Notes under the pieces: generated by a model | The model's input: only the letters and a program-made list of their open reading frames with translations | Database searches by the model: none | What the model was told of the DNA's origin: nothing | Translations under genes and position numbers: made by a program | Shown: positions 1-64,000 of the stretch, in pieces | Layout: every line of letters starts with the position of its first letter | Position numbering within the stretch: the first letter of the stretch is position 1 | From: Candidatus Uhrbacteria bacterium RIFOXYB12_FULL_58_10 | GTDB lineage: Bacteria; Patescibacteriota; Patescibacteriia; UBA9934; GWF2-40-263 | Length of the DNA: 64,000 nt | NCBI GenBank assembly: GCA_943359455.1 | Contig: CALRHL010000001.1 | Location: 21,184-85,183 of the forward strand | Reading direction: 5' to 3'

Positions 1-17
1 TGGATGTAAAATGGGAC

Positions 18-677
18 GTGATCGCTGACTGTCCGTCTTCGTCGTTTGTGCGCATCACCATGCCAGAACGATTTGTTCCGCACTTTACCGCGGAGGAAAA
101 CTTGTATGTGTTGTACCGTGCAACGGTTGGTGAGACACTCGTGGATTTTGGTCGACTTTGGGATGGTGTCGTTCCGATGGAAACACGACTCGGCGCTTCT
201 ACACACACCATCATGGGAGACTTGAGTCGTGCGATGAACAACCTTGATGCCCCACCACCAAGCGGAATCCTGCGTGCCGTTGAATCAAAACGAACTCACA
301 CGGCAGAAGTTGTAAAAATTCCTCCACGCGGAATCTCCTCTGTCAGACGTCACCTTGACGTTAACTCGAAAAAGGATTCAACAGAAGTTCCTGTTGGTGA
401 CACCCTGTGTCCAGTTCCTGACGAAGCATCCGAAGAACAGAACGGTCCCATGAGTCACTCCCGTCGATCGGCCTGGGCTGTGTTTGGTGAAGACGAAGCT
501 CCATCTGAACCTGAACCACCTGTGCAGCTCCCGCCACCAAGCCGTCCGGCACCAATCCCTGCAACCGAAAAAGCAACCTTCACCTCGCCTGATCCAAACA
601 ACAGCGCCGCAGGATGCCTGATGCTTGCGACGATCTTCGTCATTCTGATCGTATTCTCCTTCCTCGCCATCTTCTGA
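18..677 (+). CDS. hypothetical Pro-rich protein with C-terminal transmembrane anchor (GTG start; may be 5'-partial)
   Basis: ORF track; C-terminal hydrophobic segment LMLATIFVILIVFSFLAIF; low-complexity PPVQLPPPSRPAPIP; no recognisable domain. Confidence 0.35.
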   Translation: MIADCPSSSFVRITMPERFVPHFTAEENLYVLYRATVGETLVDFGRLWDGVVPMETRLGASTHTIMGDLSRAMNNLDAPPPSGILRAVESKRTHTAEVVKIPPRGISSVRRHLDVNSKKDSTEVPVGDTLCPVPDEASEEQNGPMSHSRRSAWAVFGEDEAPSEPEPPVQLPPPSRPAPIPATEKATFTSPDPNNSAAGCLMLATIFVILIVFSFLAIF

Positions 678-712
678 TGACGAGATTTTTTTATAAAAAA
701 ATCTCGTCATCA
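675..712. terminator. bidirectional hairpin terminator whose stem contains the stop codons of both convergent genes
   Basis: perfect inverted repeat tgatgacgagattttttt-ata-aaaaaaatctcgtcatca read directly. Confidence 0.55.
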
Positions 713-1294
713 GCACGGGCGCTTGATCACGAGTTGAGTGGTGTACCAGTTTCTGAGCGTGCGGTTGTAGTAACCTGATCCACACAGAACTTCCTCAACT
801 GCAAGGACAGATTTCCAATTCGGCGGAAACACCTGTCGTAATTCCTCGAGATGAAAAAGGGATCGATAAGGCGGATTCACAGGAGGATCCGGAGCGCGAT
901 AAAACGTCGCAAGAGCAATGAACCCACCTGGCTCAACGCAATCCCTTAACCACGGGAGAAGTGTGTTGAGCACAAAGTCACGTTCGAGAAACTGGAGTGA
1001 GTTTCTCGCAATGAATCCATGAAATGGTCCGGATGGAAAAAACGAACGTTCGTACAACCAGTCCTCGATCCGTTCTTGTCGCCATTCAACATTACTTGGC
1101 AACTCGGGTGGAACTGATTCGATATCGATCGCGATCACCTCTCTCACATACTTGGAAACAATCCCTAACGGACTTCGAACCGATCCGTCATTCCCTGCTC
1201 CAAAATCGACAATGATTTGGTCAGAACGAAGTAACTGTACAACCTTGCTAGAGAACAGCGCAGTTGTTGTGGCTGAAACAGGCTGACCTGTCAT
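710..1294 (-). CDS. class I SAM-dependent methyltransferase
   Basis: motif I VDFGAGNDG and downstream acidic motif; start set at MTGQPV, which overlaps the upstream gene stop by 4 nt (ATGA). Confidence 0.7.
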   Translation of the reverse strand: MTGQPVSATTTALFSSKVVQLLRSDQIIVDFGAGNDGSVRSPLGIVSKYVREVIAIDIESVPPELPSNVEWRQERIEDWLYERSFFPSGPFHGFIARNSLQFLERDFVLNTLLPWLRDCVEPGGFIALATFYRAPDPPVNPPYRSLFHLEELRQVFPPNWKSVLAVEEVLCGSGYYNRTLRNWYTTQLVIKRPC

Positions 1295-2253
1295 GGCAAC
1301 CCGCCGAGCACTGAGACGGTTGCGCCTGCAACAACGCAACCGAGTTTAGCTGCGTCACGCAAAGACCCACTACGTGAAAATCCTTTCAGGAAGCCAGCAG
1401 CAAACGCGTCGCCTGCGCCCGTGGTGTCGCGAACGGGGAAATAAACCGAGTTCACAGTGATTCCACGCCTTCCATCGTAAATGAAAGCTCCATCGTGTCC
1501 CATGGTGACGACCACAATCGCCTTGTGCTCCTTTGGAGTCCAATCCACGAGTTGTTTCGCGGCGTCCTTCTCAGACTCGAAACCAAGCATGCGTGCTTCG
1601 TTCTTATTGAGAAAGATGATCGTTGGATACTTCTCAATAACACCGCGGATGACTTCGTGTCCAAGATACGCGCCAGAACCAAGATCAATGGAAATGGGCG
1701 CGTTCACACGAAGCGCGGCGTCCATGGCCCCCCAAGCCACTCGATGGATCGGAAATTGCTCATCAAGCAAATATCCCGTCAGATGCAACCAGGAGCGAGA
1801 GGTGATCCGAGATTCGACAAACGAAATGTCGTCGAAGTTCATTCCGTTTCCGACGTCAGAACGCATGATGCGTTGACCATCAGGTCGAACGAATACGAGA
1901 CATCTCCCGGTTGAACCTGGGGCGATTCTCACCGAAGGTGCACATTCATCGTGCATCAATTGCCGGATCACATTTTCACCAAGGACATCCATTCCGATCT
2001 GACCGAAAATTTCGGCAAACCCTCCAAGTCGCGCGAACCAACGAGCTGTATTAGCACCGGATCCACCGACACGAGCGACGGGGACGAGCCCGATTGCCAC
2101 ACATGCTTGCATCAAACTATCCCACTCAAGTCCATTCAACCCAACGTACTCTTGGGCTGGATCGACCTCAAGCAAACGAAGTTGCGACTCACTCACCTGC
2201 TCGATGAGGTAGTCCACAACATGACCATCAATGACGATTAAAGAATTTCTCAT
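1291..2253 (-). CDS. PfkB-family carbohydrate/nucleoside kinase (ribokinase-like)
   Basis: C-terminal DTTGAGDAFAAGF anion-hole motif and NxxE-type fold; start set at MRNSLIVIDG, preceded by ggaggaaag RBS. Confidence 0.75.
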   Translation of the reverse strand: MRNSLIVIDGHVVDYLIEQVSESQLRLLEVDPAQEYVGLNGLEWDSLMQACVAIGLVPVARVGGSGANTARWFARLGGFAEIFGQIGMDVLGENVIRQLMHDECAPSVRIAPGSTGRCLVFVRPDGQRIMRSDVGNGMNFDDISFVESRITSRSWLHLTGYLLDEQFPIHRVAWGAMDAALRVNAPISIDLGSGAYLGHEVIRGVIEKYPTIIFLNKNEARMLGFESEKDAAKQLVDWTPKEHKAIVVVTMGHDGAFIYDGRRGITVNSVYFPVRDTTGAGDAFAAGFLKGFSRSGSLRDAAKLGCVVAGATVSVLGGLP

Positions 2254-2340
2254 CTTTCCTCCAGTGCTAACTTGGCAGAAATTACCTAAAAAGTCAATCA
2301 TCTATGGACTTACCTCATTTCATGCTAAACTCGATTCACT

Positions 2341-2910
2341 ATGAGAAATCCAACACACCAAATCCAACCACTCCTTCTCAACCGCTGGTCACCGCGTGCA
2401 ATGTCTGGTGAACAGATTGATGACCGTGAACTCATGGCACTTTTTGAAGCGGCGAGATGGGCGCCGTCGTCCTATAACGGTCAGCCGTGGAGATTTGTTT
2501 ACGCAAAACGCGAAACAACACACTGGCAAAAATTTTTTGATCTTCTTGTTCCGTTTAACCAGTCATGGGCAAATAACGCATCCGTACTCATCGTTGTGAT
2601 TTCAAAAAATGTTTTCGATCACAATGGTCAACCATGTCAAACACATTCATTTGATACAGGTGCGGCGTGGGAAAATTTTGCGTTGGAAGCAAGTGCTCGT
2701 GGATTGGTCGCACACGGAATGCAGGGATTTGACTATACGGCGGCTAAATCTGTCCTTGGTGTTCCAGATGAGTACACGGTTGAAGCGATGATTGCGATTG
2801 GAAAGCCGGGGAAAAAAGAAGATCTTCCTGTGGAACTTCAAGAACGCGAATCTCCATCTGATCGCCGACCGCTGAGTGAAATCGTCATGGAAGGTTTGTT
2901 TCAAACATGA
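2341..2910 (+). CDS. nitroreductase-family protein
   Basis: RWSPRA...LFEAARWAPSSYNGQPWRF motif typical of the NfsB/nitroreductase fold. Confidence 0.75.
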   Translation: MRNPTHQIQPLLLNRWSPRAMSGEQIDDRELMALFEAARWAPSSYNGQPWRFVYAKRETTHWQKFFDLLVPFNQSWANNASVLIVVISKNVFDHNGQPCQTHSFDTGAAWENFALEASARGLVAHGMQGFDYTAAKSVLGVPDEYTVEAMIAIGKPGKKEDLPVELQERESPSDRRPLSEIVMEGLFQT

Positions 2911-3494
2911 CGAAAGCAATCTTGAGTGTGATCGTTCACAAGTCCGGTTGCTTGCATGTGCGCATAACAAATCGTTGCGCCCAAAAATCGAAATCCACGT
3001 TTTTTCAAATCTTTTGCGAGTCCCTCTGCTTCACGTGACGTCGTTGGAATATCGCTCAGTATTTTTCTCTTCCCCTCGATTATTTTTCCATCGACAAACG
3101 ACCAGATGTAGCGACAAAACGTTCCGTGAGAATTTTGAATTTCTAAAAATCGCTTAGCGTTATTTACTGCGGCTTCAACTTTTGCGCGATTGCGAATGAT
3201 GCCTTCGTCCGTGAGAATTCGATCGACATCTTGCGAAGAAAACTTTGCAACGGAAACAGGATCAAACTGCGCAAACAGTCGACGATAATTTTCGCGTTTC
3301 CGCAACACCGTTCGCCAACTAAGTCCTGCCTGCGCGCTTTCCAAAACCAAAAATTCAAACATCACACGATCATCATGAACCGGTACTCCCCATTCTTCGT
3401 CGTGATATTTTTCATAAAGAACATCCCCGCGTGTCACCCAACCACAGCGAGATGTAAGTGTTTGGCTGCTTTTTTCTGATCCTTTGTATTGCAT
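2901..3494 (-). CDS. tag: DNA-3-methyladenine glycosylase I
   Basis: CGW...YHDEEWGVPVHDD...LFE.LVLESAQAGLSW...IRN..K......NA pattern diagnostic of Tag. Confidence 0.85.
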   Translation of the reverse strand: MQYKGSEKSSQTLTSRCGWVTRGDVLYEKYHDEEWGVPVHDDRVMFEFLVLESAQAGLSWRTVLRKRENYRRLFAQFDPVSVAKFSSQDVDRILTDEGIIRNRAKVEAAVNNAKRFLEIQNSHGTFCRYIWSFVDGKIIEGKRKILSDIPTTSREAEGLAKDLKKRGFRFLGATICYAHMQATGLVNDHTQDCFRHV

Positions 3495-3683
3495 AACGCG
3501 CGTATGAAGTGATTCTAGTATACCAAAAAATTTTCATCGCAATTGTGAGAGCATAGAACAATGACAGAAATCAGCTTTTGTAGAGATAAATATCTAGTAT
3601 CCAGACCTCGATTGCGGACCGGCTAAATTTAGGTTCAAATAATCGTGAAAAATAGCCAGAAATTGATTTTTTTTACGTTTATC

Positions 3684-3712
3684 TTGACAAAATCGTGAAA
3701 TAGTACTATTTT
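3684..3712 (+). promoter_or_regulatory. sigma70-like promoter (TTGACA-17-TATTTT) ending about 7 nt before the fic ATG, so the mRNA is leaderless or near-leaderless; flanked by AATCGTGAAA direct repeats at 3641 and 3691
   Basis: hexamers and direct repeats read directly from sequence. Confidence 0.35.
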
Positions 3713-3718
3713 GAATCT

Positions 3719-4600
3719 ATGCCAAGATCATTGAGTGTATTTGCAAAGATCAACCGTCTACGAGAGCGCTATTATTTAGCGGCTGTTGGTAAACAGTCGT
3801 TATTGAAATTGATCAGTGAGGCGGAAGTTTCTGAGCAGGTCTATAACTCCAATGCGATCGAAAATAGCACTCTCACTCTCGAGGAGACGGAAAAAATTTT
3901 GTTGCAAATTGATTTGGACCGTTATATTTCCGAAAGGGAAATTTTTGAAGCAAAAAATCTCGCGCGCGTCGTTACGTACATCGACGCGAAAGCGAAGGAG
4001 CAAGAACTTACCCTTGATCACATCGCATCGCTCCACAAAATGCTCATTTCCAATATTCGCGACGAGATCGCGGGGAGGTTTCGAAAAGAAAACGAATGGG
4101 TTCGTGTTGGAAGTCATGTAGCTCCGGACCCAAGAGAGGTTATTGATCGACTCGAGCGAATGCTTGCAGAATATCAAGGTAGCCATCATGAGCATATCGT
4201 CAAACGCATCGCACGGCTTCATCTCACATTCGAATATATTCATCCATTTGTTGATGGAAATGGCCGCATCGGACGCGTCGTGAATAATTACCTACTCATA
4301 CGAGAAGGCTTCGTGCCTATCAATATCAAATTCATCGATCGCGAATCGTATTATGACGCCTTTCGTGATTTCGAAAAAAATGAATCGACGAGCATCATGG
4401 AAGAAATCGTTGGCAGAGCACTCACAAACAGTTACCACAAGCGACTCGCCTACCTAGAGGGGGCTCACATTGTTACACTCGTCGAATACGCAAAAAAACA
4501 GAGACTCTCACATTCAAATTTGATTAACAAGGCTAACAGACAAACAATCGAGGCGTTTCTGGAAAAGGGTGTCTGGAAGATCGGTGAAAGAAACAACTGA
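3719..4600 (+). CDS. Fic-family adenylyltransferase (class II, with N-terminal inhibitory motif)
   Basis: Fic motif HPFVDGNGRIGR; putative inhibitory helix motif SNAIEN ((S/T)xxxE(G/N)) near the N-terminus. Confidence 0.85.
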   Translation: MPRSLSVFAKINRLRERYYLAAVGKQSLLKLISEAEVSEQVYNSNAIENSTLTLEETEKILLQIDLDRYISEREIFEAKNLARVVTYIDAKAKEQELTLDHIASLHKMLISNIRDEIAGRFRKENEWVRVGSHVAPDPREVIDRLERMLAEYQGSHHEHIVKRIARLHLTFEYIHPFVDGNGRIGRVVNNYLLIREGFVPINIKFIDRESYYDAFRDFEKNESTSIMEEIVGRALTNSYHKRLAYLEGAHIVTLVEYAKKQRLSHSNLINKANRQTIEAFLEKGVWKIGERNN

Positions 4601-4704
4601 CACTGAACGAACGACTAAATCGCGCAAGAATCGCGCATGGAAAAACTGTGACCGTATAGCAGAGATGAAACATTTTCATGTTTCTTTGATATACTTCCTC
4701 ATGT

Positions 4705-6285
4705 ATGCATCTATCTTTTCAACGAGCCGTTGGGTTCTTATGTGTGACGGGTTTTGCGCTGTTCGCTTTATTGACTTCTGTCCATGCATCGATCATTGAT
4801 AGTGTCCGCGGATATATTCTCTTACAAGTTGAGCAGCATGGAGAGGCGTGGTATGTCCCGCCCGATCTAGAAACGCGTTACTATCTCAAAGATGGAACAG
4901 CGGCATACGAAGCACTCCGAGCATTCGGACTTGGAATCACTGATGCCGACTTGGCAACAATTCCTGTTGCTGGTGAAACAGCAAGTTCTGCAACGACTGA
5001 CTCGGCACTCGTCGACCGTGTTTCTGGATATATTTTGTTACAGGTCGAACAGCATGGAGAAGCCTGGTACGTTCATCCCAAAACCGGGACACGAACATAC
5101 ATGGAAGATGGTGATGCCGCATACACAATCATGCGACAACTCAGTCTTGGAATTACCGACGCGGACTTAGAACAAATTTCTATCCATGAAGATTCCATCG
5201 ATCCAAACGCGAGCACAGACGGATCAACCGTTGCCTTTTTCTATCAGTATGTCGGTGCCCTCATGAACGGAGTTGGAGATAATGGTGTGCGACTTGGTTT
5301 GACAACAGACTCAGAAGCGATCAGCACATCTCTACTCGAAGCGCTCGACTGGGAAGTTCGAACAATAGAACTTGAAGCATCGGACGAAACTGAAGATGAA
5401 GAACAATCCTATGGCGATCCTGTTTTTAGCCGCCTGAGCAATGGAAATTGGGCCATGACTTCTTGGAGTGGAAGCGACGATCCACGTGGCGCAAATGTAT
5501 TGTTGTACCATGAGTCCGAATGTCCTGTTGTTGATGACGACGCCGTTGTCGCGATAACGGCATCTTCTGAATCTGGCTGTACAAACGTACGAGCCCTCAC
5601 CGTTGGAAAAACTTCACAAATTTTCGAAAAAGACGGCAATGATTATGTCTTTCACTCAAATGGAGGTGATGTGTATCTTGCGCAACTAACAGACGACGAT
5701 CAGACTGCTTTAGAGTTGGATTCATTGTGTGTATTATCCTCCCCTGTTGATGCATTTTCTGAACTAAATTATGGCGAATCCACAAAAGTGCTTGATGGAA
5801 GTGATGAAGGACTTTTGTTTAGCGACACGGCCATAGGGCAGCGTGAAGATGGAACATGGGTGCTGTTTGCAAAGGGGATTGAAACTGATTCCGGATGCAC
5901 GAGCACAACGTTGTGTGAATTGTGTGGGCGATCAATCTATCGCGCAACCAGTTCAGATCTCATTGATTGGTCAACACCAGAAGAAGTCGTTGAACAAGCG
6001 AGTGTTCCGGAAGCGTACGTCGCAAACGATGGCAAAATTTGGCTCTATCACCAAGATTTTAGCGACGTGTGTGATGCACAAGATCAACATCTCGCAACGA
6101 TCGCGCCTGTCACTGGTCACTACGAGGCAGAAGAAACATACGAACTGTCCGACCCGATTCGCGTAGAATTCTTAGACGAAGCATTCCAAACAAACTCTAC
6201 CATCCACTACGCGACCAACGGGAATCCAGTATCGTTACCAGACCAAGAAGCCGTCGAAGCACTCGAAGCATGTGCCAACATGTAA
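4705..6285 (+). CDS. secreted protein with two tandem ~70-aa repeats (GYILLQVEQHGEAWYV...DGxAAY...LGITDADL) and a C-terminal beta-propeller-like region
   Basis: signal peptide MHLSFQRAVGFLCVTGFALFALLTSVHAS; internal duplication read directly; Asp-box-like segments. Confidence 0.5.
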   Translation: MHLSFQRAVGFLCVTGFALFALLTSVHASIIDSVRGYILLQVEQHGEAWYVPPDLETRYYLKDGTAAYEALRAFGLGITDADLATIPVAGETASSATTDSALVDRVSGYILLQVEQHGEAWYVHPKTGTRTYMEDGDAAYTIMRQLSLGITDADLEQISIHEDSIDPNASTDGSTVAFFYQYVGALMNGVGDNGVRLGLTTDSEAISTSLLEALDWEVRTIELEASDETEDEEQSYGDPVFSRLSNGNWAMTSWSGSDDPRGANVLLYHESECPVVDDDAVVAITASSESGCTNVRALTVGKTSQIFEKDGNDYVFHSNGGDVYLAQLTDDDQTALELDSLCVLSSPVDAFSELNYGESTKVLDGSDEGLLFSDTAIGQREDGTWVLFAKGIETDSGCTSTTLCELCGRSIYRATSSDLIDWSTPEEVVEQASVPEAYVANDGKIWLYHQDFSDVCDAQDQHLATIAPVTGHYEAEETYELSDPIRVEFLDEAFQTNSTIHYATNGNPVSLPDQEAVEALEACANM

Positions 6286-6343
6286 AATCTTTCCCTTGAC
6301 CAAACCCTCCTTGTTCGCTACTATTCTGGTGCCATTATTTCAA

Positions 6344-6418
6344 GGCCCCATCGTCTAATGGTTAGGACACGGGCTTTTCAAGCCTGTAACCGGAGTTCGA
6401 CTCTCCGTGGGGTCACCA
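6344..6418 (+). tRNA. tRNA-Glu(TTC)
   Basis: cloverleaf folded by hand: acceptor GGCCCCA/TGGGGTC, anticodon stem CGGGC/GCCTG, loop TTTTCAA, T-loop TTCGACT, encoded CCA. Confidence 0.85.
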
Positions 6419-7056
6419 AACTACAATCAACGTCGTCTTCCGACGCGCACAGCTCCCTGAACGGGGAGTTTTGCGTTATATGGATGATTTTTCCGCCCTT
6501 TACCGTGAGGTTCGTGAGCAGTTTTCGCATGATGTAGTCGAGGTCGGCCATGCTGTCTATTTTTCGCGCAAGGTTGGCGATGTTTCGGAATAGTTCGACA
6601 AATTCTTCCATGCTGGCCATGGCGTCAGTCGAGGCCTCCTTCACCTTCTTGAGCGTTTTGATTTTCTCGGCGAGTTCCAGCGACGCGGCCACGTCTTTCT
6701 GCACGTCGCGTTTGAACTCGCGCCGCAGGTCGGCGTCGGTCTCCCCGCGCAGCAGCTCCTTGTTTTCCTCCCGTCGCCTGTCGGTGCTGTTTTTACGCGC
6801 CACGAGCGATTTGAGCTCGTCCTTCGCCTCCTTCGCGCGTTCCACGGCTAGCCGCTTCATCTCCTCGACGTAGTGTGCGTATCCGGCCTTCGTACCCAGG
6901 GGATGCCTGTCCAAAAATGCGTAGACGGCTTCGAGCACCGCCTTCGCCCGCACCTCTTCCTTCCCGCAATTTGGCTGCTTGCAATCGAAATAGTAGTAAT
7001 GGGTTTTCGTCCCGTCCTTTTTTGGTTTGGCGGTGATGCTCGGGTACATCGGCTTC
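6378..7056 (-). pseudogene. C-terminal fragment of a large serine recombinase (zinc-ribbon plus coiled-coil region only); N-terminal catalytic domain missing, truncated by the IS insertion; 3' end overlaps tRNA-Glu
   Basis: THYYYFDCKQPNCGKEE zinc-ribbon-like motif followed by charged coiled coil; no resolvase catalytic domain; reading frame runs into the IS left terminal repeat; local GC clearly higher than neighbouring DNA. Confidence 0.5.
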
Positions 7057-8021
7057 TGAACCGTACCCCAAAAAGTGGACACGAAAGTGTCCGTTTTTTG
7101 TGTCTATAGATAATTCAACTAAGATGAATGGGTATGAGTAATCGAAGATTCACTGAAGAAGAGATGGAGGTGCTGTCACAACACATGTACGTGCGGAGAT
7201 GTAGCGAGAAATCTGTAACGTACACCAAGGAATTTAAACTGTTTGCCGTCAGGCAATACAACGAAGTATTTCTTCGAGGGAAGGCCAAATATGGTTGGAG
7301 GACGATTCAGATGAAACTTCTGGAAAAAGAGGTCGTCATGAATCACAAAAAGATCATTCGCATTAAGAATAAGTATCATCTCGTCACCAAGATCCGAAGG
7401 CACAACCCGTACAAGATGATTATGAAGAAATCGCTGGAACATCGTACGTATGAAAACATATTGAATCGTGCCTTTGACGTCCTTACTCCTTTCAAGATAT
7501 TTACCACCGACATCACCTATATCCCGCTCAATTACCGTTTTGCCTACCTGTCCGTCGTGAAGGATGTCGCAAGCGGCGAAGTCGTGGCCTGGAACCTGTC
7601 TATGCATCTGGAAATGAGCCTGGTGCTCGATACCGTGGAGGCTATGAAGAATAACCCGGTTCTCACTCCAGTCATGCTTCAAGACGTACTGATTCATTCC
7701 GACCAAGGTTTCCACTACACCAACCCGCTCTATATCGAGAAGATCAAAGGATTGCAGATGGTTCAATCTATGTCGAGACGTGGCAATTGCATCGACAATG
7801 CGCCTATTGAATCGTTCTTTGGACATCTAAAAGACGACGTGGACTACAAAGACTGCAAGACTTTCGACGAACTTCATTCACTCATCTCAAATTACATGCA
7901 ATACTACAACAATGAACGCCAGCAGTGGGGACGAAAAAAGATGACTCCTGTGGGATACAGAAATCATCTTTTAACAACTGCGTAGGTTTTTACCAGTGTC
8001 TACTTTACGGGGTACGGTTCA
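7057..8021 (+). mobile_element. IS3-family-like insertion sequence (~965 bp) with 26-bp imperfect terminal inverted repeats tgaaccgtaccccaaaaagtggacac / tgaaccgtaccccgtaaagtagacac; no clear target-site duplication
   Basis: terminal repeats read directly; encloses a single transposase ORF; left end carries hairpin plus T-run. Confidence 0.7.
7128..7985 (+). CDS. IS3-family transposase (HTH plus DDE/rve integrase core in a single ORF)
   Basis: HSDQGFHYT and SRRGNCIDNAPIESFFGHLK motifs of the IS3 OrfB integrase core. Confidence 0.85.
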   Translation: MGMSNRRFTEEEMEVLSQHMYVRRCSEKSVTYTKEFKLFAVRQYNEVFLRGKAKYGWRTIQMKLLEKEVVMNHKKIIRIKNKYHLVTKIRRHNPYKMIMKKSLEHRTYENILNRAFDVLTPFKIFTTDITYIPLNYRFAYLSVVKDVASGEVVAWNLSMHLEMSLVLDTVEAMKNNPVLTPVMLQDVLIHSDQGFHYTNPLYIEKIKGLQMVQSMSRRGNCIDNAPIESFFGHLKDDVDYKDCKTFDELHSLISNYMQYYNNERQQWGRKKMTPVGYRNHLLTTA

Positions 8022-8050
8022 TGACGGTCATTTTAATATTTTCACGGTTA

Positions 8051-9070
8051 TTACGGTGCCACGGGTGTTTTTGTTTTTGGTGGGGCGATTTTATAAACCA
8101 AAACGATTTCATTTTCAAATTCGGCTAGAGCAGGGTCACAGAATCCTCCTGTGCCTGGTGGCAAAATACTTTTTGTCAGATTACTAAAGGTGATTCCGTC
8201 CGATGAAAAGGCGCTGGTGATTCCTTGCTTGCATCCGTACATGTAAACACCATCATCGACGGCGAGTGCTCCAGGGACACCTCCTGTCGCGAGTGGAATG
8301 ATACCTTTATCGGAAAACAACAGTCCGTCATCGGACACAGCAACACCGCTCGACATTCCGACGGAGTAGTACATAATCCATTGCGACCCAAATGAGATGA
8401 CTTCTGGGTCTGTTAAATTTTCTACACTCAGACGAGTCCCTGCATCTGCTGTAAATGTAGCCCCGTCCAGAGAGGTCGCACTATAAACAAGATGTTCTTC
8501 TCCTTCTATCACAGGCCCACTTCCAAATGGTTTGTCTGGACCGTAATAATACATACGAACCGTACCATCTGAAAGTTGAACAACCGACGGATCCACTGCC
8601 GGACCTTTATTCACCTTTCCTATAACTGAAATCGGTTCACGGTCTGACCATGTTTTTCCTGAGTCTGTTGATCGTATGAAAGAAATGCCTTCCATGGAAT
8701 CCATCTCATTAAGTGGGTCAACAAAATAAATAAGAAATTCTCCTTTTTTACATGCAGATGAATCAACGCCACAAATCAACAGATCAGGAACAGACGCGCT
8801 TTCCGTCACGAGCGTTCCGGTAGGAAAAGACGTTGGATCGTTAGAAAAAGAAATGTATGTGTCATGATCTAAAATTCCCGCGCTCCCTGCATTTTGTGTC
8901 ATAGTTGGTGTTGACGGGACCATTGTTGGTGTAATCGTTTCAGAAATAGCTGTCTCAGTTTCTGTCTCGGTCTCAGATGACGTAGATGTCATTGTTTTCA
9001 CAAGAAATATAACACCTAGTGTCAATGCGACACCAAAACTTGTAAACAAAATTGACTTTGGGATAGACAT
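8051..9070 (-). CDS. secreted BNR/Asp-box repeat beta-propeller protein (sialidase/glycoside-hydrolase-like)
   Basis: start reset to MSIPKSILFTSFGVALTLGVIFLV (signal/TM); Asp-box-like STDSGKTWS; paralogous to 17268..18362. Confidence 0.55.
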   Translation of the reverse strand: MSIPKSILFTSFGVALTLGVIFLVKTMTSTSSETETETETAISETITPTMVPSTPTMTQNAGSAGILDHDTYISFSNDPTSFPTGTLVTESASVPDLLICGVDSSACKKGEFLIYFVDPLNEMDSMEGISFIRSTDSGKTWSDREPISVIGKVNKGPAVDPSVVQLSDGTVRMYYYGPDKPFGSGPVIEGEEHLVYSATSLDGATFTADAGTRLSVENLTDPEVISFGSQWIMYYSVGMSSGVAVSDDGLLFSDKGIIPLATGGVPGALAVDDGVYMYGCKQGITSAFSSDGITFSNLTKSILPPGTGGFCDPALAEFENEIVLVYKIAPPKTKTPVAP

Positions 9071-9140
9071 AAGATGGGATACTTTTTCATCATGTAAATT
9101 ATAGCACAAAAAAACGGCGCAGGGCCGTAGAGAAGAGCTG

Positions 9141-9923
9141 TTAGGCGTTGGAAAAGATTTTGAAAAACTGTTTCGTGTTGGCAATGTCGTCGTACTCCTG
9201 ATGATTAAACAGCGAGCCTTGGGCGGTTCCGGATTGCACGACGACGGAAGTATATTCGACTTCGTACGCACGGCTGAACCGCTGTGCGTTTTGCACTAAA
9301 CCTGGCATCTTGGCACGATCAGTAATCGACATGAGCACTCCTTTCAAAGTACGATCGCTTTTGATCTGCAGAACATGGCCAATGGACCAGTCTTTGGAAG
9401 GAACGATGAGGTCGACACTGAAATTTACATCTTCGTCGACTGTACTTTCCAAAACAGTGTAGTCTGCACAAAGAAGAGTCGTGACAACGTGAGCTTCTGC
9501 AAGCGAGCCAGCAATCGCAAGCTCGAAAAGTGGTTCGTTTGATGTGCGCGCGAGTACGAACAAATGTTCGAGATCTGACGGCTTCATTCCAACCATTCCA
9601 CGGACAAATTTTTTGATCCCTCCACAGTTATGGTACACATCGTCTTTTACGAAATGTGTTGTCGCGTGAGGAAGCAGATTGCGACGAGCGTATCCACACA
9701 AAAATGCACCTTGAAGCAAATAGCTCAATCCAACATCGGATGAATCGATCAAATCCTGTTGACCATCAAACAGCGATCCAACATAGGTACCGCCATGATG
9801 AAATGCTGTGAGAATCCGATTGAGGCTTTGCGCTGAACATCGATGAGGTTCAATAGGCAGATAGTGCTCAGTGTGATACGAAAGCGAATGAGCAAGTATA
9901 TGTTGTGCACGCAAAGGAAACAC
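9141..9923 (-). CDS. hypothetical protein
   Basis: ORF track only; no recognisable motif. Confidence 0.4.
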   Translation of the reverse strand: MFPLRAQHILAHSLSYHTEHYLPIEPHRCSAQSLNRILTAFHHGGTYVGSLFDGQQDLIDSSDVGLSYLLQGAFLCGYARRNLLPHATTHFVKDDVYHNCGGIKKFVRGMVGMKPSDLEHLFVLARTSNEPLFELAIAGSLAEAHVVTTLLCADYTVLESTVDEDVNFSVDLIVPSKDWSIGHVLQIKSDRTLKGVLMSITDRAKMPGLVQNAQRFSRAYEVEYTSVVVQSGTAQGSLFNHQEYDDIANTKQFFKIFSNA

Positions 9924-10057
9924 GTTTTCTCCTTGAAAAGACCGCGGTTCGAGGATTATTCAAGAGTCAGCCCTGGAGACGAATGGGCCAACAGCCACCA
10001 GAGAACCATCCCCGAACCACGGTTAAATGAGGATACAGGAAAATATCTGACTGGTCA

Positions 10058-11137
10058 ATGGACATGCTATACTACTTCCATATGCTTAGAACCCTCAATC
10101 AACACGAACAGATTGCACGCTGGTTTTTCCTATTGCTTGCCACGGGGGCGACGGTGCTGTTTTGGCAGGTGATTGCTCCGTACGCCATTACCCTGATTGC
10201 CGCGGCAATCGCAGCTGTTGTACTTTCTCCTCTTGAAGAACGAGTAAAGCGTGTGGTGAAACGACCGCATCTGTCGGCATTTATCATGATTGCGTTCATG
10301 CTTTTTCTTGTCCTTGGTCCTCTCGCGACCCTTGTGGCAGTGATGGTCGACCAAGCGCTCGAAATTGTCGCGTCCACGGTTGCAAACCCTGACTGGATCG
10401 CAAGTTTTCGTATTGATGAATTAACGCTCTTTCAGTTACTTCCAGAGTTTGTTCAAAAAGCGATTCTTGCTATTGACGTCGTTGGTGTCTTGCGAAACAT
10501 CGCGCAATGGGCGACTTCAAATCTTGGAGGATTTCTGCACGGCACAACCACATTTATCTTAAACACCTTCATCTTTTTTGTCTCCCTCTTTTATTTCCTT
10601 CTCGATCGCGAACGCATTGCCAAAGAAATGCTTGTACTCTCTCCACTGCGGGACTCAGTTGATCACGAAATCGCCCTGCGTATGGTCAATACGATTCGAG
10701 GTGTTATTTTCGGCTCTCTCATCGTCGCTTGTGTTCAAGGAATTCTCGCTGGTATCGGTCTCACCATTTTCGGTGTCCCAGGCGCCCTGCTTTGGGCTGC
10801 ACTCGTTATTATCGCCGCACAAATTCCAATGCTCGGCACTTCGCTCATTATGCTCCCGTGTGTCGGCTACCTGTTTTTCTCCGGCCACCCAACCGCCGCG
10901 CTTGGCCTGCTTATCTGGTCGTTTGTTCTCGTCTCCACGATCGATAATGTCCTCAAACCATACATCGTTGGAGGAAAAACCCGCATGCACAGCCTCCTCA
11001 TCCTCGTCTCGATGCTCGGAGGACTCGACACATTCGGCCCGATCGGATTTATTCTCGGCCCCACAATTCTCGCAGCATTTCTTGTGATGGTTGAATTGTA
11101 CAAAGCAGGGATTTTTGATAAGAATAATGTGGCATAG
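10058..11137 (+). CDS. AI-2E family (PerM-like) membrane transporter
   Basis: about 8 predicted TM helices; length and hydrophobicity pattern of the AI-2E family. Confidence 0.6.
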   Translation: MDMLYYFHMLRTLNQHEQIARWFFLLLATGATVLFWQVIAPYAITLIAAAIAAVVLSPLEERVKRVVKRPHLSAFIMIAFMLFLVLGPLATLVAVMVDQALEIVASTVANPDWIASFRIDELTLFQLLPEFVQKAILAIDVVGVLRNIAQWATSNLGGFLHGTTTFILNTFIFFVSLFYFLLDRERIAKEMLVLSPLRDSVDHEIALRMVNTIRGVIFGSLIVACVQGILAGIGLTIFGVPGALLWAALVIIAAQIPMLGTSLIMLPCVGYLFFSGHPTAALGLLIWSFVLVSTIDNVLKPYIVGGKTRMHSLLILVSMLGGLDTFGPIGFILGPTILAAFLVMVELYKAGIFDKNNVA

Positions 11138-11171
11138 ATATTTAACTCTCTAGAGACTTTTTTTCAATTCT

Positions 11172-13001
11172 ATGCTTCCACGAAAACCCGATTCCATGCG
11201 CGGACTCAATCCCGATCTACTTCCAGACCGCATGGACGCGAATCGGCATTCAAAAAAAGAAGGTCTGGATGGTGAGTGGACGGACCTCCAAAGGAAACGG
11301 AATGAAACCGCGCGTGAACTCGTTCATCTTCGACGTAACTATCTTACCGAGAATACAGAAATCGAACAGCGCATGGCTGAGTACAAAGAAACTCATCCGG
11401 AAATTTATGCGCTCATGAAAAATGTCCGAGATCGAGGACGTACGAACTACGAAGCGGCACACGCAAAGATCGCCGAGGTGTTGTATGCAGAACTGGAAGA
11501 CCAATACCAGGCCATCCCGCTTACTGCAGAAGAGATCGAGCGAGACTTGGACACAGAGCGTCTGAGCGTCATGCCGCTCAAGCAATACATTGAGCTTCTA
11601 CGCAAGCTCCCTCCGCGCTTTTTTACGCATGTCACTCGCCAAGGGGTTCGGGACAGCGGGTCGTTCCACTACGGAGGGATTGGAGAATTCCAACGCGGAT
11701 TCGACGAAATTCTCAAAAGTGGTTCTGTCGTCTCCGTCTATGACCGTGTTCTCGAAGATGGCATAACCCGCGCGACCGTCGGCGACCTTCTTAAGAGACT
11801 GAAGCTCACCCCAGAACACGAACCAGACAAGGCTGAGGCGCTCCGCAAGCTGGAATCTGAGCTCACGCGGTCCGACGTGGCTCCCATTTCGTCTTACTTC
11901 GCGGATATGAAATCGATCCATACAGCACTCGAGATGGTCGCGGACAGGAATTACGGTGGAGAAAATGGGAATGAAGTGTTTATGATCTGGCCAACCGCGC
12001 TTGTGGCAAAGGAATACCATGTCGGCACCCAACTCTTGGAAGTTCCTGACCAGTTTGATCCAGATGAAACGCATAAAAGTTCACAATTCAACGATTATTG
12101 GCTGCTACGCAAGGACGACAATACAGGAACTCTTCCGCTCGATGCCGGAATTACGTTCCTACCGGCCCGCGCCCAAGTTCACCCAGAAACAGGATCGCAG
12201 TATGAAACGACAGCAGAGGGAGATCCGATCCCAAACCCAGAAATCAAACTATTCGAAGAGCTTCTGCGATCGCAGAACTTTCAGAACATCTCCAATCAGC
12301 TCCGCGAATACATCGTTGCAAAGGAATCTGTTGCGAGATTCGACGAGAAAGCCGCGAAGGAAAAAGAGAGTTCTTCCTATTCTTCCCTGTACGTTCCAGA
12401 ATGGGAAAAACAGGAGCAACTGAGATACCAAAAAGAATTGGAAGCCGCAACACCTGCACGCATGGTATATGCCCAGCTCTGCGCGGAAGCTGGAATTACG
12501 AATCCACGAATTTTTTCAATCCCGGACCAAGGATTCTTGGCGCAACAACACCTCTCTACACTAGAATCACTCGCCATGCGCCCAACGCTAGACGAATATG
12601 CTAAACTCGATCGGCAAACGGCGCTTGGAAATCTTGGTATACGGTTTGCGCTCGCAAAGGAAACGATCTCTTCGCGAGACTATTGGGAAGACATGTTCAA
12701 ACGAACTGGAAAAAAGCCATCGAAAGTGATCTTCTACGACCAACGAGACCCAACCATGGCGCTCGACGCATTCAAACGCGTCGCAGGGATAGACCGTTCC
12801 TCATCCGAAATCGACCTCAAAAAACTCTACGAAGGAAACCTAATCGGACAGGACGGAATCAAGAACGTCCTGTCTCGCGAGTCCGAACTCGTTTGGCAGG
12901 TCGGCCAGGAGGTCATCGAGGAAATGTACGCTGCTCAGAAGCCAGTGGCGAAGCGTCGCAAAAAAAAGAGTCGCGATGACTCTAAGGTAAAACAGGAGTA
13001 G
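11172..13001 (+). CDS. hypothetical 609-aa cytoplasmic protein
   Basis: ORF track; charged, no TM, no recognisable domain. Confidence 0.5.
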   Translation: MLPRKPDSMRGLNPDLLPDRMDANRHSKKEGLDGEWTDLQRKRNETARELVHLRRNYLTENTEIEQRMAEYKETHPEIYALMKNVRDRGRTNYEAAHAKIAEVLYAELEDQYQAIPLTAEEIERDLDTERLSVMPLKQYIELLRKLPPRFFTHVTRQGVRDSGSFHYGGIGEFQRGFDEILKSGSVVSVYDRVLEDGITRATVGDLLKRLKLTPEHEPDKAEALRKLESELTRSDVAPISSYFADMKSIHTALEMVADRNYGGENGNEVFMIWPTALVAKEYHVGTQLLEVPDQFDPDETHKSSQFNDYWLLRKDDNTGTLPLDAGITFLPARAQVHPETGSQYETTAEGDPIPNPEIKLFEELLRSQNFQNISNQLREYIVAKESVARFDEKAAKEKESSSYSSLYVPEWEKQEQLRYQKELEAATPARMVYAQLCAEAGITNPRIFSIPDQGFLAQQHLSTLESLAMRPTLDEYAKLDRQTALGNLGIRFALAKETISSRDYWEDMFKRTGKKPSKVIFYDQRDPTMALDAFKRVAGIDRSSSEIDLKKLYEGNLIGQDGIKNVLSRESELVWQVGQEVIEEMYAAQKPVAKRRKKKSRDDSKVKQE

Positions 13002-13084
13002 ATTTGACGATCGTGATTTTATCACCAACCGTTAAGGTCATCAATACAAGCTATTCGGATGTTAGTGGAAAGTAGACCTGTTGC

Positions 13085-13112
13085 CAAATAAAAAATGAGC
13101 CGTGCACGGCTC
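13085..13112 (-). terminator. intrinsic terminator for the minus-strand gene ending at 13111
   Basis: perfect palindrome gagccgtgcacggctc followed on the minus strand by a U-run. Confidence 0.55.
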
Positions 13113-13725
13113 AAGAGGCGAGACGTTCGCCTGGGTGTTGTGGGTCGAAAAAGACGATTTGTTCACGTTTGCTCAAATCAACAAGATTATTGCAACTCCA
13201 CAAATCCTTCGAATCTGGACGCAACGGACCAATGCTTGGACCTGGGTAGAGAGTGCGGACAATTGCCCCAATTCCATTCGGCCATTTCTGGAACTGACAG
13301 GCGACCGTGATGATTTTTGTTTTCGGCGCGAGAACATGTGTGCACTCAGGACGAACCCGCAAACCATGACAGGTGAAATTCACCTGATACGGTTCAAGTG
13401 TATCGAAACGATGCTGGTAATTGGCAAGATCGTCTGTACAGGACCACCCAACAAATCCAGAGTATTCTACCTCGATGTAAAAGGCAGACGTGGATTTTTT
13501 GAGATCCACACCCTGCAAAACTCCCATGCATTCAAAGGCGAGTTTGTCGATGAATTCTTCGTCTTGAAACAGGTCGTTCAACGTTTCAAAACGACAGAAG
13601 TTTCCTGCTCGTCGAAGATCACGACCTCGAAAGCGCTCACGGGAGAGCCGCTGTTGTGCCCCATCACGTAGGCTGAATACGAGGTGGCAACGCATTTCCT
13701 TTGACCAGACACGCACATCATCCAT
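13111..13725 (-). CDS. hypothetical protein
   Basis: ORF track; chosen over the fully overlapping plus-strand ORF 13102..13671 because the terminator sits immediately after its stop. Confidence 0.45.
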   Translation of the reverse strand: MDDVRVWSKEMRCHLVFSLRDGAQQRLSRERFRGRDLRRAGNFCRFETLNDLFQDEEFIDKLAFECMGVLQGVDLKKSTSAFYIEVEYSGFVGWSCTDDLANYQHRFDTLEPYQVNFTCHGLRVRPECTHVLAPKTKIITVACQFQKWPNGIGAIVRTLYPGPSIGPLRPDSKDLWSCNNLVDLSKREQIVFFDPQHPGERLAS

Positions 13726-13749
13726 GACAACCTCCTGACGTGTGATATC

Positions 13750-14226
13750 ATGAAATCAAATATTAATCAAGAGTATATGCGTAGAATGATAGACGCGGGA
13801 AATATGATGGGAAGTGAACTAAATTCACGAGGCCGACAAATTCCTGAACGCGAGATTAAAATTACGTTTGCGGCATCAGGAGGACCTGGCGGCCAAAACG
13901 TGAATAAACTTGAAACAAAAGCTGTGTTTCGATGGAAGGTAAAAGATTCCACAGTGTTTACCGATGAGGAAAAAGACCGAATACGCGAAAAATTAGCAGT
14001 GAACAAAGAAGACGAGGTGAAGCTTGATTGCTCGGAGCACCGTACGCAACTTGCGAACAAGAAGGCGTGCTTTGAAAGACTACACGCAATGGTGAACGAG
14101 GCGATTGTGGTTCAGGAAGAACGGATCGATACGAAAAAGAGTAAAGGGGTACGTGCACGGGAGCTTGATTCGAAAACAAAAGATAAGCGTCAGAAGCAGC
14201 TTCGCCGAAGGGTTGATTCAGATTAG
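13750..14226 (+). CDS. arfB: alternative ribosome-rescue factor ArfB (peptidyl-tRNA hydrolase, GGQ domain)
   Basis: FAASGGPGGQNVNK GGQ motif; short RF-1-domain protein with basic C-terminal tail. Confidence 0.75.
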   Translation: MKSNINQEYMRRMIDAGNMMGSELNSRGRQIPEREIKITFAASGGPGGQNVNKLETKAVFRWKVKDSTVFTDEEKDRIREKLAVNKEDEVKLDCSEHRTQLANKKACFERLHAMVNEAIVVQEERIDTKKSKGVRARELDSKTKDKRQKQLRRRVDSD

Positions 14227-14250
14227 GTTTTCACGTAGGGTAAGCTCGAT

Positions 14251-15333
14251 ATGAGAATACTAGGAATTGAATCGAGCTGTGATGAAACGGCGATCGCTGT
14301 TGTGGAAGGCCGGGAGGCCGGGAGGAAATTCCTCCAGGCCTTACGCCTTAAGCCTTATGGCCTAAATGTTCTCACAAACCTCGTAGCTTCACAGGCGGCT
14401 TTGCATGCGAAGTATGGAGGGGTCGTGCCCGAGGTTGCGGCGCGGGAGCATGTGGATGTGATTTTTCCATTACTGATTGAATCGGGAATTGCGCGGGATG
14501 GTTCAGAGATTGATGCGATCGCTGTCACCGCCGGGCCAGGTTTGGTGCCGGCTTTGCGCGTTGGAGTGGAGCTCGCAAAGTCGCTTGCATGGGTTTGGAA
14601 GAAACCGCTTGTGGCGGTGAATCATTTGGAAGGACATTTGTATTCTGTACTGTTACAAGAAGGGTCCGAAAAACTTGAGTTTCCTGCTCTTGCTCTTCTC
14701 GTTTCCGGTGGCCACACGGAACTGATTCTGATGACAGATCATGGCCAGTACGAACGAATTGGTGCAACGCGGGATGATGCAGCTGGAGAAGCGTTTGATA
14801 AAGTGGCAAAGTTGTTAGGACTTGGATATCCGGGTGGACCAGCTGTCTCGAAAATGGCGCTGACGGGAAACCCGGAAGCGATCGCGTTTCCGCGACCGAT
14901 GATCGAAAGTGGAAATTTCGATTTTAGTTTTTCTGGACTGAAGACGGCGGTTGCTGTCTACGTGAAAGGCCGAGCGGCTGCAGGCCGTTCGACGGCCTTA
15001 GGCTTAAGGCTTAAGGAAGATGGAATAACAGACATCTGCGCCTCTTTCCAAGCAGCAGTTGTTGAGACGCTTGTTACAAAAACAATCCGCGCCGTCGAAA
15101 AATTTCATCCAAAATCTGTCATCCTTGCTGGCGGAGTGGCTGCAAATAAGTCATTGCGTGAATCACTTGCACATGCGCTTCAAAAAGATTTGACTCTTCT
15201 TGTTCCTGACCTTTCTCTCACTGGCGACAATGCGGCTATGATCGCGGCGGCCGGGTATTTTCATGCGCTTCGAAACGACTTTGTAGATCCACTCACGTTG
15301 GTTGCAAACCCAAATTGGAAGCTTGCGAAATAA
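14251..15333 (+). CDS. tsaD: tRNA N6-adenosine threonylcarbamoyltransferase TsaD
   Basis: MRILGIESSCDETAIAVV...HAKYGGVVPE...GPGLVPALRVG...LLVSGGHTEL; carries two short in-frame insertions made of a dispersed repeat. Confidence 0.9.
   Translation: MRILGIESSCDETAIAVVEGREAGRKFLQALRLKPYGLNVLTNLVASQAALHAKYGGVVPEVAAREHVDVIFPLLIESGIARDGSEIDAIAVTAGPGLVPALRVGVELAKSLAWVWKKPLVAVNHLEGHLYSVLLQEGSEKLEFPALALLVSGGHTELILMTDHGQYERIGATRDDAAGEAFDKVAKLLGLGYPGGPAVSKMALTGNPEAIAFPRPMIESGNFDFSFSGLKTAVAVYVKGRAAAGRSTALGLRLKEDGITDICASFQAAVVETLVTKTIRAVEKFHPKSVILAGGVAANKSLRESLAHALQKDLTLLVPDLSLTGDNAAMIAAAGYFHALRNDFVDPLTLVANPNWKLAK
14337..14365. repeat. AGGCTTAAGGC-like short repeat copy 1, in-frame inside tsaD; preceded by tandem ccgggagg x2
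   Basis: ggccttacgccttaagccttatggcctaa read directly. Confidence 0.5.
14994..15016. repeat. AGGCTTAAGGC-like short repeat copy 2, in-frame inside tsaD
   Basis: ggccttaggcttaaggcttaagg. Confidence 0.5.
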
Positions 15334-15339
15334 ACAGGT

Positions 15340-15777
15340 ATGAATTATTTTTCATCTTCAACGGAACAGACAAAAAAAATTGCTGCTGATTTTGCCACAA
15401 CCCTCAGCGGTGGTGAATGTATTATGCTCCAAGGTGAACTTGGATCTGGCAAAACAACATTTGTACAAGGTGTCTGTGAAGCACTTGGTGTCAAAGAACA
15501 TGTCACAAGCCCCACATTCGCCATTATGAACATTTACCATCTACCAAAACTGCCAACACCAGGTGTTGGCAAGAAAGTCGTGCACCTAGATCTGTATCGA
15601 CTCAAAACAGTCGCAGAAATTGCAGCACTTGGGCTTGAAGAGTACATGGGGCAAACCGACACGATTATGCTCGTCGAATGGCCAGATATGGTCGATGGGA
15701 TTGACTGGAAACCAACTTACACAATCACATTTACATCAACAAACGAAAACGAGCGTATCATTTCCATATCTCCCTAG
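15340..15777 (+). CDS. tsaE: tRNA threonylcarbamoyladenosine biosynthesis ATPase TsaE
   Basis: P-loop GELGSGKTTFVQG; size and position downstream of tsaD. Confidence 0.85.
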   Translation: MNYFSSSTEQTKKIAADFATTLSGGECIMLQGELGSGKTTFVQGVCEALGVKEHVTSPTFAIMNIYHLPKLPTPGVGKKVVHLDLYRLKTVAEIAALGLEEYMGQTDTIMLVEWPDMVDGIDWKPTYTITFTSTNENERIISISP

Positions 15778-15783
15778 TGTGCC

Positions 15784-16659
15784 TTGTCACGATCATTTTC
15801 TTCCTGTAAGCTCGCGATCATGAACAAACGTTTCCTCACTCATCTGCTTGTACTAACTATCGGCTTTCTTTCGCCGCATACTCTTATCGCTAGAACATTT
15901 TCTCCCGCCGCTGGGACAGATGAGTATCTTGTTGAGATTGGATATACGGAAGAACAACTTTCAACCGAAGCATCAACCGAAAATCGTGAGGCATTTTCTA
16001 TGGCGGAAGGAGAAGGTCGTGTTGAGGATCCGCTTGGGGATGTGGTCAACCGGTTTGGAACAACGTCATCCATGAAACAACCGTGGGGAGATATTGAGCG
16101 CGCGGTGATCCAAAAAAATTCTGAGACAAGTACGTGGGATGTCATTGTGACACTCGGTGGAATTGTCCCAGAAAAATCATCGATCAGTGCGCAGTTATTT
16201 GTGTTGTTGGATACCGATGGTGACAAATCGAATAACGACCGCGACGGATTTCGTATTGGGACCGATGCAGAGTTTAGTCTGCAAACAACATCAGAACACC
16301 CATGGTATGTTGACTACCGCTGGTATAATCCAGATCCACAGTTTTGGGCAGTAAATAAAGAGACGATGTCGAGCTATGAAATCGACGGAAACACAATCAC
16401 GATGCACATTCCTTTTTCAGAAGCACCAGAGTCACTCACTCCACATTGGCGTGTGGTTATGGGACTGGCAGATGGAGCAGAGAATCAGATCGACGCTGTA
16501 CCAGGAACTGGGTTCCCTCCACCAAAAGGTGAAACCTATCCATCTGATTCAAAAGTGGCTGCGTCACTTTCTCTTGGCTGGATCACTTGGGGAATCATCG
16601 GAATCATCGTTGGTTACGGTGGATATTCTGCATTTGCCAAGAAACGAAAAATAGGATAG
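15784..16659 (+). CDS. hypothetical secreted protein with N-terminal signal and C-terminal TM anchor
   Basis: hydrophobic N-terminus and C-terminal LGWITWGIIGIIVGYGGYSAFAKKRK. Confidence 0.5.
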   Translation: MSRSFSSCKLAIMNKRFLTHLLVLTIGFLSPHTLIARTFSPAAGTDEYLVEIGYTEEQLSTEASTENREAFSMAEGEGRVEDPLGDVVNRFGTTSSMKQPWGDIERAVIQKNSETSTWDVIVTLGGIVPEKSSISAQLFVLLDTDGDKSNNDRDGFRIGTDAEFSLQTTSEHPWYVDYRWYNPDPQFWAVNKETMSSYEIDGNTITMHIPFSEAPESLTPHWRVVMGLADGAENQIDAVPGTGFPPPKGETYPSDSKVAASLSLGWITWGIIGIIVGYGGYSAFAKKRKIG

Positions 16660-16672
16660 TCTTTTGTCGCAT

Positions 16673-16747
16673 GCGGGTATCGTATAACGGTTATTATCTC
16701 AGTTTTCCAAACTGATGAAGCGGGTTCGACCCCCGCTACCCGCTCCA
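16673..16747 (+). tRNA. tRNA-Gly(TCC)
   Basis: cloverleaf folded by hand: acceptor GCGGGTA/TACCCGC, anticodon stem TCAGT/ACTGA, loop TTTCCAA, T-loop TTCGACC, encoded CCA. Confidence 0.8.
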
Positions 16748-16811
16748 TGCACCATGTGAGGTGCATGGCAAGCCATGTAGGAAAGCGTGTTGGGAGGCAT
16801 GTAGCAAGGCA

Positions 16812-16840
16812 TTGACAATTACTACTAAAGATGATATTAT
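16812..16840 (+). promoter_or_regulatory. near-consensus sigma70 promoter TTGACA-17-TATTAT upstream of the zinc-ribbon gene
   Basis: hexamers and 17-nt spacer read directly. Confidence 0.55.
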
Positions 16841-16922
16841 TTCTCGCGTTGAAAGCCTCTGGAAGCTCACGATGTAAATCGCGTTCTTCCTATGGGTCTT
16901 TGACCCTGGATTAACAAAGATT

Positions 16923-16962
16923 CATACGTTGCTTTACGCGCGTATGAGATAAGCAACGTATG
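16923..16962 (+). promoter_or_regulatory. 12-bp-stem hairpin in the 5'UTR that sequesters the ATG of the zinc-ribbon gene; its loop contains the palindrome tacgcgcgta
   Basis: catacgttgctt ... aagcaacgtATG are exact reverse complements. Confidence 0.35.
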
Positions 16963-17229
16963 CCAGACATCAATCTCGTCTGTCGCGATTGCGGAAAAGA
17001 ATTCGTCTTTTCCGAACGCGACCAAGCGTTCTTTTCCGAAAAAGGCTGGGCTAACCAACCAACTCGTTGCCGCGACTGCGCACGCCAAAAGCGTGATCGC
17101 ATGGACGCTCCACGTCAAATGTTTGACGCGGTGTGTGCGGACTGTGGCGCCAACTGCCAAGTTCCATTCCAGCCACGCGGTGACCGTCCGGTCAAATGCC
17201 TCGCCTGCTTCAAAGCAGGACAAGCATAA
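16960..17229 (+). CDS. double CxxC zinc-ribbon protein (zf-trcl-like family)
   Basis: CRDCGKEFVFSERDQAFFSEKGWANQPTRCRDC and CADCGANCQVPFQPRGDRPVKCLAC pattern. Confidence 0.7.
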   Translation: MPDINLVCRDCGKEFVFSERDQAFFSEKGWANQPTRCRDCARQKRDRMDAPRQMFDAVCADCGANCQVPFQPRGDRPVKCLACFKAGQA

Positions 17230-17233
17230 AAAT

Positions 17234-17268
17234 AAAACAGTCCGACTTCTCGTCGGACTGTTTTATTT
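17234..17268. terminator. bidirectional intrinsic terminator
   Basis: aaaacagtccgac-ttctc-gtcggactgtttt with flanking A/T runs. Confidence 0.6.
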
Positions 17269-18362
17269 TATTCAGCAGTTGTTGCACTATACAAGTTTTG
17301 AATACTATCTGCGTCTGATGCTGCAGGAGCTCCTACTCCACCTGTAACGTAGATGCGGAAGCGACCATCCGTCAACTCAATAATTTGTGGATCATACAGT
17401 CCTGTCAGATTTTCCCCTGAAAATTCTGCTGGCAACAAAACGTCAGATTGTTTTGTCCAAGAAACTCCATCATCAGAACTCACAAGTGTGTACACTTTTC
17501 CAGACTGCATTGCCACCATGAGCACTCGACCATCCTCTAGCACCAAAACTTTATCATCCACAAAACTTTTCGCTCCACCACCTGCATTCAAATCTCCAAG
17601 TGGATTATCGTCAGTGAACACAAATGTCCATCCACCATCTTCAGAATATGCTCGTCGCACATTATTCGAGCCTTTCAAATCACCCAGATACATCATCACA
17701 ACCCCACCTTTAGAATCAAGGAAGAAGTCATAAACTCCCATGCTTCCATTATCTGATTCTACAAGTTCATAGCGAACTCCAGGGTCATCTGTAAATGTTA
17801 TACAGTCTTTAGAACTCTTACTTTTAAGCCCAGTTGAACCTGGAAGCACGCCGCTCTTTGTTGCATCCAATCCATACGCACGGCACGTTCCATCAGCCAA
17901 TTTTATCGCGCGAAACTCTGCTGGGTTCACTCCAGTATCTGTCACGGTAAAATCGAGCCAGTCTGACGAGATGGATGCTGTTGCAACGTCGTTTCTCCCA
18001 CGCGACTCGTTGGCACGCGATTGAAATAGCATGGAAATCGCTCCATCAGAATTAAATTTCACACCTGAATTCGAAGCATTTTCCAGCCGAATCCCATCGT
18101 CAGCAATAAAGCTAAATTCGTCCGTAGATGTCGTCGTTGTTGTCGTCGTTTCATCTGTCGTTGAGGTGCCTGTGCAATCCGCCGGACACAACGTCGCATC
18201 TGCGAGTTCTGCAGCATCACACACTCCATCACCACATGGTTGAGAAGATGTAGAAGTTGACGTTGGTTTTACATCCGTGATTTCTGTATCAGACGATGAA
18301 CAACCAATTCCAACAAGCGTAAAAAGACACAAAAGGGTAAAAAAGGATTTTTTAGCAAACAT
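17268..18362 (-). CDS. lipoprotein with BNR/Asp-box beta-propeller domain (sialidase/glycosidase-like)
   Basis: lipobox LVGIGC; Thr-rich linker; Asp-boxes SEDGGWTF and SSDDGVSWT. Confidence 0.55.
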   Translation of the reverse strand: MFAKKSFFTLLCLFTLVGIGCSSSDTEITDVKPTSTSTSSQPCGDGVCDAAELADATLCPADCTGTSTTDETTTTTTTSTDEFSFIADDGIRLENASNSGVKFNSDGAISMLFQSRANESRGRNDVATASISSDWLDFTVTDTGVNPAEFRAIKLADGTCRAYGLDATKSGVLPGSTGLKSKSSKDCITFTDDPGVRYELVESDNGSMGVYDFFLDSKGGVVMMYLGDLKGSNNVRRAYSEDGGWTFVFTDDNPLGDLNAGGGAKSFVDDKVLVLEDGRVLMVAMQSGKVYTLVSSDDGVSWTKQSDVLLPAEFSGENLTGLYDPQIIELTDGRFRIYVTGGVGAPAASDADSIQNLYSATTAE

Positions 18363-18403
18363 AGATTACCATCATTTAATTAACATGAATAAATAGTATC
18401 ATA

Positions 18404-18883
18404 CTACCAACGCATCGTAGACGCCGTAATCGCAATCGCGAGTGCATCTGCTGCATCATCAGGTTTTGGAGCGCGAGGCAGATTCAAAAGCTTTGCGACC
18501 ATTTTTTGCATCGCTGCTTTTCCAGCATCTCCTGCGCCAGTGATTGCTTTTTTTACCTGTGCAGGACCAACTTCAACAACGGGAACTCCTGCTTGAGCAG
18601 CGAGAAGCAAAACGACTCCACGTGCTTCTGCAACACGTATGGCTGTCGTAGAATTATTTGCAAAAAAAAGTTTTTCTACGGCAACCAAATCTGGTTTTAC
18701 ATGTTTCAAAATTTCATTCAGATCATGCGCAAGATGCAATAAACGATCTTCCGGTGCATCTCCTGGGGTTGTTGTCATCACACCAAAATCGACCGCTTGC
18801 ATTTCCTTCCCTGCAACATGAATACACCCGAACCCCATTCGACCATAGCCTGGATCAATTCCGAGAATAAACAATTCACGCAT
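18404..18883 (-). CDS. ruvC: Holliday junction resolvase RuvC
   Basis: ILGIDPGYGRMGFGCI...AVEKLFF... RuvC signature. Confidence 0.9.
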   Translation of the reverse strand: MRELFILGIDPGYGRMGFGCIHVAGKEMQAVDFGVMTTTPGDAPEDRLLHLAHDLNEILKHVKPDLVAVEKLFFANNSTTAIRVAEARGVVLLLAAQAGVPVVEVGPAQVKKAITGAGDAGKAAMQKMVAKLLNLPRAPKPDDAADALAIAITASTMRW

Positions 18884-18919
18884 ACGGTGAGGAATTCCTT
18901 ACTTTTTACATTTTACTTT

Positions 18920-19606
18920 TTACACTTCATTCGTATAAACCGCGTCGACGTCATCCAAATCTTCCATGATTTCCAAAAATGTCTGAAGCTCTACACTCTT
19001 CGCTACGTCAATATCCGTCGTTGTTTTCGCAATGTAGGCAATCTGTGCCCCGTCGATCTTACCCGCCGCTGCCGCAACCTTTTGCAAATCTTTCACGTCA
19101 CACACGGCCTCAAACATCCCATCAATGGTCTGCATGATATCCTCTGCGCCAGCCTCGATGAGCGCCATCTCATCGACAGACGCTGAACGAACAATCCCCT
19201 TCTTCTCAAACATCCACATCACAGATCCGCTCACTCCAATCACCCCGCCATTCTTCGTCGCAGCTGTTTTCACCTCTGCAACAGAACGATTACGATTGTC
19301 CGTCAGGCATACGACAAGCATTGCAACACCACCAGGCGCGAAACCCTCATACACAACCTCCTCGATCACACCATCTTCTCCGGTTCCTGATCCCCGCGCA
19401 ATCGCTCGGTCAATATTCTCTTTTGGTACCGACGCTCCTTTTGCTGCATCCACTGCCATGCGGAGCTTAAAATTAAACGCGACATCTCCACCCTCCCGAG
19501 CCGCCAGGGTAATATTCTTCACCAATTTCGAAAACACCCCTGCGCGTCTCGCATCTGCCTTTCCTTTTTTCAGTTGAATGTTGTGCCAATGAGAATGCCG
19601 CGCCAT
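18920..19606 (-). CDS. yebC: YebC/PmpR-family transcriptional regulator
   Basis: MARHSHWHNIQLKKGKADARRAGVFSKL... start reset to MARHSHW. Confidence 0.9.
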   Translation of the reverse strand: MARHSHWHNIQLKKGKADARRAGVFSKLVKNITLAAREGGDVAFNFKLRMAVDAAKGASVPKENIDRAIARGSGTGEDGVIEEVVYEGFAPGGVAMLVVCLTDNRNRSVAEVKTAATKNGGVIGVSGSVMWMFEKKGIVRSASVDEMALIEAGAEDIMQTIDGMFEAVCDVKDLQKVAAAAGKIDGAQIAYIAKTTTDIDVAKSVELQTFLEIMEDLDDVDAVYTNEV

Positions 19607-19622
19607 ACTACCACCACATAGA

Positions 19623-19982
19623 TTACACCTCTGACCGAAGTTCAAGACCGCGGATTCCTTTAAAATCCTTCGTATTTCTAGTGACTAATGGAAAACCGCA
19701 TTCAATGGCTGTTCCCGCAATTAATAAATCAACAACCCGACCACGTTTTGTTCGTGCAATCTTTGCAGCTCGATCTGCAATTACTTCTGTAATCGGAATC
19801 ACATCACAAGATCGTATTAACAATAAAAGAAGGGCCTCCTCATCTTTTGATAAACCAGGATATCGTAATGCCTCAAAAACCGATAAAGCAGAAATGGCAA
19901 CGGAACCAGGAATAAACGAAAATGCTGGCATTGCCGCAATGTGCAAGATTAAAATATTTGTATCAACGAGAACGCGCGTCAT
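19623..19982 (-). CDS. vapC: PIN-domain toxin VapC
   Basis: VLVDTNIL ... TRNTKDF acidic PIN motifs; 4-nt overlap with the upstream small gene. Confidence 0.7.
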   Translation of the reverse strand: MTRVLVDTNILILHIAAMPAFSFIPGSVAISALSVFEALRYPGLSKDEEALLLLLIRSCDVIPITEVIADRAAKIARTKRGRVVDLLIAGTAIECGFPLVTRNTKDFKGIRGLELRSEV

Positions 19983-20176
19983 ACTGACTTCCAAGAACCC
20001 CGTGAACGTTCTATTGCACGCAAAAGAACAAATGCTCGTTGTTTCGAAATCTTTCCTGCGGTCTCAGACCATACATCACGAGACGTTCGCTTTGAGCGGT
20101 TAGATACCACGTGTTGATGCAAACCAATCATTTGTTCTAATTTTGTGACCCTTTGTTCAAGTATTTTTACAGTCAT
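19979..20176 (-). CDS. putative antitoxin (VapB-position small protein, family unclear)
   Basis: 65 aa, ATGA overlap with vapC; no recognisable RHH/AbrB fold. Confidence 0.4.
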   Translation of the reverse strand: MTVKILEQRVTKLEQMIGLHQHVVSNRSKRTSRDVWSETAGKISKQRAFVLLRAIERSRGSWKSV

Positions 20177-20223
20177 ATATCTATATAATACCAAATCGAA
20201 TCCTCTTGTCGAGTCATCGTTGT

Positions 20224-20676
20224 TTAACCCAGGCTAAAATATTTCTGTAGAATCGCTCGGTATATCTCTCCACGACTGACCATCCCAACGAGTTTATTTT
20301 CTTCAAGAACAGGAACTTGGTGAATTCCACTTGCGACCATGAGTGCTCCTATCTTCAAAACAAGAGTATCAGGCGTTGTAGTAAGAACACGCTTTTCCAT
20401 GAGCAATTCGATTGCTCGGTCCGCGACATCTGTTGCGGATTGTTCAATGTCATTGAAGTCGGTGTAAGACTCTGGGTGTGTAATCCAATGTTTATAGGAT
20501 GGATACAGACCACGAAACAGATCTTTTTCTGAAAGAATACCAACAAGCACCCCCGCCCCATCAACAACTGGCACCGCGGACAGATGATTCTCCAGCAAAA
20601 ACCCAGCAGCCTCACGCCAAGTGGTCGAGGTCAACAGCGTCACTATCCCTTCACGCATGACATCACGAACCATCAT
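20224..20676 (-). CDS. CBS-domain pair protein
   Basis: two CBS-like segments (AVPVVDGAGVLVGILSEKDL ... IHQVPVLEENKLVGMVSRGEI). Confidence 0.75.
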   Translation of the reverse strand: MMVRDVMREGIVTLLTSTTWREAAGFLLENHLSAVPVVDGAGVLVGILSEKDLFRGLYPSYKHWITHPESYTDFNDIEQSATDVADRAIELLMEKRVLTTTPDTLVLKIGALMVASGIHQVPVLEENKLVGMVSRGEIYRAILQKYFSLG

Positions 20677-20755
20677 ATGTCTCTATCAGACCACTTTTTG
20701 AAGACGATGTAAAGAGGGATTCGCCTCCGTTTTTTATCAAAAAATCCCACCAGAA

Positions 20756-21316
20756 TTACTCCGGTGGGTAGTGGATGTCGAGGGCGTGGATAGCTTTCGT
20801 GTATGCTTGGTTGAACTGTTCAACGAGATACGGACTCACGCTGCTGCATGCGTCTGCGACGACTTTGGCTCCGAGCAAATAGTCGGAGAATTTTTGTCGC
20901 GTCCAACCCGTGGGTGGATCGGTGACGCAGGAGCGGACGTTTGAAGTGCTGTCCGCGTGTTTGCAACGCTTGACGCCGTCGCATTCAAATGACAAGCGTT
21001 CCGCCTGACGGAGCTTGCGCTTGAGTGTCGGGGTCCCTTTCCACTCGGGAGGATCTGTCAGACCATCTACCAGACGTGCAACTTCGGTTCCGAAGTACGC
21101 TCCGATCTCGCCAAGCGTTGTCAAAGTGTCTTCGAGCACATCGTGCAAATACCCGGCAGCAATCTCCTCCGCACTTCCTCCTGACTGCTCGATGAGCTCT
21201 GCAACTTCAGTCAAATGCACCGAGTATGGCTGGCAAGCACGGTTTGGCCGAACCAACCCCTCATGTCGCGAAAACGCAAATTCTCGAGCGGCACTGATCA
21301 GTTCTGTTCCAGTCAT
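20756..21316 (-). CDS. HD-domain phosphohydrolase (small SpoT/RelA-hydrolase-like)
   Basis: HD signature ...AAGYLHDVLEDT... Confidence 0.65.
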   Translation of the reverse strand: MTGTELISAAREFAFSRHEGLVRPNRACQPYSVHLTEVAELIEQSGGSAEEIAAGYLHDVLEDTLTTLGEIGAYFGTEVARLVDGLTDPPEWKGTPTLKRKLRQAERLSFECDGVKRCKHADSTSNVRSCVTDPPTGWTRQKFSDYLLGAKVVADACSSVSPYLVEQFNQAYTKAIHALDIHYPPE

Positions 21317-21440
21317 ACAAGCTCCTCAGGGTGGTGCGAACGATATCACTGACGAGGAAAAAAATCAAAAAAATACGCTCCCGCTAAATTCTATCGGGAG
21401 CCACTTAGCCTGACCGTCCGAGAAACAAAAGGAGCTCATT

Positions 21441-21603
21441 AGACCTGTTGCTGTATAAGCTCCAGCCAAAAACGTCATATTTCGCCAAACTCTCGGTAAA
21501 ATATTTTTGGCTTAGCTTAGGCTAAACAAAAAATATTTTACCGTCGACTTTGTCTGAAATCTGCCATTTTGGATCAAGGATCTTATACAGCAACAGATCT
21601 ATT
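21441..21603. repeat. ~160-bp element with 23-bp imperfect terminal inverted repeats (agacctgttgctgtataagctcc / ggatcttatacagcaacagatct), an internal 14-bp inverted repeat (ggtaaaatattttt/aaaaatattttacc) and a possible 3-bp ATT flanking duplication
   Basis: read directly; overlaps the 3' end of hicA. Confidence 0.4.
21509..21525. repeat. AGGCTTAAGGC-like repeat copy (ggcttagcttaggctaa) in the loop of the element above
   Basis: read directly. Confidence 0.3.
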
Positions 21604-21801
21604 TTTCGTCACACCAAGTATCCGTAAATTATTCAAAATGATAAACGGCGGTAGTGGGTCGTACTGAGGGACAACAAGGGGTCGTTTCAAACCGGCCTTG
21701 ATGTAAATACGATGGTCGCCCTTCATTCGTCTGAATGAGCACCCGTGTTCAATCAAAAATTTTTCAAAAATTCGCCAATCAACCGCGCCCAAATCTCCCA
21801 T
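21583..21801 (-). CDS. hicA: HicA-family mRNA interferase toxin
   Basis: RRMKGDHRIYIKAGLKRPLVVPQYDPLPPFIILNNLRILGV resembles the YcfA/HicA KGSH motif region. Confidence 0.65.
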   Translation of the reverse strand: MGDLGAVDWRIFEKFLIEHGCSFRRMKGDHRIYIKAGLKRPLVVPQYDPLPPFIILNNLRILGVTKNRSVAV

Positions 21802-21807
21802 AATATT

Positions 21808-22095
21808 TTAAGCCGTACATGGCACCATCACATTCACAACAGCCTGCTCAACGACTTCTGGAGGACTGAATTGCCCTTTTGCCTTCGTCCATCCCAGATC
21901 TTTGAGGACTGCATCTATACTATTCGTTTCCATCAACTCTTCAAAAAAAATCTGTACCGCTTCGCCAAACATTCTCTTGGCGTCTTGTTCTGATGACCCG
22001 CATGAAGATAAATCTAATGCTGGGGAGTATGCAACAAATGCCACTCCTTCGCGAAAAATGGTGACGGGAAGACCGCAAGAAATCGATTGATCCAT
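21808..22095 (-). CDS. hicB: HicB-family antitoxin
   Basis: PVTIFREGVAFVAYSPALDLSSCGSSEQDAKRMFGEAVQIFFEEL matches the UPF0150/HicB fold pattern; immediately upstream of hicA. Confidence 0.6.
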   Translation of the reverse strand: MDQSISCGLPVTIFREGVAFVAYSPALDLSSCGSSEQDAKRMFGEAVQIFFEELMETNSIDAVLKDLGWTKAKGQFSPPEVVEQAVVNVMVPCTA

Positions 22096-22143
22096 ATTAC
22101 GGTGACTTTACCAAATTCGCTGATATTTTTCAATAGTAACGTT

Positions 22144-22187
22144 GTAGATACTATTAAAGGTTACCGTAGCTCTCCGTGTAGATACTA
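22144..22187. promoter_or_regulatory. direct repeats gtagatacta x2 with an embedded ggttaccg/cggtaac inverted repeat upstream of hicB; candidate operator
   Basis: read directly. Confidence 0.25.
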
Positions 22188-22211
22188 ATTCGGTAACTGT
22201 GTCGCCGTATG

Positions 22212-22267
22212 TGAACCGTACCCCAAAAAACGGACACTGTCGTGTCCACTTTTTGGGGTACGGTTCA
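22212..22267. repeat. 56-bp near-perfect palindrome made of two inverted copies of the terminal repeat of the IS at 7057..8021 (miniature IS-end element)
   Basis: right half is the exact reverse complement of the 26-bp left terminal repeat of the IS; left half differs at 2-3 positions; 4-nt spacer tgtc. Confidence 0.6.
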
Positions 22268-22303
22268 ACTTCACATCGGACTGTTTTGTGACTCTGACTG
22301 AGA

Positions 22304-26227
<3,924 letters not shown>

Positions 26228-26231
26228 ATGA

Positions 26232-29200
26232 TTATTTAATCTTCTTCTCTCCTGACAACTCGACCTTTTTACCATCCTTCATGAGTTCGACATCGAGACA
26301 CAGACCCTTCAACTCACGGATGAGCACATTAAATGATTCTGGAATGTTTACTTTGCGAATCGGTTCGCCTTTGATAATGGATTCATACGCTTTTGAACGC
26401 CCGACGATATCATCAGATTTGATCGTAAGGATTTCCTGCAACATGTGCGCGGCACCGTACGCTTCGAGTGCCCATACTTCCATTTCTCCAAAACGCTGTC
26501 CTCCAAACTGTGCACGTCCACCAAGCGGTTGCTGGGTGATGAGCGAGTACGGACCGATTGAACGTTGGTGAATTTTGTCTTCAACCATGTGTGAAAGTTT
26601 GAGCACGTACATGTATCCAACGGTAATCTGGTGGCCAAACTTTTCTCCGGTACGACCATCGAACAATGTCGACTGTGCACTCTTGTTGAATCCAGCACGT
26701 TCGAGCTCTCCATGAATCTGAGATTCTTTTACTCCATTCAAGACAGGAGTCGCCGCGCGATACCCAAGAGCATTTGCCGCAAGTCCAAGGTGAACTTCCA
26801 AAATCTGACCAAGGTTCATACGTGATACCACACCAAGAGGAGTGAGAATCACGTCGGCTGGTGTTCCGTCTTCCAAAAACGGCATATCTTCGACTGGCAC
26901 GAGTTTGGAAATAACACCTTTGTTTCCATGGCGTCCGGCAACCTTGTCACCAACCTGAATCTTGCGCATGTCTGCAACCGAAACTTGAATTTGTTTAATC
27001 ACGCCTGGATTAAGTTTGTCACCCGCTTCACGTGAAAACATTTTAATATCCACGACTTTTCCATGCTCACCATGTTCGAGATACAACGAAGAATCACGTA
27101 CATCACGTGCCTTTTCTCCGAAAATAGCACGAAGCAATTTTTCTTCGGCAGACAATTCCGTTTCTCCTTTCGGCGTAATCTTTCCAACGAGAATATCACC
27201 AGATTTTACCTCTGCTCCAATGCGAATGATCCCTTCAGAATCGAGGTTCTTCAACTTGTCTTCCGAAACGTTTGGAATGTCTGAGGTGACAATTTCCGGA
27301 CCAAGTTTTGTATCACGAACATCGATCATGTAGTTTTCAATATGCACCGAAGTATAGCGATCATCATGAACCAACCGTTCGCTCATAATAACGGCATCTT
27401 CAAAGTTATAGCCGTCCCAGCTCATAAACGCGACGAGTACGTTTTGACCGAGCGCCATTTCTCCTTTATCGACCGCAGACGAGTCAGCGATAACTCCACC
27501 ACGTTTAACCTGATCGCCAGGCATGACCACAGGACGCTGGTTGATACAGGTCGAATTGTTTGAACGTAAAAACTTTTTCAGCTCGTATTGGAAGACGTTA
27601 TTTTGTTTGTCTGTCACGTGAATCATCCCGCCATCGATTTTCGAAATCACTCCATCTTGCTCGGCAACAATCACATGTCCAGAATCTTTTGCGGCACGAT
27701 ATTCAATACCAGTTCCGACAATTGGTGCGTCTGGTTTAATCGTTGGCACCGCCTGACGTTGCATGTTCGTTCCCATGAGCGCGCGCGTGGCGTCGTCATG
27801 CTCCAAAAATGGAATGAGCGCGGTGCCGATCGAAACGATTTGTCGGCTCGACACATCCATATAATCTACTTCATTTTGGGTCACCACTTTTGGCTCACCA
27901 AATTTTCGACCACCAACCATATCATCTACCAAGTATCCTTCTTCATCGACTTTCACCGTTGCTGGAATCGTAACCGAACGCTCTTCTTTGAAGGCGTTAA
28001 TATATACAATTTCATCTGTCACGCGTGCTCGTTCCTTTCCGTCTTTCATCTCCTTGATGACCTTTCGATACGGCGTTTCAATAAACCCGTAGTCGTTGAT
28101 AACTGCGTAAGAAGAAAGATGGGCCACGAGACCGATGTTTGGTCCTTCTGGGGTGGCGATTGGACAGATACGACCATAGTGCGTTGGATGCACGTCGCGT
28201 ACTTCAAACCCAGCGCGTTCGCGAGAAAGCCCACCTGGACCCATCGCGGAAAGACGACGTTTGTGCTCGAGCTCTGAAAGCGGGTTGGTCTGATCCATGA
28301 ACTGAGAAAGCTGAGACGACATGAAAAACTCACGCACCGCACCAATCACGGGACGTGCGTTAATGAGACGACCTGGAGACAACGTTTCCATGTCGAGCGT
28401 CGACATACGATCTTTAATGATGCGCTCCATGCGAGCAAGACCAACGCGGAAACGACCCTGAATCAGTTCGCCAACCGCGCGCACACGTCGGTTTCCGAGG
28501 TGATCAACGTCATCTGGTTCTTCTTGGGTAATGTTGAGACGAATGACCTCCTTAATAATGTGAACGAGATCTTCTTTTGTAATAATGCGATTTTCTTCTG
28601 GAGCAACATGTTCGTCCGTTGTATCTAAATTGAAACGTAAGTTGAATTTATAGCGTCCAACTTTTCCAAGATCATAACGATCGAAGTTGAAAAACATCGA
28701 GTGGATAAGTCCACGTGCGTTGTCAGGAGTTGCGAGATCGCCTGGACGAATACGTTTGTAAACTTCCGTGAGACCTTCCTCCTCGTTTTTTGCCGCATCT
28801 TTTGCAATGGTCGCTTCGATGTAGTGGTTGGTTGGATGCGTATCAACATCTTTAAACAACGCAAGAATTTCCTCGTCGGTGTGATATCCAAATGCACGCA
28901 TGAGGGATGTAACGGCCACTTTACGCTTACGATCGATCTTCACCCAAATAACATTTTTTGGATCCGTTTCAAATTCCAACCATGCGCCACGGTTCGGAAT
29001 AATTTTTGCTCCGTAGTAGCGACGACCACGATAAACTTCTCCGGTGAAAAACGCTCCCGCTGAACGTACGAGCTGTGCGACAATGACCCGCTCGATGCCG
29101 TTGATGATAAACGTTCCGCGAGGCGTCATGATCGGAAGGTCACCAAGATAAATTTCCTGCTCCTTTGTGACGCTTGTGCGTTTATTCACGAGACGTGTTT

Positions 29201-29489
29201 TCACGCGAAGAGGTGCTTCGTATGTCACGTTTTTTTCACGCGATGTTTTTTCGTCAAACTTTGGTTCGTCGAGGAAATATTCCTCAAATGACAATTCTAA
29301 ATCGCGTCCGATAAAATCTTTAATCGGCGAAACCTCGTGGAAAAGCTCTTTGAGACCTTCCTCAAAAAACCATCGGTATGAGCGAAGTTGGACCTCAATA
29401 AGGTCTGGCAACTCCATCGCGTCTTTCACGGCCCCTGGAAAATACTTCCGAGCTGGCTCTGTAACGTAACTGCGTCGGTAATTAGGCAT
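26232..29489 (-). CDS. rpoB: DNA-directed RNA polymerase subunit beta
   Basis: conserved blocks [37 protein letters not shown]; start reset to MPNYRRSYV. Confidence 0.97.
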
Positions 29490-29655
29490 AGAAACAAAAA
29501 TTTCACCCGTTTTGCGGCGTGAAGTTAAAACAATGAGTTTGTGCGCTGGTGCGACATGGAGGGGGATTAGATTCCTTCTTATGTCTGCACCCGGTGGACA
29601 ATTCAGCGACAAACGGGGTGATAGATTGACTCGAACTTTTCTCAATTCTGCGCGA

Positions 29656-29684
29656 ATTCTAACAATTTGAATGATTTATGTCAA
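29656..29684 (-). promoter_or_regulatory. rpoB promoter TTGACA-17-TAGAAT on the minus strand, giving a ~160-nt 5'UTR; a second TTGACA lies just upstream
   Basis: read from the reverse complement. Confidence 0.45.
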
Positions 29685-29845
29685 GTGGAAGGACTGGGGA
29701 TTGTCAAGGATTGCTAGAATTTAGCTAAACTGAGCATAAAACTCATTTTAGAAAGGCTGTCAAATGGAGGATATACCGATGTTATGCACAGAAAAAATGT
29801 ACTAATGAAATACGAATTAGATGCAACCTACATCCATAAAATACC

Positions 29846-29999
29846 CCATCCAAAGCTGCAAGGCACGGCCACGATACGAAGAGTCAAGACGCTATTTTTG
29901 AGCGGAGGAGAGAGCCTTTTTTCCGACGCCCGTGGGCACCAGAAATCGCTCGCAACATCGTTCTGACAAAATCGTGCCATCCCTCGCAGCTTTGGATGG
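29846..29999. repeat. ~155-bp element bounded by 14-bp perfect (24-bp imperfect) inverted repeats ccatccaaagctgc / gcagctttggatgg
   Basis: read directly. Confidence 0.35.
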
Positions 30000-30040
30000 A
30001 GTATGGAAACATCTCTGTACATACGATGATACTCCTGCGA

Positions 30041-30081
30041 AAAAAATAATCAAGAAAAAATCCCTGCTAGCAATAGCAGGG
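30041..30081 (-). terminator. intrinsic terminator after the kinase gene (minus strand)
   Basis: ccctgctagcaatagcaggg hairpin followed on the minus strand by a U-run. Confidence 0.55.
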
Positions 30082-30091
30082 CATACTTGTT

Positions 30092-30652
30092 TTAAAGGCT
30101 GGACAAGTAACCAGCATATATCGACTGGGCAATTTCAGAAAGCTTGTTTTCCTCTGAAACAATCTCTAAATCACACAACCTTTTGAATTCAGAAGACTTA
30201 TAATTCGCCAATTCTCTGTGGGTATTGCGTGACCTACCCTCATGGTTATTTCTGCCATCAATCATCAATCTTTGCTCCAGGATTTCTATCGAAGGGGGCA
30301 AAACAGAGACGACGTAGAGGTGATTTGGAAATGCTGTCGTCATCACTTCCAGACAAGCAAGCGGCCAGTCAAGTACGGGGACATTTCCCTCTTCTAATAC
30401 TTTTGTAATTAAAGAACGAGGTGTGCCACAACGAATCCCGTAAATTTCGTTGACAGACAGGAGCTCTCCACGAGACCACAAATCATCCATTACCTCATCA
30501 CTTATGGAGATCTTGGTGTCTTCTTTTCCTCGTGAGGGCCTGGTTGTAAATGGAACGATGTAGATAAATCTACTATCCAACACAAGCAGCTCTTTGATGA
30601 TAGAACTCTTGCCAACACCTGAAACTCCAAGAACAAGTAGTAGCTTATTCAC
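30092..30652 (-). CDS. guanylate-kinase-fold P-loop nucleotide kinase (divergent)
   Basis: GVSGVGKSS P-loop, TTRPSRGKED, E..YG..GT and LD motifs of the guanylate kinase family. Confidence 0.6.
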   Translation of the reverse strand: MNKLLLVLGVSGVGKSSIIKELLVLDSRFIYIVPFTTRPSRGKEDTKISISDEVMDDLWSRGELLSVNEIYGIRCGTPRSLITKVLEEGNVPVLDWPLACLEVMTTAFPNHLYVVSVLPPSIEILEQRLMIDGRNNHEGRSRNTHRELANYKSSEFKRLCDLEIVSEENKLSEIAQSIYAGYLSSL

Positions 30653-30718
30653 CTTCGCCTTTTCTTTTTAGGAAAGGGGGAAAACGATGTAGATTCGTGG
30701 TCTGTTCGTTTTTGATAC

Positions 30719-31615
30719 TCATCCAGGAGAATCCTTTCGGTGAAAAAAGGTTGTCTTGCGATAATGCTGATCATGGTTTTCGTGGTAGTTTTCCGCATTG
30801 ATTTTTTCCAACCACCGCGCAATCAGCTCATCCATCGAATCCTTGAGGATGTCTCCCACGACAACTTCGTGGGTAACTCCATCAAGGTTGGTGGGGATGA
30901 CCACTAAACCCTTAGGATTCACCATGAAATACGCCTTATCCCTTGTGGAAGCGGGTGCAATCATGATTTTGGAACCGAAGAAGGACTTTTGAAGCAGTTC
31001 GGCCATTTCTGTCTCAAAAGCAGAGGTCTTGTGAAGGATTGGTTGACGAAGCTCCTGCTGGAATTCGTAATCAATCAACTCGTAAATCTTCCAGGTGTTA
31101 ATGACCTCCATAAACGGCTGTAGCAGATCGGCGATGGCTAGGAAATCACCAACGGTTGCTTTTGAGTAGACTGTTCCCACTCGCAACAACCTTGGCTTTT
31201 CGCTTGGCCTCGTTTTATAGTGCCGAAGCACTTCCAGACAAGAGAAAAACGTTTTCCTATCCGCACGAGATCTTGCGTGAATCTCGCTCGTAGATCCATC
31301 CAATGGAATGTTGAGCGAAGTCACGTACTTGCCGATTTCTCCTTCAAACCGTGCAAAATAGGATGTGTTGGTAGAGAGCGCAATGCTCATATTAGCTTCA
31401 TGCAGAATACGCATGACTTCGCCAATACTCGGCACCAGTAGCGGTTCTCCCCCTGTGAGAACCACCGTTTTCACCCCCAAGTCCTTGAACCTCCAAATGA
31501 TTTCAAAGAGCTGTTTAAGTGGCAAGGTCCGTTCTGTTTTAGGTGGCCCATAGCAGTGCAAACAACGAAGGTTGCACGTGCCAATGAGTTTCCAGTCCAC
31601 CGTGTCAATTTGCAA
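30719..31615 (-). CDS. radical SAM enzyme, viperin-like (candidate prokaryotic viperin)
   Basis: single CNLRCLHC cluster at residues 15-22; TGGEPLL; no C-terminal cysteine cluster; C-terminal WKIYELID similar to viperin WKVFQCLL. Confidence 0.5.
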   Translation of the reverse strand: MQIDTVDWKLIGTCNLRCLHCYGPPKTERTLPLKQLFEIIWRFKDLGVKTVVLTGGEPLLVPSIGEVMRILHEANMSIALSTNTSYFARFEGEIGKYVTSLNIPLDGSTSEIHARSRADRKTFFSCLEVLRHYKTRPSEKPRLLRVGTVYSKATVGDFLAIADLLQPFMEVINTWKIYELIDYEFQQELRQPILHKTSAFETEMAELLQKSFFGSKIMIAPASTRDKAYFMVNPKGLVVIPTNLDGVTHEVVVGDILKDSMDELIARWLEKINAENYHENHDQHYRKTTFFHRKDSPG

Positions 31616-31664
31616 TATTGCACCCCATAATTGTAAAGGACTGATTTGTTTATATCTTACTTAT

Positions 31665-32192
31665 CTAGTAAGAGTCAAAAAAATTCCTTTCAAATAACCT
31701 GTCAAAACAGACTTTTAATTGTGGATGGATTTGAATATTGGAATCAATGAGTTTTTTTGCATCAATGATTGAGAAGAAAGAACCTTCAGATACTTCGCCG
31801 TCCGTAAATGTAAAACCGTCACTGGTCTTCGTAATAAACGTTTTTACCAACCGTTGATGACCGTTATCTCCCGTAAAAATAAACGTGTCAACGTCTTCAA
31901 TATATGTGGTAATACCGATTTCTTCCTGGAGTTCCCTGACCGCGGCTTCCTGATGGGTTTCCCCTGAGTGGACGTGTCCACCAGCCGAAGTGCAGTAATA
32001 ATTCGGCAGGAATGATTTTGTCGCAGAGCGTTTTTGTAGGTATATCGCTGGATAATTCGGGTGCAAGACGAGAACATGAACAATCCGATGAAGAAGCTTT
32101 TTGTCGTAAATTTCTTCCTTCGAAGCAGAGCCGATTATAAAATCGTCTTTGTCTACAATATCCAATACCTCAACATCCTTTTCGGAGTTCAT
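31665..32192 (-). CDS. Nudix hydrolase
   Basis: Nudix box GGHVHSGETHQEAAVRELQEEIGI. Confidence 0.8.
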   Translation of the reverse strand: MNSEKDVEVLDIVDKDDFIIGSASKEEIYDKKLLHRIVHVLVLHPNYPAIYLQKRSATKSFLPNYYCTSAGGHVHSGETHQEAAVRELQEEIGITTYIEDVDTFIFTGDNGHQRLVKTFITKTSDGFTFTDGEVSEGSFFSIIDAKKLIDSNIQIHPQLKVCFDRLFERNFFDSY

Positions 32193-32305
32193 CTTATTTC
32201 ATGATAAAAATTATCTACCTGAAGTTAGTCTAAGATAACATGAAAAATTTGTAAATGAAGAAAAAAGCCCTCCGCACGCTGTTGAGCAGTGGGGAGGACA
32301 GGAGG

Positions 32306-33349
32306 TTACGCGTCGAGCGTTGGTTCGGTGCCCTCGGTGGCAATTTCGGTTGCGTGTCTGGTATCACCTTCGGTTTCTGAAGGCAGACCGAGACGACGAC
32401 GCTCGTTGTAGGTGTATTCCTCGATATTCATCGAGATCAACCTGCCAAGAAATGCATCCAAAGCCTCCTCGATCTCTTCAACACGATCTGGGTGAAGATG
32501 GACGATGCGATCTAGACACCATCCGAGCAGACGGACAAGTTTCGTCGGTCCACTCCTGACAGGCGGCGCGGTGCCAGGCTCTAGAACAGGGACAATCTGC
32601 TTCTTGTAATCCGGAATCTCTGCAGATTGGAACCACAGAATGTCGACCGTCGGTTGGATCGTCTTTTCCCGAATCATTCCATCCTTCGTGCAGTGAACGA
32701 CTGCGTCTCGTTTGACAACGGCCACCTTCGCATCTGCTTCAAACACATGACGAAACCCAGCCTTCCGTGCCGAAGACGATTTTCCGTATCGTCTGAAAAC
32801 AACAGCTGGCTCCTCTCTTGATCGAACGTACAGGAGCGGCTCACCAAAACGCGGGGTGATCATTGCGACAACTTCATCATTCTCGATGGTGCGAACAGGA
32901 ATGACTCGATGCGATGCGATCCGACAGGCGTTTGCCATGTAGGCAGCATCTTCTGCCCGATCTCGGTCTTCCTTATTCAAGAACTCAGGCTTGAATCCTG
33001 CAAGCTGGCCCTTCACCGCATCCCCAATCGTGACATGAGCACTGCTTTGTTTTTGCGTTCGCACTGGTCGATCCTGGTACGGACGCGATACGGGTCGTTC
33101 GACTAGTGTTTCCGTCACCTCAGCCACATTGTCACAGACGATCTGGCGAGTTCCTACACGAGAAGGAACAAATGTCTTTGGTGCATCACTGACTTGCCCC
33201 TGTTCAGATCCAGCAATGACTTCCGACTCCTCGGTCTCTCGAAATGTCTCTGCTGGTGCCATCGCAACCGGCATGACATTGTCGATCACGACCATTCGAC
33301 GCACACGCGGCGCCATTTGCGTAGGAACAACAACATGTTTCTTTGCCAA
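32306..33349 (-). CDS. hypothetical 347-aa protein, first gene of the Nudix / radical-SAM / kinase cluster
   Basis: ORF track; no recognisable domain. Confidence 0.5.
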   Translation of the reverse strand: MAKKHVVVPTQMAPRVRRMVVIDNVMPVAMAPAETFRETEESEVIAGSEQGQVSDAPKTFVPSRVGTRQIVCDNVAEVTETLVERPVSRPYQDRPVRTQKQSSAHVTIGDAVKGQLAGFKPEFLNKEDRDRAEDAAYMANACRIASHRVIPVRTIENDEVVAMITPRFGEPLLYVRSREEPAVVFRRYGKSSSARKAGFRHVFEADAKVAVVKRDAVVHCTKDGMIREKTIQPTVDILWFQSAEIPDYKKQIVPVLEPGTAPPVRSGPTKLVRLLGWCLDRIVHLHPDRVEEIEEALDAFLGRLISMNIEEYTYNERRRLGLPSETEGDTRHATEIATEGTEPTLDA

Positions 33350-33421
33350 GAGAACTCCACAAGGTTAAGGTTGGAAGATCTTTTTAGCACCCAGCTCAAA
33401 ATAAGCGGCGCTAAAGTATAA

Positions 33422-33450
33422 AATTTATCATTAAATCAGCATTTTGTCAA
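33422..33450 (-). promoter_or_regulatory. minus-strand promoter TTGACA-17-TAAATT upstream of the cluster
   Basis: read from the reverse complement. Confidence 0.4.
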
Positions 33451-33551
33451 CCATTTCGTTCTTTTGTTCGTCCTTTCATCATTTCTGTGATAAAATATCG
33501 TTGATTTTTCTATTTGCTTTTCAATCTTGTCTCTTGATTCTTTTTATCTCT

Positions 33552-35774
33552 ATGTCCCGAAAACCGAAAAATAAGCGATCACAGGAATCCCATCCATCAC
33601 GTCCACGTATTGAGCTTGATCCAGAAACGCGTCGTGGGATTAGCGCCGTGCTCCTGTTTGCTTTTTCTGCACTTCTTTTTCTCTCCTTTTTTCAAATTGC
33701 CGGAACACTTGGGTCCTACGTCGACCACTACGCATCTCTTCTTTTTGGATGGGATCGTTTCCTCGTCCCTCTCCTTTGTATCATCATCGGTGCATCCTCC
33801 ATGTATCCCGATCGCGGTCGGCTTTCGACCTGGAATTATCTCGGCATTCTTTTTTTCTTTTTGTCTTTTAACGCGCTCATGAATTTAATCCCTGCAATGA
33901 GTGCATACTCACTACTTCCTGGCGGCTACATTGGACAATTTCTTGCAACGATCCTTCCAAATATTGTTGGTTATTGGGGAGCGATCGTCACAGTGTGTGC
34001 GCTTCTTGTGGTTTCCATCATGCTTACCTTCAACACGTCGTTGCGTAACATGCTTGGACTTCATACACATATCACTGGGAGGTTTGGAGAGATGTTGCAT
34101 CGGTCGGAGATGAAATCTGTGGAGGAGAATGATGAAGAAGGTCAGCCAGAAGGAGAAATATCAGATACAAGGCCATCAGACGATATTGAAGAAGAAATCG
34201 AGGAGCCAGAACCTGTATTTCGAACAAAAACATTGATTGAATCAGAACGCTCGCAGCCAGAGCGCGCGCTGACAACAAAAAATATTCGAAAAATGGCGAT
34301 TCCACTTGATCTTTTGGAGTACCGTGCAAACAATGCGAACTCAGGAGATCTTGAACGCAATATTGAAATTATTTCTCGTACATTTGAGCAGTTTGGCATT
34401 CCTGTTGAAATGAGCGAGACCGCAACTGGTCCGACCGTCACGCAATACACCCTTCGACCATCACAAGGAATTAAACTCTCTCGCATCGTTGGACTACAAA
34501 ACGACCTTGCGCTTGCTCTTGCAGCGCATCCAATTCGTATCGAAGCACCAATTCCAGGAAAGTCTCTCGTTGGAATTGAAGTTCCAAACCAGACGATCGC
34601 AACGGTGAGTCTCCGCGAGCTTATGGAGTCAAAACCATTTAAGACTCGCACGAGTAACACAACGATCCCCCTTGGAAAAGATGTCTCAGGAATCACTTGG
34701 ACCGCCGCGCTTGAAAAAATGCCACATCTGCTTGTCGCTGGAGCGACTGGGTCTGGAAAGTCTGTTTGTTTGAACACCATTATTGTTTCCTTATTGTACG
34801 AAAATGGTCCAGATGAATTGAAGTTGATTCTTGTCGATCCAAAGCGTGTCGAAATGAAAATGTACGAAGGTATTCCACATCTGCTCGTTCCACCGATCAC
34901 AAAGGCCGACGACACCATCAATGCTCTCAAATGGACGGTACGTGAAATGGAACGTCGACTCGATGTGCTTTCAAAATTTGGTGCACGAGATATCAGCTCT
35001 TACAATGCAAAAGCCGAAGAAAAAATGCCAAAGATTGTCGTCATCATCGATGAACTTGCAGATTTGATGACCGCAAGTGGTCGCGAAGTCGAAGGAACAA
35101 TTATTCGTATCGCACAGATGGCTCGGGCCATTGGAATTCACCTCGTGCTTGCCACGCAACGACCATCTGTCGATGTCATTACCGGTTTGATCAAGGCAAA
35201 CTTCCCTGCACGCATCGCCTTTGCGGTTGCATCTCAAATGGACTCGCGAACAATTCTTGATTGTGCAGGAGCAGAAAAATTACTTGGTCGCGGCGACATG
35301 TTGTATACGAGTGCAGAATTGTCAAAACCAAAACGTTTGCAAGGTGCATACCTGTCTGATTCTGAAATCGAACGTATCGTTGCGTTTTTGAAACAGGAAG
35401 GCGTACCAGATTACAACTACGCAATTACAGAAACCGCTCGAACAGGAACAATTCTAGATGACGGAGACGGCGATGAACCACTGCTCGATGAAGCTGTTCA
35501 AGCAATCATCCAGGCAGGTCGCGCCTCGACATCGCTCTTGCAACGCCGTCTGAAAATTGGCTACGGCCGCGCCGCTCGCATCATGGACTTGCTTGAAGAG
35601 AAGGGTGTCATCGGCGCTGGCGAAGGAGCAAAACCACGAGAAGTCCTCGTCACCGAATGGCCCCCCGAGTCCGAAGAAATCGCTGAGTCCATTCCAACCG
35701 CTCAATCTGACCTCGACGAAGTCGATTCTGTCCTTGACGAACCCCCCGATCCAGCAGATGATATTCGTACATAG
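33552..35774 (+). CDS. ftsK: DNA translocase FtsK/SpoIIIE
   Basis: N-terminal TM helices; Walker A VAGATGSGKSV; Walker B VVIIDELADL; C-terminal gamma domain LLQRRLKIGYGRAARIMDLLEEKGVIG; start reset to MSRKPKNK. Confidence 0.9.
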   Translation: MSRKPKNKRSQESHPSRPRIELDPETRRGISAVLLFAFSALLFLSFFQIAGTLGSYVDHYASLLFGWDRFLVPLLCIIIGASSMYPDRGRLSTWNYLGILFFFLSFNALMNLIPAMSAYSLLPGGYIGQFLATILPNIVGYWGAIVTVCALLVVSIMLTFNTSLRNMLGLHTHITGRFGEMLHRSEMKSVEENDEEGQPEGEISDTRPSDDIEEEIEEPEPVFRTKTLIESERSQPERALTTKNIRKMAIPLDLLEYRANNANSGDLERNIEIISRTFEQFGIPVEMSETATGPTVTQYTLRPSQGIKLSRIVGLQNDLALALAAHPIRIEAPIPGKSLVGIEVPNQTIATVSLRELMESKPFKTRTSNTTIPLGKDVSGITWTAALEKMPHLLVAGATGSGKSVCLNTIIVSLLYENGPDELKLILVDPKRVEMKMYEGIPHLLVPPITKADDTINALKWTVREMERRLDVLSKFGARDISSYNAKAEEKMPKIVVIIDELADLMTASGREVEGTIIRIAQMARAIGIHLVLATQRPSVDVITGLIKANFPARIAFAVASQMDSRTILDCAGAEKLLGRGDMLYTSAELSKPKRLQGAYLSDSEIERIVAFLKQEGVPDYNYAITETARTGTILDDGDGDEPLLDEAVQAIIQAGRASTSLLQRRLKIGYGRAARIMDLLEEKGVIGAGEGAKPREVLVTEWPPESEEIAESIPTAQSDLDEVDSVLDEPPDPADDIRT

Positions 35775-35775
35775 C

Positions 35776-36489
35776 ATGTCTTTCACCATCCGCAAACTCA
35801 ACTCCTCCAAAACGCTTGGGGAAGAAATCCACGAGCTTCGTCGCGCGACCGGTTTAACGTTGTCTGAGATGGAAGCAAAAACAAAGGTGCGTCGTGTCTT
35901 CCTCAACGCGTTTGAAACAAACTCCTACGAAAAACTTCCGGAAACACTGTATGCAAAAAACTATCTTCGCAACTATTTGCGTGGACTTGGTGTTCCAGAA
36001 GCCGACTACTATCTCAAACGATGGGAAGAGCAACGTGGCACATGCGACTTTGTCGACGCCGCTCGACTTCCACGACAACGTATTCGTGCACGTGCATTTC
36101 TCGTCATGAGCCGCTTCGTCAAAATCGCAGGAGTCGCTGCTGTCCTTCTTGCAATCACCTCCTACATCGGCCATGAAGTCAGAGCCATCACCTCTGCCCC
36201 AGACCTTGTGGTGTACGGACCGCTTGATGGCGAGGCAACAACAGACGCAACAATCGTCGTAACAGGCCAAACTGATCCAGACACACAAATCAAAATTAAT
36301 GGCGAATACGTTCTCTCAAACTCCGACGGAACGTTTGAATCCTCTGTCCTCCTCGAACGCGGATTGAATCTCATCAAAATCGAAGGTGCAAAACGCTACT
36401 CGCGATCGTCGACGGAGTATCGAAGAGTCGTGCTGGAAGAGGCGAAGAATACAGCGCTATCTGACACGGATCCTTTACTTATTCCCTGA
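35776..36489 (+). CDS. rodZ: RodZ-like HTH cytoskeleton protein
   Basis: LGEEIHELRRATGLTLSEMEAKTKVRRVFLNAFE...YAKNYLRNYLRGLGV matches the RodZ HTH region, followed by a TM helix; start reset to an internal ATG one nt after the ftsK stop. Confidence 0.65.
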   Translation: MSFTIRKLNSSKTLGEEIHELRRATGLTLSEMEAKTKVRRVFLNAFETNSYEKLPETLYAKNYLRNYLRGLGVPEADYYLKRWEEQRGTCDFVDAARLPRQRIRARAFLVMSRFVKIAGVAAVLLAITSYIGHEVRAITSAPDLVVYGPLDGEATTDATIVVTGQTDPDTQIKINGEYVLSNSDGTFESSVLLERGLNLIKIEGAKRYSRSSTEYRRVVLEEAKNTALSDTDPLLIP

Positions 36490-36516
36490 GCGAAGCAAAG
36501 CGAAGTCGAAGGGTAC

Positions 36517-36542
36517 AAATCAGACCTCGGTCTGATTTTTTG
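36517..36542 (+). terminator. intrinsic terminator after the rodZ-like gene
   Basis: aaatcagacc-tcg-gtctgattttttg. Confidence 0.55.
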
Positions 36543-36558
36543 TTATACTATCATCGAT

Positions 36559-38304
36559 ATGCCGGACCCGCGACGAGGACAGCATCAGCCGAGTGAACTT
36601 GATCAAACTGGTCAGGAGTTTTTGGATGCGCAGGCGGTGAAACACCCAGACTCCGTCGGTGAGTTGAAACAAGCGACTGAGTCGTCGGCTCGAACGGTGG
36701 AAGCGGTGCTTGGGGATACGAAAACGTTGGATGAATGGATTGAATTGAGTGTGAATTTGGAAGAATTGTTTCTCGAAGAAGCTGATGGAGCGCTTGGGAA
36801 AAAACTTATTGAACTATCCGCGCTTGATGATGCGGAATTCACCCAAAGACGAGAGGAGGCTGAAACGATTGTGAAACAAAGCGCGGATGCGGCGTCGCAT
36901 TTATACCCACTTATTCACCGACTCCAGACACTTGGATTTGCATCAAACCGCGAAGAGACCGTTCGAAAACTATCTGTCGGGGATTTGATCACCACAGAAA
37001 AAGTCCACGGTGTTTCTATTGTTCCTGTCCGCACAACCATAATCGGTCTCTTGCATCATCTCGACAAGCGTCTTCGTTCAAATATCTGGTCACTTGAATA
37101 TCCCCCAGAAATCCCACCAACCATCGTGGTTACAGATCCGTTTGATGCGCATGCAACAGAAGAACATTGGAAACGACTGATCCTCACAAAGCGTGAAATG
37201 TTTCCGGACGAAACTCACTCAATCCTCACGATTAGTGGAGACAAGACGATTGCGATTGCGTGGGAGATTGAAAATATTTTAGAGAAGACAAATGATCAGG
37301 ATTTGAAACAGGCCGCGACGGTGCTCGTTGAGTTTCTAAACCGAAAAGCGATGTACTACCAAGACCCTGATCCGCGTGATTTTGAACTGTATCACCTCGG
37401 CATGGAGCAACCGGAAGATTTGATGAAAATATTTCATTCACTCGACACGATCAAACACAAAGATCCAGAACTGTTTTTAGAAATACTCGGGGTAAATCCA
37501 GAAGACGGCGGTCGTTCGTCGTACTTTGGATCGCTTTTGCACAAAGCGATTTACAATACACAAATGGCGGTCGAACGAGCCGGACCAGAGCTCGGTGAGT
37601 TGGCGATCCGGACGATGATGAAACAGTTAATGACAATGTCCGCACATGTAAAAACGTATGCGGGAATTGTCTCGCAAGAATCGTTAAAAGCACTGGCGGG
37701 AGAAATGCGGAAAAAACTTGAAGGGGTGAAAGGGGAAGAGAGAGGAAAGATGCTCGCCATGATGGCTGTGCCGTTCTTACCGCTCGCGATTGATTCGGAG
37801 GTGCATCGTCAACTCGAATCTCTCCGCGAGACGAGTATGGAAACGGTCAGTGCTGACTTAAAACGTCGTATTGATGATACCGAACACCCACTCAAATTAC
37901 TCGAATTCATTGCAAACATGCCTACCATTGCATTCAATCTGCCAGAGATTCGAAAACCACTCGAACAACTATATCCTGGCAAACGAATCGATGGACCACT
38001 CCTTCAAAAACTTTGTCGCGAGCGAGATCGTGAAATTCTGTTACCATTGTACGATCGAATACCACTCGTTGACGAAACAAAAAAAGACCTTGGAGTCAAT
38101 CATCTTCTAAAATCACTCGTCGATGATTCCCTAGCTCTTGAAGGACGTTTTGCACGAGCAGGTATTTTTGCCACAAAACAAGTTCTTCGTTACCAAGGAA
38201 AAATGATAAAAGCTCTAGGTGAACGTGAACAAAGTGTTTACGATACAGTCGTCCTTGAAGAAGAGCATCCAGGGTTTCAACTATTATTTTACTATTTTCA
38301 ATGA
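36559..38304 (+). CDS. hypothetical 581-aa cytoplasmic protein
   Basis: ORF track; TATACT -10 box ~10 nt upstream of the ATG; no recognisable domain. Confidence 0.5.
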   Translation: MPDPRRGQHQPSELDQTGQEFLDAQAVKHPDSVGELKQATESSARTVEAVLGDTKTLDEWIELSVNLEELFLEEADGALGKKLIELSALDDAEFTQRREEAETIVKQSADAASHLYPLIHRLQTLGFASNREETVRKLSVGDLITTEKVHGVSIVPVRTTIIGLLHHLDKRLRSNIWSLEYPPEIPPTIVVTDPFDAHATEEHWKRLILTKREMFPDETHSILTISGDKTIAIAWEIENILEKTNDQDLKQAATVLVEFLNRKAMYYQDPDPRDFELYHLGMEQPEDLMKIFHSLDTIKHKDPELFLEILGVNPEDGGRSSYFGSLLHKAIYNTQMAVERAGPELGELAIRTMMKQLMTMSAHVKTYAGIVSQESLKALAGEMRKKLEGVKGEERGKMLAMMAVPFLPLAIDSEVHRQLESLRETSMETVSADLKRRIDDTEHPLKLLEFIANMPTIAFNLPEIRKPLEQLYPGKRIDGPLLQKLCRERDREILLPLYDRIPLVDETKKDLGVNHLLKSLVDDSLALEGRFARAGIFATKQVLRYQGKMIKALGEREQSVYDTVVLEEEHPGFQLLFYYFQ

Positions 38305-38310
38305 AGATGC

Positions 38311-39201
38311 TTGCCGGAAGATTTTCTCGAAAGATATTTCGATCACCGCACCGTGTTAGAAAGACGATTTCTTGACGCAGTCAAGCAGCGAATTTTTCGT
38401 GCAAGAGAATTTCCTGTTGTACCAATTCGCCCTGACGATCGAGCATATTTACTCGGACAGACACTCGTCGAACTCATCAAAAAAGGCGGAGGAGCAAAAG
38501 ATATTGTTGAGTCACAAGCAAACCAACTCGTTCAGTTGGCGAAACATGAAGAAAAAAATTTTGCTGACACGGTATTTCTGAGCATGCTTGCTTATGAGGG
38601 TGACGAGCAAATTGCCTTCACATTGTTCAGCACCTTCTGCGACCTGATTCCAGCAGAACGACTGTATCAGATACTCCAACTTGAGTCTCAACAAGTCAAA
38701 AAATTCAAAGAAATGTTTTTGGCGAAACCTATGCCGATCACGAAGGCGTATGTTGAGTATGTACGAGAAGTATTTAACTTTCGTCATTCTGGGCCAGCGC
38801 GATTGCAATGGTACGAACATCAACGAAAAATTGAAATGTATGCGAGACTTAATCGAGCACTCATTGACGGAGTGTCACCACTGACATTTTCTTTGACAAC
38901 TCATGAGTCTCCCTCCTCAAAAATCCAGGTGGACTTATTCGATATTCTGAACGAACTCACTATTGTATCGTACAACAAACATTTTGTATGGTTTTCTCCA
39001 GAAGTCCTTCTGACGATACAAAAAACATTGTTTGAACTTCCAGAAGAACAAAAGTTATATGCACGTAATAAATTCAAAGACTACCTGGGTGGAGAGATAA
39101 CTATAGACGACCTCACAATCGCGATGATTTCTGTCATGACAAACAAATACTTGCGTCCTGGTTGGCCGAAAGATAAAAGAAATGCTTCAAACCATTCTTA
39201 A
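38311..39201 (+). CDS. hypothetical 296-aa protein, likely co-transcribed with 36559..38304 (6-nt gap)
   Basis: ORF track; no recognisable domain. Confidence 0.5.
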   Translation: MPEDFLERYFDHRTVLERRFLDAVKQRIFRAREFPVVPIRPDDRAYLLGQTLVELIKKGGGAKDIVESQANQLVQLAKHEEKNFADTVFLSMLAYEGDEQIAFTLFSTFCDLIPAERLYQILQLESQQVKKFKEMFLAKPMPITKAYVEYVREVFNFRHSGPARLQWYEHQRKIEMYARLNRALIDGVSPLTFSLTTHESPSSKIQVDLFDILNELTIVSYNKHFVWFSPEVLLTIQKTLFELPEEQKLYARNKFKDYLGGEITIDDLTIAMISVMTNKYLRPGWPKDKRNASNHS

Positions 39202-39206
39202 ACAAA

Positions 39207-39243
39207 AACTCAAAACTCGACCATGACGGCCGAGTTTTGAGTT
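39207..39243. terminator. bidirectional terminator with 13-bp stem
   Basis: aactcaaaactcg ... cgagttttgagtt. Confidence 0.55.
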
Positions 39244-39597
39244 TCAGGCATGTGAGACTTCAAGCTTATGCAATCGTATCTCAATCTTTGTCGCGAAACT
39301 ATTGAACATCAAATGTGTTTCCTCAATTGACTCTTTCAATGTCCGATAAACTGCATCGATCTTTGAATCCAATCGTAAAATGTCGTTCTTTATTCCAGTT
39401 ATCTCACCTTTAATGCTTGTTATCTCACCCTTAATGCCAGTTATCTCACTCTTAATGCCGTTGATCTCACCATTAATGCCAGTTATCTCACCTTTGACGC
39501 CAATGATCTCACCCTCAATCCCCACGATTCTCGTATTCATGGTGATGAGGTAACTCATTAGATCTTGATTTGTTGGTTGAATATTCATATCCTCCAT
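39244..39597 (-). CDS. small protein with 8 tandem heptads I-x-G-I-K-G-E (coiled-coil-like) immediately downstream of recA
   Basis: IVGIEGE IIGVKGE ITGINGE INGIKSE ITGIKGE ITSIKGE ITGIKND ILRLDSK. Confidence 0.55.
   Translation of the reverse strand: MEDMNIQPTNQDLMSYLITMNTRIVGIEGEIIGVKGEITGINGEINGIKSEITGIKGEITSIKGEITGIKNDILRLDSKIDAVYRTLKESIEETHLMFNSFATKIEIRLHKLEVSHA
39394..39523. repeat. six to seven tandem 21-bp repeats (ttatctcacctttaatgccag consensus) that encode the heptads
   Basis: read directly. Confidence 0.7.
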
Positions 39598-39617
39598 TTT
39601 ATTGAATTAATTCTATT

Positions 39618-40679
39618 CTACTCCCCATCCCCCTCGCTTACCACCGCAGGTGTCATTGCTTCTCCGCTCTCGATTTTTTTCTCGATGGCTTTGCGAATAT
39701 CTTTCATGGTTTTCGGATGCTCTTTCAAATAGTTCTTCGCATTCTCACGTCCAAGGCCGAGTTTTTCTTCACCAAACGAGTACGAATTTCCGCTCTTTCC
39801 AACGACACCAGCTGGGACACCAACGTCGAGCAAATCTCCCGAGATTGAAATCCCTTCGTTGTACATTATATCGAATTCACACGTGCGGAATGGGGGCGCG
39901 ACTTTGTTTTTGACGATTTTAACCTTCGTTCGATTCCCAATAATTTTCTCTGCCTGTTTAATTTGTGCGGAACGTCGAATCTCGATGCGGACAGACGCGT
40001 AAAACTTCAATGCATTGCCTCCCGTTGTCGTTTCTGGATTTCCAAACATCACGCCTATCTTCATGCGAATCTGATTGATAAAAATAACGGTGCAGTGCGA
40101 CTTGTTGATGATACCTGCAAGCTTACGAAGTGCTTGTGACATGAGACGTGCTTGGAGTCCCATATGTGAATCTCCCATTTCACCTTCGATTTCTGCTTTC
40201 GGTGTCAGGGCAGCAACAGAGTCAACCACAATAACATCAACGGCATTCGATCGCACGAGTGTTTCGACAATTTCAAGCGCTTGCTCACCATTGTCTGGTT
40301 GAGAAATAAAAAGCTCATTGATATTCACGCCAATTTTCTGCGCATATTCTGGATCAAGTGCATGTTCGGCATCGACGTATGCCGCGAGCCCACCAACTTT
40401 TTGAATTTCTGCAACGATGTGTTGAGCCAATGTCGACTTTCCAGAAGACTCCGGCCCATAAATTTCGATAATACGACCGCGTGGGACACCCATAACTCCA
40501 AGAGCGATATCGAGCGACAAACAACCCGTTGTAATCGAATCAACCTTCATCGTCTTCGCATCTCCAAGACGCATGATCGACCCATCACCAAAACGCTGCT
40601 TAATTTGAGAAATAGCCTCGAGCGCTGCCTTGTTACGCGCATTCCCAGCGTTGACCTCCTCAATAATCTGCTTTGCCAT
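39618..40679 (-). CDS. recA: recombinase RecA
   Basis: [11 protein letters not shown] Walker A; IVVDSVAAL; overall RecA sequence. Confidence 0.95.
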
Positions 40680-40918
40680 AATAAAAACGATTACATTGAA
40701 TTACGTTCGGGATCAGTCGTCCCAGAGTACCAAATCGAGCTCGTAAGGACAATCTACCATAATTTAGCTAGGTTGACAAGTATTTTGTTGGTGTTTTAAA
40801 ACAGAGGATATTCAGAATCATCACATCTTCGCCAACCTTCGCATACTTTTCTCTGTCAGAAATTCAAAACATTTTTTCACTCGCTAGGAGTTATCCACTG
40901 TGCTATAATTTCATTAAT

Positions 40919-42604
40919 ATGTCATTTGAATATGAAAATTCTCCTCATGAAGATAGGAGCGTTCCGAGTCCGAAAGCTCTTATTGAAACCGTGCATAAAA
41001 AACTTGATGCAGAACGTCAGCAAACAGGAAATCGAGAGTTTCGTGGGATGATGATTAAGTTGCGAGAAAGTCCATGGCTTGCTGGACCACTAAAAACACT
41101 CACGGCACTGCTTGCTGGAGTTCCATTGATCGCTCATGCGGGAGAAGCGTCTGATCCACCAAGAGATCTCTCTGTAGAATCTTCATTCTCCATAACGGAA
41201 CCAGAAGAAGGCCGAGATGAAACAGACTCTGCTCATCTCATTGCCAGTGAGGAGCTTAGCAATCTCCTTCTTGCAGAACAGCCATTCCGTCGAACACCGA
41301 TTGAACAAGCATCGGATGCTGAGTTTCCATTTCCTGAATCAGATGAAGTCTATCTGCTTCAGCTCGCTGATCTAGGAAAAACAATCGAGGCAGGGCAAGC
41401 GGCTCCAGAATATTATGCGCGAGTCGGTCGTCCTGAATGGACGCCGTACCAGCGATCACTATTCTCCGCATCTCCTGTCCACGAACGCTTTTTCGAATTG
41501 CATCCAGAATATCGTCGATTGTCACCACAAGACTACGTGAAAGAATATCCAAACATGTTGCAAACCGCGGCAACAGAATTTCGATTCTCAAATGAGTTTC
41601 GATTTGTCACAGACAATGTCCAAACAGCATTTTTAGAAATCGCTCCTAAGCTGAAACCTGAGGAAGCATTATCTCAGTACAAATTTATTTTAGAAACAAT
41701 GGGTCGTCAGGTTGGGCTTGCTCATGTCATTGAGTTATCAAAAGGGTTGCAGGAGCTTCTTTCAACAGACCATCCTATTATCCAATACATGAGTGACCTC
41801 GACCTCAAGGACGCGGAGTCATTTCTAAAACCTGACAAAAAAAACATCGTTCACATCGATCAAGCAAATGGACAACTGCGCGTTCTGAGAAAAATATATC
41901 AAAGTTTTTTATTGATCGATTCTTTTCCAGCGATTGGAGGAAAACGACAGTCGCCAGAAATGTCTATTGTAGGAAAACCATCAGGAAGTGAGTATGTGCA
42001 CGTTCCAGATGTCGTGATGACCGTCTCGTCCGTCGATCGAGCAAAAACATCTTGGACATGGCAACGCTCATGGGTTTCACAAGATGCACTCATTCGAGAA
42101 CAGAGAAACGAGTTACAATATCAACATCCCGGTACAAAACAATGGTACGACCTCACGGGACCAAAAGCCGCATTCTTCCCAGATTCAGACGGAAATGTCA
42201 TTCGACCATTTGATTCACATTTCGAACCAATGGACCAAGCACTTATTCGAGCCGCATCACATTCAAACGCAGACCAGTCCGTCACTTTTGTTCCAAAAAT
42301 CTGGACAAAGGAAGAAATTGTTTCATGGAATGGGGGAGAAATTCCTTCGAAGTGGAAATGGAATGATTTTGGATCAACAGCGCTTCGTTTAAGTTTAAAT
42401 GGTGAGCGCACGAACATTAACATTCATTCAAAACCAAATGAAGATCCAAACGACTTCTTGGGAGATCGAACGCATGGGTGCATTGCTACATACAGTGAAT
42501 ACATGAAACAGGTCGTTGATCTTTATGGAGTAAGAAATGGAACAACGGTCGTTGTCACAAACACCCACAGCTACGATCTCAAAAAACAGCTCGCACATAA
42601 ATAA
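40919..42604 (+). CDS. hypothetical protein with a C-terminal L,D-transpeptidase-like (YkuD) segment
   Basis: C-terminal DRTHGCIATYSEYMKQVVDLYGVRNGTTVVV resembles the SHGC(I/V)R catalytic motif. Confidence 0.4.
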   Translation: MSFEYENSPHEDRSVPSPKALIETVHKKLDAERQQTGNREFRGMMIKLRESPWLAGPLKTLTALLAGVPLIAHAGEASDPPRDLSVESSFSITEPEEGRDETDSAHLIASEELSNLLLAEQPFRRTPIEQASDAEFPFPESDEVYLLQLADLGKTIEAGQAAPEYYARVGRPEWTPYQRSLFSASPVHERFFELHPEYRRLSPQDYVKEYPNMLQTAATEFRFSNEFRFVTDNVQTAFLEIAPKLKPEEALSQYKFILETMGRQVGLAHVIELSKGLQELLSTDHPIIQYMSDLDLKDAESFLKPDKKNIVHIDQANGQLRVLRKIYQSFLLIDSFPAIGGKRQSPEMSIVGKPSGSEYVHVPDVVMTVSSVDRAKTSWTWQRSWVSQDALIREQRNELQYQHPGTKQWYDLTGPKAAFFPDSDGNVIRPFDSHFEPMDQALIRAASHSNADQSVTFVPKIWTKEEIVSWNGGEIPSKWKWNDFGSTALRLSLNGERTNINIHSKPNEDPNDFLGDRTHGCIATYSEYMKQVVDLYGVRNGTTVVVTNTHSYDLKKQLAHK

Positions 42605-42616
42605 AATGGCGTGGAG

Positions 42617-43372
42617 CTAAGGCTCCACGCTTTTTTGTTCCGCGATAGACGCATCACGTACCTCTTCGAGATACGGACCGTATCGAGTTGGATACAGAGC
42701 GGTCAAATCGACCGTGATAATCTCGGGAACTTCTGGCAACTTCGACAGAATCAGCACAGCCGTCCCAGGGTCACCGAGTCGGTAGAGTGCATCCATGTCG
42801 GTGTTGCGAAGCGCAACACATCCCCATGTCCAATCGTTTGTCCAATTTCCTGGATTCCCGTGTAGGAAGATGTCGCCGCCGAGTACTGTGTCTTGGGCTG
42901 GAAGTCGTCCTTTGTTGATCGCTTCGACAAGTGTGTTGCTCGTGTGGTGGTCAATGAGACCACTCAGACGAGCGCGCATCACATCATCGAAGTTCGGGTA
43001 GTTGATCCCGAGCGACTTATGAAACTGCGAATACGGGTTGCGGTGTGAAATCTTATACCATCCTTCTGGGGTCCGATTATCGCCACGCTTTTGCTTCGTT
43101 CCTTCTTGCGAAGCTGATCCCATGGTGATACTCACACATGTTCCAGCCATCAGCCGATCGTTCTCGTACACTCCAAGCAGATGCTCATCTTTTACAACCA
43201 TGATCACACGACCAGACGAATGTTCATCAGTTGCATACTCGTCCGGAAGAAACTCCGGACACACGGCCCAGGCAGCCGCAACCATCAACAGCAGTCCCAT
43301 GTGCCCTCCTTGGGTTGGGGTTACTGAAGCAAGTATCGTAGCGGATTTTGAGCGTCTTGTCAATAAATCCAT
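42617..43372 (-). CDS. L,D-transpeptidase (YkuD family)
   Basis: HGNPGNWTNDWTWGCVALRNTDMDALY; probable true start at MGLLLMVAAAWAV (signal peptide). Confidence 0.7.
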   Translation of the reverse strand: MDLLTRRSKSATILASVTPTQGGHMGLLLMVAAAWAVCPEFLPDEYATDEHSSGRVIMVVKDEHLLGVYENDRLMAGTCVSITMGSASQEGTKQKRGDNRTPEGWYKISHRNPYSQFHKSLGINYPNFDDVMRARLSGLIDHHTSNTLVEAINKGRLPAQDTVLGGDIFLHGNPGNWTNDWTWGCVALRNTDMDALYRLGDPGTAVLILSKLPEVPEIITVDLTALYPTRYGPYLEEVRDASIAEQKSVEP

Positions 43373-43456
43373 CCTAAAACATCTAGGTCCCTCTATTCTA
43401 TTGCGTTGTTATTCAATTTCTGGCAGGATACGCCAGCACCTAACAAAGGAGTGTGC

Positions 43457-44038
43457 ATGAAATTTGGAAAGCAGTTTGCCCCGAAGGTTTCAGATGCATT
43501 GACCGCCATGGGAATCGAACATGAGGTCATCTCTGAAACACATCCAGACCACGCAGAACGCATCGTGCTGAGAGCCTTCACCAATGGCTCTTCGCATGTC
43601 CATGAAATCAAACTCGATTTTCGGCACCACCCGCGTTACATCACTGCCTTCATCAAAGCGGCATTGACGACACTTGAGCGGGGACGTCGAATCTATGTCC
43701 AAATTTGGACAACATGTGGCGACATGGCACGCGTTGCCTATCAAACCGCCCTTGCTATTCGGCGTCTTGTCGACCGGCCACACACCTTTTCTCCTGAGCC
43801 ATACAACTTGCTCGGGGTCCGTGTGAAGGTCAATCCGACCGGCACAGAATCGCACATGAAATCATTTCCGATTCTCGACACGATCAGCAACGAACTACGA
43901 CGACTGACACACAACCGCCATGTGGCAGATGAACTGCGTGGCCGTATCCAACACGCCCTCGAAACTCGAGTACGTCGTGGTCCACCCGCCATCCGCGCGC
44001 TCCATGTCCAACATCGCTCCAGCTATCACGGCTGGTAA
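43457..44038 (+). CDS. hypothetical protein
   Basis: ORF track; start set at MKFGKQF. Confidence 0.4.
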   Translation: MKFGKQFAPKVSDALTAMGIEHEVISETHPDHAERIVLRAFTNGSSHVHEIKLDFRHHPRYITAFIKAALTTLERGRRIYVQIWTTCGDMARVAYQTALAIRRLVDRPHTFSPEPYNLLGVRVKVNPTGTESHMKSFPILDTISNELRRLTHNRHVADELRGRIQHALETRVRRGPPAIRALHVQHRSSYHGW

Positions 44039-44097
44039 TACCAAAAGCCGACCATCTCTGGTCGGCAACTCACCATGCACTCCACGTAGTGCATGGT

Positions 44098-44664
44098 TTA
44101 TTTTGCAACCCTCTCCACATACATCCCTTCGGTGGTGTTGATCATGACTTCATCGCCTTCGCCAACAAAAATCGGGACGCGAATTTTTAAACCAGTTTCC
44201 GTGATCGCTTCTTTCGTCACATTTCCTCCAGCTGTATCTCCTTTTACGGCAGGTTCTGTCTCAACAACCGTATATTGAATCTTAAGCGGAAGCTGAATTG
44301 TAAGTGGAGTATCACCGTGCATAACAATCGTCACCTCAAGTCCTTCTTTCAAATACTTCAGATCGTCTCCAATATCATCTTTCCCCATCGCAATCTGTTC
44401 ATAGCTCTGATTATCCATGAACGTATACAACGTCCCATCATTAAACAAATACTGCATCTTTTTATACTGTACATCCTCAAACTCCAGCGTCTCTGCAGAT
44501 TTAAAATTATTTTCAACGATCTTTCCTGTTTTCATGCTCTTAATACGAGTTCTCACAAATGAGGATCCTTTACCAGGTGAAACACGTTGAAATTCAACGA
44601 CGCACCAAAGGTCGCCGTCGTAACGGATGACTGTTCCTTTTTTCAGTTCATTTGGAGATGGCAT
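44098..44664 (-). CDS. efp: elongation factor P (Lys34-type loop SPGKGSSF)
   Basis: KKGTVIRYDGDLWCVVEFQRVSPGKGSSFVRTRIK ... EF-P fold. Confidence 0.9.
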   Translation of the reverse strand: MPSPNELKKGTVIRYDGDLWCVVEFQRVSPGKGSSFVRTRIKSMKTGKIVENNFKSAETLEFEDVQYKKMQYLFNDGTLYTFMDNQSYEQIAMGKDDIGDDLKYLKEGLEVTIVMHGDTPLTIQLPLKIQYTVVETEPAVKGDTAGGNVTKEAITETGLKIRVPIFVGEGDEVMINTTEGMYVERVAK

Positions 44665-44784
44665 AAGCAGAAGGAAAATTCTAAGTTCTAAGCACCAAAT
44701 TCCAAGAAATTCAAAATGCTAAAACAATAAATTACGCTCGGATGGTATCAAATGGCTGCGATATAGGCAAACCACAGACAGTCT

Positions 44785-44813
44785 CCCATTCCGGCTCTAA
44801 GAGCCGGAATGGG
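44785..44813. other. 13-bp-stem hairpin cccattccggctc-taa-gagccggaatggg in a 745-bp gap with no ORF
   Basis: read directly. Confidence 0.4.
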
Positions 44814-45373
44814 AACAGGGTGACTTCCTAGTTCGATCATGATGTATCGTAATTGACCCGAGAACTTTCTATTTGAGCTCACTTTTGATCCCTTCAAAAA
44901 GATAAGACTGAAAATTTGGAACGATTTTTTCGAGCTTCAATCGAACATCTTCGTCGGATGCGTCAGAAAAACCTTCATCCGGGCAAGATCCCGATCGATA
45001 TTTGTTTCAGGAAATTCCTGACCAATTGCATTTTGAACAAGACTGATCTGCCGTAGCATTGGAGGCGGGTATTCATATCCCAGTTCTTTTTCAATCCGGT
45101 ACAGGTCAATCAGACGTTCTCGAACTTTAGCAAGTTGTTCAACTGAAAGCGTAGGAAATTCAAAAATTCTTGTTCCTCACGTGGTAGCTCCGACATAAAG
45201 ATTTCAATTAATCGTTAGCAACCTTTCCTATTATTCTTACTGATGAATAAAATATCATCGCACACCTTTGCTGCAAAAAGCCACGGAAAGATACCCACAG
45301 TTCTGCGGCCGCTCCCAGGCGTCGAAAACCCTTCACCACGTAATCACTAGCATTTTTTACCCATTCCATAAAT

Positions 45374-45410
45374 TTGACTGAATCCATGGTTTGTTATACC
45401 ATGGATTCAT
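45374..45410 (+). promoter_or_regulatory. promoter-like TTGACT ... TATACC/TACCAT overlapped by the perfect 10-bp inverted repeat gaatccatgg-N9-ccatggattc, ending at the ATG (leaderless); candidate operator
   Basis: read directly. Confidence 0.35.
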
Positions 45411-46541
45411 ATGAATTTTAGTCGTGTACAATCTATCGAGGATGTTTTATCACCTGGAAGGGCTTTGATTGTTTATGGTCCCAGACGAATTGGAAAAACT
45501 ACGATAGTCACCGCCTTTTTAAAAAAGGTTGAGCAGTCAGGAAAACGTGTGTTATATAGGGTTGGAGATGATATTCGTTTACAGGAACTATTTAACTCAC
45601 AGGTTCGAATGGACATTTTAGAATTTGCCCGTCCACATGATCTCATCATCATCGATGAGGCTCAAAATATTGAGAAGATTGGTATTGCGACGAAAATGAT
45701 CGTCGACGCAATGCCAGAAAAAACGCTTATTTTGACAGGCTCTTCGTCGTTTGATATTGCCAACAAGGTTGGTGAGCCACTCACTGGACGCCATTTCACC
45801 ATGACACTTCTTCCAATAACACAGGCCGAAATCAATGAAAGTGACTTTGAGAAGCGTCAACGACTTGAAGAATTTCTGGTCTTTGGTTCTTATCCAGAAG
45901 TGCTTGCCCTAAAAACGAGAGATGAAAAAATTCGCGTTCTTCGGGAACTTGTTGCTTCCTATTTGTTCAAGGATATTCTCGTTCTTGATCGAATTCGATC
46001 TCCAGAACTGCTTTTAAAAATAACGAAATGTTTGGCATTCCAAATTGGAAATGAGGTTTCCCTCCAAGAAATTGCCCGCACGACAGGAACGGATGCCAAA
46101 ACAGTACAACGATACATTGATCTCCTTCAAAAAACCTTTGTGATCAAACGAGTTGGTGGATTTAGCAGAAATTTACGAAACGAAATATCAAAACGTTCAA
46201 AGTATTATTTTTATGATCTTGGGGTTCGAAATGCTGTTATTGAACAATGGAATGGATTGAATGATCGCAACGATATAGGTTTTCTTTTTGAAAACTTCCT
46301 CGCAATGGAGTTCACCCGTGCTGCCAATATCGCCGATCGTCCTGATCAACTGTATTTCTGGAGGACACACTCAGGACAAGAAGTCGATTTTATCATCGAA
46401 CGGGAAGGAAAACTCTTTGCTTACGAATCCAAATGGTCAAAGAAGCCATCACGTTGTCTCAAACAATTCCTTTCAGTTTACCCAAATGCAACAGGTGAAA
46501 TTATCACAAAAGAAAATTATCTCGATACGTTACAAAAATAA
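45411..46541 (+). CDS. AAA-superfamily ATPase with C-terminal DUF4143-like domain
   Basis: P-loop GPRRIGKTT; Walker B IIIDEAQ; C-terminal YFWRTHSGQEVDFIIE pattern. Confidence 0.7.
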   Translation: MNFSRVQSIEDVLSPGRALIVYGPRRIGKTTIVTAFLKKVEQSGKRVLYRVGDDIRLQELFNSQVRMDILEFARPHDLIIIDEAQNIEKIGIATKMIVDAMPEKTLILTGSSSFDIANKVGEPLTGRHFTMTLLPITQAEINESDFEKRQRLEEFLVFGSYPEVLALKTRDEKIRVLRELVASYLFKDILVLDRIRSPELLLKITKCLAFQIGNEVSLQEIARTTGTDAKTVQRYIDLLQKTFVIKRVGGFSRNLRNEISKRSKYYFYDLGVRNAVIEQWNGLNDRNDIGFLFENFLAMEFTRAANIADRPDQLYFWRTHSGQEVDFIIEREGKLFAYESKWSKKPSRCLKQFLSVYPNATGEIITKENYLDTLQK

Positions 46542-47465
46542 CTTCCCTGCTGGAAACAGCATCACATCTTCGATCGACTTTGCTCCGAACGCGATCATGT
46601 GGAGGCGGTCGATTCCGAGGGCGTTGCCGTAGGAAGGGTTTTGGATGTTTGGGAGAAGACGAAGTAATTCCTCGTCGAGCGGGAAGACGGTTTTGCCGAG
46701 TGCGCGGCGTTCTTCGGCTTCCTCGATAAACCTTCTGCGCTGTTCGTCCACGTCCGTTAGTTCTGTAAATGCATTGCACAGCTCAAGACCATCTACATAC
46801 AATTCAAATCGTTCGCCGTATTTGCCGTCTGCAGTCAGGCGAGAAAGAGATGCCTGATAGATTGGGTAATCATAAACGAAGACAGGATCTACACCTAGAT
46901 TTGGTTCGATCTTGTTGAGAAACGAGCGATGGAACGCATCAGAGTCTGTGTCATCACCAACATGCTCAAGATGTTCGAGATCAAGACCTGCTTGTGCAAA
47001 AAGATCAACAATGCGGATACGACGAAAGGGATCGGGCGGGAGATTCGGACAGACCGCCTTCACGAGTGCTTCTGTTTCGTCCATGCATGTCTGATAATCT
47101 GCACCTTGTTGGTACCACTCAAGCATCGTGAATTCTGGGTTGTGGGTCGAAGATCCTGAGCCTGTCGAAAGACCAAGCTCTTCCTCGTTTCGAAATACTT
47201 TTGTGAGCGTAAAAATTTTGTCCATCCCAAGTCCAAGCAGTTTCTTCATTGAATACTCCGGACTGGTGATCAGAGCCACAGCGTGACATGTCTTATCTGG
47301 CTCAATCACGGTTGTCTCAAACGGAACAAGATTTGGTTCCATGCCGGGTGACCTAACAACAATCGGCGTCTCGACCTCGATATAACCTCTCGATGAAAAA
47401 AAAGAACGGATCGTGTTGTTCACGATCTCGCGTTCTTTTGCGATCATTTGAATATCGCGAGCCAT
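46530..47465 (-). CDS. epmA: EF-P lysine34--(R)-beta-lysine ligase EpmA (class II LysRS paralogue, catalytic domain only)
   Basis: class II aaRS motifs: FRNEE (motif 2), GNALGIDRL (motif 3); ~310 aa with no anticodon-binding domain. Confidence 0.75.
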   Translation of the reverse strand: MARDIQMIAKEREIVNNTIRSFFSSRGYIEVETPIVVRSPGMEPNLVPFETTVIEPDKTCHAVALITSPEYSMKKLLGLGMDKIFTLTKVFRNEEELGLSTGSGSSTHNPEFTMLEWYQQGADYQTCMDETEALVKAVCPNLPPDPFRRIRIVDLFAQAGLDLEHLEHVGDDTDSDAFHRSFLNKIEPNLGVDPVFVYDYPIYQASLSRLTADGKYGERFELYVDGLELCNAFTELTDVDEQRRRFIEEAEERRALGKTVFPLDEELLRLLPNIQNPSYGNALGIDRLHMIAFGAKSIEDVMLFPAGKLFL

Positions 47466-47467
47466 AC

Positions 47468-47710
47468 TTACCTCTGAACGAATGGTACGAGTGCCATTAT
47501 GCGTGCTTTCTTCACAGAATTCTCAAGCTTGCGCTGATGCCATCCACAAACTTTACTGCGCTTGCGTGGGACAATCTTTGCAAATGAGGAAAGAAAACGA
47601 CGCAAAAGATTTGTATCTTTATAATCGACATCCGGGATGTTATTCATACAAAAGAAACACTGACGTTCCTTTCGCATCGCATTTTTTTGATCGTTACGAT
47701 TGTTCATCAT
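47468..47710 (-). CDS. rpsR: 30S ribosomal protein S18
   Basis: CFFCMNNIPDVDYKDTNLLRRFLS... S18 signature. Confidence 0.9.
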   Translation of the reverse strand: MMNNRNDQKNAMRKERQCFFCMNNIPDVDYKDTNLLRRFLSSFAKIVPRKRSKVCGWHQRKLENSVKKARIMALVPFVQR

Positions 47711-47711
47711 A

Positions 47712-48185
47712 TTAGAATGGAATATCTTCTACTTTAATTTCATCGTCTGGATTAGGGGCTGGGTCGTTTTCTAATCGAGCTGAGCTCGATGGTTTGGAAA
47801 CGGGTGGGGCAGAAAATGGAGTTGCTGATGAGCCAGAGGCACCTGATGGATTTCCGGCTTTATCAAGAATAATCAGGTTGTCAGCAACAATTTCAGTGGT
47901 CGAACGCTTTGTTCCGTCTTGTGCTTCCCATTGTCGTGTTTGAAGACGTCCTTCTACGTAAACCTTTCGGCCTTTTCCAAGGTACTGTCCGCAAATTTCT
48001 GCGAGCTTTCCCCAAGCGACCACATTGTGAAATTCGACCGCTTCCTGTTTTTGGCCAGCTGCGTCAGTCCAATTGCGGTTTGTGGCGACACCAAACGAAC
48101 ACACCGACTGTCCAGAAGCGATCTGTTTTACCTCTGGATCTTTTGTGCAGTTCCCAAGGATTGTCGCGCGATTGAGAGAGTACAT
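47712..48185 (-). CDS. ssb: single-stranded DNA-binding protein
   Basis: OB-fold NRATILGNCTKDPEV...; acidic C-terminal tip DDEIKVEDIPF. Confidence 0.9.
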   Translation of the reverse strand: MYSLNRATILGNCTKDPEVKQIASGQSVCSFGVATNRNWTDAAGQKQEAVEFHNVVAWGKLAEICGQYLGKGRKVYVEGRLQTRQWEAQDGTKRSTTEIVADNLIILDKAGNPSGASGSSATPFSAPPVSKPSSSARLENDPAPNPDDEIKVEDIPF

Positions 48186-48199
48186 AGAGCTAGTGAGCC

Positions 48200-48229
48200 G
48201 GAGGCTTTAGGCTTAAGGCATTAGGCTAG
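48200..48229. repeat. AGGCTTAAGGC-like repeat copy between rpsF and ssb, overlapping the rpsF stop codon
   Basis: ggaggctttaggcttaaggcattaggctag. Confidence 0.45.
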
Positions 48230-48735
48230 ACGTCGGCATCGAGAATTTCGTCGAGTTTTTTGTCGAGCTCTTCCATGGACATGCTTGCAACCTCTTCAGC
48301 TTTTGCAACGGGAGCGACCGATTCGGGTTGCACGACCGTCGTGAAAGGTTTGCGTGTATCTGTACTTCGTCGTTCCTGTTTTAACTCGCGCGCTTCTTCG
48401 GAAAGAGGGGCGACATAAGATGCGATTTCAAACTTTTTATTCTCCGCACCAGCTGGCATGTCGACAATGAGATGTCGAAGCACTTCGTCGGAGAGTCGAA
48501 ACTGGCGATCGATGCCTGCGATCGTGTTTGGCTCTGCAGTAAAATACACGAGCACATACGTGCCATGTCGCTGATGTTTAATTGGATACGCCAACTTAAT
48601 TTTTCCTAAAGACTCGTTACGGGTAACCGTAGCACCCGTGGCCGTAATCATCCCCGCCACCTTTTCGCGTAAACCGTCGATTTCGGTATCCGCAAACTGT
48701 GTCGGAATGATGTAGAGCAGTTCGTAATTTCCCAT
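48226..48735 (-). CDS. rpsF: 30S ribosomal protein S6 with extended C-terminus
   Basis: MGNYELLYIIPTQF...YVLVYFTAEP S6 signature. Confidence 0.9.
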   Translation of the reverse strand: MGNYELLYIIPTQFADTEIDGLREKVAGMITATGATVTRNESLGKIKLAYPIKHQRHGTYVLVYFTAEPNTIAGIDRQFRLSDEVLRHLIVDMPAGAENKKFEIASYVAPLSEEARELKQERRSTDTRKPFTTVVQPESVAPVAKAEEVASMSMEELDKKLDEILDADV

Positions 48736-48848
48736 AGATTACTGGTCCCGCCAAAGGCGGGACAACCCCGTAGGGTTATGGACAGTGAATTATGGCTGGA
48801 TCTTAGCGAATGATATGATTTTGGTCAAGAATCGTTCAATTCCTTCAG

Positions 48849-49109
48849 CTATTTTCCATACAGTTGGTGGTGGGTGCCGACGCGGTAAAAAATGTATGAA
48901 TCGTCTGCTTCGCGGAACACTGCACGGAGATCTCCACCAACATTGATGCTACGAAAACCATTCCTCGTTCCATGCAACGCATGATTATTTACAAGTGGAT
49001 GATGTGGATTATGCATGAATAACTTCAACTGTTCACGAAAACGCTCCTGTTGCGCTGGTCGAAGTTTTTTATAGTCTGATTCCCATGAACGATGAAAATC
49101 GATCATCAT
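48849..49109 (-). CDS. RelE/YafQ-family toxin
   Basis: ...LHGTRNGFRSINVGGDLRAVFREADDSYIFYRVGTHHQLY... Confidence 0.6.
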   Translation of the reverse strand: MMIDFHRSWESDYKKLRPAQQERFREQLKLFMHNPHHPLVNNHALHGTRNGFRSINVGGDLRAVFREADDSYIFYRVGTHHQLYGK

Positions 49110-49390
49110 ACGAGTGAGTCGAGATAGTCATCCAGTTCATTTTCGTTTGAAACGCGGTTCAAAATCTTTTTTCCAAACTTTGCTTCATCCTTCAGTGCTT
49201 TTTTTAGGGACAATTCAAGAGAAGGGTTCATGCGATCCGCTGTCGAAAAACGAATGGATTGCTCTTGAACAAACTGTTGCAAAAATCCATTCACCACCGC
49301 GTTCACGGATAAACCAAATGATTCCGCCAGCCGTGCGGTTTCTTTTTTTAGACGAAGATCGGTCTTGATAATCAATGTTGCTTGTGGCAT
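49106..49390 (-). CDS. DinJ/RelB-family antitoxin
   Basis: TDLRLKKETARLAESFGLSVNAVVNGFLQQFV; 4-nt overlap with the toxin gene. Confidence 0.55.
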   Translation of the reverse strand: MPQATLIIKTDLRLKKETARLAESFGLSVNAVVNGFLQQFVQEQSIRFSTADRMNPSLELSLKKALKDEAKFGKKILNRVSNENELDDYLDSLV

Positions 49391-49777
49391 ACCAAATAGA
49401 TAGTATTATGGTTATACCCTACTACCAAACAATCTGTCTGTAAAGCCCGTCTGAGGGACTGTTGAAATACTCTATTTATACCATCTCTAATTAACCATCC
49501 GGCACCATCCCGTCCAAAATCGGGCTTCGACTTTGAGAAAAATCTTCAACATATCTACGGATATGCCTCAGACTTTTCTCTTCGTCTCGCCACAATTTAG
49601 AACGGGCTATGCCGAAGCGTTAGTTGGAGATGGTATTATTACCTGAGCTTGTCGAAGGTCTCTTCTATTTTCCTAGCGAACTCGACCTTCGACTACGCTC
49701 CGCTTCGCTCAGGGAATATATATATGAGTATTGCAACGGTCTCTCTGACGGCCTCAAAAAAAACAGTAGGGTCGAAC

Positions 49778-50362
49778 CTACTGCAGATCGAATGGCGGGA
49801 GGTGATATTTGTCTGCCAAGAAGAGAATGTTTGCGGCTGAGTCGTCGAAGGTGTCGCCTTGTTGTGTTGCGGCCGTGAAGTAGATGTCGAGAATGCGGTC
49901 GTGCTCCTCAATGACATCCTTCGGTTTATTCGGAAACGTTGCCAGCAATCGATCGAGTCCTTTCCAAGCAGGAATACGCATGACTCCGAGCGGAACGCTC
50001 TCTCGTGTATTTAGGATCACTTCTCGCGTAAGCGGAATCAACTTTCCGCCCGTCTGGTGGTTCACGATAAGAACGCGGGCCATGTAGTAATCTGTGTACG
50101 CTTGATAGAGTGATAACGGGTTTGTATCGATCACCTCCATTTTGGCAACCGTTTCAGCAACAGATCTGACAACACGCCGTGGCGTCGGTACCTCAGACGG
50201 TAGAGTAGCTATTTGGACAGGTGGCGAATCAGGCGATCGCAAGCACCATCTTGAAACAAAGACGACCAGGGGAATGATCAGTACGCACAGAAGGCGCACT
50301 GAGAAGGGATGCATGAGATCTCCATAAATAGACAGGATAGAAGAAAAAGTCGGAATAGTCAA
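49778..50362 (-). CDS. hypothetical membrane protein (one N-terminal TM helix)
   Basis: ORF track; LLCVLIIPLVVFVS. Confidence 0.4.
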   Translation of the reverse strand: MTIPTFSSILSIYGDLMHPFSVRLLCVLIIPLVVFVSRWCLRSPDSPPVQIATLPSEVPTPRRVVRSVAETVAKMEVIDTNPLSLYQAYTDYYMARVLIVNHQTGGKLIPLTREVILNTRESVPLGVMRIPAWKGLDRLLATFPNKPKDVIEEHDRILDIYFTAATQQGDTFDDSAANILFLADKYHLPPFDLQ

Positions 50363-50370
50363 TGGATATT

Positions 50371-51513
50371 CTAGAACCCTCTATCCGCCATCCAATCTGC
50401 ATTCGACATTCCACCAATGCTTGCTGAAAGATTTTTTTGTCGTACATGTTCTGCACGTTCACTAACAACCACTTCTGGTCGTAGATCTCTGATGATTTGA
50501 CGTCCCTCATTCGGGAAATACTGTTGTACAACAGAAACAACTGAGGGAAGATCTATGGATTGATTTTTTTGTGAACGTCCATACACACGACTTGTTCTTC
50601 GGCGTTCCTTTTCAAACTGACTGAGCACTTCCTTTCGTGCGTCCGTTTGTTCTTCGAGAGGTAAGTCATTAAATTTATTTTCCTCCCTCGTATAGATGGC
50701 TTGAGCGTTTCGGGCATACTCCTTTAATTTATGCTCCTGCTGAAGAAGGACGTGAGATATTTCACGTTCATTTTGTAACTTCAATAAACACTCAGTACGT
50801 AACAGTTGATTCCAGACCCCTGCTACTGAAGCGGTAATCTTTCCTGTTGTGATAAGATGATCAATGAGAGGGGTGTATTCCGCCTCGATGCGCGGGAGGT
50901 GTTGGATCCCGTTCTGTTGAAATTCACCTTGAATCACCTTTACGTCCGCTTCAGAGAGAATCGATTGAAGCTGTTCGAGAAGCCGAAACTCAACCTGTTG
51001 CTGATGTTCTGGTTGTCGATATTCAGCAATCGCTTCTTTTTCAAATTGAAGCAGATGCGCCGCAAGCCATCCTTCTGGAAGATGATCGCGCTTCGCTGCT
51101 TCTTTCACGTGTGCCATGAGCACCTTAATGTCACTCTCAAGAAGTGGTTTCCCCTCAACCTCAACAACCGTACGAGAAATATTTTTCAGTGTCTTTTCAT
51201 ACGCTTCATGAATTTTTGCCTCGAATTCTTTTTTCATCCCGCTTTTTTCCAAAGCCTCCTTCACCTGTTTACGAGCCTGTTCTTCAGGAATTTTATCAAT
51301 GTCAACGATAGATTCAACGAGTCGTTCGACGGTGTCTTCAAAAACATCTCCTGAGACACGAGGTGCGGAAAGCTCAGAATCGAGAAATTGACGAAAGGTC
51401 GTCAAGATCGTGTTCTCTTTACCTTCCACACTGCGACGATCTGAATCACTCTCAATTTGTTTGAGATTTTTCTGAAGTTCAATGCCTTTTCTTGCACGAG
51501 CGAGTAAATTCAT
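50371..51513 (-). CDS. hypothetical coiled-coil-rich protein
   Basis: ORF track. Confidence 0.45.
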   Translation of the reverse strand: MNLLARARKGIELQKNLKQIESDSDRRSVEGKENTILTTFRQFLDSELSAPRVSGDVFEDTVERLVESIVDIDKIPEEQARKQVKEALEKSGMKKEFEAKIHEAYEKTLKNISRTVVEVEGKPLLESDIKVLMAHVKEAAKRDHLPEGWLAAHLLQFEKEAIAEYRQPEHQQQVEFRLLEQLQSILSEADVKVIQGEFQQNGIQHLPRIEAEYTPLIDHLITTGKITASVAGVWNQLLRTECLLKLQNEREISHVLLQQEHKLKEYARNAQAIYTREENKFNDLPLEEQTDARKEVLSQFEKERRRTSRVYGRSQKNQSIDLPSVVSVVQQYFPNEGRQIIRDLRPEVVVSERAEHVRQKNLSASIGGMSNADWMADRGF

Positions 51514-51522
51514 ACGAGGTCT

Positions 51523-52818
51523 TTAATTTTCGTCAGAGATTGGAAGATCTTCAGTGACGACCACGTCGGTCGATTCCGTCTCGACGGCATCAGATAGCAC
51601 TTCAACGGATTCGCAAAGCTCACCGCAGGCAAGCTCAGTGAGTATAGGTGATTCAACGTCCTCACTCATTCCTTCATTCCCATTCGCATCCGTTGAGGAA
51701 ACGAGAATATGATAAGTCGTACCAGAATCTAATCCAGTCAGATACAGAATGTGATCGAGAACAAGTGTACTATCAGAAACGGACCCAAGTTCGTAGGAAT
51801 CCGTCAACCCATATTCGACAATCGAATCCGCCAGCTCGTCAGTGAGCCACTGAACAGTCGCCGTTGTTGTCGAGACTTGTGTGACTTGTGGATCTATGAT
51901 GATCGGAGCAGTTAAATCTCCGGTCGTGAATTCAATCAGTTCATAGACAGCTCCATTCCCAGCAACATCAGCACTTGTAATTCGTGCGTAATATCGAACC
52001 CCTGGTGTGAGACCTGTTATTGTCTCTGAGTGTGTGAGGAGAAGTTGAATATCAGACAACTGTCCGAGCGCGTATTCGCTGTCTGTTCCCCATTCAAGAA
52101 GCGTATCCGCATAATCATCCGTTAACCAAGAAATGGTTGCGGTCGTTTCTGTTACATCTTCAATCTCGACCCGATAAATGACAGGAGCTGTTGTGTCAGA
52201 CGGAGGAAGATCAGAGATACCCGCCTCACCACCCACTCCAACACGGGCTGTTACAGACACCTGATTTGAATCTGCAACGGAGAACGCTGCGTACCCGCTA
52301 TCTCCAAAAGGACCAGCGATCGAGAGTTGAACAGACGAGGCGAACGTTGGATTTCCAACACCCGCAATTGTAACCTGAACGCATAAACCCGCAGCAATTT
52401 CCCCAATTGTTGCGTTTGTCGGTGGAGTGAACGTCAAGTTCTGGCCTGACAACTCAACTCCCCATGTATTCGCTGCTGCCGTTATGGCAAGAATTTTATC
52501 GCTATAAGCCCCATCACATTCCCCATCATTATCAACTGCCAACGTGATGTCGCCTGGTGTGCTTACCCCCGAAAGGTCCGCTTGCGACCCATACGTAAAC
52601 ACGATCACATCCCCCGGCGCGTCTACGCCGCTCGGCGTAACAAACGTAACCGTATGATCCGCGGTTGCACCAATGTTTCCATCGGTCGCTTCGACCATGA
52701 AACCAGTGATGTTTTCCGCGTGTACGATTCCGACCATCGAAAGTGTCGACGTCAGAACCATGCATGCGGCTATCATCAAGCGAATGAACATAAGCCGTAG
52801 CTGGCCGGGGTCTGACAC
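51523..52818 (-). CDS. secreted surface protein with two fibronectin type III domains
   Basis: signal peptide; TATISWLTDDYADTLLEWG and TATVQWLTDELADSIVEYG FN3-like repeats. Confidence 0.6.
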   Translation of the reverse strand: MSDPGQLRLMFIRLMIAACMVLTSTLSMVGIVHAENITGFMVEATDGNIGATADHTVTFVTPSGVDAPGDVIVFTYGSQADLSGVSTPGDITLAVDNDGECDGAYSDKILAITAAANTWGVELSGQNLTFTPPTNATIGEIAAGLCVQVTIAGVGNPTFASSVQLSIAGPFGDSGYAAFSVADSNQVSVTARVGVGGEAGISDLPPSDTTAPVIYRVEIEDVTETTATISWLTDDYADTLLEWGTDSEYALGQLSDIQLLLTHSETITGLTPGVRYYARITSADVAGNGAVYELIEFTTGDLTAPIIIDPQVTQVSTTTATVQWLTDELADSIVEYGLTDSYELGSVSDSTLVLDHILYLTGLDSGTTYHILVSSTDANGNEGMSEDVESPILTELACGELCESVEVLSDAVETESTDVVVTEDLPISDEN

Positions 52819-52847
52819 GTGCCAAACCCCGAACCATGCTATCTAAT

Positions 52848-53804
52848 TTATCGTCGTTTACTCATCGCCTGTGTCACCACCCACTTGTTGTACTGCACGA
52901 CGAGAAGTGCGGCGACAACGAGAAGAATGATGAAGAGAACGACCATCATCCAAGGCATAACCCAGAATGATGTTGTGGCAGACACAACTTGGTTTGCATC
53001 ACCATAGTTCATGATGAGCGTTGCTGTGTAAGGTCCGAATCCGAAGTTCTTCCACTCTTTTGCGAGTTCAGAAGAGTCTTCGTCGAGGTCGGCTTTTGAC
53101 CAAGAAGCAGTAAACGTGCGAGCTGAATCTGGAAGAACATTTCCACCATCTTCATTCACAGGGATAACCGCTGATGTTCCTCCCCACATGTTTGTGATGC
53201 GGATAACTCCTGCTGGCTTCAAGTGAACAGTTCCAGAGTTCTGGAGTGTTGCAGTGAAGTCAACTGGGAGAGATGCTCCGGACGCGGCCGAAGAAGAAAA
53301 ACCCGTGAGGGTTGCTCGTTCAATCGATGCGCCTGAAACGGTTACAAGAAGCAGGGAGCCAGTCTTGGCAACTGCACCAACTGAATTCCCGCTTGTTGTT
53401 GGAGCTACTGTTCCTGCAAGAACACCTGCATAGTATCCACCTGGAGAAGCAGATGCTGGAACGCTCACTGTAAAGTTTACATTCGCGAATCCACCTGGCT
53501 GAAGTATGACGGAGCTTTGTGAGAATTTAACCCACGCAGCCATTGAACGGTTGGACAGTCCAGGTTCTATGAACTGAGGTGATCCAGACGTATCTCCAGA
53601 CTTAAAATCTGAAACTTCCATGTAGAACGTTTCTGTTGCTGATCCTTCGTTAATAAGACGGATTGAACCGGTTACTGTGTCCCCTGCCGCAACTTCAAAC
53701 TCGTATTTCACTGGAGCTACTGTGAGTGCACGAGCTGGAGCGAGCCCAACGAGTGGGCTAACGACGAAGGCAACCAGCAACGCGTATAATGATTTCCTCC
53801 ACAT
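52848..53804 (-). CDS. surface protein with signal peptide and C-terminal TM anchor plus basic tail
   Basis: N-terminal MWRKSLYALLVAFVVSPLVGLAPARA; C-terminal VMPWMMVVLFIILLVVAALLVVQYNKW. Confidence 0.5.
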   Translation of the reverse strand: MWRKSLYALLVAFVVSPLVGLAPARALTVAPVKYEFEVAAGDTVTGSIRLINEGSATETFYMEVSDFKSGDTSGSPQFIEPGLSNRSMAAWVKFSQSSVILQPGGFANVNFTVSVPASASPGGYYAGVLAGTVAPTTSGNSVGAVAKTGSLLLVTVSGASIERATLTGFSSSAASGASLPVDFTATLQNSGTVHLKPAGVIRITNMWGGTSAVIPVNEDGGNVLPDSARTFTASWSKADLDEDSSELAKEWKNFGFGPYTATLIMNYGDANQVVSATTSFWVMPWMMVVLFIILLVVAALLVVQYNKWVVTQAMSKRR

Positions 53805-53828
53805 ATGGTTGGAATGTACAATTAGGCG

Positions 53829-55049
53829 TTAGAATTTGCCTGTTGCGATAAAGGTGAGTGTTTCGGAGTAGTCGTTTCCAGCTTTAGTTACAACACTGAT
53901 CGCTGCTTTTACAAGAATTTCGGCACGGCCTCCTTGAATTCCAGCGGGAGCAGAGATAATAGGACCTCCACCTAACATGATGTCTCCGACTCGTTGGGTG
54001 CCTCCACCATTATCGAAGGTACAAACAGCGCCATTGTCTGTTGGGTCGTATTTAGGATCCTTCACAAGGTTCGCACTTGGAGTTCCTTGTGTTACAGATT
54101 CAAGGCACAATCCAAATGTTTCCGTTCCTGCAGCGATAGTTGCTTCACCTCCCGCAGGAGCAAGTAAGGTGTTATTTGCTAACGCTGAACGTAATCCTCC
54201 ATTTAGTCCTCTTACAGTCAAGGTGGCTCCTCCAGAAGCATTCGTATCAAGGTCGAGGAAAATGGAGTTAATCGTTGATTGATTCGATGTTGTGAGTGTC
54301 CCACTTGAAAGGGTTCCAAGTGCAATGGTATGTGGTCCGTTGTTGTTCGAATTCTGTGCTGTTCCTGTATCGATATCAAACGAGATTGTTGCATCGATAT
54401 TTGCCGAAACGACAACGTTACTATTTTCAGTGATTGCTAGAGCAAAGTCACCAGTACTAGATGTACCAGCGGTGATTTGAACTTCGTAGTTAGCTAAGGA
54501 TGTTGGGTTTTTGTACTGGGAGTTAGAACTGACAACGCCAAAATCATTGGAGACTCCGTTTGCAGTTTCACCAATCTGAATACAAACATCCGAATTTGCA
54601 GCGATAATTGCGCTTGCTCCTCCTGATGTGAAGGTAAGTACACGTTGAAGCTGGCCACTAAATACTGTATTCCATTGAGATGCAGAGGCACCAGACGCTA
54701 CAAGACCTTCGGAAGCTTCACTACCAGCATCCTCACACTGAGGATCTGTTGTAGTATCTTCAGTCATGTCGACATCCGTTACATCCAGAATTCCCTGAGG
54801 ATCTCCACCTGATCCATCAAATGTTGCTGGAAAAGTAATCACGATTGTTTGACCTGATGCCACACCAGCCATTGACTGAAATTTAATGTTGTGATCGGAT
54901 AAACTAGAGACTGTCTGGTTATTCGTGATGTCCTCGATTGCATTGAGTCCACCAACCGCCTGCGCAAACGATGGACGGACAGAAGCAAACATCCCGAGAA
55001 CCAACGAGAAAATCGTGAGTTTCACGATATATGAATTTAATTTATGCAC
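53829..55049 (-). CDS. secreted Thr/Ser/Gly/Asn-rich beta-sandwich-like protein
   Basis: signal peptide; C-terminal ...AGNDYSETLTFIATGKF shared with 55269..55871. Confidence 0.5.
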   Translation of the reverse strand: MHKLNSYIVKLTIFSLVLGMFASVRPSFAQAVGGLNAIEDITNNQTVSSLSDHNIKFQSMAGVASGQTIVITFPATFDGSGGDPQGILDVTDVDMTEDTTTDPQCEDAGSEASEGLVASGASASQWNTVFSGQLQRVLTFTSGGASAIIAANSDVCIQIGETANGVSNDFGVVSSNSQYKNPTSLANYEVQITAGTSSTGDFALAITENSNVVVSANIDATISFDIDTGTAQNSNNNGPHTIALGTLSSGTLTTSNQSTINSIFLDLDTNASGGATLTVRGLNGGLRSALANNTLLAPAGGEATIAAGTETFGLCLESVTQGTPSANLVKDPKYDPTDNGAVCTFDNGGGTQRVGDIMLGGGPIISAPAGIQGGRAEILVKAAISVVTKAGNDYSETLTFIATGKF

Positions 55050-55268
55050 ATTTCACTAAGATTCATTAAATGCAAATTTGTGAGAATGCCAAACGACGTC
55101 TAGTCGACATTCTGAAAAAAATGCACGGTGCCTTTTGTCTAAATACCCCTCGTCTTTGAGCGACGGCACATGAGGGTAGACCCGACCTTTATTTTTATTA
55201 TACAGCCTTTTGTGGCTGGGTAATAGATGTGTTCAAGCAAACTCATCCACAGGCCAGCCTCGAAGACA

Positions 55269-55871
55269 TCAGAACGTCGCCGTTCCAATAAACACAATTG
55301 CTCCGCTGTAATCTCCAGCGTTGCTTATTGAACTAATCCCAACCTTAAACGTCACCGTCGTTGTTATATCTGCACCCCAGTTTGAGCGGGAAGCAATAAT
55401 GGTTGGTGTCACAGCTGAAATTAAGCGATCGTCGGTAAACGAGCGATCCACACCTGTCAGACCAATACCGAATTCTTCGACACCAGCGGTGACAGCTCCA
55501 TCCGTAACATTTGCGAGTTGATACCCCTGACCCGTCTTAAATCCAGAAGCTAACCTTGCGGTAAGCGAATACCCAAGATCAGCATTCGTAGACAGTGTAA
55601 CAGTCGACGTCCCAGTACTCACAGAAGCTGTTGTGAGCGGGTTAGGAGAAAGCGTTATATTTGTATTTGAAATGGACATGGTAATTTTTGGCTGCTCGTA
55701 CGTGGCTTCAAAACCAGCTGTTAAACGATAATTGGTACTTGTTGACGCACTTCCAGAAACTTCAGCTGCGGTGCCGTAGTTAATAAAATTTGTCGATGTT
55801 GATCGATCGCCACCTCCGGCCTGTGTGTCTGCCCACAGAATAAAACCAGAAGACGAAGATTCAGCCAGCAC
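55269..55871 (-). pseudogene. 5'-truncated paralogue of 53829..55049 (no signal peptide), abutting the gmd fragment
   Basis: shared C-terminus ...AGDYSGAIVFIGTATF; its first Met coincides with the point where gmd homology ends. Confidence 0.35.
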
Positions 55872-56506
55872 CGCAAAAGGCGCGCGATCCCACGCGTAAT
55901 TTTTCGTGTCACGAACGTTGGGCCTCGACGTGGAGATTCGTGATTAAACAAAATTCCATTCACGGCAAACATTCCATACGCTTCTCGATAGAGCCGAGCG
56001 GTGTGATACGAAAAAACTTTCGCGATCGCGTATGGACTTGCTGGATAAAACGGAGTGTTTTCATTTTGTGGAGTCTCAGGAGGATTTCCAAACATTTCAG
56101 ACGACGACGCCTGATAAAACTTTGTAGGAAAACCCGCGTCGCGGATCGCTTCGAGCAAACGCAACGTCCCAAGCCCAGTGATGTTCGCGGTGTACTCTGG
56201 AATATCGTAGCTCACCTTCACATGAGATTGTGCGCCAAGATGATAAATCTCTGCAGGCTCAATCGTTCGAATCAATCGTGCGATCGAAGCACCATCTGAC
56301 AGGTCTCCGTAGTGCAGGAGCAAACGTCGATCAATCTCGTGTGGATCTTGATAGATATGATCGATGCGATCGGTATTGAAGGAACTCGACCGACGCATAA
56401 TGCCATGAACTTCATATCCTTTCGAAAGGAGGAGCTCGGCAAGATAGGAGCCATCCTGACCAGTCACTCCCGTGATCAACGCACGTTTTGATGATAATTG
56501 CGACAT
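55871..56506 (-). pseudogene. gmd: GDP-mannose 4,6-dehydratase, N-terminal ~212-aa fragment (3' part lost)
   Basis: [28 protein letters not shown]...[11 protein letters not shown]...[23 protein letters not shown], then unrelated sequence; a full Gmd is ~370 aa. Confidence 0.6.
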
Positions 56507-56565
56507 AGAATTGCTTCAATGCTAGTCGGATGACAAAACTCTGTCAACGTGCTAGAGTCGGGTGT

Positions 56566-57753
56566 ATGAAATTTTGTATCTTAGGAAATCATCGAGATTT
56601 GTCGATTGCCGAAATTCAGGCTGTAACAGGCGTGACAGAGTTTGCGTCGACGTCTGGCGATGCGCTTGTGTTTGAAACAGATTTCCCGTCTGTGCAGTTA
56701 CAAGAACGATTGGCGGGGACGATTAAGGTTGGATCGATTGTTGGCTCGCTCGAGGTGTGGAACAAGGAAGCGTGTGCGGATTTGATTGCGATGATGATTG
56801 AACCAACAGAAACAAAAATTACATTCGGAATCAGTGTGTACGATGCGGGGGATTCGAAACGGACGAAGGAGTTGCGGAGTGAATCTGAAAAGGTTGGGCT
56901 TGAAATCAAGAAACGCCTGAAAGCAGACGGACGGTCAGCTCGGCTTGTCACTTCGCGTGAAAAGACATTGTCTGCGGTTGTTGTGACGACAAATCACTTG
57001 CTTGAATCAGGTGGAGAGTTTGTATTGATTGTGACGCCGACAACCGTCTGGATCGGACAGACAGAAGCGGTTCAGGACTTTGAAGCTTGGGGAAAACGAG
57101 ATTTTGGCCGACCTGCGCGTGATGCAAAGTCTGGAATGCTACCACCTAAACTTGCTCGGATGATGATCAACCTTACCGGGCTTGATCCAGCAGTGAGTGT
57201 TATCCTTGATCCGTTCTGCGGATCTGGAACGATTCCCATGGAAGCGGCACTCCTTGGTTTTAAACAGGTGATTGGAACAGACATCAGCAAAAAAGCGATC
57301 ATGGATTCTCAACAAAATCTCGCGTGGCTTGCAACACAACAACGAACACACACAAAAATCGATCTGAATGTTTGTCCCGCACAAGTCCTGACACTTCCAG
57401 AACTTGCCTGCCCCTCGGAGCCTTGGCGAAGTGGGGTCGATGCCATTGTCACCGAAACGTATCTTGGCCCAGCACTTCATGGTGGCGAACACGCAGACTT
57501 TCTCAAAAAAAATATTGCCTCCTTGTCCGATCTGTATCGCGAAACGTTCGGGTCGCTTCGACATTTGCTTTGTCCAGGCGGAAAAGCAATTGTTGCCTTT
57601 CCAGTATTTCGCACAAAAACTGGATGGGAGCACACCGCATCAAAAGAGCTGATGGAATCGCTCGGCTTCACCGTCAAACACCGCTTTCACTACGACCGCG
57701 CCGGACAGAATGTAGGGCGAGAAATTTTTGTGATGTATTTGATGACGAAATAA
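56566..57753 (+). CDS. THUMP-domain tRNA/rRNA (guanine-N2) methyltransferase (Trm11/TrmN-like)
   Basis: N-terminal THUMP-like region; DPFCGSGTI SAM motif; start set at MKFCILG. Confidence 0.65.
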   Translation: MKFCILGNHRDLSIAEIQAVTGVTEFASTSGDALVFETDFPSVQLQERLAGTIKVGSIVGSLEVWNKEACADLIAMMIEPTETKITFGISVYDAGDSKRTKELRSESEKVGLEIKKRLKADGRSARLVTSREKTLSAVVVTTNHLLESGGEFVLIVTPTTVWIGQTEAVQDFEAWGKRDFGRPARDAKSGMLPPKLARMMINLTGLDPAVSVILDPFCGSGTIPMEAALLGFKQVIGTDISKKAIMDSQQNLAWLATQQRTHTKIDLNVCPAQVLTLPELACPSEPWRSGVDAIVTETYLGPALHGGEHADFLKKNIASLSDLYRETFGSLRHLLCPGGKAIVAFPVFRTKTGWEHTASKELMESLGFTVKHRFHYDRAGQNVGREIFVMYLMTK

Positions 57754-57757
57754 CAAA

Positions 57758-58840
57758 TCATTCTACCGGCCCAAGAAAATGAACACGCAACCCTGGCGCA
57801 TCTGCAATGATTTCAAGGACGTGATCTCCTGAAACTAATTTAGCAATGTCTGCGGTTAGATAGTATGAAACCGTGATATAAGATCTTCCATCAGCACTAA
57901 CTACCTGAACATCCTTCCCAGCTTCCTCCCAGGTCAAATATCTCCCATCTATCTTGACTGTCGGAAAATGCTGTTGGCCATCAACATAATCCAAAGACGC
58001 ACGCACTCCTGTTCCATTAAACCGGAACCGAAGCGCCGCGTCTGTTTCTGTTGCCTCTACCTCTTCCCCGCTGATAATCCAGCCACCAGAAAGCGCAAAA
58101 TGTTTTGGCTCGATCGTAACAGGAAATGAATAAAACCCTTCACTTTCTGCAATAATTATCTCCGGACTATCAAAACGAAATTTTTTACCCGCTCCTGGCA
58201 CGACATTTGGATCCTCAATCACGATAGGATTCTCATCCAAATCTGTCCATCCAATAAGCGTGCGAATGGTTTCTTCTAATTCATCCATTCGTCTATCCCC
58301 AAATTCTATATCAACTTGATTTAAATTTGAGTCAAACAAATATAACACAGGCCATACTTCCGCTCCATACAGCTGACGAATCAACCCTTCACCATCAACT
58401 GCCACTCGATACTCTGTGTATTGCTGTTGAATAAACTCTCTGATACTTTCAAGTGACTCATCTGCCGAAGGTTCATAAATCGAAACGACCATAAAACCAT
58501 TTTTTGAATATTTTTTTTGCCATGCATTCAGCGTTGGAATCATGCGAATACACGAAACACAGTCCTTACTCCAAAATGTCACGAGTGTTGTATTTTTTTG
58601 ATTCAAAAGACTCAGTGGGTCAATCGCATCACGCACATACCACTTTGTTGCATCAGAAAATTTTTGAACGGTCAGTGGAACGAATGCCGCGGCAACAGAA
58701 TCGATTGTCTGGCTTTGCATGAAGGAACCGAGGGAAGGAATCGTCAATTCTGTATCAACTTCTAACACCGCCTGACGAAACTCAAATCCAATGATCGTGA
58801 TGAGAAAAATGGTACTAAGAATACGAAGGGGTTTCTTCAT
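57758..58840 (-). CDS. TlpA/ResA-like thiol-disulfide oxidoreductase with extra C-terminal domain
   Basis: signal anchor; thioredoxin motif WSKDCVSC. Confidence 0.7.
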   Translation of the reverse strand: MKKPLRILSTIFLITIIGFEFRQAVLEVDTELTIPSLGSFMQSQTIDSVAAAFVPLTVQKFSDATKWYVRDAIDPLSLLNQKNTTLVTFWSKDCVSCIRMIPTLNAWQKKYSKNGFMVVSIYEPSADESLESIREFIQQQYTEYRVAVDGEGLIRQLYGAEVWPVLYLFDSNLNQVDIEFGDRRMDELEETIRTLIGWTDLDENPIVIEDPNVVPGAGKKFRFDSPEIIIAESEGFYSFPVTIEPKHFALSGGWIISGEEVEATETDAALRFRFNGTGVRASLDYVDGQQHFPTVKIDGRYLTWEEAGKDVQVVSADGRSYITVSYYLTADIAKLVSGDHVLEIIADAPGLRVHFLGPVE

Positions 58841-59469
58841 AACGAAAAAAATGAATACGGTCCAAATGGAAGGAGAAACGCGTGAATCGTTGCATCAAAC
58901 CCAAACAGAATTTCTAAACCAACAAAAGCTAGGAGGCCGATGAGAATTGGGTTGAGTGGTTTGGGGAGTTCATGCCGTGCGAGGTATCCACGAATCGTGA
59001 CATCAAAAAAGAAAATAACGAGCCAGAGCGCGATAGAGGCACCTATCGCGTATGCAATGAACAACATGGTTGTGGCAAATGGATAGGAGCCGGCTGCGGT
59101 GATCGACAGGAGGGTGCGTGTAACCACTCCACCACACGGCGTCCAGATGATGCCGAGCATCGAGCCACCGATCGCGCTTGCGAGCGCTGAATTTTTCATG
59201 CTGTGCCTCCAGATATAAACAGCGACGCCAATCAAAACAAGCGAACCAGTGATACGCCAAACGCGTTCATCAACTTCGAGTAACGATCCGTTCGCGAGTA
59301 ATGCAGAACCAACAAATGCAAACGTGAGGGTAAAAAATCCAAAAAACCATTTTGCGCGTGTTTGAATCGTCCCTGTTCCAAGTGCCATGCCGACAAACAA
59401 GACAGGGAGAAAACACGGGGAAAGAATTGATGACAGTCCAGCGAGTAGACTATAAAAAAAGAGAGCCAT
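58837..59469 (-). CDS. ccdA: cytochrome c-type biogenesis / disulfide-reductant transporter CcdA
   Basis: six TM helices; LSPCFLP and second Cys motif typical of CcdA/DsbD-beta. Confidence 0.8.
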   Translation of the reverse strand: MALFFYSLLAGLSSILSPCFLPVLFVGMALGTGTIQTRAKWFFGFFTLTFAFVGSALLANGSLLEVDERVWRITGSLVLIGVAVYIWRHSMKNSALASAIGGSMLGIIWTPCGGVVTRTLLSITAAGSYPFATTMLFIAYAIGASIALWLVIFFFDVTIRGYLARHELPKPLNPILIGLLAFVGLEILFGFDATIHAFLLPFGPYSFFSL

Positions 59470-59520
59470 AACGCTGGAAATTATAACAAAAAAAAGAGCT
59501 CGGAGCGAATCCGAGCTAGG

Positions 59521-59682
59521 TCAATCGTGTGGAGCGTCGTATATGCCGGTGAGCATCCAGATGAAGAAGCAGACAAGGAGAGCAACTCCTAGACAGGCGG
59601 CCAATCCGCTGGTAAACGGGTTGCCACCAATCGGTCCTCCGCCTGCGAAGGCGGTCTGGACCAGAAACAGGGTGTGGAGCAT
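59521..59682 (-). CDS. small hydrophobic protein, possibly the 3' part of a frameshifted ~100-aa two-TM protein
   Basis: MLHTLFLVQTAFAGGGPIGGNPFTSGLAACLGVALLVCFFIW... Confidence 0.25.
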   Translation of the reverse strand: MLHTLFLVQTAFAGGGPIGGNPFTSGLAACLGVALLVCFFIWMLTGIYDAPHD

Positions 59683-59690
59683 GCCTTTTC

Positions 59691-59810
59691 CTACTGCGCG
59701 ATCAGACTGACGAGCACGCCGATTACGAGCATGGCGACCATGCTGCAACCATCCGTCGACTCTCCACCGATGCGAACGATGTCACTGACGATTTGAACGA
59801 ACTGAGTCAT
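59691..59810 (-). CDS. small TM protein whose ATG overlaps the CHAP gene stop (ATGA)
   Basis: MTQFVQIVSDIVRIGGESTDGCSMVAMLVIGVLVSLIAQ. Confidence 0.25.
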   Translation of the reverse strand: MTQFVQIVSDIVRIGGESTDGCSMVAMLVIGVLVSLIAQ

Positions 59811-60415
59811 TGTGTCTCCTGAAGTTGTGGTCGACTCCAGCCGGCCACGGGTTGTGGATAGGTGCCCTGATGAACGGACCATCCGTTACCTGAGCGAGAA
59901 ATCGGCAGGCTGTCCTGCCAGTTGTAACGACAGACGAAGAAAAGCTGACACGAGGTGAAATTCTGCTGAATGAACTCCACTCGATCATCAAGCACGCGTG
60001 AGATGACAGCGATGTGTCCAACCGTTCCGTCGGAATCACCGCCATCGAACACGAGAGCGTCCCATGGCTCGGGACGAACATCCCCACCATTTGTGTATGA
60101 CACGAGACCTTTCTCTTTCGCATACCAGTAGTACGAATCTGCGTGTCCTGTTTGCGTGAGATTTCGATGTCCATGCTTTTCAACAAAGACACGATTCACG
60201 AGCTCTACACACTGGTATTCGAGTCCAAACTGTCCGCGATCGTCTCCACCATTTGCAGAGAAAACCTGAATCCCATCAACCTCGCCAAGAATAGTACCAT
60301 GTGGAGGGAGGGAAAATCGATAACCGCTCGCCCAGATTCTTACTACGTTTATCGCACACATCATGATGGAGAAAACCATCATGAGTGCAGCCAGCCGTTT
60401 TACAACGGACCACAT
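59807..60415 (-). CDS. CHAP-domain peptidoglycan hydrolase (amidase/endopeptidase)
   Basis: N-terminal signal/TM; catalytic Cys in YQCVELVNR and His in VGHIAVIS. Confidence 0.75.
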   Translation of the reverse strand: MWSVVKRLAALMMVFSIMMCAINVVRIWASGYRFSLPPHGTILGEVDGIQVFSANGGDDRGQFGLEYQCVELVNRVFVEKHGHRNLTQTGHADSYYWYAKEKGLVSYTNGGDVRPEPWDALVFDGGDSDGTVGHIAVISRVLDDRVEFIQQNFTSCQLFFVCRYNWQDSLPISRSGNGWSVHQGTYPQPVAGWSRPQLQETQ

Positions 60416-61374
60416 GATTCCTCCTTTTCTACAAACTGCGGATACATATCGTACCCGTTGCGTGACCAGTGAAGCAAACTGCGTTCAACCAATGCGTCGA
60501 GTCGCTCGGTGTACGCGGGTGGTGTCAGGTAAAACCGTCGAGGAAACACGAGCGCGTGGCTCAGCATCTCGTACGGCATCACATTCTGACAAAACGCGAG
60601 TTCGCGATCGGTCTTTGGCAGACGCAAATTGCGTCGCTTTCCTTTCGCATGAACACGAGAAATCCAAACGGGTTGCAACTTCCCATCCGCGAACAGTTCG
60701 TCAACGGTTTCGTAATAGAGCGGGTCCACTCCAGCTTCGCGATGAATGAAATGAATCACTCGACCACGAACCCAGAGCGCGACATGAGAATTGATATCTT
60801 TCCCAGCCGCAACCACCTCGTCCCAATACGTCGTGTCTTCCCACAGCAGTCCGATCATGTACACCTGTGTTGGTTCGAAGTTGAATTGCCGAACCGCGTC
60901 TTGCAACTCGATCTTCACACCAGGTGCGAGCTGACCATCCGTGTTGTAACGCGCAGTTTCATCCCACACCGTGGTGAGCTTATCTGCGTTTGAAACACAG
61001 GTCGTACAATCTTCACCCGTTGCAATATACTTGGCGCGCTCGGTGCGAACGGTCCACGCACTTGCATGAACGAGCTTGATGCCTGTTACAAGCACGATGT
61101 ATTTCACAACGGTTGCCGAACACATCGCATTGTCCATTTCCCACCAAGGCAAAAACCTCGGCAGTCGTCCAGTACGTTCAATGTAATTGAGCAACGCCGA
61201 GTGATCCTCAGCCGAAAGCTTGTCGACAGACTTCCAAAAGACAAGCTCCTCCGCACGCGTCTCAGCCTTCACCTTTGGATAGTGAAGATAAAGCAGCGTC
61301 AAAATCGTCCCAAACACCCCAGCAAACATGCACAGGATGCTGGCGATTCGGTTCAAACCGAGTCGATATCCCAT
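60400..61374 (-). CDS. membrane-anchored hypothetical protein, possibly a papain-like Cys/His peptidase
   Basis: N-terminal TM; candidate dyad NAMCSATV ... SHVALWVRG; weak. Confidence 0.3.
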   Translation of the reverse strand: MGYRLGLNRIASILCMFAGVFGTILTLLYLHYPKVKAETRAEELVFWKSVDKLSAEDHSALLNYIERTGRLPRFLPWWEMDNAMCSATVVKYIVLVTGIKLVHASAWTVRTERAKYIATGEDCTTCVSNADKLTTVWDETARYNTDGQLAPGVKIELQDAVRQFNFEPTQVYMIGLLWEDTTYWDEVVAAGKDINSHVALWVRGRVIHFIHREAGVDPLYYETVDELFADGKLQPVWISRVHAKGKRRNLRLPKTDRELAFCQNVMPYEMLSHALVFPRRFYLTPPAYTERLDALVERSLLHWSRNGYDMYPQFVEKEESCGPL

Positions 61375-61400
61375 GATTTCACCTGTGATGTTGAGGGAGG

Positions 61401-61429
61401 AGTGTATCTAAAAATTTGCTATTTGTCAA
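61401..61429 (-). promoter_or_regulatory. minus-strand promoter TTGACA-17-TACACT with aggtga RBS, immediately downstream of the long palindrome
   Basis: read from the reverse complement. Confidence 0.45.
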
Positions 61430-61529
61430 CCGTAACCACCCCTTAGCCCCTCCTTGAAAAGGAGGGGAGCAGAGTTTTCCAGAAAACAAACTCCCCTCCT
61501 TTTCAAGGAGGGGTCGGGGGTGGTTACGG
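61430..61529. repeat. 100-bp composite palindrome: outer 13-bp arms ccgtaaccacccc/ggggtggttacgg enclosing two mutually reverse-complementary hairpins cccctcctt-gaaa-aggagggg (AAGGAGG SD-like) around a gttttc-cag-gaaaac centre
   Basis: read directly. Confidence 0.6.
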
Positions 61530-61540
61530 CATCAGATAAT

Positions 61541-62581
61541 TCAGTCCAACACCGGGTGTTGGCTGACACGGGAGAGTTCGGATGCAGTGCGCCTTGCCTC
61601 CTTCATAAACCGGTCAAGTTCTGCGCGTTTTGATTCGTAATAAGCTGTCCCGTGAATTTTTGTTCGTTCTAGTGCTTGAAATGCTTTTGCAAAACGCTCT
61701 TCAAACATACCAATATCAAATGCTCCGTCTCGCAAACGATTTCTGAGAAGAACCTCTTTTGGCGGGAGACGTGTTTCTTTTACAAGACGAACGAAACTGA
61801 GCAGTTGCAAAATGTAATAACTTGCATCAATTTCCCACCAATAAAATCCTTGACGTGTTGACGATCGATAGTGATGATGATTATTGTGCCATCCTTCTCC
61901 AAGAGTGATGAGTGCAAGAAACCAGTTGTTGCGACTTGTGTCAGATGTCGCAAAGCGGCGACTGCCAATCACATGAGAAAGTGAGTTGATGGTAAACGTA
62001 CCGTGATAGAGAAGAACGGTTGAAAGAAAAAACCCGATGAGAAGCGCGCTCCATCCTCCGAGCATGAGAATCGTGATCGCGAGAAGTGTTGGGGGAACGA
62101 GAGGATATTTGTCGAGCAAGCGCAATTCAGGATAGGACGCAAAATCTCGAATGCGATCCATGGGTGTTGTTTTGAATTTGTCACACAAAAACCATCCAAC
62201 ATGACTCCACCAAAATCCACGACGTGGTGAGTGAATATCTTGAGGCATGTCTGAGTACAGATGATGATCGCGATGGTGACCCGCCCACCAAAGCACTCCC
62301 TTTTGCGCAGACATCGTTCCACCAAGTGCCATCACAAATTGCATGACGCGCCCCAGCTTATACGAGCGGTGCGCGAAGTAACGGTGATAACCAGCGGTAA
62401 TAAAAAACATGCGAACGATGTACAGAACGATACACAAGATGATGTCCATGAGATGTATCCCTGTCATAATCGCAAGCAAAGGCGCGAGATGCATGAGAAA
62501 AAATGGAACAGACTTCACCCAATTCACTCGTTCATCCGAAGATCTTTTGTACAATATATTCATAGCGAGACCAGTATACAC
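61541..62581 (-). CDS. membrane fatty-acid (acyl-lipid/acyl-CoA Delta9-type) desaturase
   Basis: three His boxes HRYFAH, HHRDHH, HNNHHH plus TM segments. Confidence 0.85.
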   Translation of the reverse strand: MYTGLAMNILYKRSSDERVNWVKSVPFFLMHLAPLLAIMTGIHLMDIILCIVLYIVRMFFITAGYHRYFAHRSYKLGRVMQFVMALGGTMSAQKGVLWWAGHHRDHHLYSDMPQDIHSPRRGFWWSHVGWFLCDKFKTTPMDRIRDFASYPELRLLDKYPLVPPTLLAITILMLGGWSALLIGFFLSTVLLYHGTFTINSLSHVIGSRRFATSDTSRNNWFLALITLGEGWHNNHHHYRSSTRQGFYWWEIDASYYILQLLSFVRLVKETRLPPKEVLLRNRLRDGAFDIGMFEERFAKAFQALERTKIHGTAYYESKRAELDRFMKEARRTASELSRVSQHPVLD

Positions 62582-62656
62582 CGCTTGACTGTTTCTGGCG
62601 CAACAGGCATAATCGCATCACGCTATTTTATTCGACACGCTCAATGTCGAGAACCT

Positions 62657-62926
62657 ATGCCAATTAAACAAAATGCGAAAAAAGCGCTTCGACAGTCCGT
62701 CAAACGCTTGGCTCGTAACAAAGCAATTAAGGACGAGATTAAATCCTTGCGCGTGAAGTTTCGAAAACTTATCACTTCGAAAGAAGCAGAGAAGGCCGTC
62801 GAAATCGCTCGCTCGCTCGGACAAAAATTCGACAAGTCTGTTTCCAAAGGAGTGATGAAAAAAAACACCGTCGCACGTCTCAAATCTCGCATGATGGCAA
62901 GATTGAACGCGATCAAAGCCAAGTAA
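62657..62926 (+). CDS. rpsT: 30S ribosomal protein S20
   Basis: MPIKQNAKKALRQSVKRLARNK...; start reset inside the longer track ORF. Confidence 0.9.
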   Translation: MPIKQNAKKALRQSVKRLARNKAIKDEIKSLRVKFRKLITSKEAEKAVEIARSLGQKFDKSVSKGVMKKNTVARLKSRMMARLNAIKAK

Positions 62927-62933
62927 CAATGAA

Positions 62934-62966
62934 GACCTCCGACATATGTTGGAGGTCTTTTTTTGA
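62934..62966 (+). terminator. intrinsic terminator after rpsT
   Basis: agacctcc-gacatatgt-tggaggtct followed by TTTTTTT. Confidence 0.65.
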
Positions 62967-63003
62967 TAAAAAAATCCGCAATCAGAGACTGCGGAAAGAG
63001 AAA

Positions 63004-63969
63004 TTACTTTGGCGTGTAGTAGGCTGTGCGGTCTGCAAGGAATTTTGCAGTCAGCGCATCTTTCTTTCTCTCATGAGCCACCGATTGTCGGTAGCACTCC
63101 AGTTCGGTCTGATGAGAGATCAGATCCGAGAGACGCGATCCAAACGCGATTCGCAAGTTTCTCACGCAGTCCCATGAAGTACGCGACATTACCGTCTCCT
63201 CCCAAGGAGGAAGAAGGATGTCATCTTCTTCGTCACGATCTGCGTACAGTTCCGCACGAACCTTCACGTACGATTCCATGGCGTATCGATCAAACACGAT
63301 CCCGAGTTGATCCTTCAACTGTTGTGCGTGCTTCGGTTCTACTTCCAGTCCCCTGGATTCGAACAAGAAGAGATACACAACAATTGAGAGAGAAGCGTAG
63401 AGCGATTTGTCATTCCACAGATCGCACAGAGCTTCATCTGGCAATCGCGTCATCATCTCGACAAGTTCTGCGAGACGATCGTCAATCTTCGACTCGCTCT
63501 TCAGCATATCTCGTACTGCGCGTTCGAGATATGGTTGACGCAACACTTTAAAGTATTGCTCACCCACAGATCGTTTCCACGAAAGATGTCCGCTATCGAG
63601 AAAATCGTTCACGAGATTGGGTACGTTTCTCAAAAACCACTTAACGACGAGCACGCGAGCAGGTTTCTGAAGCTCGCTTAAATGACGCAACAGCATTTCA
63701 TCTGGAATCTCATACAGGTCCAACATCATCTGGACCTCTTCAGAGTCGAACCTTCTCCATTCGATCCCGTATTCAATTGCTTGCAACAACATCGGATTCA
63801 AACCCGCTGCTTCACCCAAATCGTTGCTGTGTGTGTGCAAGTACTCAAGCGCAGATTCGTGACTGAAATCAGCCACCGATCCACTCGAAAGATATGGATC
63901 GATGAAGTGCATGCTGATCGTAGGAGCGTGAGGACTCTTACAAAGATCGAGAACGTGCTTTTTTGCCAA
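63004..63969 (-). CDS. hypothetical protein (TTG start at 63969; may extend beyond the window)
   Basis: ORF track; no recognisable domain. Confidence 0.4.
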   Translation of the reverse strand: MAKKHVLDLCKSPHAPTISMHFIDPYLSSGSVADFSHESALEYLHTHSNDLGEAAGLNPMLLQAIEYGIEWRRFDSEEVQMMLDLYEIPDEMLLRHLSELQKPARVLVVKWFLRNVPNLVNDFLDSGHLSWKRSVGEQYFKVLRQPYLERAVRDMLKSESKIDDRLAELVEMMTRLPDEALCDLWNDKSLYASLSIVVYLFLFESRGLEVEPKHAQQLKDQLGIVFDRYAMESYVKVRAELYADRDEEDDILLPPWEETVMSRTSWDCVRNLRIAFGSRLSDLISHQTELECYRQSVAHERKKDALTAKFLADRTAYYTPK

Positions 63970-64000
63970 TGAGCGAATGTACTTCTCTGCCTCCAGAAGA

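Follow-up and report, generated by a model that had tools for sequence, protein, structure and literature searches.

The 3' flank of a tRNA-Glu gene and its open reading frame

In the 64,000-nucleotide stretch of Candidatus Uhrbacteria DNA that was analysed here (the window), a minus-strand open reading frame (ORF) at 6378-7082 overlaps the 3'-end of a tRNA-Glu gene on one side and runs into an insertion sequence (IS) on the other, which raises the question of what gene it belonged to and what became of the remainder. The results taken together make it highly probable that a GC-rich small integrative element at tRNA-Glu was cut by an IS3-family insertion, with loss of the distal DNA. The features of the locus are as follows.

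6296-6324, plus strand: promoter-like site (TTGACC, 17-nt spacer, TACTAT) in host DNA upstream of tRNA-Glu, found by a consensus scan; a pattern match alone, the count in the scan being no higher than in shuffles
6344-6418, plus strand: intact tRNA-Glu(UUC) with encoded CCA (ARAGORN; Rfam RF00005, 61.6 bits), the integration target (attB side)
6412-6418: GTCACCA (antisense TGGTGAC), the 7-bp block common to both junctions of intact relatives, with the crossover inside it
6431-6445, plus strand: hairpin 1, CGTCG-TCTTC-CGACG, located 3' of the tRNA in element-derived DNA
6445-6476, plus strand: hairpin 2, which has CTCCC-TGAACG-GGGAG as its core, TTTT after the core and GCGCA/TGCGT as its outer stem
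6381-7056, minus strand: C-terminal remnant of a gene for a large serine recombinase (LSR), running from the second half of the zinc ribbon through the coiled coil into the C-terminal region (homologues, tblastn, AF2 model, GC content)
7057-8021, plus strand: internally deleted IS3-family element of 965 bp (inverted repeats, transposase model, alignment to the relative L033)
8022-8053: native DNA, made up of an intergenic stretch and the stop codon of an intact host gene, which marks where the lost DNA ended on the right

Identity of the fragment

The ORF has 234 codons and holds the last ~213 residues of an LSR. Its first 9 codons (7057-7082) are inverted-repeat sequence of the IS, as the sequence-only reading had it when it let the frame run into the left repeat at 7057, and its last 12 codons plus the stop (6378-6418) are antisense tRNA sequence, with the TGA inside the anticodon loop. 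The element-derived DNA is 6419-7056, and the codons from 6418 downward are antisense tRNA.

No significant match to the fragment itself was obtained in Pfam, NCBIfam or PHROGs, and the LSR assignment therefore depends on its homologues. Over the zinc ribbon, coiled coil and C-terminal region it was 46-50% identical to three proteins (P0002-P0004, E ~1e-50), as well as 49% and 44% identical to the LSRs of two related loci (L007 and L011, respectively). A profile search gave, besides four close homologues, 387 clusters with a typical full length of 545-570 aa, hosted mainly by Candidatus Uhrbacteria and other Patescibacteria. The alignment to full-length recombinases that had been proposed as a check brought up relatives carrying Resolvase (PF00239, E from 7e-18 to 4e-24), Recombinase (PF07508, also present in P0003 and P0004) and Zn_ribbon_recom domains; full-length members matched the SPbeta and TP901-1 integrases in the PDB by sequence. 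When a profile made from the four close homologues was run on PDB sequences, only noise came back.

When two full-length LSRs were searched against the window by tblastn, the matches were confined to query residues 345-557 and no resolvase-type catalytic domain with a serine nucleophile was found, nor was a Recombinase domain (PF07508) found in the fragment by Pfam or homologue alignment. The earlier view of the ORF as the zinc ribbon and coiled coil of an LSR devoid of its catalytic N-terminal domain was thus sustained by the homologues and by tblastn, except that the zinc ribbon is only half there: the fragment has just the second Cys pair (FDCKQPNC), because the break lies directly after the first CxxC in the homologue alignment, and PF13408 matched the aligned region of the homologues but not the fragment. 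The AF2 model was weak overall (pLDDT 59.9), with a confident helical hairpin corresponding to the coiled-coil motif (helices at residues 56-104 and 108-165, pLDDT >90 for ~81-130); its top Foldseek match, the serine integrase 9y66, was not significant (E = 0.08).

Judged from these homologies, the fragment is the leftover tail of the LSR (serine integrase) gene of a small mobile element, and what remains cannot carry out DNA recombination. Its composition, which had been noted as GC-rich and taken as foreign, supports a foreign origin: 6419-7056 has 56.1% GC vs 46.6% for the 64-kb window (z = 2.9), a value that was not reached in any of 6210 equal-sized, non-overlapping windows, and its GC3 is 74% vs 36-52% in five host genes. 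Intact relatives were likewise GC-rich with respect to their own flanks.

As a separate observation, 225 codons are still open and may allow some residual expression.

The insertion sequence and the right-hand junction

The IS is bounded by 26-nt inverted repeats (IRL, 7057-7082; IRR, 7996-8021) that are 88% complementary and have TG...CA termini (TGAACCG...CGGTTCA), a match found in 0/100 shuffles. Its gene is a single fused orfA'-'orfB ORF at 7128-7985, which matched the NCBIfam IS3 transposase model NF033516 with 210.4 bits (cutoff 160), over profile positions 136-369 of 369 only, and also Pfam rve, rve_2 and rve_3 (DDE transposase). The two overlapping ORFs and the ~1.2-1.5 kb length typical of IS3 were not seen. 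That the element is short (~965 bp) with one fused ORF had been remarked on from the sequence, and the cause is an internal deletion: with respect to a ~1.4-kb relative (L033, 861-2255; orfA of 147 aa and orfB of 283 aa), 439 bp are missing, with the deletion junction near 7253, a loss that takes most of orfA, the orfA-orfB interval and the start of orfB. This IS copy is defective. No target-site duplication was found at the IS, the flanks being ...GGCTTC on the left and TGACGG... on the right (TTC vs TGA).

The right end of the IS meets native DNA syntenic with the closest relative, L032 (~86-90% nucleotide identity), at a synteny breakpoint. Homology to L032 reaches the IS end (TAAAATGACC[G/A]TCA, then the IS), and blastn synteny is back at 8048. 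The host gene to the right (8051-9271, minus strand, called as 339 aa) is unrelated and lies 29 nt away. Neither the N-terminus of the LSR nor the HTH gene, the 185-aa gene or the tail was found by tblastn anywhere in the 64 kb, and no second att core with Y arm or distal att junction was found in the window. The search for a second att-like copy that had been suggested therefore gave nothing, its sole other near-match, on the right strand, lying inside rpoB and being discarded for that reason. Since no further piece of the element is present in the 64 kb, the rest would have been lost by an IS-associated deletion or rearrangement, in keeping with the earlier proposal of insertion plus adjacent loss, itself prompted by the missing target duplication.

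L032 has a 672-bp segment in place of the whole block 2911-8047 with its tRNA, so that two loci may have been rearranged here, as opposed to a local deletion. The two host genes flanking the locus showed only weak similarity to each other when their paralogy was considered.

Intact relatives and the attachment site

A comparison with relatives had also been recommended, for an intact element or an empty tRNA-Glu site. The first half succeeded in other genomes, where seven intact elements of 2958-4482 bp were found with both junctions. The second did not: an empty site was not found through the neighbouring host gene, L032 having no tRNA there and more distant relatives not being syntenic, and no intact copy of the element from the same species was found.

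Of 26 related loci, 19 showed an overlap of the LSR 3'-end with an antisense tRNA (tRNA-Glu in 16 of them), which, together with the seven intact elements, substantiates the attachment-site junction that had been read from the overlap of the ORF with tRNA-Glu on the opposite strand. The block common to the junctions of the intact elements is TGGTGAC, the last 7 nt of the tRNA on the antisense strand, and the crossover occurs there: in the attL/attR pairs of L006, L011 and L015, GGTGAC-T on the tRNA side stands against GGTGAC-C at the element's far end, and the two ends have different sequence left of the block. Two types of LSR element were found in tandem at one tRNA-Glu in L009 and L017, as expected under repeated integration. 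Relics of the LSR gene beside tRNA-Glu were common in other genomes. No relatives were found among IMG/VR viral contigs, and a phage origin is therefore unsupported. The relic is an ordinary one, but its intact relatives apparently form an undescribed group of tRNA-targeting serine integrases; the literature searched yielded no account of a serine integrase that sits at a patescibacterial tRNA gene or has an intragenic attP, although one may still exist.

In 7/7 intact relatives, the LSR frame goes on at the far end of the element for exactly 45 further codons, which are conserved. The far-end arm of L015 contains no ATG, and the type-2 arms have Trp instead of Met. Because the far end continues the LSR frame into a conserved tail, attP probably lies within the integrase gene, a reading drawn from integrated copies, the free circular form being unobserved.

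The analysis shows what each part of the locus is, that the remainder of the element is absent and how the junctions are built in relatives; from this we infer the following order of events and mode of loss. A GC-rich element of ~3-4.5 kb, of the kind found in Uhrbacteria and other Patescibacteria, would have integrated at the 3'-end of tRNA-Glu(UUC), its LSR recombining within TGGTGAC, so that the recombinase gene came to read into the oppositely oriented tRNA. The gene break, directly past the first CxxC of the zinc ribbon, is now occupied by an IS3-family element, and an IS-associated deletion or rearrangement would then have removed ~345 LSR codons, the three small genes of the element and its far junction. 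The IS itself also lost 439 bp, which fused orfA' to 'orfB.

Conserved hairpins and other explanations of the locus

The only role left to the 6419-7056 segment is that of 3' flank to the tRNA, with two hairpins in it that are conserved across the family. Counterparts of hairpin 1 occur at the same place in relatives with compensatory changes (CACCG/CGGTG, CGCCG/CGGCG and CACAG/CTGTG). The stem of hairpin 2, whose minus strand encodes the invariant motif ITQNSPFREL, was fully paired (100%) in 18 relatives, one pair being compensatory. The RNA fold of 6419-6490 had -26.7 kcal/mol (z = -4.1), and 0/200 shuffles were equally stable. Hairpin 2 was considered as an intrinsic terminator and dropped, since a simple terminator scan did not call it, its T-run being able to pair into the extended stem; it is described here only as a conserved hairpin with a short T-run after it.

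It is conceivable, though unlikely, that the relic has been co-opted, either through a truncated zinc-ribbon/coiled-coil protein, made from the GTG at the IS end, that would hinder related integrases on arrival, or through hairpins that would terminate or process the tRNA-Glu transcript. The open frame of 225 codons with its GTG start in the IRL would fit the former; a recently truncated gene, however, is expected to leave its frame open, no promoter or ribosome-binding site has been shown for the protein, and a hairpin with a T-run at the IS end faces the fragment. The compensatory changes and good folding of the hairpins would fit the latter, as would two findings in other genomes: relics of varied length all keep the tRNA-proximal ~100 nt with both hairpins, and in intact elements the host's own hairpin and T-run have been moved to the far end. 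Retention of the tRNA-proximal part is nevertheless expected in any case, since deletions into the tRNA are lethal, and the simple scan gave no terminator call for hairpin 2.

An assembly chimera, in which unrelated loci were joined across a repeated IS and both the truncation and the missing duplication are artefacts, seems very improbable. The absent target-site duplication and the synteny breakpoint with L032 at the IS right end would suit such a join, as would the recurrence of the IS ends in the genome (a 56-bp IR pair at 22212-22267) and the Logan contig ending within the tRNA. Against this, two independent assemblies agree across both IS junctions: there is an exact match to window positions 6362-9300 in an ENA MEGAHIT assembly (L001), and a Logan assembly (L002) shows no difference from the window along its full length, 6362-17049. 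Furthermore, this IS copy is a distinctive 439-bp deletion derivative without a second copy in the 64 kb, and relics of the same gene at tRNA-Glu are frequent in other genomes. A plain IS insertion into a complete recombinase gene with nothing lost, suggested by the frame that enters the IS end directly, is refuted by the unrelated intact host gene whose 3'-end lies 29 nt to the right and by the lack of any LSR N-terminal coding sequence in the window; the missing target duplication also speaks against it. An integrated element truncated by the IS with loss of its distal part is the explanation that we retain.

Implications

For the window, in which the fragment is dead, the value lies mainly in correct annotation, with the ORF entered as the remnant of a pseudogene, the IS as defective and the tRNA as intact. 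The relatives matter more widely. Serine integrases are prized genome-engineering tools, and tRNA genes are generally regarded as targets that they avoid. A coherent clade of hundreds of sequence clusters with a 7-bp core at the tRNA 3'-end would provide new, highly conserved landing sites and would be among the few defined mobile-element families of the little-known Patescibacteria mobilome. Since the C-terminus of the enzyme may change upon integration, such a clade would also allow the influence of C-terminal sequence on directionality to be tested in a natural setting.

We tentatively put forward, as a possibility somewhat short of even, an undescribed Patescibacteria-wide LSR clade that combines targeting of the last 7 nt of tRNAs (mostly tRNA-Glu), an intragenic attP with a tail swap, and hairpins of its own that replace the terminator. 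If the tail-swap reading is true, integration would trade a conserved C-terminal tail of ~42 residues for about 12 residues encoded by antisense tRNA, a built-in difference between free and integrated enzyme that could set directionality. If the part concerning the hairpins is true, conserved element-borne hairpins would stand in for the displaced terminator of the tRNA.

Comparison with known systems

The IS shares with the IS3 family the DDE (rve) transposase and the TG...CA inverted repeats, close relatives being ~1.4 kb long with orfA and orfB; the family usually has a short (3-4 bp) target-site duplication, whereas the copy in the window has none.

The full-length relatives have the same domain order as the known LSRs (phiC31, Bxb1, A118, TP901-1 and SPbeta SprA), that is, catalytic, recombinase and zinc ribbon with an inserted coiled coil, and the small integrated elements that contain them likewise have them at one end. 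In contrast to the known LSRs, they target tRNA 3'-ends, their gene overlaps the att site, their elements have just 3-4.5 kb and their hosts are Patescibacteria; the copy in the window lacks the catalytic and recombinase domains. A serine integrase that aims at a tRNA is unusual in itself: the TIGER survey found tRNA-gene targeting in only 14 of 297 serine integrases and termed it previously unreported (PMC7192596).

As in tRNA islands of the P4/Islander type, which use tyrosine integrases, the integrase lies beside the tRNA, the tRNA stays intact, and tandem arrays and decayed relics are frequent. However, the recombinase family is another one, and the att block of the relatives is limited to the terminal 7 bp of the tRNA, whereas islands with tyrosine integrases are described as restoring the split tRNA with element-borne sequence and leaving a displaced tRNA fragment at the far end (PMC4383910).

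Archaeal viruses and plasmids have SSV1-type ('suicidal', type I) integrases with attP inside the frame, as is probable for the relatives, with a tRNA target and with a gene whose 3' part is split off. The intragenic-attP arrangement has so far been described only for these enzymes. They are tyrosine recombinases and are stated to be so far restricted to archaea (PMC7253208), whereas the relatives described here carry a resolvase-type serine recombinase domain and no tyrosine fold. The split inactivates the SSV1-type enzyme; here only a tail of ~42 residues would be exchanged and all the recognised domains would be kept together, so that, if the tail swap is true, these elements would be a bacterial serine-recombinase counterpart of the archaeal 'suicidal' integrases.

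Organisation of the region beside tRNA-Glu

The feature beside the tRNA-Glu gene is a remnant without function and in itself ordinary, because integrase pseudogenes and defective insertion sequence (IS) copies beside tRNA genes are common. What it leads to, however, is a clade of Patescibacteria serine integrases that apparently has not been described before; these target tRNA genes, and their elements carry their own conserved tRNA-flank hairpins and probably, judging from their sequences, an intragenic attP (the element's attachment site). What a sequence-only reading had observed here, and how it had interpreted it, were both judged correct. The layout that it claimed was present:

6344-6418, plus strand: intact tRNA-Glu(UUC) gene with encoded CCA (ARAGORN, Rfam)
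7082 to 6378, minus strand: ORF
7057-7082 and 7996-8021: 26-nt inverted repeats of the IS, ending TG...CA

Codons 1-9 of the ORF are the IS left inverted repeat, the following ~213 codons (7055-6419) are GC-rich foreign DNA, and the final 12 codons, with the stop, read the tRNA-Glu gene in antisense, so that the TGA lies within the anticodon loop. The GC content of 6419-7056 was 56.1%, compared with 46.6% for the window, and was matched by no equal-sized non-overlapping stretch; at the third codon position it was 74%, compared with 36-52% in five host genes. This profile, proposed by the earlier reading as a check on foreign origin, was thus atypical against both the window and the host genes.

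Identity of the recombinase fragment

The domain libraries did not recognise the fragment itself, and its identity was settled by its homologues. A word-seeded search of 5.8 billion proteins gave three relatives with 47-50% identity, two of which had Recombinase and Zn_ribbon_recom domains; a scan of one genome per species gave 26 loci, mainly in Candidatus Uhrbacteria and other Patescibacteria; and a profile search of 1.8 billion representatives gave 387 clusters at E <= 0.001, with a usual full length of 545-570 aa. Relatives were absent from the viral contigs searched. Full-length members contained Resolvase, Recombinase and Zn_ribbon_recom domains and, when solved structures were searched, matched the SPbeta and TP901-1 integrases. 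The window sequence starts with KPMYPSIT, aligned to KPMSTGIT right behind the first CxxC of the zinc ribbon, so the retained part comprises the second Cys pair, the coiled coil and the C-terminal region. By homology, then, the fragment represents the C-terminal portion of a large serine recombinase, as had been claimed. The catalytic N-terminal domain is missing, also as claimed: tblastn of two full-length relatives against the whole 64 kb found only their residues 345-557. The AlphaFold model, poor overall (pLDDT 59.9, from a shallow alignment), contained a confident helical hairpin (residues ~56-165) flanked by short beta hairpins, and its top Foldseek match, without significance, was a serine integrase complex.

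The closest full-length relative (L003 8230-9935) had its catalytic domain out of frame with the remainder of the gene, which reflects either a frameshift or an assembly error; its contig stops inside tRNA-Glu, 30 nt beyond the recombinase stop.

Intact elements and their target

The recombinase ORF terminated within an antisense tRNA gene in 19 of the 26 loci, the target being tRNA-Glu (UUC or CUC) in 16 loci, tRNA-Leu in two and tRNA-Val in one. The recombinase gene is preceded by a conserved block ~1.3-1.7 kb long, and at seven loci the other junction lay at its outer edge, as a host hairpin and T-run, then GGTGACCCC, then a conserved arm. These seven intact elements, the kind of relative that the earlier reading had suggested looking for, measured 2958-4482 bp from junction to junction. 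At three loci (L006, L011 and L015) the tRNA had GGTGAC-T and the distal junction GGTGAC-C, and the sequences left of the block differed, indicating exchange within TGGTGAC, which is antisense to the final 7 nt of the tRNA. The tRNA overlap is therefore a true attachment junction, as the sequence-only reading had expected, and this recombinase family targets tRNA genes; the search for a second att-like copy in the window showed that the distal junction is absent. The genes of the element are as follows:

Gene 1: 63-aa ORF
Gene 2: helix-turn-helix protein, 136-140 aa
Gene 3, opposite strand: 185-217-aa protein of unknown function
Gene 4 (last): recombinase

At L009 (8960-18107) an element of this type 1 (~3-kb kind) was followed, in a tandem array at one tRNA-Glu, by a second element of 7.4 kb that encodes a Toprim/AAA_25 primase-helicase and its own, distinct serine recombinase of 514 aa, which likewise ends in that tRNA-Glu. 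Both types occurred in the opposite order at L017 (around 6640). At the internal junction of these arrays, a recombinase gene reads into the arm of the other element.

In a survey of integrative elements, only 14 of 297 serine integrases used a tRNA or tmRNA gene as their site, a use that was called previously unreported (PMC7192596). No later description of tRNA-targeting serine integrases was found in the searchable literature. By eye, the C-terminal peptides of five distant family members (P0099, P0050, P0053, P0079 and P0093), such as GLEPA, GIEPP, TRTHDL and TRTPDL, resembled translated antisense tRNA, suggesting that tRNA targeting may hold for the whole clade.

The insertion sequence and the lost DNA

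The IS inverted repeats were matched in no shuffle of the window. The sole ORF of the IS (7128-7985) matched the NCBIfam IS3 transposase model with 210 bits (cutoff 160), only from profile position 136 onward, and thousands of relatives, usually on contigs of ~1.4 kb, had a separate OrfB of ~283 aa covering 85% of it. Alignment with a two-gene relative (L033 861-2255; 147-aa orfA, 283-aa orfB) showed that 439 bp are absent from the window copy, the deletion joining OrfA residue ~43 to OrfB residue ~41 near 7253, which accounts for the short IS3-like element with one fused ORF that had been described. The catalytic core is kept and most of OrfA is gone, so this copy is probably not autonomous. 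A 216-aa ORF (7176-7826, minus strand) lies antisense to the transposase gene and is listed in its place in the public gene calls for the contig.

No second IS copy was found within the 64-kb window. A 56-bp near-perfect palindrome at 22212-22267, lying 37 nt past the rpoC stop codon and with no evident target duplication, consists of two inverted repeats of the IS3 type set back-to-back, 4 nt apart. An extreme deletion derivative and a MITE-like remnant are both possible origins, and the palindrome could serve as a hairpin where the rpoBC operon ends.

An intact host gene (8051-9271, minus strand) has its stop codon 29 nt to the right of the IS. Homology of this spacer and gene with L032, the closest available relative, extended as far as the IS end; the window is thus without ~345 recombinase codons, small genes 1 to 3 and the far junction. 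Window and relative were collinear at window positions 1290-2910 and again from 8048, with 86-90% nucleotide identity in the flanks. The 5.1-kb block between (2911-8047), with genes for an adenine glycosylase, a Fic protein and a 526-aa protein, the tRNA-Glu, the relic and the IS, is replaced in the relative by 672 bp (7334-8005) with one 150-aa gene and no tRNA, so that one of the two synteny breakpoints falls precisely at the IS end. Together with the lack of a target-site duplication (TTC vs TGA), noticed in the earlier reading, the simplest explanation is the one proposed there: an IS-adjacent deletion would have removed the rest of the element. Alternatively, two IS copies could have recombined, joining two loci. 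Misassembly across the IS is unlikely, because the ENA and Logan assemblies were identical over both junctions.

Further relics of the recombinase gene were found beside or near tRNA-Glu at L026 (9887-10192), L031, L028, L027, L025 and L004. Among the relics of other genomes one was internally deleted, its first ~30 residues being fused to the last ~60.

Conserved hairpins in the tRNA flank

Throughout the family, the ~60 nt that separate the tRNA from the gene body were conserved as DNA far above what the protein requires (consensus ATAACACAAAACTCCCC[GT]TTCAGGGAGCT...GAC[AG]CCGATTCGG[TC]GATGGTGAC) and contained two hairpins on the tRNA strand. For 18 distinct sequences, 93% of the pairing cells were paired, compared with no more than 59% after sliding of the 3' partners; compensatory changes were seen at three pairs, and the covariation score was reached by only one of 500 shuffles. 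In the window, hairpin 1 differs in sequence yet pairs (CGTCG/CGACG), and the core of hairpin 2 is the family consensus (CTCCC/GGGAG, then TTTT), with ITQNSPFREL encoded on the opposite strand; the flank folds at -26.7 kcal/mol (z = -4.1). A simple terminator scan did not call hairpin 2.

In intact elements, the hairpin and T-run of the host, which would adjoin the tRNA in an empty site, have moved to the far junction, and we infer that the element-borne hairpins stand in for them. Relics of varied length (L004, L025-L028 and L031) all kept the tRNA-proximal end with both hairpins, which would be explained by selection on the flank or, equally, if deletions reaching the tRNA were lethal.

A possible attP inside the recombinase ORF

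The distal arm of each of the seven intact type-1 elements (L003 5414, L006 113, L007 7388, L011 7346, L013 7162, L015 6254 and L017 6640) was read in frame with the recombinase (GTG ACC, Val-Thr). It had exactly 45 conserved codons and then a stop, encoding VTPKRASMNYVAKLEELVPFIMAWNGDVSRFLQRPRALQRVAVTY and variants. Ser replaces Met in the L015 arm, leaving no conserved start codon at that position. In the arms of the second element type this residue is Trp (WNQFMEELRMW...), and at L009 and L004 the frame of a recombinase gene continues into such arms. Free circular forms of the elements were not observed. The simplest reading, which we consider fairly probable, places attP within the recombinase ORF; integration would then swap a tail of ~42 residues for about 12 residues of antisense tRNA. 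That this exchange has a regulatory role seems to us less probable.

An intragenic attP combined with a tRNA target is what defines the "suicidal" tyrosine integrases of the SSV type. So far these are stated to occur only in archaea, and their directionality is controlled by the split gene (PMC7253208). The Patescibacteria elements would share with them the attP inside the integrase gene and share the tRNA target, but they differ in enzyme (a serine recombinase), in host (bacteria) and in the exchange, which would be limited to the tail.

Follow-up and report, generated by a model that had tools for sequence, protein, structure and literature searches.

Repeat copies within the tsaD reading frame

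An essential enzyme is encoded at this locus by a gene that carries two copies of a short dispersed repeat in its reading frame, which raises the question of what these copies are and how they got there. A first, sequence-only reading had seen two extra in-frame segments in TsaD and had compared them to the Rickettsia palindromic elements (RPE). Here we consider them within the window, i.e. the whole stretch of 64,000 nt that was analysed, and in related genomes. The gene belongs to the TsaD family according to Pfam PF00814 and to matches with PDB TsaD chains at E ~1e-78. In an alignment of orthologues the invariant residues H125, H129 and D326 are all retained.

Both extra segments are real. 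When solved TsaD chains (PDB) are aligned, site 1 appears as a gap of 16 residues and site 2 as a gap of 11–13 residues. In codon alignments the insert measures 39 nt at site 2 and about 39–51 nt at site 1, where the segment has ~13 residues more than in the sister orthologue. A site-1-like segment occurs in one of 44 close orthologues and its tail alone is kept in one of the 44, while the site-2 segment was found in none of them. Both are missing from nearly all of ~120 orthologues and from the solved TsaD structures. The insertions are lineage-specific, as had been supposed: even the nearest orthologue (P0002, 85% identity over ungapped columns) lacks both.

Site 1 is located in the turn that joins strands 12–20 and 38–47, and site 2 between helices 228–243 and 256–285. 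The AlphaFold model bears out the expected placement in surface loops, since both segments are low-confidence loops: pLDDT is 58–70 at site 1 compared to at least 85 elsewhere, and 66–72 at site 2 with values below 50 at residues 248–250. The two repeat copies are an in-frame part of tsaD within structurally permissive surface loops, and each is translated as ~13 extra residues.

Table 1. Features of the window, with the basis of each entry.
Feature	Position	Strand	Description and basis
tsaD (tRNA t6A37 threonylcarbamoyltransferase)	14251..15333	+	360 aa, intact; ORF list, Pfam PF00814
Site-1 lineage-specific in-frame segment	14305..14364	+	codons 19-38 (EGREAGRKFLQALRLKPYGL); alignments
Imperfect 44-nt hairpin	14306..14349	+	AAGGC.G.GAGGCC.GGAGGA-AAT-TCCTCC.GGCCTT.C.GCCTT; DNA fold
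Tandem 8-mer AGGCCGGG x2.4	14307..14325	+	left hairpin arm; Tandem Repeats Finder
Copy A, heptamer array	14338..14365	-	read from sequence, motif matches, Tandem Repeats Finder
Site-2 in-frame insertion	14980..15018	+	13 codons 244-256 (AGRSTALGLRLKE); codon alignment with 3 orthologues
Copy B, heptamer array	14994..15017	+	GGCCTTA GGCTTAA GGCTTAA GG; motif matches, Tandem Repeats Finder
tsaE	15340..15777		downstream neighbour of tsaD
ssb	47712..48185	-	Pfam SSB, 1.6e-37
Copy C, heptamer array	48202..48228	+	GGCTTTA GGCTTAA GGCATTA GGCTAG; in the 40-nt rpsF-ssb spacer
rpsF	48226..48735	-	Pfam Ribosomal_S6, 5.9e-26
Intergenic composite palindrome, second repeat family	61430..61529	.	AACCACCCC..CCCCTCCTTgaaAAGGAGGGG..; inverted repeats I2, I3

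A family of heptamer arrays

The unit of the repeat is a near-palindromic heptanucleotide, GGCTTAA/GCCTTAA, that forms tandem arrays of 2.5–4 units. The arrays A, B and C all fit one 19-nt degenerate pattern, TWAGGCTTAAGGCNTWAGG, for which chance would give about 7e-6 to 1e-5 matches in 64 kb, and they are 87–94% similar to each other over 17–23 nt. For a 10-mer with at most one mismatch we obtained 6 matches versus 1.3 expected, a number that none of 100 shuffles reached. Tandem Repeats Finder returned period 7 at 14338-14357, 15000-16 and 48202-27 with 2.4–3.7 copies. A strict lag-7 scan of the window found no array; a general excess of heptamer periodicity was rejected, and it is this particular sequence that gives the signal. 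No further copy was found in ~9 kb upstream of the window (L128), while loci retrieved for its right end fall within it and contribute nothing beyond it, and the copies thus total three in ~73 kb of the source genome.

Four dispersed copies had been proposed originally. Those at 14337, 14994 and 48200 form one family by virtue of the shared pattern. The candidate at 21509..21525 has period 6 and is the tip of a separate, AT-rich hairpin (21494-21543, 23-nt arms) nested in 24-nt inverted repeats, and it was removed from the family. In the window, two copies, A and C, adjoin a GC-rich GGCC/GGAGG module.

On the plus strand copy A reads GCCTTAC GCCTTAA GCCTTAT GGCCTAA and encodes A-L-R-L-K-P-Y-G-L, in which the Arg arises from a unit variant with CGC replacing AGC. 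The copies A and B are mutually inverted (17 nt, 94% complementary, 644 nt apart). The similar LRLK peptide that had been noticed for both can be read directly from the translations and results from the near-palindromic nature of the unit. Copy C reads TAG CCTAATG CCTTAAG CCTAAAG CCTCC in mRNA sense. Since it begins with TAG, its first unit supplies the stop codon of rpsF, in agreement with the overlap described previously. The arrays seen outside tsaD are intergenic and begin at or just past a stop codon. A perfect array of at least three units contains a stop in every frame on both strands, and the tsaD copies therefore survive solely as variants devoid of TAA. This filtering is directly visible: the third unit of copy A has TAT in place of the in-frame TAA of a perfect unit, and copy B ends one codon short of the TAA expected from a perfect repeat.

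CTTAAG was also considered as an avoided restriction site that survives solely in the repeats. It occurs 6 times versus 17.6 under an independent-base expectation; a Markov model predicts 4.0, so that the site is not depleted and the idea was rejected.

Hairpins at the copies

A clear hairpin is present at one of the three window copies. The hairpin at site 1 has a DNA fold energy of −18.7 kcal/mol (z = −3.56), which none of 200 shuffles matched. Its left arm corresponds to the tandem 'ccgggagg x2' recorded earlier ahead of the first copy, which Tandem Repeats Finder resolves as the 8-nt tandem in Table 1. This tandem includes an exact 13-mer, GGAGGCCGGGAGG, whose reverse complement lies beside the heptamer array in the rpsF-ssb spacer of a sister species (local alignment). 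Ahead of copy B a weak hairpin (14961-14995; z = −2.86, 2 of 200 shuffles as good) is formed by pairing of the start of the site-2 insert with conserved upstream codons, and at copy C no local hairpin was detected when the fold was compared with shuffles (z = −0.7). Neither of these two sites is convincing as a hairpin.

The outer stem of the site-1 hairpin is homologous to hairpins in two orthologues, P0003 and P0005. Since these share the hairpin at ~76–80% identity (P0005, and in part P0003), it is old or recurrent and not the product of a fresh transposition. P0003 and P0005 are not the closest relatives in a neighbour-joining tree without bootstrap, such that either several losses following a single ancestral insertion or recurrent gain would be required on this tree. 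Instead of being part of an element, GAAGGCCGGGAGG may represent old coding sequence. The arms of site 1, an 8-mer repeated 2.4 times on the left and a 7-mer repeated 4 times on the right, surround a stem which in P0003 forms a perfect 12-bp palindrome, and part of the site looks like a local duplication of these arms.

The motif in relatives and in other phyla

A sister species (L143) carries an array with different units in the same rpsF-ssb spacer, and period 7 is also retained in the spacer of L145. Across the three species the spacer keeps its length of 40 nt and its period while the units drift. In Ca. Uhrbacteria ELA555 two hairpins with heptamer arms follow stop codons. Within 839 kb flanking 80 other Patescibacteria tsaD genes no GGCTTAA-type motif was found, and among the three nearest orthologues the loci contain none except for a degenerate site-1 copy.

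In a scan of a genome collection, the matches listed include GGCTTAA arrays from many unrelated phyla. About 70 single matches are expected by chance in the 596 Gb covered, such that only genomes with multiple copies are informative. In other phyla arrays of this unit reach 27 copies, and arrays there change gradually from unit to unit. Scanning viral contigs for a phage origin gave 9 matches, which is near chance by a rough estimate and thus uninformative.

Inserts in the TsaD loops of other Patescibacteria

Across 76 Patescibacteria TsaD genes, 22 were found to carry inserts of at least 8 aa, 31 in all, clustered at five loop positions. A fold z-score below −2 was obtained for 48% of them compared to 12% among control segments (Fisher p = 5e-5). 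Other Patescibacteria tsaD genes contain hairpin inserts of unrelated sequence in the same loops. The second repeat family of the window (61430..61529) is homologous to the insert that P0011, another TsaD orthologue, carries in frame at site 2, with a local alignment score of 59 compared to 17.4 ± 3.2 (maximum 29) for shuffles. The TsaD insert of P0073 recurs between genes on its own contig, at a distance of 9 kb. A separate lineage carries at site 2 a 24-bp coding hairpin that is 98% paired and in which 9 pairs have been altered on both sides. None of 500 shuffles matches this hairpin, and the sense strand folds better by ~4–7 kcal/mol in all five sequences.

The wider clade hence displays clear coding-palindrome behaviour that resembles RPE, and the heptamer case in tsaD is one instance of a broader habit of this bacterial group. 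We tentatively extend this to a more general statement, which we regard as possible but rather doubtful: Patescibacteria may systematically carry protein-coding hairpins, with unrelated palindromic or short-period families repeatedly entering the same TsaD loops, and probably other core proteins too, and with stems kept by compensatory evolution. If this holds, it would imply either a structure-specific mechanism that targets these sites for insertion or copying, or a role of the hairpins in mRNA or single-stranded DNA. The GGCTTAA element of the window would then be the smallest example, and its inverted copies A and B could also clamp the tsaD mRNA.

Origin of the copies

The best explanation of the whole, which we hold to be somewhat better than evenly supported, is that the motif represents a family of very short, structured repeats particular to this lineage. 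Its copies would be made by replication-based copying and not by transposase-mediated insertion. Template switching at hairpins or microhomology could carry a copy to a new place, slipped-strand duplication of 7–8-nt units could extend it, and the resulting copies may be tolerated passengers. We infer the direction and the mechanism of copying, since at the inserts neither a target-site duplication nor terminal inverted repeats were seen, nor a filled/empty pair between close strains. No transposase, including Y1/RAYT, was found among the Pfam-annotated genes (window 1..25333, ~8.7 kb upstream, plus four other proteins; roughly one third of the window carried such annotation).

An alternative that we consider unlikely, though of some weight, is purely local growth. 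An array would build up at each locus separately, through slipped-strand mispairing and quasi-palindrome correction of pre-existing GGCC/AAGG-rich sequence, with no copying between loci and with the shared unit reflecting a mutational bias to a near-palindromic heptamer. Such growth is consistent with the site-1 stem, which is already a perfect palindrome in P0003, and with the interior in P0001, which resembles duplicated arms. It is also consistent with the rpsF-ssb spacer, which holds its length and period despite unit drift, and with the gradual, unit-by-unit shift of the arrays in other phyla. Furthermore, heptameric simple repeats are reported to be over-represented in many bacteria, for which polymerase slippage has been proposed (PMC4692102, PMC4679880). 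However, three loci share one 19-nt pattern in a window that has no general period-7 excess, and the 13-mer is additionally in common with the spacer of the sister species. A comparable precursor of site 2 exists in none of the orthologues, and the 839 kb of related genomes are free of the motif.

We consider it improbable that the hairpins are selected functional nucleic-acid structures, be it mRNA elements that influence the translation or the stability of tsaD, or hairpins in single-stranded DNA to which a protein would bind. This reading gains from the site-1 outer stem, where three orthologues show one compensatory C-G to G-C change together with changes that preserve G-U pairs, and from the covarying pairs and the sense-strand preference of the 24-bp hairpin in the other lineage. 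In addition, when the whole tsaD mRNA is folded, the minimum-energy structure has 14346-14364 paired with 14999-15016. The resulting duplex between copies A and B is predicted at −35 kcal/mol, with 8.8 of 17 pairs expected in the ensemble, and would close a 650-nt domain of the mRNA. Yet long-range fold predictions are unreliable within translated regions, copy C has no hairpin, and the structures are dispensable, as the nearest orthologue and most others lack them altogether. The covariation can also be explained by palindrome-correcting template switching or by independent insertions of diverged palindromic copies.

Very improbable in our judgement is an adaptation at the protein level, in which basic, Leu-rich peptides (GRKFLQALRLKPYG, GRSTALGLRLKE) were selected as extensions of the TsaD loops, e.g. 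for binding of tRNA or a partner, with the DNA repeat being incidental. Both inserts are indeed net basic and contain LRLK despite the opposite DNA orientation of the arrays, the Arg of copy A stems from the CGC unit variant, and the same loops receive insertions repeatedly across the clade. LRLK is, however, a consequence of the near-palindromic unit, and the corresponding peptide of P0005, ALGLKP, has no Arg. The same DNA sits in a non-coding spacer, the inserts at these loops have unrelated sequences in other lineages, and both segments are low-confidence loops in the AlphaFold model.

A chance resemblance, or an artefact of assembly or sequencing, can practically be dismissed despite the short, low-complexity motifs and the origin of the sequence from a MAG, given the ~1e-5 matches expected, the intact tsaD frame with its catalytic residues, the array in the same spacer of the sister species, and the tsaD DNA across both repeats, which is identical in at least three independent assemblies (identical protein on 8 contigs; the compared loci all end short of copy C) and rules out misassembly of the tsaD repeats.

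Implications

Coding palindromes have hitherto been regarded as a peculiarity of Rickettsia and Wolbachia, and our literature search gave nothing on palindromic repeats that lie in frame in genes of Candidate Phyla Radiation bacteria/Patescibacteria. The same outcome is now seen in Candidate Phyla Radiation bacteria. As these also have reduced genomes, with ~40-nt heptamer-based elements, small genomes may in general be prone to having their essential genes colonised in frame by small structured repeats. The repeats provide a concrete origin for length variation among the conserved proteins of these bacteria. Inserts of this kind can mislead orthologue alignments, gene models and phylogenies derived from metagenome-assembled genomes. 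TsaD loops with and without inserts, together with the covarying coding hairpins, offer a test system in which neutral, RNA/DNA-structural and adaptive explanations can be set against each other.

Comparison with known repeat systems

Membership in any MITE-like family is not supported. MITEs measure about 100–400 bp and the inserts described here are far smaller, with no flanking duplication in the codon alignment, and no terminal inverted repeats were seen. The cyanobacterial SDR, reportedly described by Elhai et al. in 2008, are very small mobile dispersed repeats of 21–27 nt. They resemble the window repeats in their size of ~20–30 nt, in their apparent insertion into conserved sequence including genes and heptamer arrays, and in encoding no enzyme, but their sequences and lineage are unrelated.

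REP/REPIN elements and RAYT transposases (PMC3733652, PMC3116915) constitute another known system. Likenesses are the dispersed imperfect palindromes of 20–40 nt, often at gene 3' ends, and the strand-specific tolerance of G-T pairs. In contrast to REP/REPIN, the hairpin 14306-14349 and copies B and C bear no GTAG/CGTC tag at either end, two copies are intragenic, the copy number is not high in the sequence seen, and the Pfam-annotated genes (about a third of the window) include no RAYT gene. Coding palindromes of up to 284 bp are known from mitochondrial genes of Nematomorpha (PMC6649704). They likewise are inverted repeats within protein genes with both arms translated, but they are organellar, much longer and not heptamer-based.

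Closer in build are the dispersed heptanucleotide repeats, i.e. the cyanobacterial STRR of Calothrix, the heptameric simple repeats of Xanthomonas and Nostoc (PMC4692102) and the TAACTGA repeats of Beggiatoaceae, Cyanobacteria and Bacteroidetes (PMC4679880). Shared features are a head-to-tail 7-nt unit that occurs at several loci (three here, plus the sister species) and a scattered phylogenetic distribution. The known arrays lie mainly between genes, often over the upstream stop codon and just before a start codon, a location that copy C shares. The units contain stops as well, and arrays internal to ORFs are rare and peripheral. The arrays of the window differ in their unit and in being very short; two of them lie inside the gene of an essential enzyme, and one is associated with a hairpin.

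The RPE of Rickettsia and Wolbachia are stem-loops of 105–146 bp with inverted repeats of ~12 bp at their termini (Ogata et al. 2000, summarised in PMC2229807, PMC3184786). The likeness originally drawn to them holds in part. In both cases small repeats lie both between genes and in frame within conserved, functional protein genes (here twice in tsaD and once in the rpsF-ssb spacer), they are palindromic (here at site 1), surface regions tolerate them, and several families occur in one clade. It fails in size, with inserts of 39–51 nt here, and in the tandem 7–8-nt units, and neither terminal repeats nor target duplications were seen. The copies in the window are moreover few, only one of three is a clear hairpin, and the host is an Uhrbacteria-like MAG of the Patescibacteria. 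Compared by description, membership of the heptamer repeats in the RPE family is not supported, but their consequences resemble those of RPE.

Heptamer arrays in the window

Analysis with Tandem Repeats Finder yielded three period-7 arrays of GGCTTAA/GCCTTAA units in the window (copies A, B and C, see table). It also found an 8-nt tandem AGGCCGGG present 2.4 times at 14307-25, which corresponds to the doubled ccgggagg that the sequence-only reading had noticed before the first copy. Of the four copies listed by that reading, the three arrays form one family. The fourth, at 21509, was rejected as a member: it has a period of 6 and lies at the tip of a separate hairpin with 23-nt arms (21494-21543). 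This hairpin is nested in 24-nt inverted repeats (21440-63 / 21578-601), and the whole constitutes a MITE-like 162-nt structure (21440-21601) abutting the 3' end of a HicA-toxin gene.

Copies A, B and C have the pattern TWAGGCTTAAGGCNTWAGG in common, for which about 7e-6 matches are expected by chance in 64 kb. The core 10-mer, allowing at most one mismatch, was found 6 times compared to 1.3 expected, a number reached in 0 of 100 shuffles. Over both tsaD repeats the DNA is identical in no fewer than three independent assemblies from one population, MAG GCA_943354615.1 among them; this comparison covers the tsaD repeats, with no compared locus extending to copy C. Arrays of the GGCTTAA type (≤2 mismatches in 17) were absent from 839 kb around 80 other Patescibacteria tsaD genes, and the loci of the nearest orthologues (21 kb, 11 kb and 3.6 kb) held none except a degenerate site-1 copy in orthologue P0005. 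The motif thus represents a real, lineage-specific short repeat family.

Location and sequence of repeat features (window positions unless a relative's locus, L, is given)
Feature	Position	Context	Sequence or structure
tsaD	14251..15333	+ strand	intact ORF, 360 aa
copy A	14338-14365 (Tandem Repeats Finder 14338-57)	tsaD site 1	+ strand units GCCTTAC GCCTTAA GCCTTAT GGCCTAA
copy B	14994-15017 (Tandem Repeats Finder 15000-16)	tsaD site 2	units GGCCTTA GGCTTAA GGCTTAA GG
copy C	48202-48228 (Tandem Repeats Finder 48202-27)	rpsF-ssb spacer	units GGCTTTA GGCTTAA GGCATTA GGCTAG
rpsF-ssb array, window		rpsF-ssb spacer	TAG CCTAATG CCTTAAG CCTAAAG CCTCCGGCTCAC
rpsF-ssb array, sister species		rpsF-ssb spacer	TAG CCTTAAG CCTAATA CCTTAAG CCTCCCGGCCTCC
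rpsF-ssb spacer	48186-48225; L143:1938-1976; L145:9961-10000	three species	39-40 nt, period 7, unit sequence drifting
site-1 outer stem, window		tsaD site 1	AAGGCCGGGAGG / CCTTATGGCCTA
site-1 outer stem, P0003		tsaD site 1	AAGCCCGCGAGG / CCTCGCGGGCTT, perfect 12 bp, loop 5 nt
site-1 outer stem, P0005		tsaD site 1	AAGGCCGTGAGG / CCTTGCGGCCTT, two G-T pairs
composite palindrome	61430-61529	intergenic	two CCCCTCCTT-NNN-AAGGAGGGG mini-hairpins, inverted order, flanks AACCACCCC/GGGGTGGTT
140-nt hairpin	L132:10352-10507	in-frame in tsaD, Ca. Uhrbacteria GCA_001791305.1	8-nt-periodic arms (GAGTGANN)
second GAGTGANN-type hairpin	L132:19832-19941	intergenic spacer, 9 kb away	
FGSRIISLDVRDKGNQ coding hairpin	L157:920-985; L189:1021-1086; L166:4822-4887; L174:2016-2081; L207:10799-10864	in-frame in tsaD	66 nt

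Two translated insertions in tsaD

The tsaD gene lies between an RF-1-domain gene upstream and tsaE downstream. TsaD chains of known structure (Salmonella/E. coli, Thermotoga) align with its product over their full length, leaving gaps of 16 residues at site 1 (codons 19-38, holding copy A) and 11-13 residues at site 2 (codons 244-256, holding copy B), so that the extra peptide segments proposed from the sequence were confirmed. The proposed alignment of orthologues agreed as well: among 44 close Patescibacteria orthologues the site-2 segment was found in none, while a segment similar to site 1 occurred only in P0005 (LSALGLKPCGL), with the tail EPRGL kept in P0003. The nearest orthologue, P0002 (85% identity over ungapped columns, neighbour-joining sister of the window protein), is without both inserts. 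In the codon alignment the site-2 insert comprises exactly 13 codons (14980-15018).

Mapping onto an AlphaFold2 model (mean pLDDT 91.8) placed both inserts in loops. Residues 21-40 (pLDDT 58-70) lie between strands 12-20 and 38-47, and residues 241-260 (pLDDT 66-72) between helices 228-243 and 256-285. They are the sole low-confidence stretches, apart from a slight decrease at about residues 131-140 (block mean 85). Since the invariant His125, His129 and Asp326 are retained, the enzyme looks functional from its sequence. Copies A and B are translated as part of an essential enzyme and occupy permissive loops.

Both copies had been described as in-frame and as encoding a similar LRLK peptide, which holds: the heptamer unit is nearly palindromic (GCCTTAAGGC), such that Leu-Arg-Leu-Lys is read in both orientations. 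Copies A and B are mutually inverted (17 nt, 94% complementary, 644 nt between them). A perfect (GGCTTAA)n of at least three units contains TAA in every frame of both strands. As read from the sequence, copy A has TAT precisely at the position of the would-be in-frame TAA, and copy B ends one codon short of it.

The HIP1-like palindrome GCGATCGC occurs seven times in the window (12266, 14290, 14515, 14878, 25619, 50233, 56022) vs 0.7 expected, and CGATCG 51 times vs 13; three of the GCGATCGC palindromes lie within tsaD, at Ala-Ile-Ala codons.

Copy C between rpsF and ssb, and related arrays

Copy C lies between genes, at a conserved position. It fills the 40-nt rpsF-ssb spacer, and the rpsF stop codon is part of its first unit. 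The sister species GCA_964471375.1 (SSB 92% identical) has an array at the equivalent spot with rearranged units; in a more distant relative the units differ again, with spacer length (40 nt) and period (7) unchanged. Lying directly before the ssb start codon, the spacer could serve as a conserved signal for translation or processing. An exact 13-mer, GGAGGCCGGGAGG, is common to the sister species' spacer and tsaD site 1 and adjoins heptamers in both.

In Ca. Uhrbacteria ELA555 two hairpins (fold z of -4.3 and -2.4) have both arms built of the GGCTTAA-type unit and begin at or just past the stop codons of rplK and a methyltransferase gene. Heptamer arrays of this type also occur in some Bacteroidota, Planctomycetota, Nitrospirota and Gemmatimonadota genomes. 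Among the matches listed, 101 of 123 had at least 4 units (longest 27) and 28% had an inverted arm nearby. Such scattered occurrence agrees with what has been published on heptameric repeats (PMC4692102, PMC4679880).

Hairpin inserts in TsaD of other Patescibacteria

Patescibacteria TsaD is a hot spot for hairpin inserts. Among 76 complete genes, 22 carried a total of 31 inserts ≥8 aa long, clustering after window-protein residues 26, 84, 140, 205 and 246. A fold z below -2 was obtained for 48% of the inserts vs 12% of core control segments (Fisher p = 5e-5). A 140-nt in-frame insert in P0073 (-69 kcal/mol) has its motif again in an intergenic spacer 9 kb off. The 75-nt site-2 hairpin of P0011 (-54 kcal/mol) is homologous to the intergenic palindrome of the window at 61430-61529 (score 59 vs 17.4 ± 3.2 for shuffles, maximum 29). 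On peptide evidence, the SPLLPQGGVGGGP inserts in P0004 and P0006 might be further members of this family. Other palindromic families exist in the clade, with copies in intergenic DNA as well as in-frame in TsaD.

In another Patescibacteria lineage the site-2 family FGSRIISLDVRDKGNQ forms a 24-bp coding hairpin that is 98% paired over five orthologues, with 9 pairs changed on both sides. Such pairing was reached in 0 of 500 shuffles, and slid controls were at most 49% paired. In all five sequences the sense strand folds better than the antisense strand by ~4-7 kcal/mol. L179 has an additional, nested insert.

The insert after residue 84 (32-45 aa, conserved ILEREP[DE]LF-like end), carried by several TsaD orthologues (L160, L161, L190, L196, L202, L206, L221, L224), is in most cases not a hairpin and therefore seems to be real protein sequence, not a repeat.

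The window holds other small repeats. Near-perfect hairpins TGAACCGTACCCCAAAAA(N)GGACAC...GTGTCC...GGGGTACGGTTCA form a third family. Two of them flank ORF 7128..7985, one (7057-7110) ~25 nt ahead of it and one (7994-8021) 10 nt behind it. The third (22212-22267) follows the stop codon of ORF 22304..26275 (rpoC) at a distance of ~40 nt. All three resemble terminators. A 42-nt inverted pair TCCTTTACTTATTCCCTGAGCGAAGCAAAGCGAAGTCGAAGG (36471-36512 and 49686-49727, 83% complementary, 13 kb between) may be another dispersed repeat. Just downstream of recA, a 21-nt tandem repeat (x6.3, 39388-39519) encodes heptad repeats GEITGIK in ORF 39244..39597 (minus strand, 117 aa), whose product looks like a small coiled-coil protein.

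Origin of the heptamer copies

Site 1 forms an imperfect 44-nt hairpin (14306-14349; DNA fold z = -3.56, equalled by 0 of 200 shuffles), whose outer stem has counterparts in P0003 and P0005, with one C-G to G-C double change in P0003 vs window and P0005. In the window its left arm consists of an 8-mer repeated 2.4 times and its right arm of a 7-mer repeated 4 times, and the interior looks like duplicated arms. At site 2 a weak hairpin (z = -2.86, equalled by 2 of 200 shuffles) is followed by the heptamers, and its 3' arm pairs with conserved upstream codons.

Arm duplication, together with folding back onto the flanking codons, suggests that the heptamer copies spread by template switching during replication plus slippage; we favour this mode with modest confidence. 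Terminal repeats or target duplications were not seen at the heptamer copies, nor was a transposase among the genes with Pfam annotation (window 1..25333 plus ~8.7 kb upstream). The main rival, a purely local origin of the arrays, seems rather unlikely to us. Still less probable is a functional RNA or single-stranded DNA structure, for which the covariation leaves room. Such a function would also take in a duplex predicted in the minimum-energy fold of the whole tsaD mRNA, in which copy A (14346-14364) pairs with copy B (14999-15016) over 18 bp (-35 kcal/mol, with roughly half its pairs expected in the ensemble). Of the biological alternatives, protein-level adaptation has the least support.

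Comparison with known repeat systems

The likeness to Rickettsia palindromic elements (RPE) proposed earlier stands as far as consequences are concerned. The heptamer repeats differ from RPE in defining size and architecture (PMC2229807, PMC3184786) and are therefore not members. The literature searched contained no description of in-frame repeats of such kind in Candidate Phyla Radiation bacteria. By composition the GGCTTAA arrays belong among the dispersed heptanucleotide repeats (STRR, TAACTGA repeats), of which they are atypical representatives, being very short and located within an essential gene.

Follow-up and report, generated by a model that had tools for sequence, protein, structure and literature searches.

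The 56-bp palindrome that lies 36 nt (22268-22303) beyond the rpoC stop codon in the window (the whole 64-kb stretch of DNA analysed) is shown by sequence comparison to be a miniature element without coding capacity that derives from the IS3-family IS lineage resident in the host Candidatus Uhrbacteria genome and is composed of the left terminal repeat of the IS (IRL), the native hairpin loop of the IS left end, and an arm complementary to IRL (Table 1). The best explanation overall, and one that we hold to be quite probable, is a miniature IS derivative that probably arose by collapse in place, would later have had its distal flank replaced, and may at present have a terminator role.

Table 1. 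Features of the palindrome, of its surroundings, and of the resident IS (positions in the window)
Feature	Position	Strand	Description
IS3-family element (resident IS), 965 bp	7057..8021	+	probably defective copy, ~456-bp internal deletion
IS left end	7057..7100	+	IRL 7057-7082, loop GAAA 7083-7086, descending arm GTGTCCGTTTTTTG 7087-7100
IRR of resident IS	7996..8021	-	3 mismatches to IRL; outer 13 nt identical
56-bp palindrome	22212..22267	.	assigned as miniature IS derivative; two IRL-type arms + 4-nt loop, no coding capacity
Left arm	22212..22237	+	2 differences from IRL (AC in place of GT); complement GTGTCCGTTTTTTG = descending arm of the IS left-end hairpin
Inner terminator-like hairpin	22225..22249	-	GUGGACAC-GACA-GUGUCCGU, two G.U pairs, then Us
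Right arm	22242..22267	-	26/26 identical to IRL of resident IS (7057-7082)
Proximal flank	22268..22290	-	CACAAAACAGTCCGATGTGAAGT (rpoC sense); A-tract + stem-like arm; resembles left half of relatives' terminators
rpoC (RNA polymerase beta' subunit)	22304..26275	-	TAG at 22304-22306

The palindrome and the resident IS

The palindrome has a 26+4+26 layout in which the arms are 92% complementary and flank the spacer TGTC, and in the rpoC sense it reads TGAACCGTACCCCAAAAAGTGGACAC-GACA-GTGTCCGTTTTTTG-GGGTACGGTTCA. At ≤3 mismatches the 26-mer TGAACCGTACCCCAAAAAGTGGACAC occurs four times in the 64-kb window, namely at IRL (no mismatch), at IRR (three), and in the right (none) and left (two) palindrome arms, while 100 shuffles gave no match, and a window search with the terminal 13-mer found it only at the same four places, all of them IS ends or palindrome arms. 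These counts bear out the preliminary description, in which a 56-bp palindrome with a 4-nt spacer was said to be built from the terminal repeats of the resident IS, its right half being the exact reverse complement of the 26-bp left terminal repeat (26/26) and its left half differing at only 2-3 positions (two mismatches to IRL). The reverse complement of the palindrome corresponds to IS positions 1-44 (43/44, with one loop change, GAAA to GACA) followed by 12 terminal nt, GGGTACGGTTCA, and its arms mismatch at the two places where the IS left-end hairpin does as well, both being G.U wobbles in the rpoC sense. Apart from the IS and the palindrome of the window, none of ~100 fetched loci has the GTGTCCGT variant, and this shared variant together with the 43/44 left-end match indicates that the palindrome descends from the IS lineage of the window. 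The IS left end is on this match the predicted 44-nt template of the palindrome, and it carries a terminator-like hairpin that appears conserved in the IS group; the hairpin comprises 14 bp (IRL positions 13-26, the GAAA loop, and the descending arm), and the palindrome extends it to the terminus. The element is small and non-coding, as a MITE is (56 bp, with no ORF possible), and its terminal inverted repeats match those of an autonomous IS (26/26 and 24/26 against IRL; 43/44 against the left end); the single copy in the window has no target duplication, its flanks being ...CGTATG and ACTTCA....

The resident element had been called IS3-like, and this identity stands, the parent being a genuine member of the IS3 family by NF033516 scores, domains, and TG...CA ends; the view of the element is amended in that the copy in the window is probably defective, its internal deletion fusing OrfA residues ~1-49 to OrfB residues ~34-277 (ORF 7128-7985; 285 aa). 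A complete copy of 1421 bp (L014) encodes an OrfA with HTH_Tnp_2 and an OrfB with HTH_21, rve, and rve_2; against NF033516, whose cutoff is 160, this OrfB reaches 263 bits and the fused ORF of the window 210 bits. Full-length copies measure 1.39-1.42 kb and have the ends TGAACC...GGTTCA, which are imperfect inverted repeats ending in TG...CA, and transposase, ends, and duplications all agree with the IS3 family, whose elements transpose by a copy-out-paste-in route via a double-stranded circle. No target duplication borders the resident IS. A minus-strand ORF (6378-7082; 234 aa), for which no Pfam match was found, starts inside its IRL, and the resident IS has probably truncated this gene.

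Across the IS group the left end has the shape of a bidirectional terminator, A5-GTGGACAC-GAAA-GTGTCCAC-T5. Pairing in the hairpin is retained in 95% of cells over 10 distinct IS left ends, compared with 38-62% in slid controls. Covariation among these 10 left ends was not significant, as 85 of 500 shuffles reached the observed score, and the one-sided changes, read in the transposase sense, comprise eight G.U and two A.C, an excess that is suggestive only.

Sites occupied by IS copies and palindromes

The flanks of full-length IS copies are terminator-like. The 1392-bp IS in L082 lies after lepA between AAAACAGGCTTAA and TAATGCCTGTTTT with the duplication TAA, the copy in L084 lies after a superoxide dismutase gene between AAAAACCAGGCTTA and ATAGCCTGGTTTTTT, and the 1399-bp IS in L092 lies between AAAAAGCGGCTATT and ATTTGCCGCTTTT with the duplication ATT. 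An A-run is situated 6-25 nt upstream in 21 of 26 IS left flanks and in 19% of controls. Together the flanks and the excess of A-runs argue that the IS group targets the loops of intrinsic terminators, and in loci other than that of the window its insertion into A-tract/stem/T-tract terminator loops with 3-4 bp duplications is shown. In the loci encoding P0150 (L082-L091), all four flank combinations of two IS sites occur across assemblies (L082, L083, L084, and L086), the left flank being lepA or sod and the right flank being either a 137/138-aa ORF with recJ or a 243-aa ORF. Such mixed flanks have two readings, namely that IS copies truly recombined or mediated an inversion, or that assemblers joined sequences through the 1.4-kb repeat; genuine recombination of this sort is known to generate IS copies that lack target duplications (PMC11708052). 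Among 139 ends, no flanks common to an IS-occupied and a palindrome-occupied site were found.

When one genome per species was searched for the IR pattern, 29 loci in 16 MAGs were returned, mostly of Patescibacteria, and many of the matches sit at the ends of contigs, as a repeated IS would lead one to expect; the locus of the window itself was not returned, which places the host species outside the GTDB-representative collection. Solo palindromes were recovered from 40 metagenome contigs (L040-L079) and one MAG (L006); they measure 56-59 bp, in most cases 56, have TGA(A/T)C(C/T) as termini, and gave 32 non-redundant sites outside the window, or 33 with the window copy. Exact target duplications of 3-4 bp are present at 14 of the 32 (P ~2e-17), and at 16 of the 32 the flanks form a hairpin (stem of at least 5 bp) whose loop holds the junction, compared with 8.1% of control positions (P ~6e-10). 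At 23/32 sites (24/33 including the window copy) the element is bordered by an A-run and, on its opposite side, by a T-run, typical examples being AAAAAAATCCCGCGGATA/element/ATATATCCGCGGGATTTTTT (L044) and AAAAACACCGCTCTGA/element/CTGATAGCGGGTTTTTTT (L062), and a crude ORF analysis places the 3' end of a gene within ~130 nt at roughly 19/33 sites. The loop is GAAA in 18/32 palindromes, as it is in 7/10 aligned IS left ends.

Neither the metagenome scan nor the genome scan ever found a second palindrome in any one contig or MAG, and none was present in the MAGs with 2-4 matched IS ends (CAZHUL01, LSNS01, JAHISC01, JAYSSH01, CBDUWM01, and JAUVLY01) or in viral contigs; Rfam holds no matching family and gave only sub-threshold matches to generic miRNA-precursor hairpins. 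Identical 56-bp elements occupy different sites in L065/68, L073, L078, and L079, with L068 and L079 originating from one sample, and these fit mobilisation equally well as formation in place. In L048, L067, and L075, near-identical terminators, AAACACCCCAAC...GTTGGGGTGTTT, contain the same palindrome variant (loop ATAA) at differing loop positions and in differing orientations, which points to independent insertions at the same or paralogous sites. A divergent 59-bp palindrome (TGGTAT...ACATCA, with a 7-nt loop) lies directly after tRNA-Arg(TCG) in L069 (3329-3461), not in a terminator loop. A Clostridiales MAG (L005 7067-7172 and L026 ~3215) contains 3.3 tandem copies of a 32-bp unit with the IR-like motif TGAACCGTACCCCG.AAA.TGGACAC, arranged unlike IS ends or palindromes.

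The 3' end of rpoC and the origin of the palindrome

The closest rpoC proteins belong to Candidatus Uhrbacteria and other Patescibacteria (best identity 92%), and the exact rpoC protein of the host is absent from the record. In each of five close relatives with 89-92% rpoC identity (L034, L036/37, L039, L080, and L081) the rpoC stop is followed after 6-35 nt by a canonical terminator, in an A-tract/stem/loop/stem/T-tract form such as CAAAGACGAGGTC-CGTT-GACCTCGTCTTTGTTTTG, and none of the five has a palindrome after rpoC. The comparison with related genomes for an empty site that the preliminary description had proposed yielded a conserved terminator in five relatives and no clean empty site, since the downstream genes differ. 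In the window the proximal flank (22268-22290) is presumed to be a remnant of the target rpoC terminator, which when intact would presumably have read CAAAACAGTCCGATGTG...CACATCGGACTGTTTTG. No matching right half and no target duplication are found on the distal side of the palindrome, the joined flanks give no terminator fold (z = +1.3), and the presumed other half CACATCGGACTGTTTTG was not found beside another IS end in the window, where only a 3-mismatch match occurs at 17249. Gene order downstream of rpoC differs from that of every close relative, and the palindrome marks a rearrangement breakpoint. Between it and the HD_4 gene lie a 95-aa ORF and hicA (21583-22095, minus strand), which are absent from the closest relatives and are preceded by a promoter-like site (22133-22105) whose -10 is of the extended type. 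Two copies of the 11-nt sequence TGTAGATACTA, in direct orientation and at a distance of 34 nt (22143-22153 and 22177-22187), could form an operator. A further toxin-antitoxin-like pair, consisting of a 65-aa ORF and a PIN-domain protein, is found between a CBS-domain gene and yebC (19623-20194; L030 4708-5261) and is absent from the relative L080, and the rpoC-ruvC interval seems to accumulate cassettes of this type.

Within the palindrome, the inner 8-bp stem GUGGACAC/GUGUCCGU starts 54 nt past the rpoC TAG and in the rpoC sense is directly followed by UUUUU, giving six consecutive Us in total, and this U6 lies inside the descending arm. The earlier remark that no U-run follows is correct for the full 26-bp stem, after which there is none, and has to be withdrawn for the inner 8-bp stem, directly after which U6 is found. 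The inner hairpin has a predicted free energy of ~ -10.4 kcal/mol (Vienna MFE, which pairs the inner 6 bp only) and the full 26-bp stem one of -43.7 kcal/mol; the rpoC terminators of the relatives, at -14 to -25 kcal/mol, are stronger than the inner hairpin. In sequence terms the inner hairpin has the make-up of an intrinsic terminator, with a stem-loop, an immediate U-tract, and a position 3' of the stop, although a weaker one than those of the relatives. A consensus terminator scan flagged only the plus-strand version (22232-22247) and probably misses the minus-strand hairpin since its maximal-stem rule extends the stem through A:U pairs; it identified no other terminator-like site on the minus strand in the 209 nt between rpoC and the next gene. 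The inner 8-bp stem and U6 probably end the rpoC transcript, whose 3' end may gain stability from the full 26-bp stem.

A plausible course of events begins with a full IS that would have landed in the rpoC terminator, a step argued solely from the resemblance of one flank and from the terminators in relatives. In IS copies of the L082 type, IRR and IRL are perfectly complementary over 26 bp, and the left-end hairpin arm GTGTTCACTTTTT and the inner IRR GTGTCCACTTTTT form direct repeats of 13-14 bp. A deletion from one repeat to the other, by strand slippage or recombination, would remove the whole IS interior and leave IRL-GAAA-IRR' in register, that is, a 56-bp palindrome formed in place. Deletion between direct repeats would explain why the GAAA loop dominates, why the architecture is constant, why duplications are retained, and why the window IS and the palindrome have a private variant in common, and the low copy number also fits formation in place, because there are never two palindromes per contig or MAG and none in MAGs with 2-4 IS ends. 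The preliminary description had already raised a miniature IS derivative made by internal deletion, a proposal strengthened by the 44-nt left-end match with its lineage-specific variant and by the 32 recurrent sites. In the resident IS the IRR matches the hairpin arm at only 10/14 positions, the window does not contain the precise copy from which the deletion would have arisen, and no site was found with a full IS in one sample and a palindrome in another. Fold-back (snap-back) synthesis at the left-end hairpin would give the same product and was set aside as less parsimonious than deletion between 13-14 bp repeats. The distal flank would later have been replaced, for example through recombination between IS copies or the arrival of the hicA toxin-antitoxin cassette, a replacement in which the right half of the earlier rpoC terminator would have disappeared along with the target duplication.

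We give some preference to the formation of the window palindrome in place by collapse of a full IS, and transposition of the window copy as a 56-bp unit is less likely than in-place deletion. A truly mobile MITE, transposed as such a unit into the rpoC terminator and mobilised in trans by an IS3-family transposase, would account for the 3-4 bp duplications at 14/32 sites, for the choice of the same terminator-loop targets as the IS, for identical elements at different sites and in different samples, two of them in one sample (L068 and L079), and for the similar AAACACCCCAAC...GTTGGGGTGTTT terminators hit at different loop positions and orientations (L048, L067, and L075); each arm is, moreover, a complete transposase-binding repeat. 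Collapse of IS insertions in place yields all of this evidence as well, and the maximum of one copy per contig or MAG and the absence from IS-rich MAGs speak against a mobile element. A double-stranded circle of ~59 bp would be extremely strained, so that an element of 56-59 bp could hardly form the circle of the IS3 type, and the private 2-nt variant that the window copy has in common with the resident IS hairpin points to a recent birth from the resident IS; a mobile MITE is regarded as rather unlikely. Still more speculative, and in our judgement distinctly improbable, is the proposal that an IS3-family transposase lineage of Patescibacteria reads DNA structure (extruded or single-stranded terminator loops) and not sequence and actively mobilises the 56-bp palindromes via a hairpin or cruciform, and that the host reuses these elements, built as they are like bidirectional terminators, to replace the terminators of essential genes, rpoC for instance; if true, structure-based mobilisation would be a route other than the canonical double-stranded circle.

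The palindrome could also be a neutral IS-derived scar that has no part in rpoC expression, with termination occurring elsewhere (Rho-dependent, or after read-through into the toxin-antitoxin genes), as might be supposed from an inner hairpin of just -10.4 kcal/mol with two G.U pairs, from the lack of a U-run after the full 26-bp stem, and from a consensus scan that called no minus-strand terminator. Against this, 5/5 close relatives keep a canonical terminator at the same position, the 209 nt before the next gene contain no other candidate and that gene has its own promoter-like site (22133-22105), and U6 directly follows the inner stem, as in bidirectional terminators; a neutral scar has a real chance of being correct, but falls somewhat short of an even one. 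For a host-evolved REP-like or regulatory palindrome that merely resembles IS ends, the extragenic, palindromic nature of the element and its place at the 3' end of a gene, like that of REPs, might be cited. The 43/44 match to the IS left end including the private variant effectively refutes such an origin, the palindrome has no GTAG/CGTC head and a low copy number and is absent from close relatives, and a non-systematic look noticed no Y1 (RAYT-type) transposase near the 26-mer copies examined, leaving this origin with very little probability. The possibility that the 26-mer is a REP-like motif unrelated to IS ends, which the preliminary description had itself raised, is contradicted by its distribution: outside the window the motif is widespread, but as IS3-family ends or as IS-derived, target-duplicated palindromes, with the L005/L026 array as the exception. 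Lowest in probability, to the point of being scarcely credible, is a footprint of abutted ends (a circle junction) or an assembly artefact, either of which might be suspected when only 4 nt separate two IS ends, palindromes being liable to arise in assembly. In a circle junction, likewise mentioned in the preliminary description, the termini of IRR and IRL meet across a spacer of 3-4 nt with TG/CA at the center, whereas in the palindrome the TG/CA termini are outermost and point outward and the inner repeat ends face the spacer. An artefact is contradicted by identical palindrome sequences in two independent assemblies of the host species, from NCBI (GCA_943354615.1, L030) and ENA (ERZ27280327, L031), by the mid-contig position with unique flanks, and by 41 analogous loci.

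Genomes of Patescibacteria are tiny and densely packed with genes, the intergenic regions being very short, and finding a landing place that does not kill the host is therefore a real constraint on a transposon. The IS group appears to ease this constraint both by inserting into terminator loops and by bringing its own left-end terminator-like hairpin, and the 56-bp collapse products suggest that an IS insertion is reducible to a harmless and possibly useful hairpin. The case would exemplify structure-directed targeting by an IS3-family transposase and miniaturisation of an IS to its bare ends through direct repeats, as well as a possible replacement of the terminator in an essential operon (rpoBC) by mobile-element DNA.

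Relation to known elements

IS-derived miniature elements are of a known kind, and the 56-bp palindromes and the terminator targeting of this IS group appear to be undescribed; literature searches by sequence string or by keywords (MITEs in CPR, IS3-family terminator targeting) returned nothing specific, with subscription journals and ISfinder outside their coverage. Class C group II introns are retroelements that insert just after intrinsic terminators and recognise the terminator stem as single-stranded DNA. Like the present IS they use terminators as safe-haven targets, and unlike it they insert after the hairpin and not in the loop. IS1397, ISKpn1, and ISPsy8 are not known to leave palindromes made of IRs only. 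These three elements resemble the present IS in their IS3-family OrfA/OrfB and in their extragenic hairpin targets (PMC1525189), but they target REP units, whereas the present IS targets generic terminators without a conserved stem sequence. IS1272/TnSha1, of the IS1182 family, similarly have terminator hairpins as targets and little primary-sequence specificity, but they possess a transposase of another family and cut the stem, with partial deletion of the target and no duplication (PMC4923244), in contrast to the loop insertion with 3-4 bp duplications of the present IS.

Among small repeats, REPs and REPINs associated with RAYT are, like the palindrome, extragenic elements at the 3' ends of genes and may act in termination or in the stability of mRNA (PMC2817692, PMC3116915). 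The palindrome differs from them in that its parent has a DDE transposase of the IS3 type and not a Y1 enzyme, in that it starts with TGAACC in place of a GTAG/CGTC head, and in that it is not high-copy, its terminal 13-mer occurring four times in 64 kb and always as IS or palindrome. SPRITE is, like the palindrome, a small interspersed repeat that resembles a Rho-independent terminator and could terminate transcription, but is without an identified parent IS (PMC10969869), whereas the palindrome has a parent IS, IS-type termini, and a very low copy number. Bacterial MITEs such as Correia/CREE, RUP, and MITEPsy share with the palindrome a non-coding, IS-derived nature, retained terminal repeats, an intergenic location, a stable RNA/DNA hairpin, and target duplications at the family level (PMC10969869, PMC3184786). 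The palindrome is unlike these MITEs in being only 56 bp long, without internal sequence and with just two IRL-type arms and the IS hairpin loop, in occurring apparently once per genome where MITEs number tens to hundreds, and in having a host among the Patescibacteria (CPR), and it may be a recurrent product of deletion in place that was not mobilised in trans.

Follow-up and report, generated by a model that had tools for sequence, protein, structure and literature searches.

In heptad coiled coils, isoleucine at both core positions (a and d), together with lysine at e and glutamate at g, specifies a parallel trimer, as in GCN4-pII and in the designed peptide CC-Tri (EIAAIKQ). Among prokaryotes, coiled-coil stalk proteins of the DUF1640/MCUR1 and Tcar0761 types have also been described (Hartmann et al. 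2016, PMC4786415), and the logic of the recA-recX operon is well established (PMC3062782, PMC3854219). The window (the whole 64-kb stretch of DNA analysed here) contains a small gene 3' of recA that recalls these coiled coils in its repeated heptads and recX in its position. We consider it probable, at about 0.7, that this gene encodes a single-helix rod, that it belongs to a recA-linked protein family, and that its Gly-rich heptads are an insert of variable length within that family. The features of the locus are listed in Table 1.

Table 1. Features of the recA-coiled-coil locus (positions are those of the window)
Feature	Position	Strand	Details
recA	39618..40679	-	353 aa; TIGR02012, 537 bits; Pfam RecA, 459 bits, and RecA_C
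Candidate sigma-70-like promoter 5' of recA	40751..40779	-	TTGTCA-17-TAGATT, extended TG; consensus match only
Spacer between recA and the coiled-coil gene, 29 nt	39589..39617	-	Shine-Dalgarno sequence GGAGGA at 39590..39595
Gene for the predicted coiled-coil protein, 114 aa	39244..39588	-	Stop codon 39244..39246; P0001, identical on 8 contigs
Seven in-frame 21-bp units, heptads IVGIEGE to ITGIKND	39382..39528	-	TRF array 39388..39519
Conserved core ILRLDSKIDAVYRTL	39337..39381	-	Invariant R, D, S, K, I, V, R, and L columns in 8 orthologues
Conserved C-terminal segment NSFATKIEIRLHKLEVSHA	39247..39303	-	Family motif F[AS]xxxxxR[LIV]xxLExxHA
Predicted terminator hairpin, 18-bp stem	39199..39245		T-run on the minus strand; convergent gene on the plus strand

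The original prediction had described an ORF of 117 aa (39244..39597) following recA. A bona fide recA does precede this minus-strand ORF, but its start at 39597 is likely unused, and the real gene is the 114-aa version given in Table 1. The start at 39588 is preferred because the arrangement GGAGGA(A)T-ATG is kept in orthologous loci (L004, L091, L106, L109, L110, and L112) and the upstream ATG is missing in L109; gene callers choose the second ATG too (protein P0001). The gap to recA is therefore 29 nt and not the 20 nt given at first. Judged by its comparison with the L004 orthologue, the gene is under purifying selection: pS was 0.83 (a saturated value) and pN was 0.16 over 46 aligned codons, and dN/dS was ~0.09 with both aligned blocks combined. 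The adjacent recA gave a pS of 0.96 and a pN of 0.06 in the same comparison. This selection and the conserved Shine-Dalgarno-ATG arrangement indicate a real coding gene. Eight contigs from several assemblies encode the identical 114-aa protein, and DNA identity was 100% among the four that were aligned.

The coiled-coil gene very probably shares the recA transcript, as had been proposed, because the 29-nt gap contains no hairpin, the Shine-Dalgarno sequence is conserved, and a terminator is present only 3' of the coiled-coil gene. In the presumed two-gene transcript, recA would be the first gene, and transcription would start at the candidate promoter, which is the sole promoter-like site within 38800..41200. 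An SOS-box-like inverted repeat was sought upstream of recA and was not found. The terminator noted after the ORF was also recovered, in the form of a hairpin and a T-run directly 3' of the stop codon. The hairpin (-27.1 kcal/mol; z = -6.7) begins inside the stop codon and is followed by TTTTTGTTT; a simple terminator scanner missed it because of its AT-rich stem. Equivalent hairpins were present 3' of the gene in all loci checked (L004, L091, L106, L109, and L110), and comparison of the hairpin region with L109 revealed one compensatory change, from T-A to C-G.

Two plus-strand ORFs of 581 aa (36559..38304) and 296 aa (38311..39201) converge on the coiled-coil gene and have no match in Pfam or PADLOC. 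Neither is found at the corresponding place in L004 or L115, in which a RodZ-like HTH_25 gene comes next, and they therefore represent an insertion relative to those relatives. On the other side of the locus, a 561-aa protein is encoded divergently from recA (40919..42604, plus strand) and shows a sub-threshold match to YkuD (L,D-transpeptidase) in its C-terminal part; the gene after it (42617..43372, minus strand) encodes a clear YkuD protein. The best matches of the window RecA are in Patescibacteria/CPR MAGs, namely, DeMMO2_27 (82%) and Candidatus Paceibacter (75%), and its similarity to RecA proteins of further Parcubacteria and of Saccharimonadia is ~70%. The 353-aa recA is intact in the window and in the ENA contigs, unlike the copy in the L002 MAG (GCA_943354615.1, CALRCU010000021.1; positions 4201-5276), which is split into two ORFs of 210 and 143 aa, probably by a frameshift or an assembly error.

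The linkage with recA extends beyond the window. A recA gene was located upstream of the coiled-coil gene in 9/9 distinct loci with visible context (the window, L004, L091, L106-108, L109, L110/111, L112, L114, and L115). The two genes are directly adjacent in the window, L004, L091, L109, L114, and L115, and one extra ORF of ~90 aa, predicted to be helical, lies between them in L106-108, L110/111, and L112. These extra ORFs (L106:3890-4159, L110:476-760, and L112:298-576) are missing from the window; they share an LQ..VREQ.K.L segment and have no Pfam or PADLOC match. The outer flanks vary between family loci and comprise EF-P, YkuD, RodZ-like, or unknown genes. The RecA proteins at the family loci are 85% to 96% identical to that of the window, and since the genomes are this closely related, the adjacency to recA could partly reflect inherited gene order. 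In the next relatives (L005, with a RecA 82% identical, and L006, L007, and L009), the gene is missing after recA; in L027, recA is followed by an unrelated 116-aa ORF with TM and coiled-coil segments. No family member outside the close clade was found in the recA neighbourhoods of 80 species-representative genomes, and the family is confined so far to a narrow clade of Patescibacteria.

The window protein belongs to a family that has no name and comprises about a dozen clusters at 50% identity, with lengths of 63 to 120 aa. A profile built from three orthologues found P0053 (87 aa), P0054 (102 aa), P0055 (91 aa), P0061, P0062 (80 aa), and P0080 (69 aa). When 1.84 billion representatives were searched exhaustively with the profile, 15 matches were obtained at E<=1e-10, two giant repeat proteins among them, and only P0120, P0121, P0122, and P0124 were added to the family. 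The giant proteins, P0118 (1808 aa) and P0119 (4261 aa), match the family profile in 18 to 25 separate stretches, presumably via long runs of KLDAKIDS-like 11-residue repeats. Scans of family members against Pfam, NCBIfam, PHROG, and PADLOC gave nothing above threshold; the matches to Baculo_PEP_C, DUF1664, FlaC, LmuB, and JetC, which came from scans of the window protein, its orthologues, and adjacent genes, were rejected as sub-threshold cross-matches between coiled coils. The parts found family-wide are (i) an N-terminal MNxQPSNQDLM sequence, (ii) a core, LRLDSKIxxVYRKLDAKID, and (iii) a C-terminal RLxxLExxHA motif. It is the cap, the core, and the C-terminal end that would be the likely partner-binding parts of the protein. 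We regard the group as a small new protein family of a familiar structural kind, restricted to its clade.

Between the cap and the core, the alignment contains a Gly-heptad insert of 0 to 49 residues. Gly-heptad units are absent from P0062, P0054, and P0061, and P0053 and P0055 carry one or two Gly-poor heptads at this site; there are 3 units in one array (P0008; L004), ~3 to 4 in P0124, ~4 to 5 in L091 (of the form EITGIKS), and 7 in the window. The closest family member, L109 (RecA 96% identical), is missing the Gly array. On the evidence of these alignments, the heptad array is a lineage-specific insert and not a defining part of the protein. The 21-bp repeats would be in-frame duplications of a single heptad (g-a-b-c-d-e-f = E-I-T-G-I-K-G) inserted between the N-terminal cap and the core, and their copy number would have drifted from 0 to 7 among the orthologues by gain and loss of repeat units. 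The array may serve as a length-variable spacer that adds ~1 nm per unit. A second length-variable region, composed of 11-residue KLDAKIDSxxx repeats, was recognized in the orthologues.

In the window, TRF reported an array with a period of 21, 6.3 copies, 78% matches, and a score of 157. This is the sole tandem repeat with a score of >=60 across the 64 kb, and it is therefore no product of chance. The heptads are, in order, IVGIEGE, IIGVKGE, ITGINGE, INGIKSE, ITGIKGE, ITSIKGE, and ITGIKND. The original prediction of eight perfect heptads was thus too generous: there are seven Gly/Ser-bearing units, and the exact I-x-G-I-K-G-E motif occurs in only one of them. Similarly, the tandem array of 21-bp repeats was recovered, but its units are not near-identical as a set, since they share from 10 to 20 of 21 bases; near-identity is limited to the 21-mers of units 3, 5, and 6 (18 to 20/21), and units 3 and 5 share a 20-nt perfect match. 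The 49 residues of the array include 11 Gly, and the a/d register runs unbroken from the Gly heptads into the segments ILRLDSK, IDAVYRT, and LKESIEE.

The uniqueness of this repeat within the window and the 20-nt match between units 3 and 5, which could mediate slippage, would be in keeping with 21-bp units that act as DNA, in the form of iterons or of binding sites for a protein, or as a switch for phase variation, with the ORF being incidental. We consider this highly improbable. Residues are kept across the orthologous arrays despite differences at the third codon positions, and the repeat therefore does not act at the level of DNA alone. Moreover, slippage cannot turn the gene off, because the length of a unit is divisible by three, and the 4 aligned contigs, out of 8 that encode the same protein and all sampled from one strain, do not differ in the array; in both respects the locus differs from a phase-variable contingency locus. 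The 57-aa antisense ORF that spans the repeat on the plus strand (39380..39553; MSFFIPVISPLM...) is also no argument for such a role, as it is a mechanical by-product of the reverse complement of the repeat and has no support as a gene. The expectation that the repeat number varies held among orthologues (0 to 7); within this strain, no difference in repeat number was seen among the contigs (4 aligned of 8; seemingly a single strain, perhaps from a single project). Where metagenomes are assembled from short reads, differences in copy number may be assembly artefacts.

The window protein most likely forms a coiled coil, as its predicted structure suggests. Using 24 aligned sequences, AlphaFold2 modelled a single continuous helix over residues 10 to 116 (mean pLDDT, 95; Gly-rich array, 96 to 98), although two Gly residues per heptad are very unusual in a stable helix and AlphaFold2 monomer models yield helices readily. 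The array-free orthologue P0055 was also modelled as one helix (residues 7 to 90; pLDDT, 95). Position a is occupied by Ile, Leu, or Val in 10/10 consecutive heptads, and position d is likewise Ile, Leu, or Val in nine of the ten (the tenth has Ser). Within the array, position a is Ile in all seven heptads, d is Ile in six and Val in one, e is Lys in five, and g is Glu in six, and the Gly residues at c and f would form an outward-facing ridge. The a/d periodicity and the predicted alpha-helix are those of a canonical heptad coiled coil, and the beta-branched Ile residues at a and d, together with the g/e' Glu-Lys pairs, follow the sequence rule of CC-Tri and GCN4-pII. The model and the unbroken register therefore agree with the coiled coil that had been foreseen, in which Ile fills a and d and the surface is unusually rich in Gly. 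The Gly at f is not essential, because L091 has Ser there and some orthologues are without the array. The protein would be one long alpha-helix that assembles as a parallel coiled-coil rod, most probably a homotrimer of ~16 nm. This length corresponds to 107 helical residues at ~0.15 nm each.

A beta-roll or beta-solenoid formed by the heptads, which had been named as the alternative to a helix, was favoured by none of the tests run. Two Gly in every seven residues would suit such a fold, and a related protein, P0003, gives one weak match (E = 0.002) to the beta-roll family of grass antifreeze proteins, scoring 18.7 bits where the cutoff is 30. However, AlphaFold2 predicts a helix with high pLDDT across the whole array, the Gly-free heptads continue in the same register, Ser replaces the f-position Gly in L091, and orthologues dispense with the array altogether, so that we regard a beta structure as very unlikely. 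A period of seven residues is too short for a solenoid turn.

The helical rod reading is also consistent with the closest sequences of solved structure. In a phmmer search against the PDB, residues 43 to 71 aligned to CC-Tri (4DZL), the best match among designed peptides. The window heptad, E-I-T-G-I-K-G, and the CC-Tri heptad, E-I-A-A-I-K-Q, have the same residues at a and d (Ile), e (Lys), and g (Glu); their differences are confined to b, c, and f, which are surface positions. The window protein is natural, with Gly at the outward positions c and f, whereas the designs have Ala or Gln; its trimeric state is suggested by this likeness. Trimeric rods also appear among the other PDB matches, namely, gp26, a phage tail needle of the P22 type (4LIN), fibritin, and trimeric adhesins fused to GCN4 adaptors. 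Ranked first among the PDB sequences was 8QOX, deposited as "conserved membrane protein," which we take to be SlaB, the S-layer stalk protein of the archaeon Sulfolobus. Both gp26 and 8QOX resemble the window protein in having extended series of similar heptads whose core residues are beta-branched, but these rods are domains of larger structural proteins, unlike the window protein, which has no phage context. The closest solved protein in the superphylum is 7O97, a hypothetical small helical repeat protein of Candidatus Giovannonibacteria, the segment IAGMKHDIAQLDKRIDGLDKKI of which aligns weakly to ITGIKNDILRLDSKIDAVYRTL (E = 4e-4; ~23 bits); a literature search for PDB 7O97 found no paper.

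A phage XhlA/holin-like or tail-needle protein was considered and rejected. The PHROG matches, including that to the tail-needle family phrog_1219, were sub-significant and of the coiled-coil type, the neighbouring genes are housekeeping genes, and the viral contigs gave 104 pattern matches with 0 confirmed relatives.

The heptad module itself is not limited to this family. The first search returned 45 proteins, most of which share just EITGIKG-type heptads in differing architectures; among them are DUF1640-like proteins that have a head and a TM helix, MATK beta-layer proteins, and Firmicutes proteins ending in RRRPV. In the metagenome collection, the module gave at least 600 pattern matches, and a literature search found no paper in which the heptad strings are printed. 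P0003, P0006, P0014, and P0018 are not near recA, and the occurrence of heptad-only proteins in such unrelated neighbourhoods means that the module is not recA-specific. Four protein pairs of other bacteria (P0004/P0021, P0007/P0016, P0003/P0005, and P0018/P0030) are otherwise identical but differ by exact indels of 7 or 21 residues inside their EITGxK arrays, which reflect either real copy-number polymorphism or collapse in short-read assembly. These clean indels and the unrelated contexts suggest that the heptad module is both widespread and unstable in length.

The resemblance to DUF1640/MCUR1 and Tcar0761-type proteins lies in the use of short-period tandem repeats to build a stalk, trimeric in those proteins and putatively so in the window protein. 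EITGIKG heptads occur together with the DUF1640 layout or with MATK-type beta-layer motifs in P0011, P0017, P0018, P0085, P0007, and P0019; in P0011, P0017, and P0018, which are DUF1640-like, they form part of the stalk ahead of the TM helix. The window protein differs in having neither a head domain nor a TM helix and in its period, which is 7 rather than 9 or 6. Three related assignments were accordingly discarded: (i) DUF1640/MCUR1 (PF07798), as there is no PF07798 match and no hydrophobic C-terminal segment; (ii) an alpha/beta coiled coil of nonads or hexads (period of 9 or 6), as the period in the window is 21 bp, or 7 residues; and (iii) a beta-layer at FATKIE, as this sequence is not conserved and orthologues read ALDTNK, AMDTNS, and similar.

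With regard to function, RecA or the recombination machinery would be the obvious candidate partner, albeit a tentative one. Given the conserved linkage to recA, a RecA-related role is the most appealing hypothesis, although we hold it with limited confidence. In such a role, the protein would be a RecA accessory factor whose conserved core or C terminus binds RecA filaments, either a functional stand-in for RecX or DinI or a factor like Swi5-Sfr1 or Hop2-Mnd1, which are coiled-coil mediators of eukaryotes. The gene lies downstream of recA in all nine loci despite their differing outer flanks, it occupies the slot taken by recX in Saccharimonadia, and the recA-recX operon (PMC3062782, PMC3854219) offers a precedent. 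The observation that this is where recX often sits was thus confirmed for Saccharimonadia, which carry recX after recA. As in the case of recX, the gene is small, immediately 3' of recA, and probably co-transcribed, but the analogy is positional only. RecX has ~150 to 200 aa arranged in three tandem three-helix repeats, whereas the window protein has 114 aa and one predicted helix; no match to RecX (PF02631) was obtained at E<=1 in Pfam/NCBIfam for the window protein and none for its orthologues, nor was there a DinI (PF06183) match at E<=1. The protein is therefore unrelated to RecX and DinI in sequence and fold. The narrow clade of the family, with L005, L006, L007, and L009 lacking the gene, and the heptad-only proteins P0006, P0003, P0014, and P0018, which are encoded away from recA, likewise speak against a RecA accessory factor, and on balance we consider one possible but doubtful. 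Somewhat more doubtful still is the fully specified version, a putative trimeric rod, stoichiometric with RecA, that would bind or bridge RecA filaments in the manner of Swi5-Sfr1 or Hop2-Mnd1, replace RecX/DinI, and have its reach set by the array.

Less likely again is that the protein merely rides on the recA transcript as an unrelated cytoplasmic scaffold or as an amphipathic helix at the membrane surface (ZapB-, phasin-, or apolipoprotein-like). A profile of the apolipoprotein A-IV 11/22-mer repeats gave a sub-threshold match (E of ~4e-4), as did the Pfam families Apolipoprotein, Phasin, and ZapB; the 11-residue KLDAKIDSxxx repeats of the orthologues and the nearby RodZ-like and FtsK genes point the same way. 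However, these matches are far under the curated thresholds and typical of cross-hits between coiled coils, the RodZ-like gene is convergent and so not co-transcribed, and the Ile seam at a and d of the window protein is more in keeping with the core of a coiled coil than with a face that binds lipid.

As it stands, a small coiled-coil family is useful for annotation and would not surprise a specialist. The E-I-T-G-I-K-G heptad is a natural near-copy of the parallel-trimer design rule with glycine on the exposed face, and the natural series of lengths, from 0 to 7 units, would be convenient for probing the effects of a Gly-rich surface and of rod length on how stable and how functional a coiled coil is. 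If the recA linkage reflects function, the family would represent a novel kind of RecA partner in bacteria, and one that belongs to organisms whose repair repertoires are minimal.
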